Shown here: one piece after another, positions 1-49,581 of the stretch | Layout: each line of letters starts with the position of its first letter | Numbering within the stretch: the stretch's first letter is position 1 | Source: Thermoanaerobaculia bacterium | GTDB taxonomy: Bacteria > Acidobacteriota > Thermoanaerobaculia > Multivoradales > UBA5704 | Direction of reading: 5' to 3' | Length of the DNA: 49,581 nt | Assembly: GCA_044226625.1 (NCBI GenBank) | Contig: JBGAGQ010000050.1 | Span: 1 to 49,581 of the forward strand | Position numbers and translations under genes: made by a program | Notes under the pieces: generated by a model | Told to the model about the DNA's origin: nothing | Seen by the model: only the letters and a program-made list of their open reading frames with translations | Database searches by the model: none

Positions 1-2
1 TT

Positions 3-1208
3 GTCCAGGGCCGCTTGGCTGTAGCGGATCGAGGTGACGTGGCGCCCCTCGCGATTGAAGACGTGGGCGCGGCCTCGCTCGCCGAGGACGATCAGGGTGT
101 CTCGCTCGACGTCGGCGAGCACCTCGTGCGCCGCGGCGCGGGCGAGATCGGCGAGCGCCATTCCGGTCGGCCGATCGCCCTCGGCGCGCCGGATCTCGGC
201 GTGCTGCGTGCGGCGCTCTTGTCCCCGGCGCGCTTTCTCCAGCCGATGGGCGAGCGCTTCGAGAATGCCCTGGATCCGGCGGGGCGCGAGCTCGATCGCG
301 CGAGTCTGCCCCGCGACGTGGGCTGGGCGCTTGGGGTGTCGCGCGGGCTGGCCTTCTAGGCTCCGCTCGACGCTCGCGAGCGCCGTCTGCGCCCAGCGCA
401 CCGCATCGAGCCAGGGGATGTCGCCGAGGCGGTCATACAGCGCTTCGAGTGGCCCACCGCCAGGCGCCGTGCCGAGGACGTTCAGGATCAGGCTGCGGCG
501 ACCCTTCCGGCCGCGTACCGAGAGGATCTGGAACGCGACCGCGAACCCCTCGGCTGCCCCGTTGATCCCCTTGACCCGGAACCATCCGGCGACGACTTGG
601 CCGAGCAGCCGGAAGCCGTCCTCCCGCGTCCGGAACGGCGCGGCGAGGGCGGACGTCAAATCGCTCTCGCCGAGCGTCAGCGCGACGAGCCCCGGCGCGT
701 CGCGAAACAGGGTCTCGACGCGGGGGTCGCGGCGCTCCAGGAGGAGCTGGCCAAAGTCGACGAAGCGGGGAATTCCGGTCGGCCCATACGAGGCGAACAC
801 CTGGCGCGGATCGGAGGCGACGGCGTGGTCGCAATCCGGCGAGCCGCAACGGAGGCAGAACGCCCTCCCCGGCCGAAAGACGCTCCGCCCGCGGACGAGG
901 TCGCCGAGCGCGTCGTCGAGCGCCTCGTCGGCCGAGCGAACCGCGGGACCGAGACGGCCGTCGCGCAGGTCGGACGGTACGCGCAACGCGAGCGGCAACT
1001 CGAGCCCGCGGCCGGCGATCAAGTGGCCCGCGGGATGGCGGGCGATTCGTGCCTCCACCTCGGCGGCGAGCAGGCGGAGCGCCTCGCTCAACCGGTCGGC
1101 GCCCGGTCCGGCGAGGGGCTCCGGGATTGGCCGAGCAGCCGACGCGGCTGCGGAACGATCCGGTGCGGGTTTCGCGGGTGGCAGTGGAGGGGCGTTGGGG
1201 TGAGGCAC
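3..1208 (-). CDS. Hypothetical protein with a CxxC-x4-CxH putative zinc-binding motif (3' end runs off the window)
   Basis: Manual translation of the minus strand from GTG at 1208 is open to the window edge: ...RSVFRPGRAFCLRCGSPDCDHAVASDPRQVF...LIVLGERGRAHVFNREGRHVTSIRYS. It is missing from the ORF track because there is no stop codon in the window. The start is uncertain. Confidence 0.7.
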   Translation of the reverse strand, partial: MPHPNAPPLPPAKPAPDRSAAASAARPIPEPLAGPGADRLSEALRLLAAEVEARIARHPAGHLIAGRGLELPLALRVPSDLRDGRLGPAVRSADEALDDALGDLVRGRSVFRPGRAFCLRCGSPDCDHAVASDPRQVFASYGPTGIPRFVDFGQLLLERRDPRVETLFRDAPGLVALTLGESDLTSALAAPFRTREDGFRLLGQVVAGWFRVKGINGAAEGFAVAFQILSVRGRKGRRSLILNVLGTAPGGGPLEALYDRLGDIPWLDAVRWAQTALASVERSLEGQPARHPKRPAHVAGQTRAIELAPRRIQGILEALAHRLEKARRGQERRTQHAEIRRAEGDRPTGMALADLARAAAHEVLADVERDTLIVLGERGRAHVFNREGRHVTSIRYSQAALD

Positions 1209-1347
1209 GGAAGACTCCGGTGGCGAGTTTCAAGACATCCGGAGGGCCAGTCTATTCCCGGTCGCGCGGTCGGCCGCCGCACCTTGCCTCCCGGGGAAGG
1301 CTCTGGAATCATCGCGGGCCGGTCCAAACTTCCGAAGGAGATCGCTC

Positions 1348-2190
1348 ATGATCCTCGACCGCACCTCTCGAAGCTCCCGCCGGTTCCCGGCTGCCGCACT
1401 GCTCGCCCTCCCCCTGTTCGTCGCGGGTTTCGTCGCGCCGACCGCCGCCCGAGCGGGATTCCACTTCCAAGCCACGACCTCGGTCGAAACCCCGCGCGGA
1501 CCGCAGAAGACGGTGGTCGAAGCCTGGGCCGAGGGCGACAAAGGGCGGGTCGATTTCAAGGAGAGCGCGAATCCGATCGCTCCGGCGGGGACCTACATGC
1601 TCACCCGCGACGGCGGGCGGACGCTCCTTCTGGTGAATCCGGAGGAGAAGGCCTATGGCGAGATCAGCCTCGACGCGATGCTCGGCTCGCTCGGCGCGAT
1701 GATGGGCGGCATGGGGCCGCTGCTCAAGATCGAAGTGTCGAACCCCAAGGTGGACACGCTGCTCGACGAGGACGGTCCTCAGTTGCTCGGCCAGGCCACT
1801 CGGCACGTCAAGTTCCGCACCGCCTACCAGATGAAGGTGAGGGTGTTCGGCATGGGGCGCGCGAGCGACGTCGTCTCCGACGAGGAGTACTGGGTGGCCG
1901 AGTCGCTGCTCGACAAGTCGTTCGGCATGTGGCTCCGGACCGGCCGGCCGAAGACCGGCAACGCCGACCTCGATCGGCTGATCACGGCCGAGGCGGAGAA
2001 GCTGAAGGGCGTTCCGCTCAAGTCGACGACCGTCACCACGACGACGCAGGGGGGCAAGACGCAGACCACCCGGAGCACGATGGAGGTGACCGCGCTCGAC
2101 CGGTTCGAGAAGGCGCCCGTCTCGTTCGACGTTCCGGCCGGCTATGAGAAGCAGGAGATGGCGCCCCAGATCCCAGGGGAGGGCGAGTGA
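1348..2190 (+). CDS. Secreted DUF4412-like protein
   Basis: AAGGAG RBS, signal peptide ending ARA-G, and beta-rich segments typical of DUF4412/LolA-like proteins (LLVNPEEKAYGE, GVPLKS, FDVPAGYEK). Confidence 0.7.
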   Translation: MILDRTSRSSRRFPAAALLALPLFVAGFVAPTAARAGFHFQATTSVETPRGPQKTVVEAWAEGDKGRVDFKESANPIAPAGTYMLTRDGGRTLLLVNPEEKAYGEISLDAMLGSLGAMMGGMGPLLKIEVSNPKVDTLLDEDGPQLLGQATRHVKFRTAYQMKVRVFGMGRASDVVSDEEYWVAESLLDKSFGMWLRTGRPKTGNADLDRLITAEAEKLKGVPLKSTTVTTTTQGGKTQTTRSTMEVTALDRFEKAPVSFDVPAGYEKQEMAPQIPGEGE

Positions 2191-2762
2191 GCGAAATCGG
2201 AAAGCCGGTGCTCGGCCCGATCGTTCCGCTCGGCAGTCGCGAGATCTACGGCGGGCGCACCGTCGTGCTGAAGATCGATTCGGTGCGGATGCCGAACGGG
2301 GTCGAGGTCGACCTCGAGCGGGTCTACCACGTGGGCGCTGCGGCAATCGTGCCGGTGACCGCGCAGGGAGAGGTTCTCCTGGTCCGCCAGGCGCGCTGGG
2401 CGACGGGGGGATGGCTTCTGGAGATCCCCGCCGGCAAGCTCGATCGAACGCCTGGCGGAACGGAAGATCCGGAGCTTTGCGCCGCGCGTGAGCTCGAAGA
2501 GGAGACGGGGCATACGGCGGGTCGCCTCCAGCCACTCGGCTGGATCTGGGCGACCCCGGGCTTCGCCGACGAGAAGGTTTGGCTGTTTCTCGCGACCGAC
2601 TTGGTTCAGACCCGCCAGACGCTCGAGGCGGACGAGGTGCTCCACCTCGAGCGTTTGCCGCTCGAGACGGCGATCGCCCAGGCTCTCTCGGGCGAGATCT
2701 GCGACGCCAAGAGCGTCTGCGGCATCCTGCGCGCGGCGAAACAGCTCGGCCGGCTCGCGTAG
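2187..2762 (+). CDS. nudF: Nudix hydrolase, ADP-ribose pyrophosphatase-like
   Basis: LEIPAGKLD...ELCAARELEEETG Nudix box, TPGFADE and DAKS motifs; GTGA overlap with the upstream gene. Confidence 0.85.
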   Translation: MSEIGKPVLGPIVPLGSREIYGGRTVVLKIDSVRMPNGVEVDLERVYHVGAAAIVPVTAQGEVLLVRQARWATGGWLLEIPAGKLDRTPGGTEDPELCAARELEEETGHTAGRLQPLGWIWATPGFADEKVWLFLATDLVQTRQTLEADEVLHLERLPLETAIAQALSGEICDAKSVCGILRAAKQLGRLA

Positions 2763-2822
2763 AGCGGTGCTGAGTTTTCAGCATCCTGCTTGCGGCCGGG
2801 CGCGGCTTTCGAGACGCGGCTT

Positions 2823-3869
2823 CTAACCCGGCGGCACGTAGCCGACCATCGGGCTCTGGAAACCGCGCGCGCCGGGGCGCTCCAAGATCTCCTCGGTCTC
2901 GAGGATGCGATGCCGCTCGACTCTCTCGGCTCCGTCGGCCAGGAACTCGACGATCCCCTGGCGGCGGAGCCGGTAGCGCTCGGCGCTCGAAAAGTGGACG
3001 ACGAAGCTCTTCCGGGTCCGCCCCGGATCGGCGACCGCCGACCCTCCGTGGAGGAGGGAGGCGTGCCAGAGCAGGACTTCTCCCTTCGGACAGACGAGCG
3101 TCTCGGTCGTCAGGCCCGCCTCCTGGCAGCGATGGCGGTCGTGCTCGGCCATCGCCTCGGCCTCGGCGGGGCCGTAACGGCTCTGGTCGAACAGGAACTC
3201 ACCGGGCGCGAACTGGTAGTACGGGAGCCGATGGGAGCCCGGCACGTAGACCAGCGGTCCACTCGCGGGGTGAATCTCCTCGAGCGCGATCCAGGCTGCC
3301 ACGAGGTGGCTCGGGGGGCGAGTCTGGACGAACACCGGATCGCGATGGAGCGCCTGCTGGCTGCCCCACTGAAAGTAGAGGGACTGGGTGGCGACGGCGG
3401 CCCGCCCGAGGATCCGCTCCACGCGTCGGAAAATCGCGGGCGACAGATAGAGATCGAGCGCCGCCGCCGAGTGCGAGTGGAGGTCGGCGATGCGGTACGA
3501 GGGACGCCGGTCGCGCGCCTCGTCGGCTTCGGCGAAGCTGCGGAGCGGGCCGCTCCAGGCGTAGGCGAGATCGGCCGGTTGCTCCCGCCAGACGCGGTCG
3601 ACGTCCGCCTGGATCGCCGCGGCTTCGCGGCTCACGTCGCCGAGGGAGAAAGTGAGGTAGCCGTTGCGGATGAACCGATCGAGCTCCGCCGCTTCGTCGG
3701 CCGGGACGTCGCCTCGGCGCTCCATCGCCTCCAAACGATGGAGGGCGTCGGGCGCGTCCACCCAGAGGTCGCTCGCGAGCTGGCCCTCGGCGGAGATCGC
3801 CTGAAGCGATCCGGAGGGCGACGGCGAGGGATCGGAGCCGCCCAGCAGGCGGCGGAAAAGGCTCTTCAT
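2823..3869 (-). CDS. Phytanoyl-CoA dioxygenase (PhyH) family Fe(II)/2-oxoglutarate oxygenase
   Basis: QALHRD (HxD), AAWIALE, GPLVYVPGSH, LLWHASLLHGG and RKSFVVHF motifs; ATG overlaps the upstream stop (ATGA). Confidence 0.85.
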   Translation of the reverse strand: MKSLFRRLLGGSDPSPSPSGSLQAISAEGQLASDLWVDAPDALHRLEAMERRGDVPADEAAELDRFIRNGYLTFSLGDVSREAAAIQADVDRVWREQPADLAYAWSGPLRSFAEADEARDRRPSYRIADLHSHSAAALDLYLSPAIFRRVERILGRAAVATQSLYFQWGSQQALHRDPVFVQTRPPSHLVAAWIALEEIHPASGPLVYVPGSHRLPYYQFAPGEFLFDQSRYGPAEAEAMAEHDRHRCQEAGLTTETLVCPKGEVLLWHASLLHGGSAVADPGRTRKSFVVHFSSAERYRLRRQGIVEFLADGAERVERHRILETEEILERPGARGFQSPMVGYVPPG

Positions 3870-5176
3870 CCGTTCTTGGGTACCATCCGATAGACCCGGC
3901 CCTCGAACGTCCCGAGCCAGATCTCGCCGTCGCGGTCTTCGCCGAAGCTCACCACGCTCCAAGCCCGTTCGGGGAGCTGCCGCACCTCGTAGCCCGAGGG
4001 CCCGGGCTTCGCCGCCCAAACCCGGCCCGAGCAGTAGTCGCCGAACAGGTAACGGCCGACGAGGCTCGGGATCTTCCGACCGCGGTAGACGTAGCCGCCG
4101 GTCACCGAGCAGTCGCCGTCGTCGTGGCCATACTCGAGCACCGGGAGGGTGAGGTTCGGGGAGCCGCAGGTGGGAGTGTCCGCCTCGCAAGCGTCGTCGG
4201 CGAAACAGAGGGTGCCCTCCATCGGTTTCCAGCCGAAGTTGACGCCCGCGCCGCGTCCAGCCGGAATCCGATCGACCTCCTCCCGGCGGTTCTGGCCGAC
4301 GTCGCCGATCCACAGATCGCCGGTCTGGCGGTCGAAGCTAAAGCGCCAGGGGTTACGCAGGCCGATCGCCCACGCCTCGTCGGGGAGGCGGTTCTCGCCG
4401 AGATAGGGGTTATCGGGCGGAATCGCATAAGGCCGCCCGCCGGTCGAACGATCGACGTCGATCCGCAGCATCTTGCCGAGCAGGTTCACCCGCCGTTGGG
4501 CGAAGCAGGACGGGTCGCCGGCCGAGCCGCCGTCGCCCATGCCGACGTAGAGATAGCCGTCGGGCCCGAACTGGAGCTGGCCTCCGTTGTGGTTGCTGTA
4601 TGGTTGATCGACCCAGAGCACGCGGACCGCGGAGGCTGGATCGGCCTTGTTGGGGTCGGCCGGCGACCGGCGGTAGCGGGCGACCACGGTGTCCCCGTCG
4701 GGGTCGGTGTAGTTGACGAAGAAGAGGCCGTTCTCGTCGTAGCGCGGATGGAAGGCCATCGACAGCAGGCCCCCTTCCCCCTCTTCGGTCACGTGATCGG
4801 AGATGTCGAGGAACGGCTCGGCGAGAACCTTCCCCTGCGACAGGATGCGGATCGCGCCGTTCCGCTGGACGACGAACAGGCGGTCGTCCCCCTGGGGAGC
4901 GCGCGCCGGCGCGGTGATGTAGATCGGGACCGAGGGAAGGCTCGCGACCTCTTGGAGCGCGACGTCTTCGAGCGGGCCGGCGGAGGTGAACAGCACGTTG
5001 CCCGTGTTCGGCCCGGCGCCGTGGGTTGGCTTCAGGCGCGGCCCCGGCAATGGCGGCTCCGGCCCGCCGCCGCAGGCCGAAAGGACCGCTGCCGCGCTCA
5101 CGACCGCTGCGCCCAGGGCTCGGGATCCGAACCGAGCCGACAGGGGGTGGGCGAGCCCGTGGGACGCGCATACCAT
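3866..5176 (-). CDS. PQQ-dependent sugar dehydrogenase (glucose/sorbosone dehydrogenase family) lipoprotein
   Basis: Lipobox LSAC; GLLSMAFHP, NHNGGQLQFGPDGYLYVGMGDGG, GLRNPWRFSFD, GDVGQN and SFGED motifs. Confidence 0.9.
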   Translation of the reverse strand: MVCASHGLAHPLSARFGSRALGAAVVSAAAVLSACGGGPEPPLPGPRLKPTHGAGPNTGNVLFTSAGPLEDVALQEVASLPSVPIYITAPARAPQGDDRLFVVQRNGAIRILSQGKVLAEPFLDISDHVTEEGEGGLLSMAFHPRYDENGLFFVNYTDPDGDTVVARYRRSPADPNKADPASAVRVLWVDQPYSNHNGGQLQFGPDGYLYVGMGDGGSAGDPSCFAQRRVNLLGKMLRIDVDRSTGGRPYAIPPDNPYLGENRLPDEAWAIGLRNPWRFSFDRQTGDLWIGDVGQNRREEVDRIPAGRGAGVNFGWKPMEGTLCFADDACEADTPTCGSPNLTLPVLEYGHDDGDCSVTGGYVYRGRKIPSLVGRYLFGDYCSGRVWAAKPGPSGYEVRQLPERAWSVVSFGEDRDGEIWLGTFEGRVYRMVPKNG

Positions 5177-5230
5177 AGAGGGTACCGAGCCTATCGCAGT
5201 CCTCCAATCCTCACGACGAAACCACGAGCC

Positions 5231-5659
5231 ATGGCGACGACGATCCGTATCGACGACCGGTTGGAGATCCCCGAGGCGGAAGTCGAGCTCGCGACGGCGC
5301 GCTCCGGCGGACCCGGCGGGCAGAACGTCAACAAGGTGGAGACGCGCGTCCTCCTCCGATTCGACGTCCGAGGCTCGACGGCCTTGAGCCCGGAGCAGAA
5401 GGAGCGCCTGTTCACCCGCCTCCCGACCCGGATCACCCGCGACGGCGTGTTCCACCTCACCGCCCAACGCCACCGGACGCAGGGACAGAACCGAGAGGCG
5501 GCGATCGCCCGCTTCGCGGAGCTGATCGCCGAAGCGCTCGCCGACGAGACCCCGCGCAAGCCGACGCGGCCGTCGCGCGCGGCGAAGGGCCGACGGGTCG
5601 ACGAGAAGAAACGGCGCGGCGAGGTCAAGAGATCGCGGGCGACGGGCGGATGGGAGTAG
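5231..5659 (+). CDS. arfB: Alternative ribosome-rescue factor B (peptidyl-tRNA hydrolase YaeJ)
   Basis: RSGGPGGQNVNKV GGQ motif, RTQGQNR, and a basic C-terminal tail (RKPTRPSRAAKGRRVDEKKRRGEVKRSR). Confidence 0.95.
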   Translation: MATTIRIDDRLEIPEAEVELATARSGGPGGQNVNKVETRVLLRFDVRGSTALSPEQKERLFTRLPTRITRDGVFHLTAQRHRTQGQNREAAIARFAELIAEALADETPRKPTRPSRAAKGRRVDEKKRRGEVKRSRATGGWE

Positions 5660-5687
5660 CATCGTCGCCCGGCCCCTTCGATCGACG

Positions 5688-6374
5688 ATGAAATTCGAGG
5701 ATCTCTTCCCTCCCTTCGAGCGCGAGGCGCTCCGCCTCGCGGTCGCCGACCTCGAGCGGCGGACGACCGCCGAGATCGTGCCGTTCGTCGTGGCGCGGAG
5801 CGATTCCTACACCGGCGCCGCGTGGAAAGGGGCGACGCTCGGCGCGCTCGCCGCCGCGCTCATGGCGGCCGCGCTCCACCGGGCGCTCGACGTCTGGGGG
5901 CTCGATCCGCTGGTCTGGGTCGCCGTTCCGCCGGCCGCGGGCGCCAGTTTGGGCTGGCTCCTCGCGCGTCTGCCGGTCCTCACCCGAGCCCTCACCGGAA
6001 ACGAGCGGATCGACGAGCAGGTCCGCCGACGGGCCGAAGCGGCGTTCCTCGCCGAGAACTTGGCCGCGACCGTGAGCCGCGAAGGGCTCCTCCTGTTCGT
6101 CTCGCTGTTCGAGCGGCGGGTCCTCGTGCTACCCGACATCGGCCTGCGCAAGCGCGTCTCCGCGGCCTCTTGGGACGGCGTCGCCGCCGGGATCGCCGAA
6201 AAGCTCGCCACGGCGGGTCCGGCCGCGGCGCTCGCCGCCGGGGTGACCGCCGCCGGAGTCGTGCTTCGTGCCGCGGGCCTGACGGTCGATTCCGCCGCCG
6301 ACCTCACCTCCCAGATCGCCCCGGTGACGCCCGGTAACGAGCTGCCGGACGAGCTGCGATTGGAGGAGCGGTGA
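5688..6374 (+). CDS. TPM-domain membrane protein
   Basis: AVADLERRTTAEIV, two hydrophobic segments, LLFVSLFERRVLVLPDIG, and C-terminal NELPDE. Confidence 0.85.
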   Translation: MKFEDLFPPFEREALRLAVADLERRTTAEIVPFVVARSDSYTGAAWKGATLGALAAALMAAALHRALDVWGLDPLVWVAVPPAAGASLGWLLARLPVLTRALTGNERIDEQVRRRAEAAFLAENLAATVSREGLLLFVSLFERRVLVLPDIGLRKRVSAASWDGVAAGIAEKLATAGPAAALAAGVTAAGVVLRAAGLTVDSAADLTSQIAPVTPGNELPDELRLEER

Positions 6375-7309
6375 GGAGAATAACGCTCGCCTGCGCCCTG
6401 CTCGCGGCGTCGGTCGCCGGAGCCCGCGCGGACGTTCGCCCGGTGCCGTATCTGTCGGGTCGGGTGGTGGACGAGGCCGCACTCCTTTCGCCGGAGACGC
6501 GCACCGCGCTCGAGGGGAAGCTCGCGGCGCTCGAGAAAGAGACGAAGGCACAGGTCGCCGTGCTCACCGTGGCGAGCCTCGGCGGCGAGCCGATCGAGGA
6601 TTTCTCGAACCGGGTCGCGGAGATCTGGAAGCTGGGGGAGGCGCAGCGCGACGACGGTGTTCTGTTCGTGATCGCTCGGGACGACCGGAAGATGCGCATC
6701 GAGGTGGGCTACGGCTTGGAGCCGAAGCTCACCGACATCCGGAGTCGGCGGATCCTCGACGACCTCGTGCGCCCCAAGTTTCGTTCCGGCGACTATGGGG
6801 CAGGCATCGAAGCGGGAGTCGACGCGATCGGGGCCGAGCTACGGGGCGAGGAACCACCTGCCGCGCCGCCGCCCGCGCCATCGCGACCGCTCGGCTGGGC
6901 TCCCCGCCTCGTCGTCGGCGGGATGCTCCTCGTCCTGGTACTGGTCTTCGGATTCGCGGGCACCCTCGCCCCGGGATGCGTCGCCTGGATCGTCTATCTG
7001 GTGGTCACGCCGTTCGTCGCGATTCTCAGCGCGGTCGCGGCGACGCCAGAGATCGCTCTCGGCCTGACGGCGCTGTGGCTGATCGGCTATCCGATCTACC
7101 GAATCTACCTCCGGCGCTCGGGCAAGCTGCCGAAACCCGCGATCGGGACCTTGCGCGGCTCGAAGGGGAGCCGCGGCTGGATCTTCGATTCCGGCAGCTC
7201 GAGCTCGTCTTCGAGCTCTTCCAGCTCCTCGTCCTGGTCCTCGTCGTCGTCGAGCTTTTCGGGCGGGGGAGGGAGCTTCGGGGGCGGGGGCTCGTCGAGC
7301 AGTTGGTAG
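6371..7309 (+). CDS. TPM-domain (YgcG-like) membrane protein
   Basis: Signal peptide, GRVVDEAALLS, DDGVLFVIARDDRKMRIEVGYGLE, TM helices, and a Ser/Gly tail ending FSGGGGSFGGGGSSSSW. Confidence 0.9.
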   Translation: MRRITLACALLAASVAGARADVRPVPYLSGRVVDEAALLSPETRTALEGKLAALEKETKAQVAVLTVASLGGEPIEDFSNRVAEIWKLGEAQRDDGVLFVIARDDRKMRIEVGYGLEPKLTDIRSRRILDDLVRPKFRSGDYGAGIEAGVDAIGAELRGEEPPAAPPPAPSRPLGWAPRLVVGGMLLVLVLVFGFAGTLAPGCVAWIVYLVVTPFVAILSAVAATPEIALGLTALWLIGYPIYRIYLRRSGKLPKPAIGTLRGSKGSRGWIFDSGSSSSSSSSSSSSSWSSSSSSFSGGGGSFGGGGSSSSW

Positions 7310-7362
7310 AAGACGCGAGCCAGGTCGGAGTCGACGGCTTCGCAGGAATCTCGGCGGAATTC

Positions 7363-7431
7363 GTAGGGGCGGAGCTTGCCTCCGCCCGCGGGTCCGAGGC
7401 CATCGCGGGCGGAGGCAAGCCCCGCCCCTAT
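7363..7431. repeat. Inverted pair of GTAG-type REP sequences (REPIN-like)
   Basis: GTAGGGGCGGAGCTTGCCTCCGCCCGCG (7363-7390) and CGCGGGCGGAGGCAAGCCCCGCCCCTAT (7404-7431) are reverse complements at 26 of 28 positions. Each arm is internally palindromic. The pair lies between convergent genes. Confidence 0.8.
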
Positions 7432-7461
7432 GTCGACGGGTGTGGAGGGGCGAAGCGGGCG

Positions 7462-8418
7462 CTAGTAGCGCCGACCTCCGTCACGGATCGCGTCGAAATC
7501 GTTGAGGTCGAAGACCCGACGAAACTCGTCCGATTCGACGATCGTCCGCACGACGGTGTGGTAACCGTCACGCCGGAGCGCCGAGACGTTGTTCCAGAAG
7601 CCGCGATCCGAGGCGATCTGGCCACGGTCCCGCTTCAAGAGCACGAGGTAGAGCCGGCGGACGGTATCCTCCGGATCGAGCGCGATCCGCCGCCGCTCGA
7701 CCGAGTACGAGAGTTCGTCGGCGTACCGGCGCACTCCGCGATACCCCTCCTCGTAGATCTCGTCGACCCGGTCGCCGTCGCGGCTCGGGTCGAACCGCGA
7801 GTCGAGGATCCCCTCGATCAGGGCACGGGTGACCACGCGGGCCTTCTCGCGCCGACTCGAGTTGTCGCGGTCGTACCGGTCGTGACGATCGCCGCGATCG
7901 TCGCCCTCAGCACGGAGGCGGGCGTCGAGCGTGATCCGACCGCTGGTGAAGCCGCCGCGCATGTCGTAGCCGCTGCGGACGCGGAAGCCGATCTGGCCCG
8001 CGATGCCCCGCGCGTCGCGATCGACCGCCACCTCGACCCAGTTGCTGCCGGTGCGCAGGATCGACAGGTCGCGCCCGGCTTCGATGTCGAACCGCGCGGC
8101 GACCGGTACCTCCTCGCCTTCGCCGTTGAACAGGCCGGTGCCGACGAGGGTGAGCCGCAGCCGCTCTCCGGGCCAGACCTGCACGGCCTCGTTTTCGGGC
8201 GCGACGCCGAAGCGCTGCTCGCGGCTCGAGCCGAACGGATCGGCCCACACCTGGATGGCGATCACTTTCGTGGCGCCGGTTTCAACCGAGTGCGACCGGT
8301 CGCGATTCCAGGAACGCTCCCGGGCGACCCCTTGGGCGACGACGGGCAGCGCGAGCGCGAAGGCGAGCGCGCCGACCGAGAAAATTCGATTCGTGAAGCG
8401 GTTGACGATACGGTTCAT
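7462..8418 (-). CDS. Secreted protein: unknown beta-rich N-terminal domain plus C-terminal DUF4214-like helical region
   Basis: AGGAGG RBS and signal peptide. The N-domain is paralogous to 9357-9830. C-terminal VRRLYLVLLKRD...GFWNNVSALRRDGYHTVVRTIVESDEF resembles the DUF4214/phycobilisome-linker pattern. Confidence 0.7.
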   Translation of the reverse strand: MNRIVNRFTNRIFSVGALAFALALPVVAQGVARERSWNRDRSHSVETGATKVIAIQVWADPFGSSREQRFGVAPENEAVQVWPGERLRLTLVGTGLFNGEGEEVPVAARFDIEAGRDLSILRTGSNWVEVAVDRDARGIAGQIGFRVRSGYDMRGGFTSGRITLDARLRAEGDDRGDRHDRYDRDNSSRREKARVVTRALIEGILDSRFDPSRDGDRVDEIYEEGYRGVRRYADELSYSVERRRIALDPEDTVRRLYLVLLKRDRGQIASDRGFWNNVSALRRDGYHTVVRTIVESDEFRRVFDLNDFDAIRDGGRRY

Positions 8419-8496
8419 GGTCATTCCTCCTTCTCAACGGATCCGCGACGGATCGCGCGGGCTTCCGCGCGTCGATCGGTGACGCACGGAGCCTAG

Positions 8497-8512
8497 TGCA
8501 AGGTCGCGGCCA
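8497..8512 (-). promoter_or_regulatory. Sigma54 (-24/-12) promoter candidate
   Basis: TGGCCGCGACCTTGCA has exact GG-N10-GC spacing and lies about 80 bp upstream of the 8418 start. Confidence 0.65.
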
Positions 8513-8639
8513 ACTCGAATTCCGGTAGAGAGATCCGCCGGAGGGCGGAAAATCGTTCCGCTTCGTCCTCAGAAGTGGACGCACTTTGCAGGAGGGATTT
8601 GATCGCCGGGACGGGTCTGTCGGATGATCCGCAGCCGAC

Positions 8640-9320
8640 ATGACCCGCCGCGAAAAAGCCGCCCGCATCCAGACGATCCTGGACGAGCTTTACCCCGAGA
8701 TGGCGATCCCGCTCGATCACGTCGATCCGTTCACCCTACTGGTGGCGGTGGTCCTCTCGGCACAGACCACCGACAAGCTGGTGAACACGGTGACGCCCGA
8801 GCTGTTCGCCCGGGCTCGTACGCCGGCCGCGATGGCCGCTCTTCCGGTCGATGAGATCCAACATCTGATCCGCCGGATCGGCCTCGCGCCGACCAAGGCG
8901 AAGAACCTCAAACGCCTGTCCGAGCTACTCGTCGAGCGGCACGGCGGGGTCGTTCCCCGCACGTTCGAGGAGCTGGAGGCGCTTCCCGGCGTCGGTCACA
9001 AGACGGCGTCGGTGGTCATGGATCAGGGTTTCGGGCTGCCGGCCTTCGCCGTCGATACGCACATCCATCGGCTCGCAGCCCGCTGGGGGCTTTCGGACGG
9101 ATCGAATGTGGAGCGGACCGAAGCGGATTTGAAAGCGCTCTTCCCCAAGGAGAGCTGGGGAAGGGTCCATCTGCAGATCATCTATTTCGGCCGCGAGCGC
9201 TGCCCCGCGCTGCGCCACGACATGGACGCCTGCCCGATCTGCTCCTGGGCGGCGAGCGGGCGGCGCAAGGCGGAGGAGCTGAAGAAGAAGGCGGTCCGCC
9301 GCGCCGGAACGCGCGATTGA
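8640..9320 (+). CDS. nth: Endonuclease III
   Basis: LLVAVVLSAQTTD, HhH motif LPGVGHKTA, AVDTHIHR, and C-terminal Cys cluster CPALRHDMDACPIC. Confidence 0.95.
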   Translation: MTRREKAARIQTILDELYPEMAIPLDHVDPFTLLVAVVLSAQTTDKLVNTVTPELFARARTPAAMAALPVDEIQHLIRRIGLAPTKAKNLKRLSELLVERHGGVVPRTFEELEALPGVGHKTASVVMDQGFGLPAFAVDTHIHRLAARWGLSDGSNVERTEADLKALFPKESWGRVHLQIIYFGRERCPALRHDMDACPICSWAASGRRKAEELKKKAVRRAGTRD

Positions 9321-9356
9321 GACGCGTTCCGGCTTCGGCGGACCCTCTTCCACCCG

Positions 9357-9830
9357 TTACTCCTCTTCCTCCTCCTCGACGACGCGGAGGATGATGCGGC
9401 CCGAACGGATCTCGTTGCGCATCTGGTAGTCGTTGCCCACCCGGTAGTTGAGCTGGCCGCCGCCCGAATTGCGCCGGACGAAGACGTCGACCCAGTTCTC
9501 GCCGCGGCCGATGATGTCGATCTGCCCTCCGGCGACGCTGAAGCTCGCCGGCACCTCGACCTCTTCGCCCGTGCCATCGATCAGGCCGGTGCCCACGAGA
9601 GTGAGCCGAACCCGCTGGCCCTGGTAGACCTCGACCGGCTCGTTTTCGGGCGCCACACCGTAGAGGGTGGATTCGTCCTCGTCATGGCCCTGGGCATAAA
9701 CCTGAATGGCGATGACGCGGGAGACCTCTCCGTCCTGCGCCGAGGCGGGAACCGCGAAGGCGCACAGGGCCGCGGCGCAGAGCGCGAACGCGGCGAGGAC
9801 GGGGGGCAGGGAACGGCGCAAAGGCTTCAT
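9357..9830 (-). CDS. Secreted single-domain protein, paralogue of the N-domain of 7462-8418
   Basis: GGAGGAG RBS, signal peptide ending ASA-Q, shared VIAIQV...GVAPENE.V.V..G.R.RLTLVGTGL..G.GEEV...NWV.V...SGRI.L, and a poly-Glu tail. Confidence 0.75.
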   Translation of the reverse strand: MKPLRRSLPPVLAAFALCAAALCAFAVPASAQDGEVSRVIAIQVYAQGHDEDESTLYGVAPENEPVEVYQGQRVRLTLVGTGLIDGTGEEVEVPASFSVAGGQIDIIGRGENWVDVFVRRNSGGGQLNYRVGNDYQMRNEIRSGRIILRVVEEEEEE

Positions 9831-9907
9831 GACGGGTTTTCTCCTCCGGATTTCGCTAGATCTCGCTCCGACGTGGTGCGAGTCGTCATGGGACGTACGG
9901 TCTCGAT

Positions 9908-9923
9908 TGCAATCTCTCGGCCA
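9908..9923 (-). promoter_or_regulatory. Sigma54 (-24/-12) promoter candidate
   Basis: TGGCCGAGAGATTGCA has exact GG-N10-GC spacing and lies about 78 bp upstream of the 9830 start. Confidence 0.7.
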
Positions 9924-9939
9924 GGCGTTTTGCCGGCGC

Positions 9940-10692
9940 TCAGAGGCGGTGTTCGGCGAGGATCTCGTACAGCTCCGCGCAGCGGCGGGCGAGCGGCTCC
10001 AGCTGCTCTGGAAGGTCGTCGCCCTTCGGCCGATACGGGGCGAACCCGGTCGAGCGCTCGACCTCGGCGTACCAGTGCTCGGCCCAGATGCCGTCGGTCG
10101 CGCGCCGGCCCGGAGGCCAGGAGAGCATCGACTCCTGAAAGTCGATCCCCACCCGGTCGCAGAGCGCGGAGAGGGTCCGGCGCGGGTCGAGCAGGACGTC
10201 GCGCGCGTCGACGACCGGGGGCGCCGCGCCCCGGCGGCGTCGGACCAGCTCGAAAAGCTCGACCTGCTGGGGCAAGCCGGTGTCCTCGAGCGTCGGGTTC
10301 GGCATCACCTTGGCGAACGAGGCGAGCATCGCGCGCGGCTCACGGATCAGGAAGCAGTTCTCGAGCCGGTCGAGCCACCCGCCCTCGCCGCGGTCGATCT
10401 CTGGCAGCAGATGGTGGGACATGTGCTTCTGGTACCAGAGCGGCTTGTCCCCGGGGACGGGGCCGATGAGCCAGTCGACCACCTTCCGCCAGTCGCTCTC
10501 GTGGTGGGCGATCACCTCGTCCCGTCCTGGGTGCGGCAGACCGGTCGCAAGGAGGTAGTGGCTATAGAGCGGCTCGTCGGTGACGTAGGTGTCGCTCCGG
10601 CTCTCGAACGAGCGCATCATCGCGGTCGAGATGTTGCGCGGGCCGGACCAGACGGCGAGGCGAACCGTCGGCGGAGTTTGCGGTCGGGGCAT
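9940..10692 (-). CDS. Sulfotransferase-like P-loop protein (family resembling the N-domain of plant BCAT-like proteins)
   Basis: WSGPRNISTAMMRSF, DEPLY, YQKHMSHH, FLIREP, MLSWPPG and WYAEVERSTGF motifs. Confidence 0.8.
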   Translation of the reverse strand: MPRPQTPPTVRLAVWSGPRNISTAMMRSFESRSDTYVTDEPLYSHYLLATGLPHPGRDEVIAHHESDWRKVVDWLIGPVPGDKPLWYQKHMSHHLLPEIDRGEGGWLDRLENCFLIREPRAMLASFAKVMPNPTLEDTGLPQQVELFELVRRRRGAAPPVVDARDVLLDPRRTLSALCDRVGIDFQESMLSWPPGRRATDGIWAEHWYAEVERSTGFAPYRPKGDDLPEQLEPLARRCAELYEILAEHRL

Positions 10693-10712
10693 TCCGGATA
10701 AGATACGTCAGC

Positions 10713-12260
<1,548 letters not shown>

Positions 12261-12262
12261 CG

Positions 12263-12769
12263 ATGGATCTCTGGGTCAAGCTCGGCGAGCGGGAGGAGCG
12301 GGCGCGGGTCCGCCGCCACGATCACGGCTACGAGGTGACGATCGGCGAAACCGTCTACCACGTCGACGCCTCGCCGGTCGGACGAGGCGGCGCCTACAGC
12401 CTCCGGTTCGACGGCGTCCAGCAGGAGGTTGTCGTCCGGGCGAGCGGAGAAGACGTGCTGCGCGTCTCCGGCCGGTTCGCGAGCTGGGAGGTGGAGATCG
12501 CCGATCCGCTCGCCCATCTCGCCGCCACGGCCGGAGGCGGCGACTCGCGCCGCCGACATCGGAAAGTCGCGGCCTACATGCCCGGCCGCGTCGTCTCGAT
12601 CCTCGCCGAGCCCGGCGAGCAGGTCTCGGCGGGCCAGGGCATCATCGTCCTCGAGGCGATGAAGATGCAGAACGAGATCCTCGCCGAAGCCGACGGGACG
12701 GTCAAAGCGATCTACGTCCAGACCGGCCAAGCCGTCGAAGGGGGAGACCCGCTGTTCGAGCTGGAGTAG
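12263..12769 (+). CDS. Biotin carboxyl carrier protein
   Basis: MPGRVV and EAMKMQNE biotinylation motif. Confidence 0.92.
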   Translation: MDLWVKLGEREERARVRRHDHGYEVTIGETVYHVDASPVGRGGAYSLRFDGVQQEVVVRASGEDVLRVSGRFASWEVEIADPLAHLAATAGGGDSRRRHRKVAAYMPGRVVSILAEPGEQVSAGQGIIVLEAMKMQNEILAEADGTVKAIYVQTGQAVEGGDPLFELE

Positions 12770-12781
12770 GGCTCGGACGGT

Positions 12782-13732
12782 TCAGCCCGAAGCGACCTCG
12801 GCGCGGCGCGTCCGCCCCCGCAGATTCACCATCGACACGCCCAGAACGATCAGAAGGCCGCCCCAGAGGGTCGCCCAGCGCCAGGATTCTTGGCCGATCG
12901 CGACCGCTAGCGCGGTGGTGATCGGCGGCTCCAGGTAGAGAAAGACCGAGAGGCGCGCCGCGGGGATGGTTTCGAGCGCGTCGTTCCAGGCGAGCGGGGC
13001 AAGCGCCGAGCCGAGGATTCCGAGAAACGCGATCGAGATCCAGGCGGGGGCACCGATCCGCGCGATCGACGCGCCGAGCGAGCCGCCGGGAGCCGCGAGC
13101 CACCAGAGCGCCGAAAAAAGCCCGCCGAACGCGAGCACGTAGAAGGTCGTTCGCCCGGCCGGCTGCGACTTGAGGATGCGCCGGGAGAGCACCGTGTAGA
13201 TCGACCAGTTGCAGGCGGAAAAAAGCATCAGGAAATCGCCGGTCGTCCCGAATCCGCTCCTCGCGAGCGCCGAGAGGTCGCCGTGCGCCACGACGAAGAG
13301 CACGCCGAGCGCCGCGACCCCGATGCCGGCGGCGCCGAGCGTGCCGATTCGCTCGCCCAGCGTCGTCCGGCCGAGCAGCGCGGTGAAGATCGGCGAGACC
13401 GTGACCAGCCAGGCGGCGGTCGAGGCGTCGGAGGTCGTCAGCGCCTGGGCCTGCAGCCACTGGTGGAATCCGATCCCGAGAAAGCCGAGGAACGCGAGCT
13501 TGCCGAGCAGCCGCAGGGGCACGCGAGCCATCTCGCCGCGCCACGCGGCGACCCCCGAGAGCACGAGCGCACCGAGGAGCGACCGAATCGCCACGACGAA
13601 CGCCGGGGAGGCATCGGCGAGCGCCCGCTTGGTCGCGACGAACGTACCGCCCCACACCACCACCGCGAACAGGGCTTCGGCGATCGCCCCCTGCAGCGAG
13701 GCGGGGCGGCGATGGGTCGTAGTTTCGGTCAA
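12782..13732 (-). CDS. DMT/EamA family transporter
   Basis: About 10 TM helices; WGGTFVATK, PIFTALL...LGER, and YLEPP...IGQE motifs. Confidence 0.9.
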   Translation of the reverse strand: MTETTTHRRPASLQGAIAEALFAVVVWGGTFVATKRALADASPAFVVAIRSLLGALVLSGVAAWRGEMARVPLRLLGKLAFLGFLGIGFHQWLQAQALTTSDASTAAWLVTVSPIFTALLGRTTLGERIGTLGAAGIGVAALGVLFVVAHGDLSALARSGFGTTGDFLMLFSACNWSIYTVLSRRILKSQPAGRTTFYVLAFGGLFSALWWLAAPGGSLGASIARIGAPAWISIAFLGILGSALAPLAWNDALETIPAARLSVFLYLEPPITTALAVAIGQESWRWATLWGGLLIVLGVSMVNLRGRTRRAEVASG

Positions 13733-13831
13733 GGGATCGGCACGTGCCGTATGGAGGGTCTTTGTCGGAACGTCCCTGCGCGGTTCGTAGGGGCGAAGTC
13801 TAGGTGGGCTTCAGGAGCGGAGCAAGGTCGT

Positions 13832-14140
13832 TCAGCCGACCTTCTCGACGAACGACCGGTCCTCGCAGAGGATGCAGGCGGCTTGTTCGACCTGGGCGAT
13901 GGCCGCCTGGTTGTCTGGATCGTCGCCGAGCGCCGCGCGGTAGGTCTCGTAAGCGGCGAGGCTCGGGAAGTCGATCAGGGCGAGCGCCTCGTTGGTCCTT
14001 CCCGCGAAGCGGGTCGGGAGGTAGTAGCCGACGAGGTCGCCGCCGGAGCGGCGGATCGGCTCGGCGATGCTTTTCGCGTAGGCCTCGAATTCGCGGAGCT
14101 TTCTGGGGTCGATCTGATAGCGGATGCTCAAGGTGATCAT
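13832..14140 (-). CDS. NIPSNAP family protein
   Basis: GGAGGA RBS; IRYQIDP...FEAYA...GYYLP...ALIDFPSLAAYETYR...EDRSF. Confidence 0.85.
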   Translation of the reverse strand: MITLSIRYQIDPRKLREFEAYAKSIAEPIRRSGGDLVGYYLPTRFAGRTNEALALIDFPSLAAYETYRAALGDDPDNQAAIAQVEQAACILCEDRSFVEKVG

Positions 14141-14197
14141 TCGAAAAGGTCCTCCCGTCTCGGTCCAACGTCCGGGAGCACGATAGGGCGCACGGGC

Positions 14198-14233
14198 CGG
14201 AGGACGTTTCAACCTGCGGTGAAGCGTCCTCCG
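14198..14233. promoter_or_regulatory. Inverted-repeat operator between the divergent NIPSNAP and ArsR genes
   Basis: CGGAGGACGTTTCA-N8-TGAAGCGTCCTCCG has 13 of 14 complementary positions and lies just upstream of a TAGACT -10 box (14245-14250). Confidence 0.65.
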
Positions 14234-14258
14234 ACCGTCGAGGCTAGACTGCGCCTCG

Positions 14259-14948
14259 ATGAACGCCCGCTATCCCCTCGCCGCGGTCGCCGAGCTGATC
14301 GGCGAGCCGGCGCGCGCGGCGATGTTGATCGCCCTGGTCGACGGCCGAGCGCTGCCGGCGGGAGAGCTCGCGCGAAGCGCCGGGATCTCAGCGCAGTCGG
14401 CGAGCGGCCACCTCGGCAAGCTCGTGCTCGGCGGGCTCCTTTCCGTTTCGAGCTCCGGACGCCACCGGTATTACCGGCTTGCGGCGCCCGAGGTGGCGCA
14501 CGCGCTCGAGGCGCTCGGCGCGATCTCGACCGCCCGGGGAGTCGGCGTTCCTCGATCTCCAAGGCCGGAGCCGCTCCACGAGGCGCGCCTTTGCTACGAC
14601 CATCTCGCCGGGCGCGTCGGCGTCGAGATCACCGCGGCGCTCGAACGGGCGGGAGCCCTCGAAGCGTCAGGAGAACGCGACTTCGTCCTCGGCCCGCGAG
14701 GCGAGGACGCGTTCGGCGGGATCGGCCTCGACCTCGCGGCGTTGCGCGGGGCGCGGCGTGCCTTCGCCCGACGCTGCCTCGATTGGACCGAGCGGCGGCC
14801 GCACCTCGCGGGGGCGCTCGGCGCGGCTCTGTGCGCGCGGCTTCTCGAATTGGAGTGGCTCGCCAGGACGCCGAAGAGCCGTGCCCTTCGGATCACCCAC
14901 CGCGGCGCGCGAGGGTTGGCGGAGCGGTTCGGGGTGAGCTGCGGTTGA
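14259..14948 (+). CDS. ArsR-family winged-helix transcriptional regulator
   Basis: IGEPARAAMLIALVDG...ELA...SASGHLGKL...GRHRYYRL, with ARLCYDHLAG and CLDWTERRPHLAG in the C-domain. Confidence 0.9.
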   Translation: MNARYPLAAVAELIGEPARAAMLIALVDGRALPAGELARSAGISAQSASGHLGKLVLGGLLSVSSSGRHRYYRLAAPEVAHALEALGAISTARGVGVPRSPRPEPLHEARLCYDHLAGRVGVEITAALERAGALEASGERDFVLGPRGEDAFGGIGLDLAALRGARRAFARRCLDWTERRPHLAGALGAALCARLLELEWLARTPKSRALRITHRGARGLAERFGVSCG

Positions 14949-14952
14949 CCGC

Positions 14953-17079
14953 CTAACCGGAGGTCGCGATCAGCTCGAGCAGCTCCTCGCCGTATTTCGA
15001 GACGATCCCCGGTCCGATGCCGGGGACGTTCAGGAGGCCGACCTCGCTCTTCGGCTGCGCCGCCGCGAGGGCGTAGAGCGTGCGGTCGGTGAGGATGCGG
15101 AACGCTGGAATCTTCCGCTTCTTCGCCTCGGCGAGCCGCCAGGCGCGGAGCCCCTCGACGAGCGGCGTCGCGGCTTCGTCCCGCGCCGTGTCGATCGAGG
15201 CCGAATCGCCTCGCGATTCCCCACGAGATGGGCCGCCTGACGAGCGCTCCCGCTTGCTCGCCTTTGCCTTCTGTCGCTTCGAGCCGGCATCGGGAGGCGC
15301 TTCGGTGAGTGTGAGCCCGGCGAGCGCCGCGTCGTCGATTCGATATCCCGTGGCGGTGAGCACGGCGCGTTGGAAACGGATCTCTCGCCCGTCTTTTTCG
15401 AACGAATCCTCCTGGAGCCGCAGGAGACCCGCGCGGACCAGCGCGCCAAGGAGCTGCTCGAAGGCGCGGCGGTCGAACCCTGCCGGGGCGTCCTCGCCGA
15501 GCTCGCGGAAGATCTGGCCGGTGGTCTGGCCGTCCCGCTCGCGGAGCGTTTCGAGGATCGCCGCGAGGACGGCGAACTCGGCGTCCGTCGCGGCGCGCGA
15601 GCTGCCGAGCAGGCGGCGATCCGGGGCGCAGACGTCGCAGATACCGCACGGTCCGCCCGCGTCCTCCTGGTCGCCGAAATGGCGGATCAGATGAAGCATG
15701 CGGCAGTCGTGCCCCTCGGCGTAACGCAGGATGTCGTCGAGCTGGCCGACCTTGTGGCCGCTCTGCTCCTGATACGAGCGGCGGAACGACGTGCCGCCGC
15801 GCGAGATCCGCCCCTCGGCGTCCACCTTGGCACCGCCGTGGATCCAGAGCTTCTCGAGCGCCCGCTCGAACAGCTCCGCGTCGAGCTTGAGCCGCCGCGC
15901 GATGTCCTCGGTCGGGCGCGGCTCGGGCGTGAGGGCGTTCGCGATCTCGTCGAGCACCGCGATCTCCGGATAGTCGCGGGCATGGAAGAACTCGTGGGTC
16001 CGCCGATCGGCGTAGGAGTAGAGCAGGATCGCCCGCGAAGGGAGGCCGTCGCGGCCGGCGCGACCGATCTCCTGGTAATACCCCTCGAGCGAGCCGGGCA
16101 GGGCGGTGTGGATCACCGTGCGGACGTTCGCTTTGTCGATGCCCATGCCAAAAGCGATCGTCGCGACGATCACCTCCAGCCGGCCGTCCAGGAACGCGCT
16201 CTGGACCCGCTCGCGCTCGGACGCCGCCATCCCGGCGTGGTAGGCGGCCGCCGGCATCTCGACGGACAGCTCGGCGCCGAGGGCGTCGGCCTCCTTGCGC
16301 GTCGGCGCGTAGACGATCGCGGGGCGGGCCTCGGCGGCGGCGAGCGCCGCGCGCACCGCCTCGCGCCGTGCGGTGGGGCGGAGGGCGACCGCCTCGATCG
16401 CGAGGTTCACCCGGCGGAAGCCGTGGATGAAGCGGAGCGCCCGCGGCATGCCGAGCTGGACCGCGATGTCGTCCTGCACGCGTGGCGTCGCCGTCGCGGT
16501 GAGGGCGATCACCGGCGCGGGGCGCAGCTGCGGCAGGCGCGCGCCGAGCATCCGGTACTCGGGCCGGAAGTCGTGCCCCCATTGCGAGATGCAGTGCGCC
16601 TCGTCGACCGCGACCAGCCCGGGCTTCGTGCGAGCGAGGAACTCGGGAAAGCCCGGCACCGCGAGCCGCTCCGGGGCGATGAACAGATAGTCGAGCTTCT
16701 TCTGCAGGTAGTCGATGCAGACGCGGCGTGACTCCGCCCGGTCGCGTCCGGAGTGAATGCGCTCGGCGGCGAACCCGAGCTCGCGTAGCTTCGCGACCTG
16801 ATCCTCCATGAGCGCGATGAGCGGCGAGACGACCAACGTCGCGCCACCGCGCGCGAGGCCCGGGAGCTGATAGCAGAGCGACTTTCCCGCCCCGGTCGGC
16901 ATGATCAGCAGCACGTCCTCGCCGGCAGATACCGCGCGGCAGACCTGCTCCTGATAGGGGCGGAAGCTCGGAAGCCCGAAACGCGTGCGGAGCAGCTCGC
17001 GCAGCCGGTCCGACCCGCTCGGCACCGACAGCTCCGGAGCGGCGAAGGGGAGGGTGGAAGGCTCGGGTGGAAGGGGCAA
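14953..17079 (-). CDS. recQ: RecQ-family ATP-dependent DNA helicase with HRDC domain
   Basis: [59 protein letters not shown], Zn-binding CR...CGICDVC, and HRDC ([11 protein letters not shown]). Confidence 0.93.
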
Positions 17080-17160
17080 AGGAGGGAATCTCGCGCGTGG
17101 AATCTTAGACCAAACCCGGAACGCCGCCCGCGAGGGGCGAGGCGCGAGAAGGTCGCCGGC

Positions 17161-17529
17161 TCAACTCAAGGGATTGGTCACGCGGAGGTCGGGGATCCAA
17201 TCGAAATCGGCGGTATTGGCGGTGATCAGCTCCAGGTCGTGAACGAGGGCGGTCGCCGCGATCAGTGCGTCCCCCAGGCTTACGGCCTTCTTTTGTCGCA
17301 ACGAAGTCGAGCATTCGAGGATCTCGACCGAGATCTGAAGCATGGGTGCGGCGACGAAAAAGTCTTCGAAAAGCCGACGCTCGCGTTCCAGAAGCCGATG
17401 GTACCCGAGAACCTCGACGTAGCTGACGACCGAGACCGCCGGAGATTGCGTTGCGATGAGCCTGCGAAGGGCGCGATGTTCGGGCTTTGAGGCGTAGATG
17501 ATGATGTTGCTGTCGATCAGCACGATCAA
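17161..17529 (-). CDS. vapC: PIN-domain VapC-type toxin
   Basis: LIDSNIII, SYVEVLG and DALIAATALVHDLELITANTADF carry the PIN acidic residues. Confidence 0.9.
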   Translation of the reverse strand: MIVLIDSNIIIYASKPEHRALRRLIATQSPAVSVVSYVEVLGYHRLLERERRLFEDFFVAAPMLQISVEILECSTSLRQKKAVSLGDALIAATALVHDLELITANTADFDWIPDLRVTNPLS

Positions 17530-17553
17530 GTCAGCACGGAAAAGGCGGCACGA

Positions 17554-17820
17554 TCAATCGCGTCCGGGACCCTGCCGGTCTCGCCGACTCTCCCGCTGCC
17601 AGGAGACGGGGTCGTCGATGTCGACCGGATACGGCACACCGGCGAGCTTCTCGAGCGCGGCGGCCATTCGTTCTCCGGCCTGGCGGCGATCGGAGCGGTC
17701 TTCCGCGACGATCGTCACGTCGACGGGAATCGAGCGTTCGGTACCGATCTCGGGTGGCGTCTCGCCTTGCCATTCGAGACGGTTTCCCGTGAGCACCGCG
17801 CGATAGGTGAGAGTGTGCAT
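17554..17820 (-). CDS. Putative antitoxin
   Basis: 88-aa ORF directly upstream of vapC; beta-rich N-terminus and C-terminal IDDPVSWQRESRRDR. Confidence 0.7.
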   Translation of the reverse strand: MHTLTYRAVLTGNRLEWQGETPPEIGTERSIPVDVTIVAEDRSDRRQAGERMAAALEKLAGVPYPVDIDDPVSWQRESRRDRQGPGRD

Positions 17821-17842
17821 TCCGAGGGTGCCTACCGATTGA

Positions 17843-17851
17843 ACTATAGCA
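17843..17851 (-). promoter_or_regulatory. Extended -10 promoter of the toxin-antitoxin operon
   Basis: TGCTATAGT (TGn-TATAGT) lies about 22 bp upstream of the antitoxin ATG. Confidence 0.5.
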
Positions 17852-18005
17852 GCCTCAAGGATTCATCGAAGCTTCGGCGGGACTCGCCGCCCGGCCGGCG
17901 GACCGTTGCGTCCGAACGTCGCGGTCGAACAAGCGACACCGCCCGCGAACGACTCGGTTCGCGGGCGGCGGGGAAGGGGTGACGGAGATTGGGAGAAGCG
18001 CCTGC

Positions 18006-20141
18006 TTAGGGCGTGTCGCCCGCAGCCCTCTCGGCGGCCGGACCGGCCGGTGCGGATCGGCCCCGGGACGCAACCTGAGACGCTGACACCGAAGCGCCGA
18101 GGCTGGCGATCGAAGATCCCGCGGCCGGGGCGACCCGGTTGTCGCAGCCCGCGGGAGCGGCGCTCTCGCCGTAGAGATTGCCCGCGCGCACCTCGTAGCG
18201 CGGGTTCTTCGTCGGATCGAAGCTCGCGTCGACGTAGGAGAGGTCCGTGGCGGGCAGCACGGTGAGCAACTGCTCGGGGATTCCGGTCTGGGTGCGGTAG
18301 ACGCGGTAGCCTTTGATCGGAGCGCCCCCCTCGGCGGGCTCGGACCACGAGAGCCGGATCGAGCCGTTTTCGAACGCCGCCCGCGCGAGCGGCGATCCGG
18401 GGGGACCGGGGGGCGGGTCGAAGGCGGAGAAGAGCCCGAGGCCCCCTTTCTGCCGCGCGACCGAGGCGAGAGCGCCCTGGGTGTTCGGCGCCGAATCGAT
18501 GCAGCCGCCGGTGCAGCCGTCCGCGTAGCCCACCACGGCTCGGCCTCGGCGATCGACCTGGAGATCCATGAAATCGAGCAGGTTCCGCGTGCCGTTCGGG
18601 CAACCGGTGGTGCCGCCCGCGCAGATCGTGCCGCGTTGGACCGGATCGCCCGGCGTGGCGTTCGACACGCTCCAGGTGGCGCCGCCGTCGTAGGTGTGCG
18701 CGACGTAGAGGTACCAGACGGCAGGGCTCGCCGGATCGTCGCCGCTCGAGCTCGGCGTCGTCGTGCCGAGGAAGGCGATCGCGGCTCGCGCATCGTCGCC
18801 CGCGATCGCCGTGGCGAACGCGGTGTCCCGAAGGCCGAGCGTCGAACCAAGGTCGAGCGGGGCGGTCCAGGTCGCTCCGCGGTCGTGTGATACCGCGACC
18901 TTCGGTTTGCCGTCGCCGTTTCCGAACGCGAAGTACACCGTCCCCTTCGCGCCGATCGCGACCGAAGGATCCCAGGTTCCGGCGCTGCTCCCCGGAACCG
19001 TGCGCACCGTCCAGGTGAGCCCGTTGTTGCTCGACACCGCGACCCCTTGCTTCCCGCCGCACGACTTGTTCGGTACGTAGGCGGTGCCGTCGGGAGCGAC
19101 TTTTACGTGGCCGTGCAGGCCGCCGCACTGGGTCAGGTTGTAGATCGGCACGGCGGGCCCGAACGTCGTCCCCCCGTCGAGCGACAGCGCGCATTCGGCG
19201 AGAGCGATGTCCTGCGAGCAGTAATAGACGGCGTGAGGATGGAGCGGGCTACCGAGCGGCGCCGCGAACGGTCCGCCACCGACCGTCTGGTGATCGACGC
19301 CGGAATTGATGCCCGAGCCCGTGCTGGGCAGCCAGGTCGCCCCGTCGTCGTCGGAGTAGGACATCAAGCTCGTCTTACCGAGCAGCTGCGAGGAGAACGT
19401 CCGCCCCGTGGCTGGATCGGTGAACAGGATCGGGTCGAGCGAGGTGACCGCGTTGGCCGGGCTGACGTCGAGCCAATCGCCGTCCGGGCGCATCCGCGCC
19501 GGCGAGGTGCAGACGTCGTAGCGCAGCCGGAGCGTCTGTAGGCCCGAGACGTACATCACGGTGCCGCCGTTGTCGCCGATCTCGCTGTTCCAGTTGATCC
19601 CCAGGCTCGGCTCGCCGGAGTCGTGCTCGCCCGGATCGGCGTAGACCGAATAGGTGGCGGGGCGGATCGAGCTGGCCGGCGCTCCGTCGCTCGGCTGCGG
19701 TGCGAGCGTCGCCAGGCCGAAGACCGGCGACGCGCCGGAGAAGTTGACCGCCTGGATCGTGTAGACGCCCGCCGGCGGATTGGCGAGCACCGCGACCTCG
19801 TCCTGGCTCGGCGAATTGCCGGAGGTCGCCACGACCTGGCCCGCCGCGTCGTAGATCTTTAAATCCCAGTCGTCGGCGCCGCTCACGTGCAACGTCACGT
19901 TGACGACGAAGGGATAGGGGGCGGGGGAGACGGTCAGCTGGAAATTGTCGCAAAGAGTGTCGCCCGGCGTCGTGCACCCGACCGCGACGAGCGGGGGCTT
20001 GATCTCGCCGTTCCAGGTCACCGTCGGTTGCGACTCGGAGACGCTGCCTGCGGCGGGGGTCGCGGCGTGGACCGCGACGGGTGGAAAGAGGAGCGCCAGC
20101 GCCGCGAGCCGCGCCCAAGTCGAACCGGAAGATCTGGCCAT
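18006..20141 (-). CDS. Secreted BNR/sialidase-like beta-propeller protein with an N-terminal PPC-like domain and a C-terminal FN3-like domain
   Basis: GAGGAGG RBS, signal peptide, Asp-box repeats (SDDDGATW, SLDGGTTF, SSNNGLTW, SHDRGATW, TYDGGATW), and LSWSEP...GAPIKGYRVYR...YEVRAGN FN3 pattern. Confidence 0.8.
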   Translation of the reverse strand: MARSSGSTWARLAALALLFPPVAVHAATPAAGSVSESQPTVTWNGEIKPPLVAVGCTTPGDTLCDNFQLTVSPAPYPFVVNVTLHVSGADDWDLKIYDAAGQVVATSGNSPSQDEVAVLANPPAGVYTIQAVNFSGASPVFGLATLAPQPSDGAPASSIRPATYSVYADPGEHDSGEPSLGINWNSEIGDNGGTVMYVSGLQTLRLRYDVCTSPARMRPDGDWLDVSPANAVTSLDPILFTDPATGRTFSSQLLGKTSLMSYSDDDGATWLPSTGSGINSGVDHQTVGGGPFAAPLGSPLHPHAVYYCSQDIALAECALSLDGGTTFGPAVPIYNLTQCGGLHGHVKVAPDGTAYVPNKSCGGKQGVAVSSNNGLTWTVRTVPGSSAGTWDPSVAIGAKGTVYFAFGNGDGKPKVAVSHDRGATWTAPLDLGSTLGLRDTAFATAIAGDDARAAIAFLGTTTPSSSGDDPASPAVWYLYVAHTYDGGATWSVSNATPGDPVQRGTICAGGTTGCPNGTRNLLDFMDLQVDRRGRAVVGYADGCTGGCIDSAPNTQGALASVARQKGGLGLFSAFDPPPGPPGSPLARAAFENGSIRLSWSEPAEGGAPIKGYRVYRTQTGIPEQLLTVLPATDLSYVDASFDPTKNPRYEVRAGNLYGESAAPAGCDNRVAPAAGSSIASLGASVSASQVASRGRSAPAGPAAERAAGDTP

Positions 20142-20309
20142 GTCAAACCTCCTCGGAAGTGGACCCGGCCCACCCACGCGAGCGCGCCGGGCGCGATGGG
20201 AGGCCCCTGCAAGGGCATGCCAGGGTGCGGACACCGATTTCGAGAAAGGCTTTCTTTCGGACCGGGGGGATCCCCGGAAGTTTCTGCCAAAGCTGCGGGG
20301 ATCGGTGTC

Positions 20310-23300
20310 TCAGCCCAGGATGATCCGCACCGCGTGCTCCCTGCCGTCGTCGGCGAGCGGGATCTCCTCGCCCTCGACCGGCGCGCCGTCGAGCTCGCGG
20401 GAGACGACGCCTTTCATCACCGCCCGCGGATTCTCGACCTGGACGAGGTATCGGGCGGTTCCGTGGCGGACCTCGACCGAGAAGCCGCGCCAGGCGCGCG
20501 GGATACAGGGATCGACGACGAGCCGGTCGCCGCGCTTTCGGACGCCGAGGATCCATTCGACGGCGGCGCGGTACATCCAGGCGGCCGAGCCGGTGTACCA
20601 GGTCCAGCCGCCGCGGCCGATGTGGGGTGGCTCGGCGTAGACGTCGGCCGCGACCACGTAGGGCTCCGTCTTGTAGCGATAGACCCCGGCGCGGGTCGAG
20701 GTGTGATGGATCGGGTTGATCAATGCGAACAGCTCGCCCGCGCGATCGCCGTCCCCGAGCATGGCGAACGCGATCACGGTCCAGATCGCGGCGTGCGTGT
20801 ACTGGCCGCCGTTTTCGCGCACGCCCGGCGGATAGTCCTGGATGTAACCGGGGTCGTGCCCGGCGCCCGTGCGGGTCTCGGGGTCGAATGGCGGGGCGAA
20901 CAGCCGGATCAGCCCGTTGCCCCGTTCGACCAGGAGCGCGTCGACCGCCATCATCGCGCGGTGGGCACGTCCCGGCTCGGCGGCGCCCGAGATCGCTCCC
21001 CACGACTGCGCGATCGAATCGATCCGGCACTCGGCGTCCCCGGCCGAGCCGAGCGGGGCGCCGTCGTCGTAGTAGGCGCGCCGATACCAGCCGCCGTCCC
21101 ATCCCGAGGTTTCGAGCGCGGCTCGCAAAGAGCTCGCGCGCGCCCGCCAGCTCTCCGCACGCGGGCCCTCGCCGCGCGCCTCGGCGATCGGAGCGAAGCC
21201 GTCGATCACCGCGAGCAGGAACCAGCCGAGCCAGATGCTCTCTCCCTTGCCTTCGAGGCCCACCTTGCTGAACCCGTCGTTCCAATCGCACGAGCCGATC
21301 CGCGGCAGGCCGTGGGGCCCGGCGACGAGCGAGCGGTCGATCGCCCGCGCGCAGTGCTCGTACAGGGAACCGACCTCGGCGGAGATCAGGGGCTGGCGGT
21401 AGTCCTCGTGCTGCCCTTCGGGGATCGCGGGCTGTTCGAGGAACGGCAGCGACTCGTCGAGCACGGCGCGGTCGGCGGTCGCCGCGACGTAATGGGCCGC
21501 GGCGAACGGAAGCCAGAGCAGGTCGTCCGAGCAGAGGGTGCGAATGCCGCGGCCGCTCGGCTCGTGCCACCAGTGCTGGACGTCCCCTTCGTGGAATTGG
21601 CGCGCGGCGGCGCGCAGGAGCTGGGCTCGGGCGAGCTCGGGCTTGGCCAGGACGAACGCCATCGAGTCCTGGAGTTGGTCGCGGAAGCCGAACGCACCGC
21701 TCGACTGGTAGAACGCCGTGCGTCCCCAGATGCGGCTGGAGAGCGCTTGGTAGAGGAGCCAGCGGTCGACCATCCGGTCGAACGCCGGGTCCGGCGTGCG
21801 CGCGACCAGCGCGCCGAGCACCTGGTCCCACGACGTTTCGACGTCGGCCAAGAGAGCGGAAACGTCCGCCCGGGTATAGCGGGCGAGCAGATCCAGCGCC
21901 CCCGCGCGATCCGCGCCCTGGCCGAGCAGGAAGGTCACCTCCGCGGTTCCACCTGGAAGCAGATCGACGCGCGAGGCGAGCGCGGCGCAGGGATCGAGGC
22001 CGGCGCCCGTCCGGCCCGACCAGACGGTGCGCGTGAGCAGACCGGCCGGCGCCTCGAGCGTGCCGTGGCGGCCGAGAAATTCGCGCCGGTCCGCGGTCGA
22101 GGCGATGCGGTGCCCCGACAGCCAAGCGAAGGCGACCCGTTCGGCGAAGTCGTCGGAGAGTCGGTTGTGGGCGAGCAGAGCCCCCGTCCGCTCGTCCCGT
22201 TCGGTGACCACGAACGGCCCGGAGGCGGGCCTCGCGTTGCCGAGCACCCATTCGACGTAGGCGGCGACCGAGAGTCGGCGACGCCGCGACGAGAGGTTCT
22301 CGAGCCGCAGTCGCGCGACGCGGACGGGATCGCTCGGCGCCACGAAGACCAGCAGCTCGAGCGCCACACCGTGCCCGTCGTAGGCGAAGCGGCTCCAGCC
22401 CTGGCCGTGGCGGCAGACGTAGGTTCCCTCCTCTTCGCGGATCGGCAGGGCGGTCGGGCTCCAGAGCACGCCGGTCTCGTCGTCTCGAACGTAGATCGCC
22501 TCGCCCGGCGGGTCGGCGATCGGGTCGTTCGACCAGGGAGAGAGCCGATTCTCGCGCGCGTTCTCCGACCAGGTGTAACCGGCGCCGGATTCCGAGATCT
22601 GGCAGCCGAAGCGGGGATTCGCGATCACGTTGATCCAGGGGAGCGGCGTCCGCTGCCCCGGCTTCTGGACGATCGCGTATTCGCGCCCGTCGCGGGCGAA
22701 CCCGCCGATGCCGTTCCATTCCGACAGCTCGCGTTCGGGCGGCGCCTCGAGCCTTCGCACCTCCGGCGGCGCGGGCTCTCGGACCGGTCCCGGCGGAGGC
22801 GGAACGCGTGCCGGCACGTGGCGCCGGAGCTGCTCGGACAGCGATCCCTCGCGCGCCGAGAGCACCACGCGGGCGACCGTCCGCAGCAGGTCGCGCTGGT
22901 CCGCGGGGACCTGATCGGCGCGCAGGACGAACACCGATCCGGCAGGCCCCGTCGATCCCGCGGCGCCGGACGCCGTACCCGTCCGCGCCGGCGGCTGGGC
23001 GCGGACCAGGCGCAGCAGCTCCTCCTGGAGCTCCGCCACGTAGTCGCTCGGTTGCTCGTTGAGGATCACGAGATCGGCCGCGAGCCCTTTGCCGCGCCAG
23101 AACTGGTGCGCGAGAAGCGTCTGGCGCACGATCTCTCGGTCGTCGATCCGGTCGATGCGCAGCAGCACGAGCGGCAGGTCGCCCGAGATGCCGTGCCCCC
23201 AGAGGGCGCGGATCGGCAGGCGGTTGCGCGCGAGCACGGCGGCCGGCGAGCGCAGCTCGGGGGTCGTGAAGGCGAGATCGCCCGCCAGACGCTGAAATAG

Positions 23301-26300
23301 ATGGGCCTCGTCCGGATGGAGCCCCGCGTGCCGCTGCTCGACCTGGGCGAGCGTCCAGGCGAGGCTCGCCGCGCGCTGGAACGAGCCGACCTCGGCGTAT
23401 TTTTCGGCCCAGCGGACGGCCTCATCGCGGCTCGCGGCGAGCCCGGTCGCGAACAGGGCGCGGACCCGGCCACCGGGCGGCACGATCAGAGTGCGCCGCA
23501 AGCTGAACACGGGATCGAGCACGAAGCCGGCCGTGCCCGAGAGCGGGCGCCCCTCGACGATCGCGAGCGGCCGCCGCAGGCTCGCCCCGCGGCCCAGGAA
23601 TCGTGCGCGGTCCGTCTCGTGCTCGGGCGGGCCGAACGTCTCGCCCTCGACGGCGAGGACGTGCATCGCCCAAGGGGCTGGATCCGTCGAAGCGCCCGAG
23701 GCCGACGTCGCGCGGCGGGTGGCCAGCAGGGCATGCGGCCAGCGGAGCGCCTCTGTCTTGACGAACAGCTTCGAGAACGCGGGATGGGCTTCGACGGCCC
23801 GGTCCGGCGCGAGCGCGATCTCGGCGAAGGAGGTGATCTCGATCGTCCGCGGCTCCTCGCCGTCGTTGCTGATCGTCAGGCGCCGCAGCTCCGCGCTCTC
23901 CTCGGTCGAGACGACCATCTCGAGCCGGCTCGCGATCGCCCCGTCGGTGCGTTGGATCTCGACCTTTTCGGCCGAGAAAAGGACGCGGTAGCGGTCCGGT
24001 TCGACCGCCGTCGGCTGGTAGCCGGCCGACCAGACCGCGCCCGAGCCCGCGTCGCGCAGGTAGAGGAACGACCCCGAGTCGTCGCGGGTCGCGTCCTCGC
24101 GAAAGCGGGTGACCGAGAGGCCGCGCGAGCGGCTCCAACCCGCCCCGGACGAGGTCATCAGGACGGCGTAGTCGAGGCCGGCGAGCAGGTGGGCGCGCGG
24201 CGTCTCGAAGTGCGGCGAATCGAGTCGTCGCGGGCCGGCGTGCGCCTCGGCGCGCACCCGCGAGGAACGCTTCTCCTCGGCCATCGGCCGCGCCACCACG
24301 ACGTCGCGCGGCGTCCGCTCCTGGAGCAGAAGCTCCGCCGCGCGGCCGAGCGGATGGCGATGGAAACGCGCTTTGAGCGCGCCCCCGGACAGCACGTCGG
24401 CGAGTGCCAGGAGCGTCATCCCCTGGTGGTGCGCCATGAACGAGCGGATCAGGGCGAACGGCTCGCCCTCCGGCACCCGGCGGCGGGTGAAGTCGAGCGC
24501 CTCATAGAAGCCGTACCGGCCGCGGACGCCGATCTTGTCGAAACGCTCGAAGTTGGCGAGCGCGGCGCGGGGCTCCACCAATGCCGCGAGCGCGGTGGCG
24601 TACGGCGCCACGACCAGCTCGCCGCGCGGCGGGCGCTTCAACGCGAGGCGCGGCACGCCGGTCGGGCCGTATTGGTAGTTGAGGTCGAGATCGCGCTCGT
24701 TCTTCGCGCTTTCGGAGATCCCCCAGGGAACCCCCTGCTCGGCGGCGTAGCGGATCTGCTCGCCGACCGCCAGGCGGGTGGTCGAGCCGAGCAGGCTGCG
24801 GATGGGCTCGAGCAGCACCAGACTGGGCATCAGGTATTCGAACATCGAGCCCGACCACGACAGGAGCGCCGAGCCGCGGCCGATCGGCGCGAGCGGTCGG
24901 CCGAGGTGGAACCAGTGGGTCGCCGGGACGTCCCCCTTCGCGATCGCGACCAGGCTCGCGAGGCGCGCTTCCGAGGCGAGCAGGTCGTAGCGCGAGCCGT
25001 CCATGCGCCGGTCGTCGACGAGATAGCCGATCGCGAGCAGTTGGCGCTCCGGGTCGAGCAGGAACTTGAAATCCATCGCCCGGGCGAACCGCTCGGCGCG
25101 CGCCGCCAGCTCGACGAAGCGCCCCCGGATGCGCTCCTCCTCGCCGGGCTCGTCGGCCCCGAGGAGATCGCGCTCCCGCGCGGCCGTGGCGGAGCGGACG
25201 GCCTCCGCCCACGCGAGAGCCTCGCCCGCCGACCCCTGCCGGGCCGGGGGCCTGGTTCGCGGCCGGGCCCCCGTAGGGCTCCCGGCGGGATTCGCGGCAC
25301 CGGACGCTCCCGGTCCGTCGGTCGACGGACCGAGCGCTTTCTGCCCCGCGGGGGCGAACGGTACGGACGCCGAGCCCTCCGAGGGGTTCAAGGCGGCGAG
25401 GACGTCGATCAAGACGTCGGCGCTCCGGCCCACCTCGAGGAGCGAAGAACGCTCGTCGGCGCCGTCCGCTTCGGAAGAACCTTCAGCGCTTTGGAGAGCC
25501 CGCGCGAGCGCGCCCAAACCCTCGCGCAGGTCGCGCGTTCCGACCCCGCCGCTCCGTCCCGCCGGAGGGATGCGGGCCACCGCCCCGCGGAGGAGCGCGA
25601 ACGTGTCGGCGAGGCCGCGCAGGGCGGCCTGCCGGCGCGCTTCCGACCGCGCGGAGGCGGAGGCGAGCTCCGTGCAAGCGGCCGACAGGGCGATCAGGTG
25701 GCCGCAGAGGTTGCCGCTGTCGACCGTCGAGACGTACCGCGCGGGGAGCGTTTCGAGCGTCCGCGTATCGAACCAGTTCAGCAGGTGGCCGTTGTAGCGC
25801 TCCAGGCGATCGATCGTCGAAAAGGTTGCCTCCAGCCGCTCGAGCAGCTCGAGCCGGCCGATCCAGCCGAAGTCGTACGCCGCGACCGCAGCGAGGAGGC
25901 CGAGCCCGACGTTCGTGGGGGAGGTGCGGTGGGCGACCTTTTCCTGCGGATCCTCCTGGACGTTGTCGGGCGGGAGGAAATTCTCCTCGGCCGACGCGAA
26001 GCGCTCGAAATAGGCCCAGCTCTGGCGCGCGAGGCGGCGTAGGTAGCCGACCTCGGACGGCGCGAGCGTCGGCCGGGCGACGACGTCCATCGGCCGGCTC
26101 AGGCGGCGGGCGAGGGCGGGCGCGAGCAGCCAAGCGAGGGCGAACGGCAGCGTCGCGGAAAGGGCGCTCGGCCGGACGATCGCGACCGCCGCGGGGACCA
26201 GCAGCGCCGCGGCCGGTGCGCCCCAGAGCCGGCGGTAGAAGTCGGAAAGATCGAGCGTCGCCGCCGCGCCGGCCTGCGCGGCGGTGACCCATTCGAGCAG

Positions 26301-29300
26301 GCGCCTCCGGACGCCGAGGCGCCAGATCGTGCGGAGGATCGAATCGATCCGCATCGCCGCCCGAGCGGGCATGAGGGCGAGCGCGACCGCCGCCTGGGTC
26401 GAGGCGGTCTCGATCTCGTCGAGCAGGGCGCCCAGATGGGTTCGCTTGGCGATCCCGCGCCGGCTCGGCAGCAGGGCGACGATGGTCGAGAGCAGGTTCG
26501 GCAGGGCGACCAACAGGGCGACCGCCAGACCCCAGAGCCAGGCGCCCCCGGGCGACCAGGGGACCGCGACCCAGCCGAAGGCGAGCAGGAAGAGGGCGGC
26601 CGGCGCCGCGAGCGAGCGGCGCAGGTTGTCGATCATCTTCCAGCGCGTGAGGGGAGAGAGCGGGTTGCTTCCGCGGCCCCCTCCGGCCGTCGGCACCTGG
26701 TCGCGCAGCCAGGGGAGCAGCTGCCAGTCGCCGCGCACCCAGCGCGATTGGCGCGCGGCGCCGGCCAGCAGGTGGGTGGGAAACTCGTCGAACAGGACGA
26801 CGTCGCTCAAGAGGCCGGCGCGCGCGAAGCCCCCTTCGAACAGGTCGTGCGACAGGAGGGCGTTTTCCGGCGCCCGCTCGGCGAGCGCGCGCTCGAACGC
26901 GTCGACGTCGTAGATCCCCTTGCCGACGAACGAGCCCTCGCCGAACAGATCCTGGTAGACGTCCGACACCGCCGCCACATAGGGGTCGACGCCGGTAGGG
27001 CCCGAGAAGCTCTTCTGGTAGAGCGAATCCTCGCCGTACACCGGCAGCAGCGAGACCACGCGCGGCTGGAGGATGCCGTACCCGGAGGCCACACGGCCGG
27101 TCGCCGGATCGAAGGTCGCGCGGTGGAGGGGGTGCGCCATCGCGCCGACCATCGAGCGGACGGCGCCCGCGGGCAGACGGGTGTCGGCGTCGAGCGTGAC
27201 GACGTAGCGCACGCCGCGCGGCACCTCCGGCGGAGGGCCGCCGGGCCGCTCTTCGAATGTCGTGTCCGTCGCGCCGCGGAGCAGGCGGTTGAGCTCGTGG
27301 AGCTTGCCCCGTTTGCGCTCCCACCCCATGAAGCGCCCTTCGCTCGCGTTCCAGAGCCGGCGGCGATGGAGGAGGAAGAAACGCGGTCCGCCCGAAGGGG
27401 TCGGGCCGTAACGCTCGTTGAGCGCCGCGATGCCGGCGCGGGCCGCGGCGAGCAGGGCGTCGTCCTCGTCGCGCCGTTCGCGGTCGGCGTCGGGAAAATC
27501 GGCGAGCAGCGCGAACGTAACGTCGCCCTCGGCGTTCGCGAGATAGTGGACCTCCAGGCGCTCGATCTGCTCGGGGATCGACGACGCGTCGAACAGGGTG
27601 GGCACCACGACCATGGTGCGCTCGTCCTCGGTGGGTCCGGCCGGAAGGGCGAGCTTCGGCAGCCGGCGCGCCGGGGCGAGGGCGGCGACCCATCGGTTGA
27701 CCAGGGAGAAAGCCAGGTCGGAGACCGGCACCAGAGCGGCGAGGGCGAGCACGATGAGCGCCGCGGGCGCCCCGCCCGCCCCCTCGAGCAGGGCGAGCGC
27801 GGGCGCGAGGAGCACCGCCGTGGTGAGCGCCGCGGCGCCGAGGTAGCCGGGCAGGCCGGCCCGGATCGCCGGGCGATAGAGCCGTTCGCGTGTTCCGGGG
27901 CGGAAGCCGATCTCCCGCTCGAACGACCGCCGGCCGGCGCCCACCAGCGGATGGCCGACGTGGCGCGCGGCCGGGTCGGCGGTCGCGTCGCGGGTCGCAT
28001 CGCGGGTCGCCTCGCCGGTCGACGAGGAACTCGCCGAGGCGGTTCCAGCGGTTTTATCGGGAAACGCTGAAGCGGTTTTATCGGGAAGCGCCGGAGCGGT
28101 TTTATCGGGAAGCGCTGAAGCGGTTTTATTGGGAAGCGCCGGAGCGCTCCGGGCGCGCTCGACCGCGAGGCGGGCGACCTCGTGCTCCGACCGCCGCGCG
28201 CCGCGCGCGAGCTCTTCGATCGCGTGGCGGTAGAGATCGCGGCTCTCGAAGTCGAGCCGGGCGTAGATGCCGGCCGGATCGCCGCGCAATGCATCGTCGA
28301 CGAGCGAGGCGTCCTCGACGAATTGCGCCCAATCGTAGGCCGCGATCCGCCGCATGCTGTAGATCACGTTCGCGACGCTCACCTGAGTCGCGGCCTGGCG
28401 CTGGTGCTCCAGGCGGACGATCCCCTCCTCGGTCGTCCCGAGCTCGGCGAGCCGCGCCCTGAGCCGGCCGAGCGGCGAGGTGGGATCGCTCTCCTTCGGA
28501 CCGTCTTGCGGATCGCCGTTGGGGTCGTTCTTGGGGTCCTCGTCGGGCAGGCGCTCGAGGAGCTGAACGGCGTAGGCCAGGTCCGCGCTCTCGGGGCTCA
28601 AGTCGAGGCTTCGGGCGTCGGGCTCCGTCGGTCCCGGCCGTCGCCCGGACGAGCCCACGCGACCCTCGGCCGACTCCGCGGCGAAACCGAGCGCGGCGTC
28701 CGCCACCCGATCGGCCCGCTCGCGCGCGGCGAGCCGGTCGACGACGCCGTCGGCCAGCCGGCGGAGGTTCTCGATCAGGGCGATCCGCAGGTGGATGCCG
28801 ATCGCCCACAGCTCGCCGATCGCGAGCGGGGCGCTCCGCTGGTAGCCGCGGACGAAAGCTAGGAGGAGATCCGGGTCGAAGCGGCTGTCGGTGTGCGCGA
28901 CGAACGTCCAGGCGAGCGCGTAGACGCGCGGCAGGCCGTCCCACGGCGGCGACTCGAGCTTCGGCAGCTCGCGATAGAAGCGCGGGGAGAGGTCCTGGCG
29001 GACCTGACGCTCCTGCTCGAGGACCAGGTAGAAGTTGTCGACCAGCCAGGCGGCGCCGAAGGTGATCGCGCGCCGCTCCTCGACCGCCTGCTCGAGCGTC
29101 GCCCGCGCCGCGCGCAAGGCGGCGCGGTTCTCCTTGAGGCGGGCGAGCAGCGGCCGGCCGCGGCGGACGCCGGCGCCGGCATCGCGGGCGCCCAGCTCTT
29201 CGCCCCGCTGCTCCAGCGCTTCGGCGCCGAGTACCTCGGCGCGAATCGGTTCGGAGAGTCGTTTGAGCCCGGGAGCGCCCGCGGACGAAGAAGCGGGTGT

Positions 29301-29327
29301 GGGAATGAGTGAAGGTAAAATCGTCAT
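20310..29327 (-). CDS. cgs: Cyclic beta-1,2-glucan synthetase (Cgs/ChvB/NdvB-type) with C-terminal GH94 phosphorylase region
   Basis: 3005 aa; GWERKRGKL, TLDADT, GKGIYDV, SHDLFEG, RWVRGDWQ, PPDNVQE, RTSPTNVG, YDLLASEARL, SWSGSMFEYLMP, WGISES, MAHHQGM, and GH94 motifs QSSGAFGFRDQLQD, DWNDG, RENGGQYTHA, GWTWYTGSA. Confidence 0.93.
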   Translation of the reverse strand: MTILPSLIPTPASSSAGAPGLKRLSEPIRAEVLGAEALEQRGEELGARDAGAGVRRGRPLLARLKENRAALRAARATLEQAVEERRAITFGAAWLVDNFYLVLEQERQVRQDLSPRFYRELPKLESPPWDGLPRVYALAWTFVAHTDSRFDPDLLLAFVRGYQRSAPLAIGELWAIGIHLRIALIENLRRLADGVVDRLAARERADRVADAALGFAAESAEGRVGSSGRRPGPTEPDARSLDLSPESADLAYAVQLLERLPDEDPKNDPNGDPQDGPKESDPTSPLGRLRARLAELGTTEEGIVRLEHQRQAATQVSVANVIYSMRRIAAYDWAQFVEDASLVDDALRGDPAGIYARLDFESRDLYRHAIEELARGARRSEHEVARLAVERARSAPALPNKTASALPDKTAPALPDKTASAFPDKTAGTASASSSSTGEATRDATRDATADPAARHVGHPLVGAGRRSFEREIGFRPGTRERLYRPAIRAGLPGYLGAAALTTAVLLAPALALLEGAGGAPAALIVLALAALVPVSDLAFSLVNRWVAALAPARRLPKLALPAGPTEDERTMVVVPTLFDASSIPEQIERLEVHYLANAEGDVTFALLADFPDADRERRDEDDALLAAARAGIAALNERYGPTPSGGPRFFLLHRRRLWNASEGRFMGWERKRGKLHELNRLLRGATDTTFEERPGGPPPEVPRGVRYVVTLDADTRLPAGAVRSMVGAMAHPLHRATFDPATGRVASGYGILQPRVVSLLPVYGEDSLYQKSFSGPTGVDPYVAAVSDVYQDLFGEGSFVGKGIYDVDAFERALAERAPENALLSHDLFEGGFARAGLLSDVVLFDEFPTHLLAGAARQSRWVRGDWQLLPWLRDQVPTAGGGRGSNPLSPLTRWKMIDNLRRSLAAPAALFLLAFGWVAVPWSPGGAWLWGLAVALLVALPNLLSTIVALLPSRRGIAKRTHLGALLDEIETASTQAAVALALMPARAAMRIDSILRTIWRLGVRRRLLEWVTAAQAGAAATLDLSDFYRRLWGAPAAALLVPAAVAIVRPSALSATLPFALAWLLAPALARRLSRPMDVVARPTLAPSEVGYLRRLARQSWAYFERFASAEENFLPPDNVQEDPQEKVAHRTSPTNVGLGLLAAVAAYDFGWIGRLELLERLEATFSTIDRLERYNGHLLNWFDTRTLETLPARYVSTVDSGNLCGHLIALSAACTELASASARSEARRQAALRGLADTFALLRGAVARIPPAGRSGGVGTRDLREGLGALARALQSAEGSSEADGADERSSLLEVGRSADVLIDVLAALNPSEGSASVPFAPAGQKALGPSTDGPGASGAANPAGSPTGARPRTRPPARQGSAGEALAWAEAVRSATAARERDLLGADEPGEEERIRGRFVELAARAERFARAMDFKFLLDPERQLLAIGYLVDDRRMDGSRYDLLASEARLASLVAIAKGDVPATHWFHLGRPLAPIGRGSALLSWSGSMFEYLMPSLVLLEPIRSLLGSTTRLAVGEQIRYAAEQGVPWGISESAKNERDLDLNYQYGPTGVPRLALKRPPRGELVVAPYATALAALVEPRAALANFERFDKIGVRGRYGFYEALDFTRRRVPEGEPFALIRSFMAHHQGMTLLALADVLSGGALKARFHRHPLGRAAELLLQERTPRDVVVARPMAEEKRSSRVRAEAHAGPRRLDSPHFETPRAHLLAGLDYAVLMTSSGAGWSRSRGLSVTRFREDATRDDSGSFLYLRDAGSGAVWSAGYQPTAVEPDRYRVLFSAEKVEIQRTDGAIASRLEMVVSTEESAELRRLTISNDGEEPRTIEITSFAEIALAPDRAVEAHPAFSKLFVKTEALRWPHALLATRRATSASGASTDPAPWAMHVLAVEGETFGPPEHETDRARFLGRGASLRRPLAIVEGRPLSGTAGFVLDPVFSLRRTLIVPPGGRVRALFATGLAASRDEAVRWAEKYAEVGSFQRAASLAWTLAQVEQRHAGLHPDEAHLFQRLAGDLAFTTPELRSPAAVLARNRLPIRALWGHGISGDLPLVLLRIDRIDDREIVRQTLLAHQFWRGKGLAADLVILNEQPSDYVAELQEELLRLVRAQPPARTGTASGAAGSTGPAGSVFVLRADQVPADQRDLLRTVARVVLSAREGSLSEQLRRHVPARVPPPPGPVREPAPPEVRRLEAPPERELSEWNGIGGFARDGREYAIVQKPGQRTPLPWINVIANPRFGCQISESGAGYTWSENARENRLSPWSNDPIADPPGEAIYVRDDETGVLWSPTALPIREEEGTYVCRHGQGWSRFAYDGHGVALELLVFVAPSDPVRVARLRLENLSSRRRRLSVAAYVEWVLGNARPASGPFVVTERDERTGALLAHNRLSDDFAERVAFAWLSGHRIASTADRREFLGRHGTLEAPAGLLTRTVWSGRTGAGLDPCAALASRVDLLPGGTAEVTFLLGQGADRAGALDLLARYTRADVSALLADVETSWDQVLGALVARTPDPAFDRMVDRWLLYQALSSRIWGRTAFYQSSGAFGFRDQLQDSMAFVLAKPELARAQLLRAAARQFHEGDVQHWWHEPSGRGIRTLCSDDLLWLPFAAAHYVAATADRAVLDESLPFLEQPAIPEGQHEDYRQPLISAEVGSLYEHCARAIDRSLVAGPHGLPRIGSCDWNDGFSKVGLEGKGESIWLGWFLLAVIDGFAPIAEARGEGPRAESWRARASSLRAALETSGWDGGWYRRAYYDDGAPLGSAGDAECRIDSIAQSWGAISGAAEPGRAHRAMMAVDALLVERGNGLIRLFAPPFDPETRTGAGHDPGYIQDYPPGVRENGGQYTHAAIWTVIAFAMLGDGDRAGELFALINPIHHTSTRAGVYRYKTEPYVVAADVYAEPPHIGRGGWTWYTGSAAWMYRAAVEWILGVRKRGDRLVVDPCIPRAWRGFSVEVRHGTARYLVQVENPRAVMKGVVSRELDGAPVEGEEIPLADDGREHAVRIILG
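28047..28146. repeat. Coding 24-bp tandem repeat (4 copies) inside cgs
   Basis: AGCGGTTTTATCGGGAA(A/G)CGC(TGA/CGG) x4, encoding ALP(N/D)KTA(S/P) units. Confidence 0.9.
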
Positions 29328-29562
29328 CGTGGTGAGGCGGGGGACGGGCCCGGCCCACGGCGGCTTTGTATACCATCTTTAGCCCCTCTGAATCCCGGCG
29401 ATCCTCCGCTTCCTTCTTCCTGCCGATCGGTACCTAGGAAAACTCCGTGGTGAAAAAGTGTCTGTGCCGAGCGAGCGGCGTTTGAAAAAACGTTGACGGC
29501 CGAGCTCCGCCCGGTGGACCGGACCGGGCGGTCGCTGGCGCGCCGATCACGCCGGCCTCGTC

Positions 29563-29578
29563 TGGCCTCGATCGTGCA
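29563..29578 (+). promoter_or_regulatory. Sigma54 promoter candidate for the chemosensory operon
   Basis: TGGCCTCGATCGTGCA has GG-N10-GC spacing, lies about 53 bp upstream of the REC gene ATG, and has A-tract-rich sequence about 70-130 bp further upstream. Confidence 0.55.
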
Positions 29579-29631
29579 AACCGGAAGGCGGATCTCGTCG
29601 AAAGGTGCGATCGAACCAGGCTGGAGGAGTC

Positions 29632-30039
29632 ATGCAGAAGCGGAAGGTGTTGTTGGTCGACGACTCGATGACCACGTTGTTCATGGAGGAGATGATCCTG
29701 AACGGCCGGTACCAAGTGGTCAAAGCGACCAACGGCGAAGATGCGATCGAGAAGGCTCGAGCCGAGCGTCCCGACCTGATCCTGCTCGACGTGATCATGC
29801 CGAAGATGGACGGGTTCGCGGTCTGCCGGGCCCTGCGCGCCGAAGAGGCGACCCGGTCGACGCCGATCATCATGGTGACCACCCGGGGCGAGGAGGAGAA
29901 CGTCGAGCGCGGTTTCGAAGCCGGCTGCAACGACTACGTGACCAAGCCGATCAACGGCATGGAGCTGCTCTCCAAGGTCGACAACCATCTCGGGGCTGCC
30001 GGCGCGCCGATCGCTTCGTCCGGGATCCAGACGGTATGA
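29632..30039 (+). CDS. Single-domain response regulator (CheY-like receiver)
   Basis: GGAGGAG RBS; VLLVDDS, LILLDVIMPKMDG, IIMVTT and YVTKP motifs. Confidence 0.92.
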   Translation: MQKRKVLLVDDSMTTLFMEEMILNGRYQVVKATNGEDAIEKARAERPDLILLDVIMPKMDGFAVCRALRAEEATRSTPIIMVTTRGEEENVERGFEAGCNDYVTKPINGMELLSKVDNHLGAAGAPIASSGIQTV

Positions 30040-30881
30040 GCGGCCACGAGAAGGGATCTCCCGAGGACGGTCCGGTCGGGATGACGTCGGGTATTTCGAC
30101 CCTCGAGCCGGGGCAGTACGTGCAGCGGGTCCGCGAGGACACCCGTCGCTACATCGAGGATCTCCTGGCCGAGAACGAGAAGCTCCGCCGTCTGGCCGCC
30201 GAGGTGGACGGCGAGCGGCGCCGGCTGGAAGACGAGGCGTCGCGCTGGCGCGAGCAGGCGAGCGGCCTCGCGCGCGAGCTCGACTCGTTCCGTCAGGACC
30301 GCGAGCGGCTCGCTCTCCAGCTGTCGCAGATCGAGCAGGAAAACCATGGTTTCTCGAGCCGGTTCACCGAGCTTCAGCAGCGCAACAACGACCTCGCGAA
30401 TCTCTACGTCGCGACCTATCGATTGCATTCGACCCTCGATCGCGACGAGGTGCTCCAGGCGATCCAGGAGATCGTGATCAACCTGATCGGCTGCGAAGAG
30501 TTCGGCATCTACGATCTAGCGCCGGGAGCTTCCGAGCTCCACCTCGTTTCGTCGTTCGGTCTCGTCCCGGGGCGGCTCGAGCAGGTACGGCTAGGAGAAG
30601 GCCGGATCGGCGCCGCCGCCGAGAGCGGACGGGCTTTCTTCGCGGAGGATGCTGCGGAGCCCGCGCCGGACGCTCGAGAAACCGGCGAACAGGACCTGTC
30701 GGCCTGCATCCCGCTCCGTCTCGACGGTCGCGTCGCCGGCCTGATCGCGCTGTTCCGCCTGCTTCCCCAGAAGGGGGGGCGGTTCGCTCCGATCGACGCG
30801 GAGCTCTTCGACCTGCTCGCGGCGCAGGCGGCGACCGCGGTCTACCGCTCGCAGCTCGAGCGCCAGCCGACGGCCGCTTGA
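30036..30881 (+). CDS. Coiled-coil plus GAF domain protein
   Basis: ATGA overlap with the REC gene; long heptad region, then LANLYVATYRLHSTLD...ACIPLRLDGRVAGLIAL...ELFDLLAAQAATA GAF pattern. Confidence 0.85.
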   Translation: MSGHEKGSPEDGPVGMTSGISTLEPGQYVQRVREDTRRYIEDLLAENEKLRRLAAEVDGERRRLEDEASRWREQASGLARELDSFRQDRERLALQLSQIEQENHGFSSRFTELQQRNNDLANLYVATYRLHSTLDRDEVLQAIQEIVINLIGCEEFGIYDLAPGASELHLVSSFGLVPGRLEQVRLGEGRIGAAAESGRAFFAEDAAEPAPDARETGEQDLSACIPLRLDGRVAGLIALFRLLPQKGGRFAPIDAELFDLLAAQAATAVYRSQLERQPTAA

Positions 30882-31432
30882 GCGGTCCCTCGAACCCGAT
30901 GTCCGGCTGGAGGGGAACGGCTCTCGACGAGGTGGCCGCGGAAGGGCTTTCGAGCCCGATGCTCGAGCCGCTGGTTCGCCCGCGCGAGCGGGTGTACGTG
31001 TCGCCGGGAGGGTTCTCGGTGGCGCGGACGCCGACCGCGATCTCGACCGTCCTCGGTTCGTGCGTCTCGGTCTGCCTGTGGGATCCCGAGCGACAGATCG
31101 GCGGGCTCAACCACTTCCTCCTCCCCCATTGGAACGAGGGGGGCGCCGCCGCCTGGCGCTACGGCAACACGGCGGTCGACGGCTTGATCGAGGCGCTGGT
31201 CGCCTGCGGCGCCCGGCTCGGCAATCTCCAGGCGAAGCTGTTCGGCGGCGCGCGCGTCCTCTCGGCAATGCCTGGCGCCGAAGGGCATCTCGGCCGGCGC
31301 AACGTCGAGGTGGCCGAGGAAAACCTGCGCCGCAGGGCGATCCCGATCGTCTCCTCGGCGGTCGGCGGCGAGCGGGGGCGGAAGGTGATCTTCCACACCG
31401 ACGACGGCAGCGCCTGGGTCAAGCTGCTCTAG
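30878..31432 (+). CDS. cheD: Chemoreceptor glutamine deamidase CheD
   Basis: TVLGSCVSVCLWD, GGLNHFLLP, AKLFGGA, LGRRN and VGGERGRK motifs; start uncertain. Confidence 0.92.
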   Translation: MSGPSNPMSGWRGTALDEVAAEGLSSPMLEPLVRPRERVYVSPGGFSVARTPTAISTVLGSCVSVCLWDPERQIGGLNHFLLPHWNEGGAAAWRYGNTAVDGLIEALVACGARLGNLQAKLFGGARVLSAMPGAEGHLGRRNVEVAEENLRRRAIPIVSSAVGGERGRKVIFHTDDGSAWVKLL

Positions 31433-31447
31433 GCACGGAACCGCTCG

Positions 31448-33190
31448 ATGGCGATCGATTTCGAAGCGCTCCTGCAGACGTTTCTCGCCGAGGCGCGCGA
31501 CAACCTCGAGACGATGGAGGCCGATCTGCTCGCGCTCGAGCGGAATCCGGACGACCCCGACCGGTTGCACGACGTCTTCCGGCTGGCCCATACGCTCAAG
31601 GGCGACGCCGCCTCGCTCGGCTTCCCGCGTTTGTCCGGCTACGCCCACCGGCTGGAAGATCACCTCGAGACGGTGCGCGCGGGATCCGGGCGCCTGTCGC
31701 CGGAGGCGATCTCGCTCCTGCTCGAAGCGGTCGACGTATTGCGCGCCCGGCTACGGCGCGCCGCCGCGGGCGCCGAAGGCAATCCGGAGGAGGAAAGGCC
31801 CGAGGAGGAGCGGCCGATCGCCCGCCTCGCCCGGTTGCTCGGTGGGGACGCGGAGGCACCTGAAAGCCGATTGACGGTCGAGCCCCAGGGATCTCGGAGC
31901 GTGGCGCCCGCCGGGCAGGTGACCGGCCGTTGGCCGATCCTCTCCGCGGCCCCGCTTGCCGCGGGCTCGTCGACCGACGCCTCGGTCGCCGCGAGCCCGG
32001 TGCCCGAGCCGGCGCCAGCCCGTCCGACCCTGCGGGTCGCGATCGAGCGCCTCGACGAGCTGGTCGACCGGGTGGGGGAGATGCGAATCGCGCGCGGGCG
32101 GATCGCCAACCTGCTCGGCCGGGAGGAGGTGCCGCGGCGGGAGATCCTCGAGCTCCACGGCGAGCACGACCGGTTGTTCGACCAGCTCCAGCGCCTCGTG
32201 CTCGACCTCCGCATGGTGCCGATCGGACCGGTGTTTCGCACCCTCGATCGCACCGTGCGCGACCTCTCGGCGCGGCGAGGCAAGGAGATCCGGCTGGTCT
32301 ACGTCGGCGAAGAGGTGGAGGTGGACGCCGGTCTCGCCGAGCACCTGCGCGCGCCGCTCGCCCATCTGGCGCGCAACGCCGTCGATCACGGCATCGAGAC
32401 GCCGCAAGAGCGACGTGCGAGCGGCAAGCCGCCGGCCGGCTGCCTGCGCGTCTCGGCGCACCGCGACGGCAATTCGCTGGTGGTCGAGATCGCCGACGAC
32501 GGACGCGGGCTCGACCGCGCGAAGATCGCCGCCCGGGCGAAGGCCACGGGGATCGCGCAGGATCTCGACCCTTCGGAGTTCGACCGGCTGGTGCTGCTCC
32601 CCGGCTTTTCGACCGCCGAAGCGGTCGACGAGGCCTCGGGGCGAGGCGTCGGCCTCGACGTCGTCCGGCGCGCGATCGAATCGTTGCGCGGGCGGGTGGA
32701 CCTCGAGTCGCGCGACGGCGAAGGGACGACGGTCCGACTCCGGCTGCCGCTCTCCCTCGGCCTGCTCGACGGCCTGGCGGTGGCGGTGGGCGGCGAGACC
32801 TACATCGTGCCGCTCGAAGCGGTCGACGAGGTGATCGACCGGCCGGTGGGCGCGGACGTCTCGGCCGGCGTCGTCGCGCTGCGGGGAGAGGCGGTCTCCT
32901 ACCTCCGCCTGCGCGATCTCCTCGCGGTTCCGGGCGCGGAAGCGGAGCGCGAGCAGATTCTCGTGCTCGCCCCGCGGGCCCCGGGCGGTCCGCGGAGCGC
33001 GGGACGCATCGGCGTCGCGGTCGACGAGCTGCTCGGTCGCGAGCAGATCGTCATCCGCCCGCTCGCGCCGCAGCTCGAGGAGCTGCCGGGGCTTTCCGGC
33101 TCGGCGATCCTCGGCTCGGGCGAGGTCGCGTTCGTCTTGGACTTCACCTCGCTTCTGCAGACGTCGGCCCGCGTTGCGACCGGCGTCTGA
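31448..33190 (+). CDS. cheA: Chemotaxis histidine kinase CheA (no obvious P2 domain)
   Basis: Hpt FRLAHTLKG, LRMVPIG, HLARNAVDHGIE, DDGRGLD, PGFST, SGRGVGLDVV, and a C-terminal CheW-like domain. Confidence 0.95.
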   Translation: MAIDFEALLQTFLAEARDNLETMEADLLALERNPDDPDRLHDVFRLAHTLKGDAASLGFPRLSGYAHRLEDHLETVRAGSGRLSPEAISLLLEAVDVLRARLRRAAAGAEGNPEEERPEEERPIARLARLLGGDAEAPESRLTVEPQGSRSVAPAGQVTGRWPILSAAPLAAGSSTDASVAASPVPEPAPARPTLRVAIERLDELVDRVGEMRIARGRIANLLGREEVPRREILELHGEHDRLFDQLQRLVLDLRMVPIGPVFRTLDRTVRDLSARRGKEIRLVYVGEEVEVDAGLAEHLRAPLAHLARNAVDHGIETPQERRASGKPPAGCLRVSAHRDGNSLVVEIADDGRGLDRAKIAARAKATGIAQDLDPSEFDRLVLLPGFSTAEAVDEASGRGVGLDVVRRAIESLRGRVDLESRDGEGTTVRLRLPLSLGLLDGLAVAVGGETYIVPLEAVDEVIDRPVGADVSAGVVALRGEAVSYLRLRDLLAVPGAEAEREQILVLAPRAPGGPRSAGRIGVAVDELLGREQIVIRPLAPQLEELPGLSGSAILGSGEVAFVLDFTSLLQTSARVATGV

Positions 33191-33263
33191 AGTCGTGTTT
33201 TGACGATTCATTTTCGATGCAACGCCCTCGGAGGGCCGACGGCGTTTGTGGAGGGGACTTCGA

Positions 33264-34406
33264 ATGTATAAGGGATGGAACGGGACGATTGGAGCCGTTG
33301 CGCTTCTCATCGGTCTCGCGGGTCTGGCGTCGCCGACGCGCGCGATCGACTTCACGGACAAGCTTTCGATCCACGGCTACGGCGGCTGGGCGGCGGGCAG
33401 CTCGAACAGCTACACCTATCTCCAAGGGGATGAGGAGAGCGATCCCGAGACCCACAACGTGGTCGCCGCGCTCCACTTCGACTTCAAACCGACCGACACC
33501 ATCCGTTTCACGGTCGTTCCGGTTTTCGACGTCACCGACAGGGAGGAGTCGGTCGACCTCGACGTCGCCGCGGTGACCTGGGACGTCTCGGACCGTACCA
33601 AGCTGCATTTCGGCCGTTCGCGGTTGCCGTTCGGGATCTACACCGACGTGTTCGACATCGGCACGCTTCGGCCGCTCTACAACCTAGCCCAGTCGGTCTA
33701 TGGCCCGACCGGCTTGATCACCGAGTTCTACGACGGCGTCGGAGCGAGCGGCACGCTGTTCTCGCACGGTGGATGGGAGGGGAGCTACGACCTCTACGGC
33801 GGCGGCGCTTCGTTCACCGTCGAGGTGCCGTTCGAGCAGGCGCAGGAGAGCTTGCCGGAGGAAGAGGGACCCGATCAGGTGGATCGGCTGCTCGGCGGGC
33901 GGCTGGTCGTCCAGACCCCGGTGGACGGATTGAGCTTGGGGCTCTCGGGCTACGGCGGGAAGCTCGAGGACGCGGATCCTCCTCGCGACCGGTGGGGGGA
34001 CGATTCTTCCTATGGCGCGTACGCCGAATTCGATCGGACGCCGTGGCTCGCGCGCTCCGAGATCGCGCGGCATCGCGAAGACCTGTTCGATACCAACGCC
34101 GGCTACGTCGAGCTAGCGCGCCGTTTCGGTCCGCACTGGCAGGCGGCGGTCCGCTTCGACCGGGTGAGGGCGACCTTCGTGACCAATCTTCCGGACGAAT
34201 TCGACTCCCTGTTGCGGCACGACGAGGCGTCGTTCGGCGTGAGCTACTGGTACAACGAGAACCTGGTGTTTCGCGGCTCCTATCATCGGGTGGACGGCAA
34301 CCTGTTCGCCCATCCGACCGGCCAGGAGCTGATCGACGCCGCGGCTGCCGGCACCTTGGACGACCGGACCGATCTCGTCCTTCTCGGCGTCCAGTTCAGT
34401 TTCTAG
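33264..34406 (+). CDS. Outer-membrane beta-barrel (porin-like) protein
   Basis: GGAGGGG RBS, signal peptide, amphipathic beta strands, FGRSRLPFGIYTD, and C-terminal GVQFSF. Confidence 0.8.
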   Translation: MYKGWNGTIGAVALLIGLAGLASPTRAIDFTDKLSIHGYGGWAAGSSNSYTYLQGDEESDPETHNVVAALHFDFKPTDTIRFTVVPVFDVTDREESVDLDVAAVTWDVSDRTKLHFGRSRLPFGIYTDVFDIGTLRPLYNLAQSVYGPTGLITEFYDGVGASGTLFSHGGWEGSYDLYGGGASFTVEVPFEQAQESLPEEEGPDQVDRLLGGRLVVQTPVDGLSLGLSGYGGKLEDADPPRDRWGDDSSYGAYAEFDRTPWLARSEIARHREDLFDTNAGYVELARRFGPHWQAAVRFDRVRATFVTNLPDEFDSLLRHDEASFGVSYWYNENLVFRGSYHRVDGNLFAHPTGQELIDAAAAGTLDDRTDLVLLGVQFSF

Positions 34407-34419
34407 GAGAGCGAACACG

Positions 34420-34872
34420 ATGAATGCGCTGGCCAAGCTGAAACTCGCTCTCCTCGCGCCTTTGGCGCTGGCGATGCTCCTCTTCGCCGTCGAGGGGTTC
34501 GCGGAAGATTCGTACAAGGTCGTGGTCAACTCCGGCAACTCGGCCGGCTCCTTGCCGAAGGAGAAGGTCGCCGCCTATTTCCTCAAGAAAGAGACCCGTT
34601 GGAGCGATGGCTCGAAGGTCGCCGTGGTCGATCGCGATCCGGGCGCCGCGGTGCGCGCGGCGTTTTCGAAGACCGTCCTCGGCAAGGACGTCGCCGCGGT
34701 CAAGAGCTATTGGCAGCGGTTGCTCTTCTCGGGTAAGGAAACCCCTCCCGCCGAGCTCGACTCCGACCGCGAAGTGATCGAATTCGTCGCCAAATCGCCG
34801 GGCGGGATCGGCTACGTCTCGGCGGCGACCGACCTTCCGGCGGGCGTCAAAGCGCTACGGATCGGGGGCTGA
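34420..34872 (+). CDS. Short periplasmic protein resembling one lobe of a PstS-type substrate-binding protein
   Basis: AGGAG RBS, signal peptide, VVVN...FLKK...W.DG...YW..LLFSGK..PP...VAKSPGGIGYV; only 150 aa. Confidence 0.8.
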   Translation: MNALAKLKLALLAPLALAMLLFAVEGFAEDSYKVVVNSGNSAGSLPKEKVAAYFLKKETRWSDGSKVAVVDRDPGAAVRAAFSKTVLGKDVAAVKSYWQRLLFSGKETPPAELDSDREVIEFVAKSPGGIGYVSAATDLPAGVKALRIGG

Positions 34873-34878
34873 GTCGTC

Positions 34879-36675
34879 ATGAAATCGGTCTCCGAGCTCG
34901 TCTCCCGCCTCAAGGTGGTGCACAAGGTGATGCTCCTGCCCGCCGTCGCCGCGGCGGCGTTCCTGATCATCCTGGTCGCGATCCCGCGGGCGGTGATCCA
35001 GAACGACGAGATCTACACGGCGATCGAGACCGGCTACTTCCCTGCTTGGGAGCTGCATCGCGACTTGGGCGAGCAGCTCGCTTCGATCCAGCGCCAGCTG
35101 CAAGACGCCGCGGCGGCCAAGGACGCCGAGTTCCTCGCGGAGGCCGACCAGGCGCGCGACGCGATGCTCGCCCGGCTGGAGGAGGGCCAGAAGATCCCCA
35201 ATCTCGACCCGAGCGAGACGGCGGGGCTCAAGGCCGATTTCGCGGCGTACTACGACCTGGCGCGGCGGGCGACCGAGCGGCTGATCGCGGCCGACACCGG
35301 CGAGGGGGTTACGAGCGACCTGGAGAGCATGCGCTCCCGTTACGTCGGGCTCCAGCAGCGGCTCGGCGCCGAGATGAAGCGCGCGAAGGACGGGATCTCG
35401 GGCGCGTTTCGCACGGCCCGTGAGCAGCAGAAGTCGGCCGGCCGGGTCCTGGTGGCGATCACGATCGTCTCGATCGCCTGCCTGCTGCTGCTGGTCGGTC
35501 TCTCCTGGTTCCTCGTCCGCTCGCTCGTGGCACCGATCCGCGGCGCGGCGCGCGCCTTCGACCGGCTGGCGGAAGGAGAGCTCGACATCGACGTGGAGGT
35601 CCGCTCGAACGACGAAGTCGGCCAGCTCCAGATGGCGCTCGGCCGGATGATCACCTACCTGCGCGCGACCGCCGACCTCGCCGACGGGATCTCGAAAGGC
35701 GACCTGCGGTCCGACGTCTCGCCTCGTTCGGAGCGGGACGCGCTCGGCAACGCGTTGCTCCGCATGACCGACAACCTACGGCGCACGATCCGCGAGGTCC
35801 GCACCGGCATCCGCCTCCTGTCGGCCGCTTCCTCGCAGGTCGCCTCGACCTCGCAGAGCCTGTCGAACGGCACCGGCGATCAGGCCGCCTCGGTCGAAGA
35901 GGCGACCTCTTCGCTCGAAGAGATGACCGCCTCGATCGCTCAGAACGCGAGCAGCAGCCGGCAGATGGAGAAGATGGCGATCCGCGGTGCCGACGACGCC
36001 GAGGCGGGCGCCGCAGCGGTGGCCGAGACGCTGGGGGCGATGCGCGAGATCGCCGAGCGAATCTCGATCGTCGAAGAGATCGCCTATCAGACCAACCTCC
36101 TCGCCCTGAACGCGGCGATCGAAGCGGCGCGCGCGGGGGACCATGGGCGCGGCTTCTCGGTCGTCGCCGCCGAGATCCGCCGGCTCGCCGAGCGGGCCCA
36201 AGGGGCGGCCAAGGAGATCCGCGCGATGGCCGGCTCCTCGGTGGGCGTCGCGGAGCGCTCCGGCCGGCTGCTCACCGAGCTGGTGCCGGCGATCCGCAAG
36301 ACCGCCGAGCTGGTCCAGGAGGTCGCCGCGGCGTCCGACGAGCAGGCGACCGGCGTCGAGCAGATCAACCGCGCGATGGGCCAGGTGGACGACGTCGCCC
36401 AGCGCAACGCCTCGGCGGCGGAACAGCTGGCGAGCACCGCGCAGGAGATGGCGGCCCAGTCGGAATCGCTGCGCCACGAGCTCGACCTGTTCCGGCTGAG
36501 CGACGGCGCCGAGCCCGATCTGGTCCCCGTCCCATCCGCCCCGCCGGCTCCACCGTCCCGGACGTCGGCTCCCGGTCCGGGTGCGCGCGGCGGTTCGCGG
36601 CGACCGACCGGGCGTGGTGGTCCCGGCGGTCCGCTCCGTTTCGGCGTACCCGATCCGGATTTCGAGCGGTTCTAA
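34879..36675 (+). CDS. Methyl-accepting chemotaxis protein (2 TM, HAMP, signalling domain, C-terminal pentapeptide)
   Basis: [39 protein letters not shown] hairpin; Pro/Gly linker ending DFERF. Confidence 0.95.
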
Positions 36676-36688
36676 GGACGGCGGGTCC

Positions 36689-37273
36689 ATGGTGGAAGGG
36701 CGGAACGCGAGGATCGGCGGAGACGCCGCGGAGGCGGCGCGGCGCTCGGAATCTGAAGGTGATTCGATGGCGGGCTCCGGTTCGAGCCCGCTCTCCGATC
36801 CGGCGTCCGATCCGATGTTCGATCCTGCTTACGAGCCGGCCTCCCAACGCCGCTTTCTGCGCTTCGCGGTCGGTGCGCAGGAGCTCGCGCTCGAGCTGCA
36901 CCGGCTCGAGGAGATCGTCGAGCCGGGGAGGATCACGCGCGCCCCGGGGGCGCCTCCCTGGCTGCTCGGCGCGCTCAACCTGCGCGGCCAGGCGCTGCCG
37001 GTGCTCGACCTCGCGATCAAGCTGGGCCTGCCGGCGGAGGCAACCGACGCCCTGCGCCCGGCCGTGCTCGTCTTCCGGCCCGGCGCGCAGGCGCCGCGCC
37101 TCGGCGTGCGGGTCTCGGGGGTGCTCGGCTTCGTGGAGATCGACGAGCGGGCGATCGCTCCGGCACCCCGTTTCGGCGGCGCGCTCCCTCCCGGGCTGCT
37201 CGCCGGCCTGGTGTCGATCGACGGCCGCTTCGTCCCGTGGCTCGACCTCGCCGCGGCGGTCGCGGCTGGATGA
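36689..37273 (+). CDS. cheW: CheW adaptor
   Basis: FLRFAVG...ITRAPGAPPWLLGALNLRGQALPVLDL...GVRVSGV; the start may be further downstream. Confidence 0.88.
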   Translation: MVEGRNARIGGDAAEAARRSESEGDSMAGSGSSPLSDPASDPMFDPAYEPASQRRFLRFAVGAQELALELHRLEEIVEPGRITRAPGAPPWLLGALNLRGQALPVLDLAIKLGLPAEATDALRPAVLVFRPGAQAPRLGVRVSGVLGFVEIDERAIAPAPRFGGALPPGLLAGLVSIDGRFVPWLDLAAAVAAG

Positions 37274-38151
37274 CCGCGCGCGTCGAGCCGCCGCGGGCGA
37301 TCGGCGACGCGGAGTTCGCCCGATTCCAAGCCTGGATTCGGAGCGAGTCGGGGATTTTCCTCCCCGATTCCAAACGGACGCTGCTGGTCCGGCGCCTCGG
37401 ACGCCGGGTGGCCGAGCTCGGCCTCGACTCCTTCTCGGCGTATTTCCGTCGCGCCAAAGAGCTCGGGCCGAGCGAGACGGTGCGGATGATCGACTGCCTT
37501 TGCACCCACGAGACCTCGTTCTTCCGGGAGCCGAAGCAGTTCGATCTGCTCGCCACGCGGATCCTTCCGACGTGGGTGCGCGAGGCCGACGCCGGGCTCC
37601 GGTCGCGCCGCCTGCGCGTTTGGAGCGCCGCCTGCTCGACCGGTGAAGAGCCCTATTCGCTCGCGATGCTCCTCGCCTCGATGCTGCCGGAGGAGCGGGG
37701 GTGGCACCTCGACATCCTCGCTTCCGACCTCTCCACCCGTGCGCTCGCCGCGGCGCGCGAAGGGATCTGGTCGGCGCAGCGGGCCGGCACGATCCCCGAG
37801 GCGTACCGCAAGCGGTTCCTCCTTCGGGGGGTGAACCAGCAGGAGGGGAAGGTGAAAGCGGCGCCGGAGCTCGAGCGTCTGGTCCGTTTCGAGCGGATCA
37901 ACCTCGCCGCGCCGCGCTATCCGGTCGCCGAGGACCTCGACCTGATCTTCTGCCGGAACGTGTTGATCTACTTCGATGCCGCCACGCGACGGGAGGTAAT
38001 CGCCCGTCTCGCCCGGCATCTCCGTCCGGGGGGGCTGCTGTTCCTCGGTCACGCCGAGAGCCTCGCGGGCGCCGCCGATCCGGCGTTCCGGCCCGAGGCG
38101 CCGAACGTCTACCGGCGCGTCGCTCCAGCTCGCGAGGAACCGGCGCCGTGA
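37270..38151 (+). CDS. cheR: CheR methyltransferase
   Basis: THETSFFRE, RVWSAACSTGEEPYSLAM, DLIFCRNVLIYFD and LFLGHAE motifs. Confidence 0.95.
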   Translation: MTARVEPPRAIGDAEFARFQAWIRSESGIFLPDSKRTLLVRRLGRRVAELGLDSFSAYFRRAKELGPSETVRMIDCLCTHETSFFREPKQFDLLATRILPTWVREADAGLRSRRLRVWSAACSTGEEPYSLAMLLASMLPEERGWHLDILASDLSTRALAAAREGIWSAQRAGTIPEAYRKRFLLRGVNQQEGKVKAAPELERLVRFERINLAAPRYPVAEDLDLIFCRNVLIYFDAATRREVIARLARHLRPGGLLFLGHAESLAGAADPAFRPEAPNVYRRVAPAREEPAP

Positions 38152-39290
38152 ACGCCCGCCGCGGCTCGATCGAGCGCGCCCCGGCCCGGCCGACCCGCGT
38201 GCTGGTGGTCGACGACTCGGCCGTGATGCGCCAGTTCATGACGCAACTGATCGGCGGGCAGCCCGATCTGGCGGTGACCACCGCCGCCGATCCGATCCTC
38301 GCCCTCGCCAAGATGGAGCGCCAGCGGCCCGATGTCATCCTGCTCGATCTCGAGATGCCGCGGATGGACGGCCTGGCGTTCCTGCGCCGGCAGATGGTCG
38401 AAGATCCAATCCCGGTCGTAGTCTGCTCGAGCCACGCGCAAAGCGGCACGGCGGCCGCGCTCGCGGCGCTCGACCTCGGCGCGCTGGAGGTGATCGCCAA
38501 GCCTCACCTCGGCCTGCGCGCGTTCCTCGAGGAGTCGGCCGACAGCCTGCTCGAGATCCTCCGCGGCGCGAGCCAGGCTCGCCTCGGAGGACGGGGACGG
38601 GACGAGGTCTCCGCGCCGGTTGCGGACGCCGAACCGGCGAGCTTCGAGCCTGCCGCGCCGCCGCGGGGACGCCTCGGCTGGCCGCAGCTGGTGGCGATCG
38701 GCGCCTCGACCGGGGGACCGGAGGCGCTACGGCGTCTGCTCGGCGCGCTGCCGGCCGACTCGCCGGCGATCCTCGTCGTCCAGCACATGCCGCGCGCCTT
38801 CACCGGCGCCTTCGCCAAACGTCTCGACCAGCTCTGCGCGATCGAGGTGGCGGAGGCCGCCGCCGGCATGGAGGTCGTCCCCGGCCGCGCCCTGATCGCG
38901 CCGGGCGACCAGCACTTGGAGCTCGCGCGGGACGGCGACCGTTTCGCGGTGCGGCTCACCAGCGCGCCGCCGGTCAACCGTCACCGGCCGAGCGTCGACG
39001 TCCTGTTCTCCTCGGTCGCCCGGATCGCGGGCCCAACGGCGGTCGGGGTGCTGCTCACCGGCATGGGGGCCGACGGCGCCGCCGGCCTTCTGGCGATGCA
39101 GCGTGCCGGGGCCCGCACGCTCGCGCAGGACGAGGACAGCTCGGTGGTCTACGGCATGCCGCGCGAGGCGTTGGCGCTCGGCGCGGTCGAGGAGGTGGTG
39201 CCGATCGACCGCCTGGCCGCACGGTTGTTGCTCGATTCCTCGACTCTTGATTTCGGCATTCGCACGATGGCAAGATCGCGCCAAATTTAA
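38148..39290 (+). CDS. cheB: CheB methylesterase with receiver domain
   Basis: VLVVDDS, LLDLEMPRMDG, GASTGG, VQHMP, HRPSVD and LTGMGADG motifs. Confidence 0.95.
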   Translation: MNARRGSIERAPARPTRVLVVDDSAVMRQFMTQLIGGQPDLAVTTAADPILALAKMERQRPDVILLDLEMPRMDGLAFLRRQMVEDPIPVVVCSSHAQSGTAAALAALDLGALEVIAKPHLGLRAFLEESADSLLEILRGASQARLGGRGRDEVSAPVADAEPASFEPAAPPRGRLGWPQLVAIGASTGGPEALRRLLGALPADSPAILVVQHMPRAFTGAFAKRLDQLCAIEVAEAAAGMEVVPGRALIAPGDQHLELARDGDRFAVRLTSAPPVNRHRPSVDVLFSSVARIAGPTAVGVLLTGMGADGAAGLLAMQRAGARTLAQDEDSSVVYGMPREALALGAVEEVVPIDRLAARLLLDSSTLDFGIRTMARSRQI

Positions 39291-39386
39291 CGGGAAGCCG
39301 GAACACGATCGCGAGAGGCCCGCCAGGGGCGTCCGTTGCTGCGCGCGGCAAGGCTTTCCGGCAGCGAGAAAGGAGCCGAGGTCGCC

Positions 39387-39593
39387 ATGCCGCAGGGAAC
39401 GGTCAAATGGTTCAACAACGCCAAGGGGTTCGGGTTCATTCTGCCGGAGGAGCAGGGAGGCGACATTTTCGTCCACCACACCGCGATCGTCGCCGACGGC
39501 TACCGCACCCTCAATCAAGGCGAGCGGGTGACCTTCGAGAAGGTCGAAGGGCCGAAGGGAGTCCAGGCGAGAAACGTGCTGCGGGAGCACTAG
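39387..39593 (+). CDS. cspA: Cold-shock protein
   Basis: AAAGGAG RBS; GTVKWFNNAKGFGFI and DIFVHH motifs. Confidence 0.95.
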   Translation: MPQGTVKWFNNAKGFGFILPEEQGGDIFVHHTAIVADGYRTLNQGERVTFEKVEGPKGVQARNVLREH

Positions 39594-39686
39594 GGCCGCA
39601 CTCGGCCCGCGACGTCCGTCTTTCAACCGATCTGCGACGGATCTCGAGGCCTCGCCCGTCGTAGCTCAGGCTCCCGGCCTAGGATG

Positions 39687-39714
39687 GGCCGCGGGTGGCA
39701 ACGCCCCCGCGGCC
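39687..39714. terminator. GC-rich hairpin between the convergent csp and cyclophilin genes
   Basis: GGCCGCGGG-N10-CCCGCGGCC forms a 9-bp stem; no clear U-tract. Confidence 0.4.
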
Positions 39715-39726
39715 GTTGCAGCTCTC

Positions 39727-40341
39727 CTACTTTAGGACCGTCGCCTTCTTGATCGTCACGGCCTCGGCCGGCACGTCCTGGAAGCCGCTCTTGGTCATGG
39801 TCGGTACCTTGCCGATCGCGTCGACCACGTCGAACCCCTCGACGACCTTGCCGAACACCGCGTAGCCCCACCCCTGTAGGCTCTTGCTCGTATGGTTCAA
39901 GAACCCGTTGTCCTTCGTGTTGATGAAGAACTGCGAGCTGGCGCTGTGGGGATCGTTGGTGCGCGCCATCGCGACGGAGTACTTGACGTTCAAGAGGCCG
40001 TTGTCGGCCTCGTTCTGGATCGGCGCTTTCGCCTGCTTCTGCTTCATGTCGGCGGTGAAGCCGCCGCCCTGGATCATGAAGCTGTCGATCACGCGGTGGA
40101 AGATCGTGCCGTTGTAAAAGCCCGAGCTCGCGTAGGCGAGGAAGTTGGCGACGGTCTTCGGCGCCTTGGCGGCGTCGAGCTCGAGGACGATCTTCCCTTT
40201 GCTGGTCTCGAGAACCACGCGCGGGTTCTTTGCGGCGGCGGGCGCCGGGGCGGCCGCCGGCGTGGGAGCCGCGGCGAAACCGACGGAACCGGCCGAGCCG
40301 GCGAGGATCAGCGAGGCGAGGACGAGGCGTGAAAAGGTCAT
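39727..40341 (-). CDS. ppiA: Periplasmic cyclophilin-type peptidyl-prolyl isomerase
   Basis: AAGGAG RBS, signal peptide, [40 protein letters not shown] and GYAVFGKV motifs. Confidence 0.93.
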
Positions 40342-40401
40342 GCGGAGGTTCTCCTTTTGAAGCGTCCTTTTGAAGCGTTCGCGCCGGTCGATGCTAGCAC
40401 G

Positions 40402-41061
40402 GTGCCAACGCCCCCCTCGGGGGGCGCGGCCGGCCCCGGACCGGTCGGCATCGTCCTCGCGGGGGGCGCGAGCCGCCGCTTCGGAAGCGACAAAGCGCGG
40501 CTGGAAATCGCAGCCCTGGAGCGCGGTGACCGCCAGGGCCAAGGCACGGAAACCCTCGCGGCATGGGCCTTTCGCCGCCTCGCGGAGGTCTGCGCCGAGG
40601 TCGCGGTGGCGGACGCCGGACGCGGCGTCGTGCCCGGCGAGCGCTCGCTTCCCGACGGCCCCGGACGCGGCCCCGCGGCCGGCCTGCTCGGCGCCGCCCG
40701 TGCCTTTCCGGCACGTCGTCTCTTGGCTTTAGCGTGCGACCTGCCCGCCGTGCCGGCCGCGCTGCTCGCGAGGATCGCGGCGATCGGCGAGGGAGAGGGC
40801 GTCGACCTCGTGCTGCCCCGCTGGGACGGCGGAGCCGAGCCGCTCGCCGCCCTCTACGCCCCGCGCGCGCTCGCCGAGCTGGAGCGCCGGGTCGCGGCAG
40901 GGAACTACGCCCTCCACGATCTCGGCGAGGGGCTCGATGGGAACGTGGTCTGGTTGAGTGAGCCCGAGCTTTCCACCTTCGGCCAGCCGCGGGAGATCTT
41001 CGCGAACCTGAACACCCCCGAAGACCTCAAGCGCTGGTCGGCCCGCGTTGAGCGGGGATGA
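40402..41061 (+). CDS. mobA: Molybdenum cofactor guanylyltransferase
   Basis: [31 protein letters not shown] and NLNTPED motifs; start uncertain (40357 or 40402). Confidence 0.88.
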
Positions 41062-41093
41062 CCCGCTTCCGGTCCCGACGGAGCGGGCCTAGG

Positions 41094-41607
41094 CGACAAG
41101 TCCGCTGAGCGAGCGGATGGTTCCTCTGGAGAGCGGGAGCATTCCCGCAGGCTCCGGGAACGCTCTTCGAAACTCCGGGAAGTTTCCCGCCCTGCTCAGG
41201 ATGACTCCTGAGGTCCGCAGGAACTTTCCTGGGTGCCTCAGGACTCTTTCGCGAGCCTCCCGGAAGAGTCCTGCCATCTAGCGGAATTTTCCTCTTCCTG
41301 CGGGGAACGCTCCCGGCTTGGCCAGGAATCTTCCTGCCACCAGGCGGAGTGCTCCGCTTGTCCCCCGGATTTTTCCTCGCACAGCGCGGAATCTTCCCGG
41401 CATTCCAAGGAACGGTCCTCAGCCTTCCCGGAACCTTCCTGAGCAACTGCGGAATGTTCCGAAGCTTTCAAGGAGCCTTCCGGAGTAACCCAGGATCGCT
41501 CCGCGCATCGAGAGGAAAAGTCCTCGCGAACGCCGCCGCCTTCCGCCGGCCCGGCGTCGGCTTCCGGGAAGCCCCGGGATGCCTCCGGCGTCACCTGGAA
41601 GCGTTTC
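41094..41607. repeat. Phased array of palindromic GGA-N4-TCC boxes with an exact 21-bp period and non-repeating spacers
   Basis: Perfect boxes start at 41115, 41136, 41178, 41199, 41220, 41262, 41283, 41304, 41325, 41346, 41367, 41388, 41409, 41430, 41451, 41472, 41493, 41514 and 41577. Degenerate in-phase boxes start at 41094, 41157, 41241, 41535, 41556 and 41598. Confidence 0.93.
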
Positions 41608-41640
41608 GCGTACGCTCTCGGGAGTTGTGCAATGGCGGTA

Positions 41641-41649
41641 TGTTAGTAT
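41641..41649 (+). promoter_or_regulatory. Extended -10 promoter candidate for the small gene downstream of the array
   Basis: TGTTAGTAT (TGn-TAGTAT) in an AT-rich patch between the array and the GGAGGAG RBS at 41682-41688. Confidence 0.5.
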
Positions 41650-41694
41650 CTCTTTTCGACGACATTCGACAACCTTTTGGCGGAGGAGATTCCC

Positions 41695-42069
41695 GTGGGA
41701 GAGAAATCGTACGCGTCTCGGCTCGACCGTTGGCAGAGCATGGTGCAGAACATCCAGGAGATCCTGCCCGATCTGCCGGGCGTTGAGACCACCTACGCGC
41801 TCGCGCGCCAGAAGGTCTCCGACCTACGGGAGGCCCAGGCCGATCTCCAGCGTCTCGAGGGCCAGCGCAAGGAGGTCGTCGTCCGCCGCCGTCAGCTCGA
41901 CGTCGAAGCCGAGCGGGCCGTCCGCCGCCTCGCGGCCCTCGCCCGCGCCCACATGGGCTTCTCGAATCCCCTCCTCGAGACCTTCGGCGTCCGCTCCGAA
42001 GACCGTGCCCGCCGCGGCCGGGCAGTCAAGGGAACGGCGAAGGGGGAGGGAGCGGAAGCGAAGGAGTGA
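41695..42069 (+). CDS. Hypothetical 124-aa alpha-helical/coiled-coil protein with a basic C-terminal tail
   Basis: GGAGGAG RBS before GTG, typical GC3-rich codons; MGEKSYASRLDRWQSMVQNIQE...LREAQADLQRLEGQRKE...HMGFSNPLLETFGVRSEDRARRGRAVKGTAK. Confidence 0.8.
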   Translation: MGEKSYASRLDRWQSMVQNIQEILPDLPGVETTYALARQKVSDLREAQADLQRLEGQRKEVVVRRRQLDVEAERAVRRLAALARAHMGFSNPLLETFGVRSEDRARRGRAVKGTAKGEGAEAKE

Positions 42070-42137
42070 GGCGTGGCCTCAAGCGCTCGGCGCCCCGTTT
42101 CCTTCCAGCGAGCGTTTCCGGTCGAAGGTACCGCGGC

Positions 42138-44114
42138 TCACTCCACCTCCAACCGGAACACCCCCAGACCGTAAGCGCCGGTGTAGAGCGTCGCGGGTTC
42201 CCTCGGATCGAGGGCGAGGGGGTAGTAGCCGAACGCCGAGGCCGGAAGGCCGTCCTCTAGGGGCTCGAAATCGCGGATTCGGGGATTCCAGCGATGGATT
42301 CCGGCGGTTGGGCCGGAGACGTAGATCCGGTCGGGGCGGATCGGGTCGATCACGATCGCGTTGATCGATTTGCCTTGAAGGGCTCGTCCCAGGGGGCGGA
42401 AGCTGATTCCGCCGTCTTCGCTCACGAAAAGGCCCCGGGTGGTCCCGACAAAGACCCGCCGGCCGTCTCGCGGATCGACCGCCAGGGTGCGTTTGCCGCG
42501 ATAGGGCAGACCCCGGCCGACTCTCGCCCAGGTCCGCGCGTCGTCGGTGCTCTTGAAGAGGCGTCTCGCAGAGAGGCCGAACAGCACGCCGGAGCGCGAG
42601 GGGTCGAAGCCCAGGGCGGTGAAGTCCGTCGGCCGGACGAGAGAGGCCCAGGACCTCCCGCCGTCGCGGCTGCGCAGGAAGAAAGAGCCTTGGCCGACGA
42701 AATGAATGAAGTAGGTTCCTGCCACGTACAGCGTTTCGGGGCGGGTCGGATCCAGAGCGAAGGCGCCGAAGTCGACGGAGCATAACGAGCCTCCGCAGCT
42801 ATAGGGGAACGGCAGCGCGTTCCAGCTGTGACCGCCGTCGTCGCTGCGCATCGGAAAGTTCGAGACGTAGAGGTACGTGGGGCCGTAGATCCGGTCGGGG
42901 ACGTGCGGGTCGAAGGTAAGCGAATAGGGCTCCGGGCCGGAGTACTCGGAGTGCAAGCGGCTCCAGGTGGTTCCCCGATCGAGGCTTGCGAACACGCGCC
43001 CTTCCGCGGTCGCGACCACCTTGGACGGCCCCGACGGCGCGACGGCGATCGATTGCGCGTAGGTGATCGGAATTCCGCGGCTCGGGTTGCGCCAACGTAC
43101 GCCGGCATCGGTGGATTTCCACAGACCCTGGCTGCCCGCCGCCAGCACGGTGCCGGGAGCGGCCGGCGAGGTCGCGACCCGTTGAATCAGATCCGGGGGA
43201 ATCTGCCTCTCGATCGGGCTCCACGTCGCGCCTTGGTCGTGGCTCGAGATGACGCCGAGGTTGTAGCTGGTTCCGAACAGCGTGCCGTCCGCCGTGACCG
43301 CGAGGTCGCGGAGGTAGACCGTCGACGGCTGCGTCCAGGTAAGTCCGCCATCCAGCGACCGGAGGACCGGCCCGGGTTCGGCTCCTCCCGTCGAAGGGGG
43401 GTAGGCGTAGAAAACGTAGAGGGTGTCGGGATGCGCAGGGTCGAAGACCCAGTGGGGCTGAAGCGAGTCGAATCCGAGCGGAGCGGCGAATTCGGGAACT
43501 TGGATCCAATGGACGCCGCCGTCCGTGCTTCGGAAGAGGGTTTGTACCTCGCTCGTCAGGCTGGGCCCGAGTGCCGAGAACAGGAGGCCTTCGGCGAAGG
43601 GGGACGAGGCGACCGACAGCACGAAGGCCCCGGGAAACGCGGCCAAGCTCCAGGAGTCTCCGTGATCGGTCGACCGATAGAGGCCCTGATACGACGTCGC
43701 CGCGAAAAGGTGCCCCTCGCTATGCGAGTCCGTCGCGAGCTCGTTGACGGTGAGGTTGATTGCCACGGGAGCCCACGTCGCTCCGCCGTCCTGGGAGCGA
43801 AACAGCTTTCCAGCCCAGTCGCGGGTGAACAGGGTCTCCGAGTCGAAGGGGTCGACCCGGAGGTCGCCGGTTAGAGCACCGGGCGGCGTTCCCGCGTATC
43901 GCCAGGAGACCGCGTCGTCCTCGCTCCGATAGATCTTGCCCCCGGGTGTGGCGAGGTAGGCGGTTCGAGGGGATGACGGGGCGTAGGCGATGGCCTGGAC
44001 CGCGCCGCCTCGGGGCGAGGCGGGAACCCAGGTTTGGGCGAGAGCCGGCGAACCGGATCCGACCAGCCCGACACCCAACCACGTTGCGGCGACGAGCTTG
44101 CGCGCTCGAACCAT
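42138..44114 (-). CDS. Secreted BNR/Vps10-like beta-propeller repeat protein
   Basis: GGAGG RBS, signal peptide, and many S-x-D-x-G-x-T/S-W Asp-box repeats. Confidence 0.85.
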   Translation of the reverse strand: MVRARKLVAATWLGVGLVGSGSPALAQTWVPASPRGGAVQAIAYAPSSPRTAYLATPGGKIYRSEDDAVSWRYAGTPPGALTGDLRVDPFDSETLFTRDWAGKLFRSQDGGATWAPVAINLTVNELATDSHSEGHLFAATSYQGLYRSTDHGDSWSLAAFPGAFVLSVASSPFAEGLLFSALGPSLTSEVQTLFRSTDGGVHWIQVPEFAAPLGFDSLQPHWVFDPAHPDTLYVFYAYPPSTGGAEPGPVLRSLDGGLTWTQPSTVYLRDLAVTADGTLFGTSYNLGVISSHDQGATWSPIERQIPPDLIQRVATSPAAPGTVLAAGSQGLWKSTDAGVRWRNPSRGIPITYAQSIAVAPSGPSKVVATAEGRVFASLDRGTTWSRLHSEYSGPEPYSLTFDPHVPDRIYGPTYLYVSNFPMRSDDGGHSWNALPFPYSCGGSLCSVDFGAFALDPTRPETLYVAGTYFIHFVGQGSFFLRSRDGGRSWASLVRPTDFTALGFDPSRSGVLFGLSARRLFKSTDDARTWARVGRGLPYRGKRTLAVDPRDGRRVFVGTTRGLFVSEDGGISFRPLGRALQGKSINAIVIDPIRPDRIYVSGPTAGIHRWNPRIRDFEPLEDGLPASAFGYYPLALDPREPATLYTGAYGLGVFRLEVE

Positions 44115-44156
44115 GGCGGTCCCTCCCCAGCCGAAAAAACCAGAAAAAGATTGCTG

Positions 44157-44570
44157 CTATACGTCGATCGCGTCGCCCGGGCCGCCGCAGGCGGGGCAGG
44201 GGCAGAGATCGCGGAGCAGACCAAAGCGATAGATGCCGGTGCCATGTCCGTCGGACCAGGCGACCGAGATGGCGTAGTTGCCCACCGGTTGGATCGCGCC
44301 CGCCTCGACCGGCATCCCGGCGGGGCGGAAATGGATCTTCAGGTTCGAATGCCCTTGGCAGGCCGCGCAGGGGCACCAGCCGCGCAGGTAGTCATAGGGG
44401 TAATCGGCCGCGTGACCGTCGTCCCAGGTGAGGCGCAGGGCGCGGGATTCGGGCTGGCGCCGGACCTCGATCAGGGTCGGCTCGGGCCGACGCGCCGCCG
44501 GTTGCCGGGGCTCGGTGTTGGCGGGTGGAGACGAGGGAGAGGAAGGAGAAGAAGGGGACATGGGAGGCAT
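44157..44570 (-). CDS. DUF971 (gamma-butyrobetaine hydroxylase-like N-terminal) protein
   Basis: LTWDDGH...LRGWCPCAACQGH...VGNYAISVAWSDGHGTGIY. Confidence 0.88.
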   Translation of the reverse strand: MPPMSPSSPSSPSSPPANTEPRQPAARRPEPTLIEVRRQPESRALRLTWDDGHAADYPYDYLRGWCPCAACQGHSNLKIHFRPAGMPVEAGAIQPVGNYAISVAWSDGHGTGIYRFGLLRDLCPCPACGGPGDAIDV

Positions 44571-44688
44571 CAACGGATGCTACCAGGGGCGGGGAGGAGA
44601 AACCTCCGGGCCGGGACGGCGTAACTTCCCTGTGGTACAAACGTGCGTACGGCGGTTGCCGTTGGATTTGAAACCAGGAGGCTTTCCC

Positions 44689-45336
44689 ATGTTCCGACCC
44701 GTCTTTCTACGATTGACCTTGCTTTCTCTCGCCGTCGCCGGAGTTCTCGGCGCGGCGCGTCCGGCCCAGGCGCAAGCCCACGTCCAGATCACCCCCACCG
44801 GCGGCTATCGCACCAGCGGCCAGGTGACCGCCACGAACCGCGATTTCCGCGACGACGACTCGGACGTCGAGGTCGACAAGAGCGGCGTCTACGGTGTGAT
44901 CGTCGACATCCCGTTCGGCCAGAGCGGCTTCGGCTTCGAGGTTCTCGCGAACCGCCAGCAGAGCGCGTTCACCATCGATCCGGGCCTGTTCGATCCGTCC
45001 GAGCGGTTGGGCGACGTCGAGATCACCTATGTCCACGGCGGCATCTATTACGAGTGGCTGGGCGGCCAGGTCGTGCCGTTCATCTCGGCGACCGCGGGCG
45101 TCACCCGGCTGGATCCCAAGTTCGCCGATCTCGAGGCGGAGGATCGCGCCTCGGCTTCGCTCGGCGGCGGGGTGAAGATCTTCTTCAGCCGGAACGTCGG
45201 CCTTCGCCTCGAAGGGCGCGGCTACTGGACCGATCTCGACGCGCGGTTCCGCGACGACAGCCGGCGCCGCAACTCCGAGGTGAACCAGGCGCTCTACCAG
45301 GGCGAGGCCTCGGCCGGTTTGATCTTCGCGTTCTAA
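44689..45336 (+). CDS. Small outer-membrane beta-barrel protein
   Basis: AGGAGG RBS, signal peptide AQA-Q, PFISATAG, GGGVKIFF..NVGLRLEGR, and terminal GLIFAF. Confidence 0.85.
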   Translation: MFRPVFLRLTLLSLAVAGVLGAARPAQAQAHVQITPTGGYRTSGQVTATNRDFRDDDSDVEVDKSGVYGVIVDIPFGQSGFGFEVLANRQQSAFTIDPGLFDPSERLGDVEITYVHGGIYYEWLGGQVVPFISATAGVTRLDPKFADLEAEDRASASLGGGVKIFFSRNVGLRLEGRGYWTDLDARFRDDSRRRNSEVNQALYQGEASAGLIFAF

Positions 45337-45366
45337 AGCGCGCCTAGTTCCTTCGTCGGTCCCCTC

Positions 45367-45999
45367 TCAGGAACCGCCCTTCGCCGGCCCGACCTTGAAT
45401 TCGACGGTCGGGCAGGCGAGGGGAAACCGCCGTAGCTGGTCGAGCCGCCTCGGCACGTCCTCCTCCCGTGACGTGACGTCCATCAACCCCCGATTGAAGC
45501 TGAGCCGATAGTGGCCCGGGGCTGCGATCGGATAGGCGTTCGCGAGATCGACCACACGTTCCGTCGAAGCCCCCGGGTCGAGGTGGACGTATTCCTCGCG
45601 CGAGGGATCCCCCCGTTTCACCATCGGTCCCGCGTAGGCGACCGTTCCCGCCTCCCCGTCGATCCGTAGCACGTCGGCACGGAAGTCCTCGAGCGGCGTC
45701 TGCCACTTGAGCACCCAGACTTCTCCCGGCCCGACGTTCCGCACCAGGAACGAGAGCTCGATCGGCTCGCCGAGCGTGATCGTCTTCGGCAGCACGAGCA
45801 GGCATTCGAGGCTCGGCGGATGGTTGTCCGCCGCGGGGGTGGAAGGAAGCGGAGCGGTTTGCGCCTCCTGGGGCGCCTCCTGAGGGGATTCCGCGCGCTT
45901 CACGCAGGCCGCCGAGAGCGCGACGAGACCGAGAGATAGGACCGAGGCGAGGAGGGCGGAAGAGACACGGACGGGGTGCTCCGTTCCAACGTTACGCAA
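45367..45999 (-). CDS. Lipoprotein resembling the pro-domain of M35 (deuterolysin/Lys-N-like) metalloproteases, without a catalytic domain
   Basis: Lipobox LSAAC; VLKWQTPLE...VAYAGPMVKRGDP...YVHLDPGAS...VDLANAY...GHYRL; no HExxH; start uncertain. Confidence 0.65.
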   Translation of the reverse strand: MRNVGTEHPVRVSSALLASVLSLGLVALSAACVKRAESPQEAPQEAQTAPLPSTPAADNHPPSLECLLVLPKTITLGEPIELSFLVRNVGPGEVWVLKWQTPLEDFRADVLRIDGEAGTVAYAGPMVKRGDPSREEYVHLDPGASTERVVDLANAYPIAAPGHYRLSFNRGLMDVTSREEDVPRRLDQLRRFPLACPTVEFKVGPAKGGS

Positions 46000-46001
46000 G
46001 G

Positions 46002-46044
46002 CGGCCTCCCAGGAGAACGGCGGAGAGTTTCTCCCGGGAGGCCG
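46002..46044 (-). terminator. Long hairpin downstream of the VWA gene
   Basis: CGGCCTCCCAGGAGAA and TTCTCCCGGGAGGCCG are complementary at 15 of 16 positions. Confidence 0.45.
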
Positions 46045-46080
46045 ACAGGGTCAATCGGAGACCCTGGAGGAAGGCTGAGG

Positions 46081-47232
46081 CTACGACTCCGAGCGAACCT
46101 TGCCGTAGGCGTACCCTTCGCGGGCCTTCACCCGGAACTCGGGGTTCGCGAGCTTCACCTCGACCTTCTGGTACCCCTCTTTCCCCGCCGGTTTTTCGCT
46201 TCGGTAGGCGAGCAGGTAATAGCCGTTGTTCTCCTCCTGGATCTTCTGGAGCGGCGTCGAGAAGTTCACGAAGTTGAACAGATAGGTACCGCCCGTATCC
46301 GCGGCGAGCAGGTTGAGCCCGCTCGACATCGTGTGCTCCGTACCCGCCGGCCAGAGGTCGATCGTGTAGACGGCGACGTTGGCGTCGTTCAGCGCCTGCT
46401 GCGCCGGCTTGTAGTGCTGCGTATCCGGCAGATACTGGCCGAACTCGCTGATCCGGCCGAAGCCGATCGAGAAGAGCAGCAGGTTCTTCCGCCCGGTGAT
46501 CGGCGCGGACGCCTTCGACAGGACCGTGAGCGCGTCGTAGATGTCGACCGTTTGGTCGCGCAGCGCCTTGCCCTGGGGGAGCCGGGCGAGGAGCGACGGG
46601 ACGCCCGAGCCGCCCGCGCCGTTCTCGACGTTGCCGGCGCGCGACGGCCACTCGGTCTCGGGGTCCTTGCCTTCGATGACCTCGGTGATCGCGGCGTCGA
46701 GCGTCCGCCGGTCGCGGGCGAAATCGGTGTGGATCTTGAGCTTGGTGTCGAACGTGGCGATCGCCACGTAGTCGTTCGGCAACAGGCCCGAGAACCACTC
46801 CTTCGCCTTGCGCGCCGCCTGGAGCTGCTGCGAGAGGAGCTGCGGGGCGTCGATCGCGAGCCGACGGACGTCGTTGAACAGCAGGATGAAGTAGCGGTTC
46901 TCGCGCGCAGCGTCGGTCGCGATGGAGCTCTTGGACGCCTCGGCGGCCGAGCCCAGGAATCGCCGGTTGCTGTAGAACGAGAGCCCGGAAAGCTCGACCG
47001 GTTTGCCGTTCTCGGTCACGCGAAAATCTTTCGGCTCGAGGCCGACGATCACGTTGCCCTGACGGTCGGTGACCAGGACGTCGAGCAGCACCTCGCGGAC
47101 GTCGACCCTTCCTTCGAACCGGTCGGTCGGGGGAGCGTCGGCGGCGTTCGCCATGCCGACGGACGCCAGGACGCCGAAGGCGGTAAGAAGCGCGGCCCTC
47201 GCCGCGATTCGTAACGGTAGGACTCGACGCAT
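46081..47232 (-). CDS. Secreted VWA domain protein (acidobacterial VWFA-related type)
   Basis: AAGGAG RBS, signal peptide, VLLDVLVTDRQGN..GL..KDF.V.ENG, GRKNLLLFSIG, NDANVAVYTID, LAADTGG, YYLLAY and VKAREGY motifs. Confidence 0.88.
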   Translation of the reverse strand: MRRVLPLRIAARAALLTAFGVLASVGMANAADAPPTDRFEGRVDVREVLLDVLVTDRQGNVIVGLEPKDFRVTENGKPVELSGLSFYSNRRFLGSAAEASKSSIATDAARENRYFILLFNDVRRLAIDAPQLLSQQLQAARKAKEWFSGLLPNDYVAIATFDTKLKIHTDFARDRRTLDAAITEVIEGKDPETEWPSRAGNVENGAGGSGVPSLLARLPQGKALRDQTVDIYDALTVLSKASAPITGRKNLLLFSIGFGRISEFGQYLPDTQHYKPAQQALNDANVAVYTIDLWPAGTEHTMSSGLNLLAADTGGTYLFNFVNFSTPLQKIQEENNGYYLLAYRSEKPAGKEGYQKVEVKLANPEFRVKAREGYAYGKVRSES

Positions 47233-47268
47233 GAGGAGATCTCCTTTAGCCATTTGCACCCCAGAGTT

Positions 47269-47284
47269 AGCAAGGGGTGGGCCA
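47269..47284 (-). promoter_or_regulatory. Sigma54 (-24/-12) promoter candidate
   Basis: TGGCCCACCCCTTGCT has exact GG-N10-GC spacing and lies 36 bp upstream of the VWA ATG. Confidence 0.65.
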
Positions 47285-47356
47285 GGGAGGAAAGCTGGGG
47301 CCGCGCACGGAGCCCGGACGGCGGCCGGGGGCCGCACGTCCTCCGGTGATGACGGC

Positions 47357-49489
47357 CTATTCGGTTTTCGTCCCCGGATAGAAACCGCCGGCCGCGGCGT
47401 ATTTGCGTAGCGCCGGGCTCGGCGCGTGGCGCGCGCCGACCTCCCGCTCGAGCTTCTCGAGCTTCTCGATCAGCCGCGGGAGCCCTTCGGCGTCGGCCCA
47501 GCGGCAGAGGCCGCCGCGGAACGGCGGAAATCCGGTGCCGAAGATCAGCGCGAGGTCGAGGTGCCCGGCGTCCGCGACCACCCCTTCGTCGAGACAGCGC
47601 GCGGCCTCGTTCACCATCGGCAGGATCATCCGCTCCGACAGATCGGAGGGGCGGGCGTCGTCGCTCTTCGGCCGGAGGCCGAGCAGCGGATAGACGGACG
47701 GGTCGGGGGCGGTCCGCTTCCCCTTCTCATAGAGATAGAGCCCGCGCTGGTTCTTCGCCCCGAGCCGGCCCCCCTCGACGAGCCGGTCGATCCACGCGGG
47801 GAGCGGCAGCCGCTCGGAAAACGCCTCGTGGAGGATGTGGGCCACCTTGATCGCGACGTCGATCCCCACCTCGTCGGTCAGCTCGACGGGGCCGACCGGC
47901 ATCCCCCAATCGGTCATCGCGCGGTCCAGCTCCTCGATCCGCCGCCCCTCGTCGAGCAGCCAGAGCGCTTCGAGCGAGTAGAACATCAGCAGCCGGTTGA
48001 CCAGGAAGCCGGGGGAGTCCTTGATCAGGACCGGCGTCTTGCCGAGCTTCCGGGTGAGGTCGAAGACCGTGTTCGCCGCCGAGGGATCGCAACCCTCGGG
48101 GACGATCACCTCGACGAGCGGCATCTTGTGCACCGGATTGAAGAAGTGCATGCCGACCACCCGCTCGGGATTCGGCGTCCGCTCGCGGATCTCGGCGATC
48201 GGCAACGACGAGGTGTTCGAGGCGAGCACGGCGCCCGGCGCGGCGTGGGCGGCGATCTCGCGGAAGACCTCCTGCTTGATCGGCAGCTTCTCGATCACCG
48301 CCTCGACCACCAGGTCGGCCCGTTCGAAGCCCGTGTAGTCGAGCGTCGGCGCGAGCAGCGCGAGCTTCTTCTGCGCGTCAGCCTTCGAGATGCGGCGCCG
48401 CTTCAAGCTCCAGTCGAACAGCTTCCTCGCGTGGGCCATGCCGAGCGCGAGCGCCTCCGCCCGGACGTCTTTCATCCGGACGTGGTGGCCGGTCTGGTCC
48501 GCGATCAATTGGGCGATCCCGCCCCCCATCACCCCGGCGCCGACCACCGCGGTGGAGCGGACCGGACGAGGCTCTGCGCCCGGAATACCGGACTCGCGCT
48601 TCACCTCCTCGGTGAGAAAGAACAGATGGAGCAGGTTTTTCGCCACCGGCGAGACCGCGAGCTCGGACGCAGCGCGCACCTCGGCCGCGAACCCGGCGGG
48701 CATTCCCTCTTCGAGGCCGATGCGCACGACAGCGCGCGCCGCGGCGGGTATTGCCCTTCGTGGTCTTCGCCAGCTGCTTTTGCGCCTGGCTATAGACGAT
48801 CCGGCGGCCGAGCTGGTTGCCGTCGAGCAGCGTCGATTTGAGATTCGGCCTCTTGGATGGGCGCTCCTTCTGTCGCGCACGGAGAGGGCGAAATCGCGCA
48901 CCTGGTCGAGGAAGCGCGTCCGGCAGCAGGGCGTCGACGAGCCCCATCGGAACGCGCTTTTTCCCCGACACGCCTTGCCGGCGAGGATGATGTCGAGCGC
49001 GGCGGGAGAGCCCGACCAGGCGCGGCAGACCAGGCCCCCAGGCGGAAGGATGCCGATGCGGGTCTCCGGCAGGCCACGATCACGCACGTCCGGCCGGTCG
49101 CTCGCGACGCGGTAGGTCGAGGCGAGCGACCATTCGAGGCCGCCGCCGAGGCAGACGCCCGAGATCGCCGAGACGGTGGGGAAGGGGAGAGCCTCCCAGG
49201 CGGCGAACAACCGATGCCCGGTGCGCACCGCGTCGGCCACCTCCCCCGGATCCGTGGTCGCGGCGATCGCCTCGACGTCGGCGCCCGCGATGAACGTGCC
49301 GGGCTTGCCCGAGACGAGCACGAGGCAGCCGATCTCGCGCCGCACCTCCGGCCGCGACAGCTCGGCGAGGAGCGCCTCCAGCTCGGCGAACACCGAGGGC
49401 TGGAAGATGTTGACGCGCTTGTCCGGCAGGTCGAAGGTGAGGGTAGCGAGGCGCTCACCCCCGATCTCCAGGCGCAACGCCTCGGCCAT
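47357..49489 (-). CDS. fadJ: Fatty-acid oxidation complex alpha subunit (enoyl-CoA hydratase / 3-hydroxyacyl-CoA dehydrogenase), with locally disrupted frames
   Basis: FIAGAD, CLGGGLE, GLPETRIG, VGAGVMGGGIA, VVEAVIE, SNTSSLPI, GMHFFNPV, PGFLVNR and GTGFPPFRGG motifs. Parts of 48730-49085 read correctly only in an alternative frame. Confidence 0.88.
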   Translation of the reverse strand: MAEALRLEIGGERLATLTFDLPDKRVNIFQPSVFAELEALLAELSRPEVRREIGCLVLVSGKPGTFIAGADVEAIAATTDPGEVADAVRTGHRLFAAWEALPFPTVSAISGVCLGGGLEWSLASTYRVASDRPDVRDRGLPETRIGILPPGGLVCRAWSGSPAALDIILAGKACRGKSAFRWGSSTPCCRTRFLDQVRDFALSVRDRRSAHPRGRISNRRCSTATSSAAGSSIARRKSSWRRPRRAIPAAARAVVRIGLEEGMPAGFAAEVRAASELAVSPVAKNLLHLFFLTEEVKRESGIPGAEPRPVRSTAVVGAGVMGGGIAQLIADQTGHHVRMKDVRAEALALGMAHARKLFDWSLKRRRISKADAQKKLALLAPTLDYTGFERADLVVEAVIEKLPIKQEVFREIAAHAAPGAVLASNTSSLPIAEIRERTPNPERVVGMHFFNPVHKMPLVEVIVPEGCDPSAANTVFDLTRKLGKTPVLIKDSPGFLVNRLLMFYSLEALWLLDEGRRIEELDRAMTDWGMPVGPVELTDEVGIDVAIKVAHILHEAFSERLPLPAWIDRLVEGGRLGAKNQRGLYLYEKGKRTAPDPSVYPLLGLRPKSDDARPSDLSERMILPMVNEAARCLDEGVVADAGHLDLALIFGTGFPPFRGGLCRWADAEGLPRLIEKLEKLEREVGARHAPSPALRKYAAAGGFYPGTKTE

Positions 49490-49581
49490 GTCTCAAATCC
49501 CCAGTTCTCGCGGCGTGGCGGGCTCGGAGATTTCGTTCCCGGGCCCGCCGCCGTCGTTCAATCGGCGGTCGTACCGACCGC

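Follow-up and report, generated by a model that had tools for sequence, protein, structure and literature searches.

Upstream of a small gene in the window, by which we mean the whole stretch of 49,581 nucleotides that was analysed, a non-coding array of 25 units of 21 bp (41094..41618, no strand assigned) repeats a dyad-symmetric box that is conserved together with its phase, and arrays of the same general design recur throughout the genome and beside an expanded family of small-protein genes. We tentatively read the array as a set of helically phased protein-binding sites on DNA that abut an extended -10 element and that, we infer, the protein encoded by the downstream gene probably binds cooperatively. 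Together the arrays and the gene family point to an undescribed DNA-organising or regulatory system.

Anatomy and conservation of the array

Each unit of the array is composed of a 10-bp dyad box, GGA-N4-TCC (half-site GGAR), and an 11-bp variable spacer. When the window was read in 21-bp rows, 19 perfect boxes fell into one single phase (41115, 41136, 41178, 41199, 41220, 41262, 41283, 41304, 41325, 41346, 41367, 41388, 41409, 41430, 41451, 41472, 41493, 41514 and 41577), and six degenerate boxes with one or two mismatches to GGA/TCC were found in the same phase (41094, 41157, 41241, 41535, 41556 and 41598). The pattern of two boxes at 21-bp spacing was observed 15 times compared to 0.01 expected (sd 0.10; none of 100 shuffles reached 15), and the rest of the window (~49 kb) holds just 18 more GGA-N4-TCC boxes. 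The GC content of the array is 0.61 versus 0.68 for the genome. TRF detected a 2.8-copy piece of the array alone, because the spacers are too diverged. Contigs from the DNA run X1, possibly the very sample behind the window assembly, tile positions 40900-42200. All six reading frames are closed by two stop codons per frame within the array, and the array of the orthologous locus L051 likewise has stops in all frames. The initial annotation, which had described 19 perfect and 6 degenerate boxes at an exact 21-bp period in non-coding DNA, is thus borne out on both counts, the boxes being far above shuffled sequence.

Six orthologous loci carry 21-24 units each in a single phase. Across them the identity of GGA/TCC is 93-98%, that of the cores 40-67% and that of the spacers 34-65%, while third codon positions of the adjacent gene are 57-94% identical. 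There is no phase slip across 21-25 units in six genomes, and the spacers are near random; in one near-identical gene pair (94% at third positions) the arrays are unrelated, with spacers 40% identical. The earlier proposal that only box and spacing are conserved therefore agrees with the ortholog alignment (93-98% for GGA/TCC versus 34-67% for cores and spacers), and on the evidence of this alignment selection acts on box and phase only. Within the box, positions 4 and 7 read AT in 76, GT in 42, AC in 33 and GC in 9 of 188 units, with a complementarity of 0.45 compared to 0.50 expected. No base-pair covariation was found among these 188 units, nor any excess of complementarity at flanking positions, and in oriented arrays the G-T and A-C combinations are about equal (43 versus 32). 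As far as sequence comparison can tell, the variation of the box is half-site degeneracy, not base pairing. One other array type shows a wobble skew, which reflects its repeated consensus and not independent events, and was left unused.

On the upstream side the array is preceded by a gene for a MobA-like NTP transferase (40357..41061, + strand; Pfam PF12804, E 1e-21), which is context only and lies outside the module described below, and which is also present at L051 (73% nucleotide identity). On the downstream side an extended -10-like element, TGnTAnnnT (TGTTAGTAT; 41641..41649, + strand), recognised by its sequence pattern, occupies a box position in register with the array, and it directly follows the last units at the identical place in five other orthologous loci (six in all), consistent with a putative promoter. 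A simple sigma-70 scan that required a -35 element returned no promoter at the window locus, a terminator scan returned no terminator there, and by pattern match the extended -10 is missing from the other 18 paralogs in the genome. The element is followed by a Shine-Dalgarno-like GGAGGAG seen in the sequence (41682..41688, + strand), 6 nt ahead of the GTG start of the small gene (41695..42069, + strand; 124 aa), a start that was set by ortholog alignment; the orthologs have GAAGGAGA at the Shine-Dalgarno position ahead of an ATG start. The neighbours in the window encode the MobA-like NTP transferase, a cyclophilin, a cold-shock protein and a BNR-repeat protein, and the small gene has no Pfam or NCBIfam family. 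Related loci sought with a 658-aa neighbour as query were distant relatives only.

Arrays and small-protein genes across genomes

The 6.6-Mb genome contains about 60 intergenic arrays (61-65), which together take about 16 kb of chromosome. Box sequences differ between arrays, with more than ten box types, some of which carry no GGA whatever, and periods are almost all 20, 21 or a multiple. In a TRF run on the whole genome (at least five copies) we recorded 11 arrays of period 20, 12 of period 21, eight of period 42, two of period 63 and one each of periods 22 and 40, and none at 18, 19, 23 or 24. The unit measures 20 or 21 bp for boxes of 10, 11, 13 and 15 bp alike, so that the period follows helical turns whatever the box sequence; recent 42- and 63-bp higher-order repeats are present as well. 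The initial annotation had taken the 21-bp period for helical phasing, and the genome-wide periods (20, 21, 40, 42 and 63, never 18, 19, 23 or 24) support this, while the uniqueness that it implied for the array finds no support in a genome with about 60 of them. Nor does its statement that no neighbouring gene explains the array, as the small gene downstream belongs to a 19-member family in which 13 genes have an upstream array.

The product of the small gene, one of these 19 paralogs in the genome, is a helical protein with the hallmark of its family, a conserved G..S..L..FG.xP(R/K) motif followed by a basic tail, which is Arg-rich and, in some members, Ala/Lys-rich. Its AF2 model (pLDDT 86.7) has helices at residues 6-22 and 31-87, and the latter, 57 residues long, is predicted to be coiled-coil-like in a protein that the model renders all-helical, with no N-terminal strand. 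Pfam and NCBIfam hold no family for it, a sequence search of the PDB gave nothing below E 0.01, Foldseek gave no match (best E 5.2) and the ESM Atlas gave unnamed Acidobacteriota clusters only. A public library of 1.84 billion sequences contains 1510 representatives of the protein family, almost all of 107-192 aa. Among the 150 best representatives nearly every protein begins about 4 residues ahead of the profile. A search for fusions gave no longer fused forms and no informative fusion, such a blank being weak evidence.

Of the 19 paralogs, 13 have a 20/21-bp array in the 1.3 kb upstream and none has one downstream (0/19), compared to 3 of 150 random control segments; the other six paralogs are without a clear array. 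Across the taxonomic family, 17 of 29 loci, the window among the 17, carry an upstream array with a period of 20, 21 or 41 (the loci come from 30 genomes, one locus having been dropped for having only 49 nt of upstream sequence). Array, putative promoter and small gene thus form a module that recurs with other boxes at 13/19 paralogs, GGAAGT-N-ACTTCC and AGA-N5-TCT among these boxes, and the small gene belongs to the only expanded lineage-specific family noticed beside arrays. Proteins of genus g8 (L175/L176/L178), only about 20% identical, also sit behind GGA-N4-TCC arrays, in loci that were found through that very gene-behind-array pattern, whereas the closest paralog (60% identical) sits behind a different box type; box type is therefore not simply tracking protein similarity. 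Between array and ribosome-binding site, no fewer than ten of the 19 paralogs (≥10/19) have a GC-rich hairpin, in some cases with a T-run behind it, that could end an upstream transcript.

About 45 arrays are orphans with no family gene nearby. A box type is often common to several arrays of which one abuts a family gene, a suggestive pattern that is not statistically strong: four types comprise nine, four, four and two arrays, each with one gene-adjacent array, and a nine-array cluster with two genes splits by period into groups of six and three with one gene each. Two types have two gene-adjacent arrays (the nine-array cluster if left unsplit, and one three-array type), and four multi-copy types have none. 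In genome G001, one of six GGA-N4-TCC arrays abuts a family gene. Among the 48 arrays with both neighbours called (gene calling being crude), 14 lie between convergent genes, an arrangement in which a promoter is not expected. Arrays also lie within 3 kb of contig ends at twice the expected rate (14/61 versus 12% of the genome), and four of the 61 are near TPR-like proteins of ~500 aa whose N-terminal part has the sequence appearance of an HTH or zinc finger. Around one orphan array a scan picked up three terminator-like sites, 150-560 bp away, a level not above that of shuffles.

Both the protein family and the GGA-N4-TCC arrays were detected in just one taxonomic family of Thermoanaerobaculia (Acidobacteriota). 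The arrays occur in 19 of 36 genomes of this family (f1) and in none of 24 from the rest of the order; the protein family occurs in 33 of the 36, in one of the 24 (a weak match, E 0.004) and in none of 250 genomes across the phylum, and the three genomes of genus g10 are without it (0 of 3). Searches of the literature outside subscription journals turned up no description of these arrays.

Possible readings of the array

On the reading that we tentatively favour, the array would be a cis-acting DNA element of about 25 dyad-symmetric sites exactly two helical turns apart, and hence all facing one side of the duplex, that extends up to and into the putative extended -10 promoter that precedes the small gene. 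The boxes would be occupied cooperatively by a dimeric or oligomeric protein, giving a continuous nucleoprotein stretch along one DNA face, which in turn would set the activity of the small gene's own promoter. The best candidate for this protein is the product of the downstream gene, with its long coiled-coil-like helix and arginine-rich tail, and bound orphan arrays, which carry the same kinds of box, might mark or organise other loci. This reading is tempered by several considerations: (i) a DNA-binding fold is not recognised in the small protein, which matches nothing in the PDB by sequence, nothing by fold, and has no informative fusion; (ii) the failure of box type to track protein similarity, the arrayless paralogs (6/19), the orphan arrays, the arrays between convergent genes and the absence of the -10 from 18 paralogs speak against it; (iii) contigs labelled 'RNA-Seq' that lie on the array, discussed below, would fit a transcript. 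A more ambitious version, which we consider conceivable but rather unlikely, is a chromosomal 'address' system, evolved in one family of Thermoanaerobaculia, in which at least ten box classes would each be read by their own paralog, with the gene of that paralog immediately behind an array of the class; each paralog would polymerise along one face of the DNA, autoregulate, and mark or bridge the orphan arrays of its class with no NTPase partner. Such a system would parallel centromere-like or heterochromatin-like nucleation in a sequence-specific and multi-channel form.

All of the array anatomy would also fit a phased DNA platform that is bound by some other protein, such as a transcription factor or a nucleoid protein, with the small gene as no more than its regulated target or a frequent neighbour. 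The missing DNA-binding fold in the small protein, the uncoupling of box type from protein similarity and the fact that most arrays are orphans are all in keeping with such another ligand, and the TPR-like proteins with an HTH- or zinc-finger-like part offer a possible one. However, these proteins lie beside just 4/61 arrays, more than ten box types would demand as many binders while only the small-gene family is expanded beside arrays, and the arrays keep strictly to the upstream side of the small genes (13/19 versus 0/19). We regard this alternative as unlikely.

Unlikely to a similar degree is that the array acts as a transcribed repeat, either a non-coding RNA or an untranslated region, whose short GGA...UCC hairpins or repeated motifs would serve to bind a protein or to organise the nucleoid. 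One study has three runs labelled 'RNA-Seq cDNA' with contigs of 151-183 nt that are ≥99% identical to positions 41189-41593; these runs were rated as probably DNA, the flanks of the array are without cover in them, and they prove nothing. Each strand folds more stably than its shuffled versions (z -5.95 and -4.68), as any palindrome-rich sequence would. The location of 14 of the 48 arrays between convergent genes and the GC-rich hairpins at ≥10/19 paralogs, as possible ends of an upstream transcript, are compatible with an RNA, and REP325 of E. coli, with its transcript naRNA4 and HU, provides a precedent (PMC4550694). Against an RNA, no compensatory change was seen at any tested pair, the G-T and A-C combinations come out about even (43 versus 32), and the stem would be only 3 bp here. 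The unit is fixed at 20-21 nt while the box varies from 10 to 15, which is expected of duplex phasing and not of hairpin arrays. Rfam searches gave nothing above chance on the window array (E up to 10), with no CsrB/Rsm family, and five orphan arrays from a relative likewise had no match; the gene's own mRNA would exclude the array, given that the -10-like element conserved among orthologs is downstream of it.

We think it improbable that the arrays are a functionless class of selfish or neutral minisatellites, comparable to REP/BIME-type repeats and spreading and turning over through slippage and gene conversion, with a gene link that is merely historical. Such an origin would account for the many copies per genome with box types in common, the gain and loss of units (21-24 among orthologs), the unrelated arrays beside near-identical genes (94% at third positions), the recent 42- and 63-bp higher-order repeats and the enrichment near contig ends (14/61 versus 12% of the genome). 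But drift would break phase and GGA/TCC alike, and both are kept while the spacers are near random; moreover, the limit of the period to 20/21 requires selection or a helix-measuring mechanism. The sole match to a Y1-transposase-like (RAYT-type) protein (PF01797, G000:C79:2876-3097) is weak (E 2e-6) and lies on a contig with no recorded array.

Twenty-one base pairs equal seven codons, and the array might in principle be a gene or decayed gene for a heptad peptide, (R-N/K-V/L-P-x-x-x)n, fused to the small protein: the frame that reads R-K-L-P has no stop in genus g8 and matches that of the small gene, a publicly deposited gene model (P0075, 337 aa) extends across an array of this kind, and GGA-N4-TCC runs in other phyla are mostly inside long open frames. 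We reject this very improbable reading in view of the closed frames at the window and at the ortholog, where the boxes are conserved nonetheless, of the invariance of all three bases of GGA and TCC, third codon positions included, while the encoded residue shifts between R, G and W, and of sister arrays at period 20, which cannot encode a peptide repeat because 20 is not a multiple of 3; the family proteins, furthermore, start about 4 residues before their profile in nearly all of the best representatives, and the search for fusions gave no longer forms, a blank that is weak evidence. A titrating small RNA of the CsrB/RsmZ type, acting as a sponge for CsrA/RsmA through about 25 GGA motifs on either strand, is next to inconceivable and was rejected, as the 97.9%-complete genome has no match to CsrA (PF02599) while control genomes matched, Rfam gave no hit to such a family even at E up to 10, the GGA would sit in a stem and not a loop, and other arrays of the class are devoid of GGA.

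Comparison with known systems

Phased arrays of binding sites have been described for plasmid centromeres, for iterons and for a small number of operators, and a replicon usually has just one. This genome has some sixty arrays in many sequence flavours, with two-turn spacing, tied to an expanded protein family that has no name in the databases. If the proteins bind the arrays, they would constitute a new family of DNA-binding proteins that recognise specific sequences and form filaments, and with their arrays they would make up naturally occurring orthogonal pairs, of use for understanding nucleoid organisation in Acidobacteriota and as synthetic-biology parts; if the arrays act as RNA, they would represent a new class of repeat RNA. 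Whichever reading holds, purified protein and synthetic DNA would be enough to test the system, and the organism would not have to be cultured.

In CRISPR arrays, repeats of 23-55 bp alternate with unique spacers about as long, and cas genes are usually present; the array was rejected as one of them, its 10-bp repeat and 11-bp spacer being below these sizes. Iterons are direct repeats of ~17-22 bp beside the gene of a rep initiator, with an A+T-rich unwinding element, and serve in titration and autoregulation. They resemble the present arrays in having direct repeats of about 20 bp, helical phasing and a binder encoded nearby (here a candidate), and differ in that the boxes here are dyad-symmetric and not directional, that there are about 60 arrays per chromosome and that neither Pfam nor NCBIfam recognises a Rep-type initiator in the small protein. 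Replication-origin iterons were thus rejected: the repeat size fits, but the boxes are palindromic, the neighbours match no Rep family and the GC content is just 6 points below that of the genome.

Partition centromeres consist of tandem or clustered repeats with the site of a centromere-binding protein and are present at one or few sites per replicon. A repeat array of dyad boxes is present in the window, and the small protein is a candidate binder. A partition centromere was rejected both on the number of sites (61-65 arrays in a 6.6-Mb genome) and on the lack of partition genes among the neighbours, together with a small protein that is modelled as all-helical and has no family. A close parallel in layout is sopC of the F plasmid, bound by SopB, with 12 direct repeats of 43 bp that each contain a 16-bp inverted repeat (PMC3177203). 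Shared features are tandem direct repeats with a dyad-symmetric site in each, a period of whole helical turns and a nucleoprotein complex, which here we infer. Unlike sopC, the array adjoins no gene for a ParA/SopA-type NTPase or a ParB-like protein, and it is chromosomal, one of about 60 in the genome, which fall into more than ten box types and have a 20/21-bp unit and free spacers.

The parC of pSK41 is made of 20-bp repeats, and that of R1 flanks and autoregulates its own promoter. As in these and other type Ib/II partition sites (parC/ParR of these plasmids, parH/ParG and the omega system), a phased array lies directly upstream of, and overlaps, the putative promoter of the gene for the binder (a candidate here), and cooperative binding along one face by an array that doubles as an autoregulatory operator is what we propose. 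The ribbon-helix-helix proteins of partition differ from the candidate binder, whose model is helical throughout and lacks an N-terminal strand, and a motor gene is absent here; in addition, there are many paralogous modules and orphans, and each array, at 17-25 units, is 2-3 times longer. H-NS, Lsr2 and MvaT are oligomerising nucleoid-associated proteins with a short arginine hook, and they read DNA shape. The small protein is similar to them in its coiled-coil-type part and basic tail, and in sites that are A+T-richer than the genome; it differs in the absence of any sequence or fold match, in the defined palindromes at fixed spacing and in its 19 paralogs per genome.

REP/BIME elements are imperfect palindromes of 20-40 bp, capable of forming stem-loops and dispersed in extragenic DNA, and the RAYT gene (Y1 transposase) is flanked by such repeats. 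They differ from the present arrays, in which palindromes of 10-15 bp occupy strict 20/21-bp units with variable spacers and no covariation, and which are tied to a small-protein gene family and not to a RAYT-type transposase. On the size of the palindromes, their fixed units and the lack of pairing covariation, REP/BIME were rejected despite the extragenic multi-copy sites. The likeness consists in lineage-specific, multi-copy clusters of extragenic palindromes, and some REP are tandem, transcribed and linked to nucleoid organisation (PMC4550694). A further parallel comes from marine Beggiatoaceae, in which TAACTGA direct repeats are abundant between genes; as set out in PMC4679880, these are also lineage-restricted intergenic tandem repeats at scores of loci, with a regulatory proposal and a candidate partner protein. 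There, the repeats are of 7 nt and directional and the proposal is post-transcriptional (PMC4679880), whereas here dyad boxes in 20/21-bp units lie upstream of a putative promoter.

The array and its place in the genome

The array in the window is real, non-coding and selected for its dyad box and two-turn period, and it is a member of a class of arrays that spans the genome, is confined to one lineage and is linked to a new family of small proteins. Set out in 21-bp rows, it comprises 25 in-phase units (41094–41618), with a MobA-like NTP-transferase gene (PF12804) upstream and the gene for a 124-aa protein (41695..42069, forward strand), matching no Pfam or NCBIfam family, downstream. Every countable detail in the initial annotation was right: a perfect GGA-N4-TCC box is present in 19 units, six (at 41094, 41157, 41241, 41535, 41556 and 41598) have one or two GGA/TCC mismatches, and all share one phase. 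The remainder of the 49.6-kb window holds just 18 boxes, and 15 box pairs lie at exactly 21 bp versus 0.01 expected from 100 dinucleotide shuffles. A DNA contig from sequencing run X1 (depth 7.8) jumps 117 bases (no multiple of 21) within 41518–41636, the degenerate promoter-proximal units being gone; it is probably a strain variant carrying a shorter array.

Elsewhere in this genome (6.6 Mb, 133 contigs, 97.9% complete) a three-box GGA-N4-TCC pattern had no match, and lag-21 autocorrelation revealed 41 further arrays with other boxes, including GGA-N7-TCC, GGGAA-N5-TTCCC, CCAG-N4-CTGG and GCACCGGTGC. Tandem arrays of at least five copies (TRF) have periods of 21 (n = 12), 20 (n = 11), 42 (n = 8), 63 (n = 2), 22 (n = 1) and 40 bp (n = 1), with a handful at other periods and none at 18, 19, 23 or 24. 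Merged, the arrays number 61–65 and span ∼16 kb in all (for example C33:47972-48322, C81:127896-128277, C58:228152-228397, C40:30180-30545 and C124:8025-8606, given as contig and positions), with a mean GC content of 0.61 versus 0.677 for the genome; their palindromic boxes also include GGATCA-N-TGATCC and GGAAGT-N-ACTTCC. Rough gene calling (minimum ORF length 90 aa, GC3 ≥0.80) puts 56 of 61 arrays in intergenic DNA, and the 48 with both neighbours called lie between genes oriented ++ (16), −− (13), convergently (14) or divergently (5). Four arrays adjoin related proteins of ∼500 aa (C124:8672-10114, C51:42595-44124, C5:43434-44942 and C69:33233-33454) in which a zinc-finger/HTH-like N-terminal and a TPR-like C-terminal part can be made out by eye, making them a second candidate for array-associated proteins.

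In the GTDB family of the window's genome, the three-box pattern occurs in 19 of 36 other genomes, with 29–107 matches in each of the same genus, and in none of 24 genomes from the order's eleven other families. Public contigs with arrays of the same build are titled Thermoanaerobaculia or Acidobacteriota MAGs; four-box matches in other phyla proved to be a different thing, namely near-perfect 21-mers mostly within long open frames. Genome G001 carries six GGA-N4-TCC arrays of 17–23 units at unrelated intergenic sites, for instance between xerC and hslV. Orphan GGA-N4-TCC arrays at five same-genus loci (L011, L013–L016) share the oriented spacer consensus TGAGGTCCAGM and are composite, as three to four ACACC..GGTGT-like units continue their 21-bp phase on either side. 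A control pattern, CCT-N4-AGG at 21 bp (the box read backwards), matched 42 times in one genome of the GTDB family and one to three times in each of five more (G012 and others), so this box type forms arrays too. We found no description of such arrays in the searchable literature.

A small-protein family linked to the arrays

In a profile search, 33 of 36 genomes of the GTDB family contained members of the small-gene family (3–42 matches each), against one of 24 from the rest of the order (E = 0.004) and none of 250 sampled across the phylum, a survey that scored at most 17 candidates per genome. A library of 1.84 billion representative proteins contains 1510 members at E ≤0.001 and 831 at ≤1e-10; nearly all of the best 150 are stand-alone proteins of 107–192 aa starting ∼4 residues ahead of the profile, and in the one exception examined (337 aa) the called gene extends through an upstream array. 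The window's genome has 19 paralogs, a number stable through five profile iterations. Of these, 13 have a period-20 or period-21 array (column information ≥0.9 across 8 units) in the 1.3 kb upstream, and none has one downstream; among random 1.3-kb segments the figure is 3 of 150. These upstream arrays have 8–21 units, differ from one another in consensus and in most cases end 58–190 nt before the gene; in three the period is 20, the boxes being GGAAGT-C-ACTTCC, AGA-N5-TCT and a third. Taking the best locus from each of 30 genomes of the GTDB family and dropping one with 49 nt upstream, arrays of period 20, 21 or 41 precede the gene at 17 of 29 loci, the window included; at one locus (L197, genome G020) the period is 41 bp, about four helical turns. 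In another genus, a distant relative of the downstream gene immediately follows GGA-N4-TCC arrays.

In at least 10 of the 19 paralogs a stable, GC-rich hairpin separates the array from the ribosome-binding site, 15–85 nt upstream of the profile start (for example at C11:10825, C109:48839, C125:65753, C57:6796 and C76:31426), followed in some by a T-run resembling an intrinsic terminator or leader structure; the window's gene is without it. Paralogs also form close pairs of 49–69% identity (C125/C13, C46/C57, C11:10825/C75, C101/C111 and C93/C123:68747), with a clear array upstream of one member and a weak one, or none at all, upstream of the other.

The AlphaFold2 model of the small protein (29-sequence alignment) is confident (pLDDT 86.7) and consists of a helix (6–22), a 57-residue helix (31–87), a short helix and a disordered basic tail. 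Conserved residues are P28, R78, G88, L94, F97 and G98, with P-R-x-R-R-type residues after them, and several family members end in Ala/Lys-rich tails. The PDB holds no sequence or fold relative, and ESM Atlas matches are confined to unnamed Acidobacteriota clusters. The modelled shape would suit a protein that oligomerises and touches DNA through a short arm.

We tentatively favour the view that the array is a platform of phased protein-binding sites on the DNA, abutting the promoter of the gene for its probable binder. When arrays are clustered by recurrent 8-mers, often one array of a multi-copy type abuts a family gene (one each in types of nine, four, four and two arrays); another nine-array cluster with two genes separates by period into a 20-bp type (one of six) and a 21-bp type (one of three), and in G001 a family gene is abutted by one of six GGA-N4-TCC arrays. 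Further types score none of four, two of three and, for three types, none of two. The pattern fits one reader gene per box class, albeit not in a statistically secure manner. Among the paralogs, the one nearest to the window's small protein (60% identity) lies behind a ACCGGTGC-like array. GGA-N4-TCC arrays are also followed by genes for proteins of just ∼20% identity to it, which weakens a simple box code. That a protein other than the small-gene product binds the array is rather unlikely in our estimation.

Duplex DNA, RNA or neutral repeat

We deem it similarly unlikely that the array acts as a repeat RNA. Each strand gives a better fold than its shuffles (z = −5.95 and −4.68), as expected of any palindrome-rich sequence; contigs from three runs labelled RNA-Seq map to 41189–41593, but the runs are rated probably DNA; and many arrays lie between convergent genes. 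Against RNA, 188 units from 11 arrays showed no compensatory pairing and no pairing excess at positions flanking the box. Box positions 4 and 7 read AT (76), GT (42), AC (33) or GC (9), that is, purine...pyrimidine, indicating a half-site GGAR; their complementarity is 0.45 versus 0.50 expected, and G-T and A-C are similarly frequent (43 and 32) once arrays are oriented by spacer consensus. Moreover, the unit stays at 20–21 bp although the box ranges from 10 to 15 bp, which suits phasing along duplex DNA better than a row of hairpins. The six orthologs all have an extended −10-like element, TGnTAnnnT (41641–41649 in the window), in register just after the last units and ∼45 nt before the start codon, which places the array upstream of the likely transcription start.

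Five further genomes of the genus share the mobA–array–small gene locus, with 21–24 units per array in a single phase. The ortholog comparison proposed in the initial annotation shows boxes conserved and spacers drifting: in units aligned 1:1, GGA/TCC is 93–98% identical, versus 40–67% for the four core bases and 34–65% for the spacers, so that box and phase are held while the rest turns over. Between orthologous loci the adjacent gene is 57–94% identical at third codon positions; in one pair it reaches 94% there yet the arrays are unrelated, so an array can also be exchanged as a whole. A functionless minisatellite is improbable. A coding repeat is scarcely tenable, since the array interior has two stops in each of the six frames and an ortholog is likewise interrupted in all six, bearing out the non-coding assignment and leaving no trace of the intact ORF that would have refuted the initial annotation. 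A CsrA sponge can be dismissed almost entirely, as CsrA is not encoded in this genome; Rfam has no match on the window's array or on five orphan arrays of a relative.

As a platform with a predicted binder, the array would work like the plasmid centromere and operator arrays sopC, parC and the iterons. It does not qualify as any of these, however: its locus is without a motor or Rep gene, and scores of array copies populate a single chromosome; unlike the sopC and parC binders, the small protein has neither an RHH nor a ParB fold.

What the first reader, a model, noticed from the sequence alone, without database searches (positions are those of the whole stretch)
41094..42069. Candidate two-part module: phased array plus promoter plus small coiled-coil protein with a basic tail
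Seen in sequence: the array ends about 35 bp before an AT-rich extended -10 (TGTTAGTAT, 41641-41649). That is followed by a strong RBS and a monocistronic 124-aa ORF (41695-42069), which converges on the next gene. The protein reads as two long amphipathic helices, then a G-F-S-N-P-L-L-E-T-F-G turn motif, then an Arg/Lys-rich tail (RARRGRAVKGTAK). It has no signal peptide, TM segment or enzyme motif. Inference: this is a nucleic-acid-binding dimer whose cognate sites are the adjacent boxes, giving an autoregulated cassette inserted between unrelated genes, with no transposase or ParA partner nearby.
Basis: partly seen in the sequence, partly recalled or inferred. Interest (0 to 1): 0.85.

Follow-up and report, generated by a model that had tools for sequence, protein, structure and literature searches.

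The report
Phased palindrome array with small protein
A half-kilobase stretch holding about two dozen short palindromes spaced exactly 21 bases apart sits in front of a small, uncharacterised coiled-coil protein gene, and this pairing is conserved in related soil bacteria (Acidobacteriota), so it looks like a new self-contained DNA-site-plus-binding-protein unit that has yet to be tested at the bench.

Summary
Window 41110-41613 holds 24 units of exactly 21 bp, each carrying a dyad box S-M-GGA-R-N-N-Y-TCC-K-S. It is followed by an extended -10, an RBS and a 124-aa ORF (41695-42069).

- **Non-coding array:** every frame contains stops and there is no codon-phase GC signal.
- **Conserved pairing:** all 8 close homologues with upstream DNA, from 5 other MAGs, carry the same array in the same register to the start codon. 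Spacers are randomised but there are no indels.
- **Box type follows protein clade:** a second clade has arrays of CAC-N2-GTG boxes at the same positions. This reflects only one switch on the tree.
- **Protein:** it belongs to a family named only from Acidobacteriota (121 clusters at 50% identity) with no Pfam or NCBIfam model and no PDB fold match. It models as a long helical hairpin and a predicted antiparallel homodimer.
- **Neighbours:** no ParA, transposase or regulator is a conserved neighbour.

My best reading (confidence about 0.5) is that the protein binds its own phased operator array cooperatively and represses its own promoter. It may also have an architectural role. DNA binding is inferred, not shown.

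The parts
41110..41613 (.). Array of 24 units of exactly 21 bp. Each unit carries a dyad-symmetric box with consensus S-M-GGA-R-N-N-Y-TCC-K-S. The array is non-coding.
   Evidence: Searches give the register, the logo and the chance control. One search shows flat GC by codon phase and 1-2 stops in each of the six frames in the window (1-12 across the 9 loci).
41115..41124 (.). First exact box core (GGATGGTTCC). This distal box is positionally conserved in other loci as GCGGATCGGTCCGC-like.
41577..41586 (.). Last exact box core (GGATGCCTCC). A 2-mismatch box follows at 41598-41607.
41641..41649 (+). Extended -10 promoter element TGTTAGTAT (TG-n-TAnnnT).
   Evidence: TG, TA and the final T are invariant in 9 of 9 aligned loci. 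The generic scan did not call a promoter because there is no -35 match.
41683..41689 (+). Ribosome-binding site GGAGGAG, 5 nt before the start codon.
   Evidence: AGGAG invariant in 9 of 9.
41695..42069 (+). 124-aa ORF with a GTG start. Predicted structure: helical hairpin (H6-22, H31-87), conserved G-F-x-N-P-x-L-E-x-F-G-V-R motif, and basic helix 102-115. pI 9.96.
   Evidence: GC by codon position is 0.78/0.47/0.86, which is typical of coding sequence here.

Best explanation
The array and the gene form one self-contained cis/trans unit. The 124-aa protein forms an antiparallel coiled-coil dimer. Many copies of it bind side by side to the roughly 24 dyad boxes. Because the boxes are exactly two helical turns (21 bp) apart, they all face the same side of the DNA. 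In the relatives the array runs up to the promoter, and the last, degenerate box lies where a -35 element would be. Full occupancy should therefore shut off the protein's own extended -10 promoter, giving steep (cooperative) autoregulation. Twenty-four sites is far more than autoregulation needs, so the loaded array is probably also the functional product: a defined nucleoprotein structure about 0.5 kb long on the chromosome.

Shown here: the array, its phasing, its non-coding nature, its conservation together with the gene, the promoter elements, the predicted fold and the predicted dimer.

Inferred: that this protein is what binds the boxes, that binding represses the promoter, and any architectural role.
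For: 1. STRICT LINKAGE. Nine of 9 clade-1 loci with upstream DNA (window plus L001-L007 and L009, 5 other MAGs) have the array. Of 168 exact boxes, 166 are in the same register relative to the start codon.

2. SELECTION ON BOXES AND SPACING. Core positions carry 1.65-1.95 bits and spacers 0.04-0.33 bits (177 boxes from 8 loci, with L009 dropped as 93% identical to L003). Arrays are only about 0.5 identical pairwise, which means the spacers are randomised, yet there are no indels.

3. DYAD SYMMETRY WITHOUT BASE-PAIR COVARIATION IN THE CENTRE. Mirrored positions 9/12, 10/11 and 4/17 are at shuffle level. Positions 5/16 give 88 pairs against 73.9 expected (p=0.016) and 3/18 give p=0.003. This fits two protein half-sites better than a hairpin.

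4. CLADE-SPECIFIC BOXES IN THE SAME GENOMES. Clade 2 (L010-L012) has CAC-N2-GTG boxes, about 20 of them phased in L012. The box centres are -92.5, -113.5 and so on from the start codon, the same as in clade 1. The GGA-type clade is one branch (support 89/96).

5. NO OTHER CONSERVED PARTNER. The neighbours differ between contexts, and no ParA, transposase or regulator is shared. Boxes outside the arrays are not above expectation, which argues against a global regulon.

6. PROMOTER GEOMETRY. The extended -10 is invariant in 9 of 9 loci. In the 8 relatives the last degenerate box lies at the -35 position.

7. PROTEIN PROPERTIES.
- The AlphaFold2 model has pLDDT 92.5.
- The homodimer model scored 0.67, against 0.00 for the best of 3 controls. 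That mark was reached by 20 of 30 proteins solved as pairs of one chain and by 1 of 23 solved as single chains. These counts hold only roughly because my own alignment was used. The runs agree in at least 83% of contacts, and partner pLDDT is at least 72.
- Conserved basic positions are 45, 65, 78, 84, 100, 106 and 107 in the wider family.

8. DECAYED COPIES. L015 lost most of its array, the promoter and about 21 codons in a single deletion.
Against: - No DNA-binding domain is recognisable. Pfam, NCBIfam, PHROGs and PADLOC gave nothing above their cut-offs. A PDB sequence profile gave nothing better than E=0.06. Foldseek against the PDB gave nothing better than E=5.
- Net charge is modest: 24 K+R against 19 D+E.
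- The predicted antiparallel dimer places the two basic tails at opposite ends. By my estimate from helix length, not measured on coordinates, they are about 90 A apart. One dimer therefore cannot put both tails on one 14-bp dyad box, so the binding mode needs extra assumptions.
- Box/protein co-variation is a single event on the tree, so it is not statistical evidence of co-evolution.
- In clade 3 (L013, L014) the longer periodic region lies 0.4-0.9 kb upstream. It is separated from the gene by a conserved segment of about 260 nt and, in L013, by a Pterin_4a ORF. Only 2-4 boxes lie next to the gene.
- In the window itself the -35-position box is not recognisable.
Confidence: 0.5

Rival explanations
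1. The array is a real protein-binding platform, but the binder is an unlinked transcription factor (one for each box type). The small coiled-coil protein would then be only the tightly controlled product, for example a stress or structural protein.
For: The protein has no recognisable DNA-binding fold. HTH genes lie near some copies: MerR next to the L004 array, and Xre-type genes near L003/L009 and L001. The box/clade co-variation is one event.
Against: No regulator is shared between contexts, and the 5 mobA-type loci have none adjacent. Box matches outside the arrays are at or below chance in about 190 kb of held DNA, so any such factor would have no other targets there. Two box types coexist in one genome, each tied to its own protein clade.
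Confidence: 0.27
2. The array works as RNA. It would be transcribed, for example by read-through from mobA, as a string of small hairpins acting as a leader, sponge or processing substrate.
For: The array strand folds better than shuffles (z = -5.75; 0 of 100 shuffles fold as well). Mirrored flank positions 3/18 and 5/16 pair slightly more often than shuffled.
Against: A low folding energy is expected by construction for any set of like palindromes, and the minimum-energy fold pairs distant boxes rather than forming local hairpins. The central mirrored pairs show no covariation. The conserved promoter lies downstream of the array. There is no Rfam match. A stem of GGA/UCC around a 4-nt loop is marginal.
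Confidence: 0.06
3. The array is a centromere-like or chromosome-organising site, and the protein is an adaptor to an unlinked motor or partner. Autoregulation would be secondary. This is a special case of the best explanation.
For: The 20-24 phased sites resemble plasmid centromere arrays (recalled knowledge). There are 1-5 gene copies per MAG. The coiled-coil rod could bridge or polymerise.
Against: No ParA, ParM or TubZ-type gene was found near any copy among the ORFs I selected and scanned against Pfam. tblastn found no homologue in 72,556 plasmid or 50,697 phage records.
Confidence: 0.12
4. The array is a neutral or selfish tandem repeat, or part of a protein-coding repeat, with no link to the gene.
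For: All six frames are fairly open in the window, and 21 bp equals 7 codons. Clade-2 arrays show recent 42-bp duplications (0.85 identity at lag 42 in L012).
Against: Each of 9 loci has 1-12 stops in every frame and flat GC across codon phases, whereas the adjacent CDS has GC3 of 0.77-0.88. The conserved positions are contiguous and palindromic. Register and copy number are kept while the spacers have randomised. The arrays were seen only upstream of this gene family in the held DNA.
Confidence: 0.03

Closest known systems
ParR-parC of type II plasmid partition (R1, pSK41, pB171). The properties of ParR/parC are recalled, not looked up.
   Same: A small dimeric protein is encoded just downstream of an array of about 10 or more closely phased repeats. 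The repeats overlap its own promoter, and the protein coats the array cooperatively and autorepresses.
   Different: ParR has a ribbon-helix-helix fold and a ParM partner, and its repeats are direct at 10-11 (or 20) bp. Here there is no RHH match, the models show no strand, and no actin-like gene is nearby. The boxes are dyads at 21 bp. The setting is chromosomal with several copies per MAG.
Omega repressor / heptad arrays of inc18 plasmids, and StbA-stbDR of R388 (recalled)
   Same: A small repressor binds 7-10 contiguous short repeats upstream of promoters, including its own, with cooperative filament-like binding.
   Different: Those repeats are 7-11 bp and contiguous, and the proteins are RHH or HTH. 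Here the period is 21 bp, there are about 24 units, and the protein belongs to a family with no model. The single weak NCBIfam StbC hit (1 of 112 members, E=0.0014) is far below any cut-off.
ArgR/AhrC ARG boxes (recalled)
   Same: Palindromic boxes with 21-bp centre-to-centre spacing, so that the bound subunits sit on one face of the helix.
   Different: ARG operators have 2 (rarely up to 4) boxes of 18 bp, bound by a hexamer with a winged-helix domain. There is no such domain here, and there are about 24 boxes.
H-NS-like nucleoid proteins (H-NS, MvaT, Lsr2) and KfrA (recalled)
   Same: A protein of about 120-140 aa with an N-terminal antiparallel coiled-coil oligomerisation region and a short basic C-terminal part. 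These proteins form filaments along DNA and autoregulate.
   Different: There is no Histone_HNS or KfrA_N match. Those proteins read AT-rich DNA loosely, not a fixed array of GC-flanked dyads.
Plasmid iterons with Rep (P1 incC/incA, F, R6K; recalled)
   Same: Repeats spaced about two helical turns apart flank and overlap the promoter of the adjacent gene, whose product binds them.
   Different: Iterons are direct repeats bound by a Rep initiator of about 250-350 aa with winged-helix domains. Here the boxes are dyads, the protein is a 124-aa helical hairpin, and there are no other origin features.

Membership tests
ParR/parC type II partition | Array of phased repeats upstream of, and reaching, the promoter of the binding protein's own gene | tested here: met
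   24 phased units end about 34 bp before the extended -10. They are dyads at 21 bp, not direct 10-11-bp repeats; the latter figure is recalled.
ParR/parC type II partition | Ribbon-helix-helix DNA-binding domain | tested here: not met
   No RHH family at E<=1 in Pfam for the window protein, and none at E<=0.01 among 112 family members. The AlphaFold2 models start with a helix at residue 6 and contain no strand.
ParR/parC type II partition | Adjacent actin-like ParM (or other motor) gene | tested here: not met
   None among the 79 neighbouring ORFs I selected in 16 loci or the 37 window ORFs scanned (4, 33).
ParABS (ParB/parS) | ParB N-terminal/HTH domains and a neighbouring ParA ATPase | tested here: not met
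   No such Pfam hits in the protein or in the neighbours.
Iteron/Rep replication control | Direct repeats bound by an adjacent winged-helix Rep initiator | tested here: not met
   The box logo is dyad-symmetric. The adjacent protein is a 124-aa helical hairpin.
CRISPR array | Repeats of about 23-47 nt alternating with unique spacers of similar size; cas genes or a leader | tested here: not met
   The whole period is 21 bp, made of a 14-bp box and a 7-bp spacer. No cas domains were found in the window or loci. Register and copy number are conserved across species.
REP/BIME extragenic palindromes | Many dispersed extragenic copies per genome | tested here: not met
   Outside the array the window has 18 core matches, against about 26 expected for the whole window. 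The loci have 0-4 outside their arrays. Only about 190 kb was examined.
H-NS-like nucleoid proteins | N-terminal coiled-coil self-association | tested here: inconclusive
   An antiparallel homodimer is predicted (score 0.67 against 0.00 for the best of 3 controls; mark reached by 20 of 30 solved pairs of one chain and 1 of 23 single chains). This is a prediction only, and higher-order assembly was not tested.
H-NS-like nucleoid proteins | H-NS/Lsr2/MvaT-type C-terminal DNA-binding domain | tested here: not met
   No Pfam or NCBIfam match and no PDB match.
Unnamed family of about 115-170-aa proteins, named only from Acidobacteriota (alignment A4) | Signature W13 ... P28 ... long helix ... G88-x5-L94-x2-F-G98, followed by a basic stretch | tested here: met
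   121 representatives at E<=0.001 among 1.84 billion proteins. P28, G88, L94 and G98 are at least 90% conserved in 112 sequences. The window protein carries all of them.

The most novel reading that the evidence does not exclude
This would be a new kind of DNA-templated protein assembly. Rod-shaped antiparallel dimers of about 9 nm (a previously undescribed DNA-binding fold) would polymerise end to end along a ruler of 24 dyad boxes spaced 7.1 nm apart. The result would be a nucleoprotein rod of fixed length, about 170 nm. Several orthogonal rods per Acidobacteriota chromosome, each paralogue with its own box type, would act as chromosomal landmarks for organisation or segregation without a linked motor. 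Autorepression would serve only as the fill gauge.
Probability: 0.18. Interest if true: 0.85.

Novelty: new variant of a known kind. Interest (0 to 1): 0.7.

Why it matters
Acidobacteriota are abundant in soil and poorly studied genetically. This locus offers a compact, testable unit of two parts: a 0.5-kb array and a 124-aa protein from a family with no model and no solved structure.

If the protein binds the array, three things would follow:
- a new DNA-binding fold would be defined;
- it would provide a natural example of specificity switching between paralogues (GGA-N4-TCC against CAC-N2-GTG at identical positions);
- it would give a naturally phased 24-site scaffold, useful for studying cooperative, ultrasensitive regulation or chromosome landmarks.

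If the protein does not bind, the array still needs an unknown binder. The exact retention of a 21-bp register across species, while the spacers have randomised, is strong evidence of function.

Tried and rejected
- **Coding repeat:** rejected. Every frame has stops in every locus and there is no codon-phase GC signal.
- **Known RNA family:** none. An Rfam E-value search over 40900-42200 found nothing. A gathering-threshold search over all 16 loci found only a tRNA in L004.
- **Known protein family:** none reached a cut-off in Pfam, NCBIfam, PHROGs or PADLOC. The weak NCBIfam PQLLE_fam hits (1 of 22 members, then 2 of 112; best E=3.4e-5; 19 bits against a cut-off of 80 in the hit) are a lead only. 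A paper search for 'PQLLE' found 0 papers.
- **Solved structures:** the sequence profile's best hit was E=0.06, to Mediator Med21, a coiled coil. Foldseek on both models gave nothing below E=5.
- **ESM Atlas:** only unnamed Acidobacteriota clusters.
- **Fused or longer forms:** none found among proteins of 309-2000 aa. The tool itself calls this weak evidence.
- **Plasmid or phage homologues:** none by tblastn.
- **Extra paralogues or arrays in the held DNA:** none beyond the 16 loci.
- **Higher-order 42/84-bp superperiod in clade 1:** not seen.
- **Generic promoter and terminator scan:** nothing called.
- **Cluster member names:** The listing of cluster members could not be run. The taxonomic range of distant family members therefore rests only on the few 'Acidobacteriota' names.
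- **Literature:** seven full-text searches turned up nothing on such arrays or on this protein. Only the search listings (titles and the starts of abstracts) were seen; no paper was opened.
Full report
**1. What is in the window**

Between the stop of a MobA-like nucleotidyltransferase gene (40357-41061, Pfam NTP_transf_3, E=1e-21) and a convergent BNR/sortilin-like gene (42138-44114, minus strand) lie about 1 kb holding two things.

The first is a repeat array. Read in rows of 21 nt, 41110-41613 is 24 units. Each unit has a box of the type C-x-GGA-A-N-N-T-TCC-x-G at the same place in the row.
- The 10-mer GGA-N4-TCC occurs 37 times in the whole window, against 25.84 +/- 5.28 in shuffles.
- Nineteen of the 37 are in this stretch, and all are in one 21-bp register.
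- In 200 Markov simulations of the window, the best same-register count in any 504 bp was 2.
- Tandem Repeats Finder saw only a 2.8-copy fragment, because the 7-11 nt between boxes are unrelated.

The second is a small gene. It has an extended -10 (TGTTAGTAT, 41641-49), an RBS (GGAGGAG, 41683-89), a GTG start at 41695 and a stop at 42069, giving 124 aa.

**2. The array is not coding and is not a known RNA**

In the window and 8 related loci:
- each of the six frames through the array has 1-12 stops;
- GC is flat across codon phases (for example 0.62/0.64/0.64 in the window);
- the adjacent ORF shows 0.78/0.47/0.86.

The conserved positions are contiguous (GGA, TCC) and mirror-symmetric, which a reading frame would not produce. 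Rfam has no match.

As RNA, the array folds better than shuffles (z = -5.75). That is expected for any set of like palindromes, and the predicted fold pairs distant boxes rather than forming local hairpins.

Among 177 boxes from 8 loci:
- mirrored positions 9/12, 10/11 and 4/17 pair no more often than shuffled;
- 5/16 (88 against 73.9, p=0.016) and 3/18 (p=0.003) are mildly enriched.

I read this as two equivalent half-sites for a symmetric protein, not a base-paired stem.

**3. Relatives**

The protein has 21 homologues at E<=0.01 in the 5.8-billion-protein set. All named ones come from Thermoanaerobaculia or Acidobacteriota MAGs. G-F-x-N-P-x-L-E-x-F-G-V-R-x-E and two further arginines are invariant.

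One scan of genome contigs returned 16 loci from 6 MAG assemblies, with 1 to 5 copies per assembly. A tree gives three groups:
- clade 1: window, L001-L009 and L015, support 89/96;
- clade 2: L010-L012;
- clade 3: L013 and L014.

**4.

*Clade 1.*
- All 8 loci with upstream DNA (L001-L007, L009) have the same array.
- Counting the window as well, 166 of 168 exact GGA-N4-TCC matches within 900 bp upstream fall in one register relative to the start codon, from about -580 to -76.
- Each locus has 21-25 boxes with at most 1 mismatch.
- L008 has only 37 bp of upstream sequence and cannot be judged.
- Pairwise ungapped identity of the arrays is 0.45-0.64 (0.93 for the near-duplicate pair L003/L009). 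This is roughly what the boxes alone contribute, so the spacers are saturated with substitutions. Even so, no indel has shifted the register in any locus. That points to selection on both the boxes and the spacing.

*Clade 2.*
- Arrays are present but with a different box, CAC-N2-GTG (mostly CACCGGTG).
- The period is 21 bp with a 42-bp alternation.
- L012 has about 20 phased boxes from -557 to -96.
- L010 is array up to the contig end.
- L011 has its array split by an insertion of about 4.4 kb with inverted ends.
- The promoter-proximal box centres (-92.5, -113.5, -134.5, -155.5 from the start codon) coincide with those of clade 1. The two arrays therefore look like the same structure with the box sequence exchanged.

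*Clade 3.* This clade is less clear. Two to four CCGGTG-like boxes lie next to the gene. A degenerate 21-bp-periodic region lies 0.4-0.9 kb upstream, beyond a conserved segment of about 260 nt and, in L013, a Pterin_4a ORF.

*Truncated copies.* Two copies lack a full array:
- L015 keeps 5 boxes. A single deletion removed the rest of the array, the promoter and about 21 codons.
- L016 is a fragment (residues 38-110) after a PIN-like ORF.

*Arrays without the gene.* In the roughly 190 kb I hold, a periodicity scan found such arrays only upstream of family genes.

*Caveat.* Box type changes only once on the tree. The box/protein match is therefore compatible with co-evolution but does not demonstrate it.

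**5. Promoter**

In an alignment of the 9 clade-1 loci, the positions TG-n-TA-n3-T are invariant, as are AGGAG and the start codon position. In the 8 relatives a last, degenerate box (x-x-A-G-x-G-TTCC) lies 17-25 bp upstream of the -10 hexamer, where a -35 element would be. It is preceded by a well conserved box (GCGGAGCGATCCGC). In the window this last box is not recognisable. Occupying these boxes should hinder RNA polymerase. That step is inference.

**6. Context**

The order PPIase, mobA, array, gene is shared by the window, L002, L005, L007 and L015. The other copies sit among unrelated genes. The module is therefore chromosomal and inherited vertically in at least one location, and it has been duplicated to others.

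No ParA, ParM or regulator is a shared neighbour, and the only transposase-like hit is the L011 insertion. This is based on the 79 neighbouring ORFs I selected in the loci and 37 window ORFs. Box matches outside the arrays are at or below chance.

**7. The protein**

- AlphaFold2 with 112 family sequences gives pLDDT 92.5, with helices at 6-22, 31-87, 92-97 and 102-115. With 22 sequences it gives pLDDT 81.4.
- Foldseek against the PDB finds nothing better than E=5. A PDB sequence profile finds nothing better than E=0.06.
- A homodimer model passed the tool's mark:
  - The score was 0.67, against 0.00 for the best of 3 controls.
  - That mark was reached by 20 of 30 proteins solved as pairs of one chain and by 1 of 23 solved as single chains.
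  - These counts hold only roughly because my own alignment was used.
  - The runs agree in at least 83% of contacts, and partner pLDDT is at least 72.
- The dimer contacts (44 with 68, 47 with 61, 54 with 54, 37 with 79) describe an antiparallel coiled coil centred near residues 54-56.
- From helix length alone I estimate that the two C-terminal basic segments lie roughly 90 A apart, which is of the order of the 71 A between box centres. This was not measured on coordinates. One dimer could therefore reach from one box towards the next, but it could not place both tails on one box.
- The protein is moderately basic: pI 9.96, 24 K+R against 19 D+E. Basic residues at positions 45, 65, 78, 84, 100, 106 and 107 are conserved across the wider family.

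**8. The wider family**

A profile search of 1.84 billion representatives finds 121 proteins at E<=0.001. Nearly all are 115-170 aa and match end to end. P28, G88, L94 and G98 are at least 90% conserved in 112 of them. None of the 112 reaches a Pfam or NCBIfam cut-off. The few named relatives and the Atlas clusters are Acidobacteriota. I could not fetch DNA for these distant members, so whether they also carry arrays is open.

**9. Reading**

The array is almost certainly a protein-binding cis element: it has dyad boxes, exact two-turn phasing, selection on spacing, and it abuts a promoter. The most economical binder is the one gene that always accompanies it, whose clades match the box types and which is predicted to self-associate. 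I put this at about 0.5.

The main rival is an unlinked regulator for each box type, with the small protein as cargo (about 0.27). RNA-level or non-functional readings are unlikely.

Functionally, the closest known things are ParR-parC, omega with its heptad arrays, and StbA-stbDR (recalled). The defining features of those families that I could test are not met: there is no RHH or HTH fold, no motor gene, and the repeats are not direct. It works like them at most; it is not a member.

**10. Limits**

- Nothing here shows binding, expression or phenotype.
- All relatives are MAG contigs.
- The literature statement rests on seven full-text searches in which only the listings were read.

Noticed in passing
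L011:442-4835: An insertion of about 4.4 kb with roughly 30-bp inverted ends splits the clade-2 array. The box CACCGGTG is present at both junctions. One ORF inside it has a weak IS1-type DDE match (E=7e-8).
   Followed up: partly
L015:4925-5100: This locus has the same mobA context as the window, but only 5 boxes remain. One deletion removed the rest of the array, the promoter, the RBS and about 21 codons, leaving a 104-aa ORF.
   Followed up: yes
L013:4180-4440 and L014:4620-4880: A segment of about 260 nt, more than 90% identical between two paralogous loci of one MAG, lies between the distal periodic region and the gene. It contains a terminator-like hairpin, a promoter-like element and several small hairpins, and has no Rfam match. 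L013 additionally carries a Pterin_4a ORF (4384-4782) that L014 lacks.
   Followed up: partly
L016:4621-5237: A truncated family member (residues 38-110, 49% identity) lies directly after a PIN-like ORF and has no array upstream. It is probably a decayed copy.
   Followed up: no
L004:4216-4289: A tRNA gene (62 bits) and a MerR-family gene (3604-4194) lie immediately upstream of this copy's array. Neither occurs at other copies.
   Followed up: no
L008:1-37, L010:1-300, L006:1-210: Contigs tend to end in or just before the arrays, which suggests that the arrays break short-read assemblies. Copies per genome may therefore be undercounted.
   Followed up: no
window 27822-28248: A period-24 internal repeat (identity about 0.52-0.55 at lag 24) lies inside a 3005-aa ORF (20310-29327, minus strand) with GH94 and glucoamylase domains. 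It is probably a coding repeat.
   Followed up: no
L005:5454-6083: A Uma2-family (putative endonuclease) ORF sits between the small gene and the BNR gene. In the window these two genes are adjacent.
   Followed up: no
window 17164-17820: A PIN-domain ORF with a small upstream ORF on the minus strand, which looks like a VapBC-type toxin-antitoxin pair.
   Followed up: no
L013:4398-4411 and L014:4824-4837: A single clade-1-type box (CCGGAATTCTCCGG) is conserved in the leader region of both clade-3 loci. It could be chance or cross-talk between paralogues.
   Followed up: no
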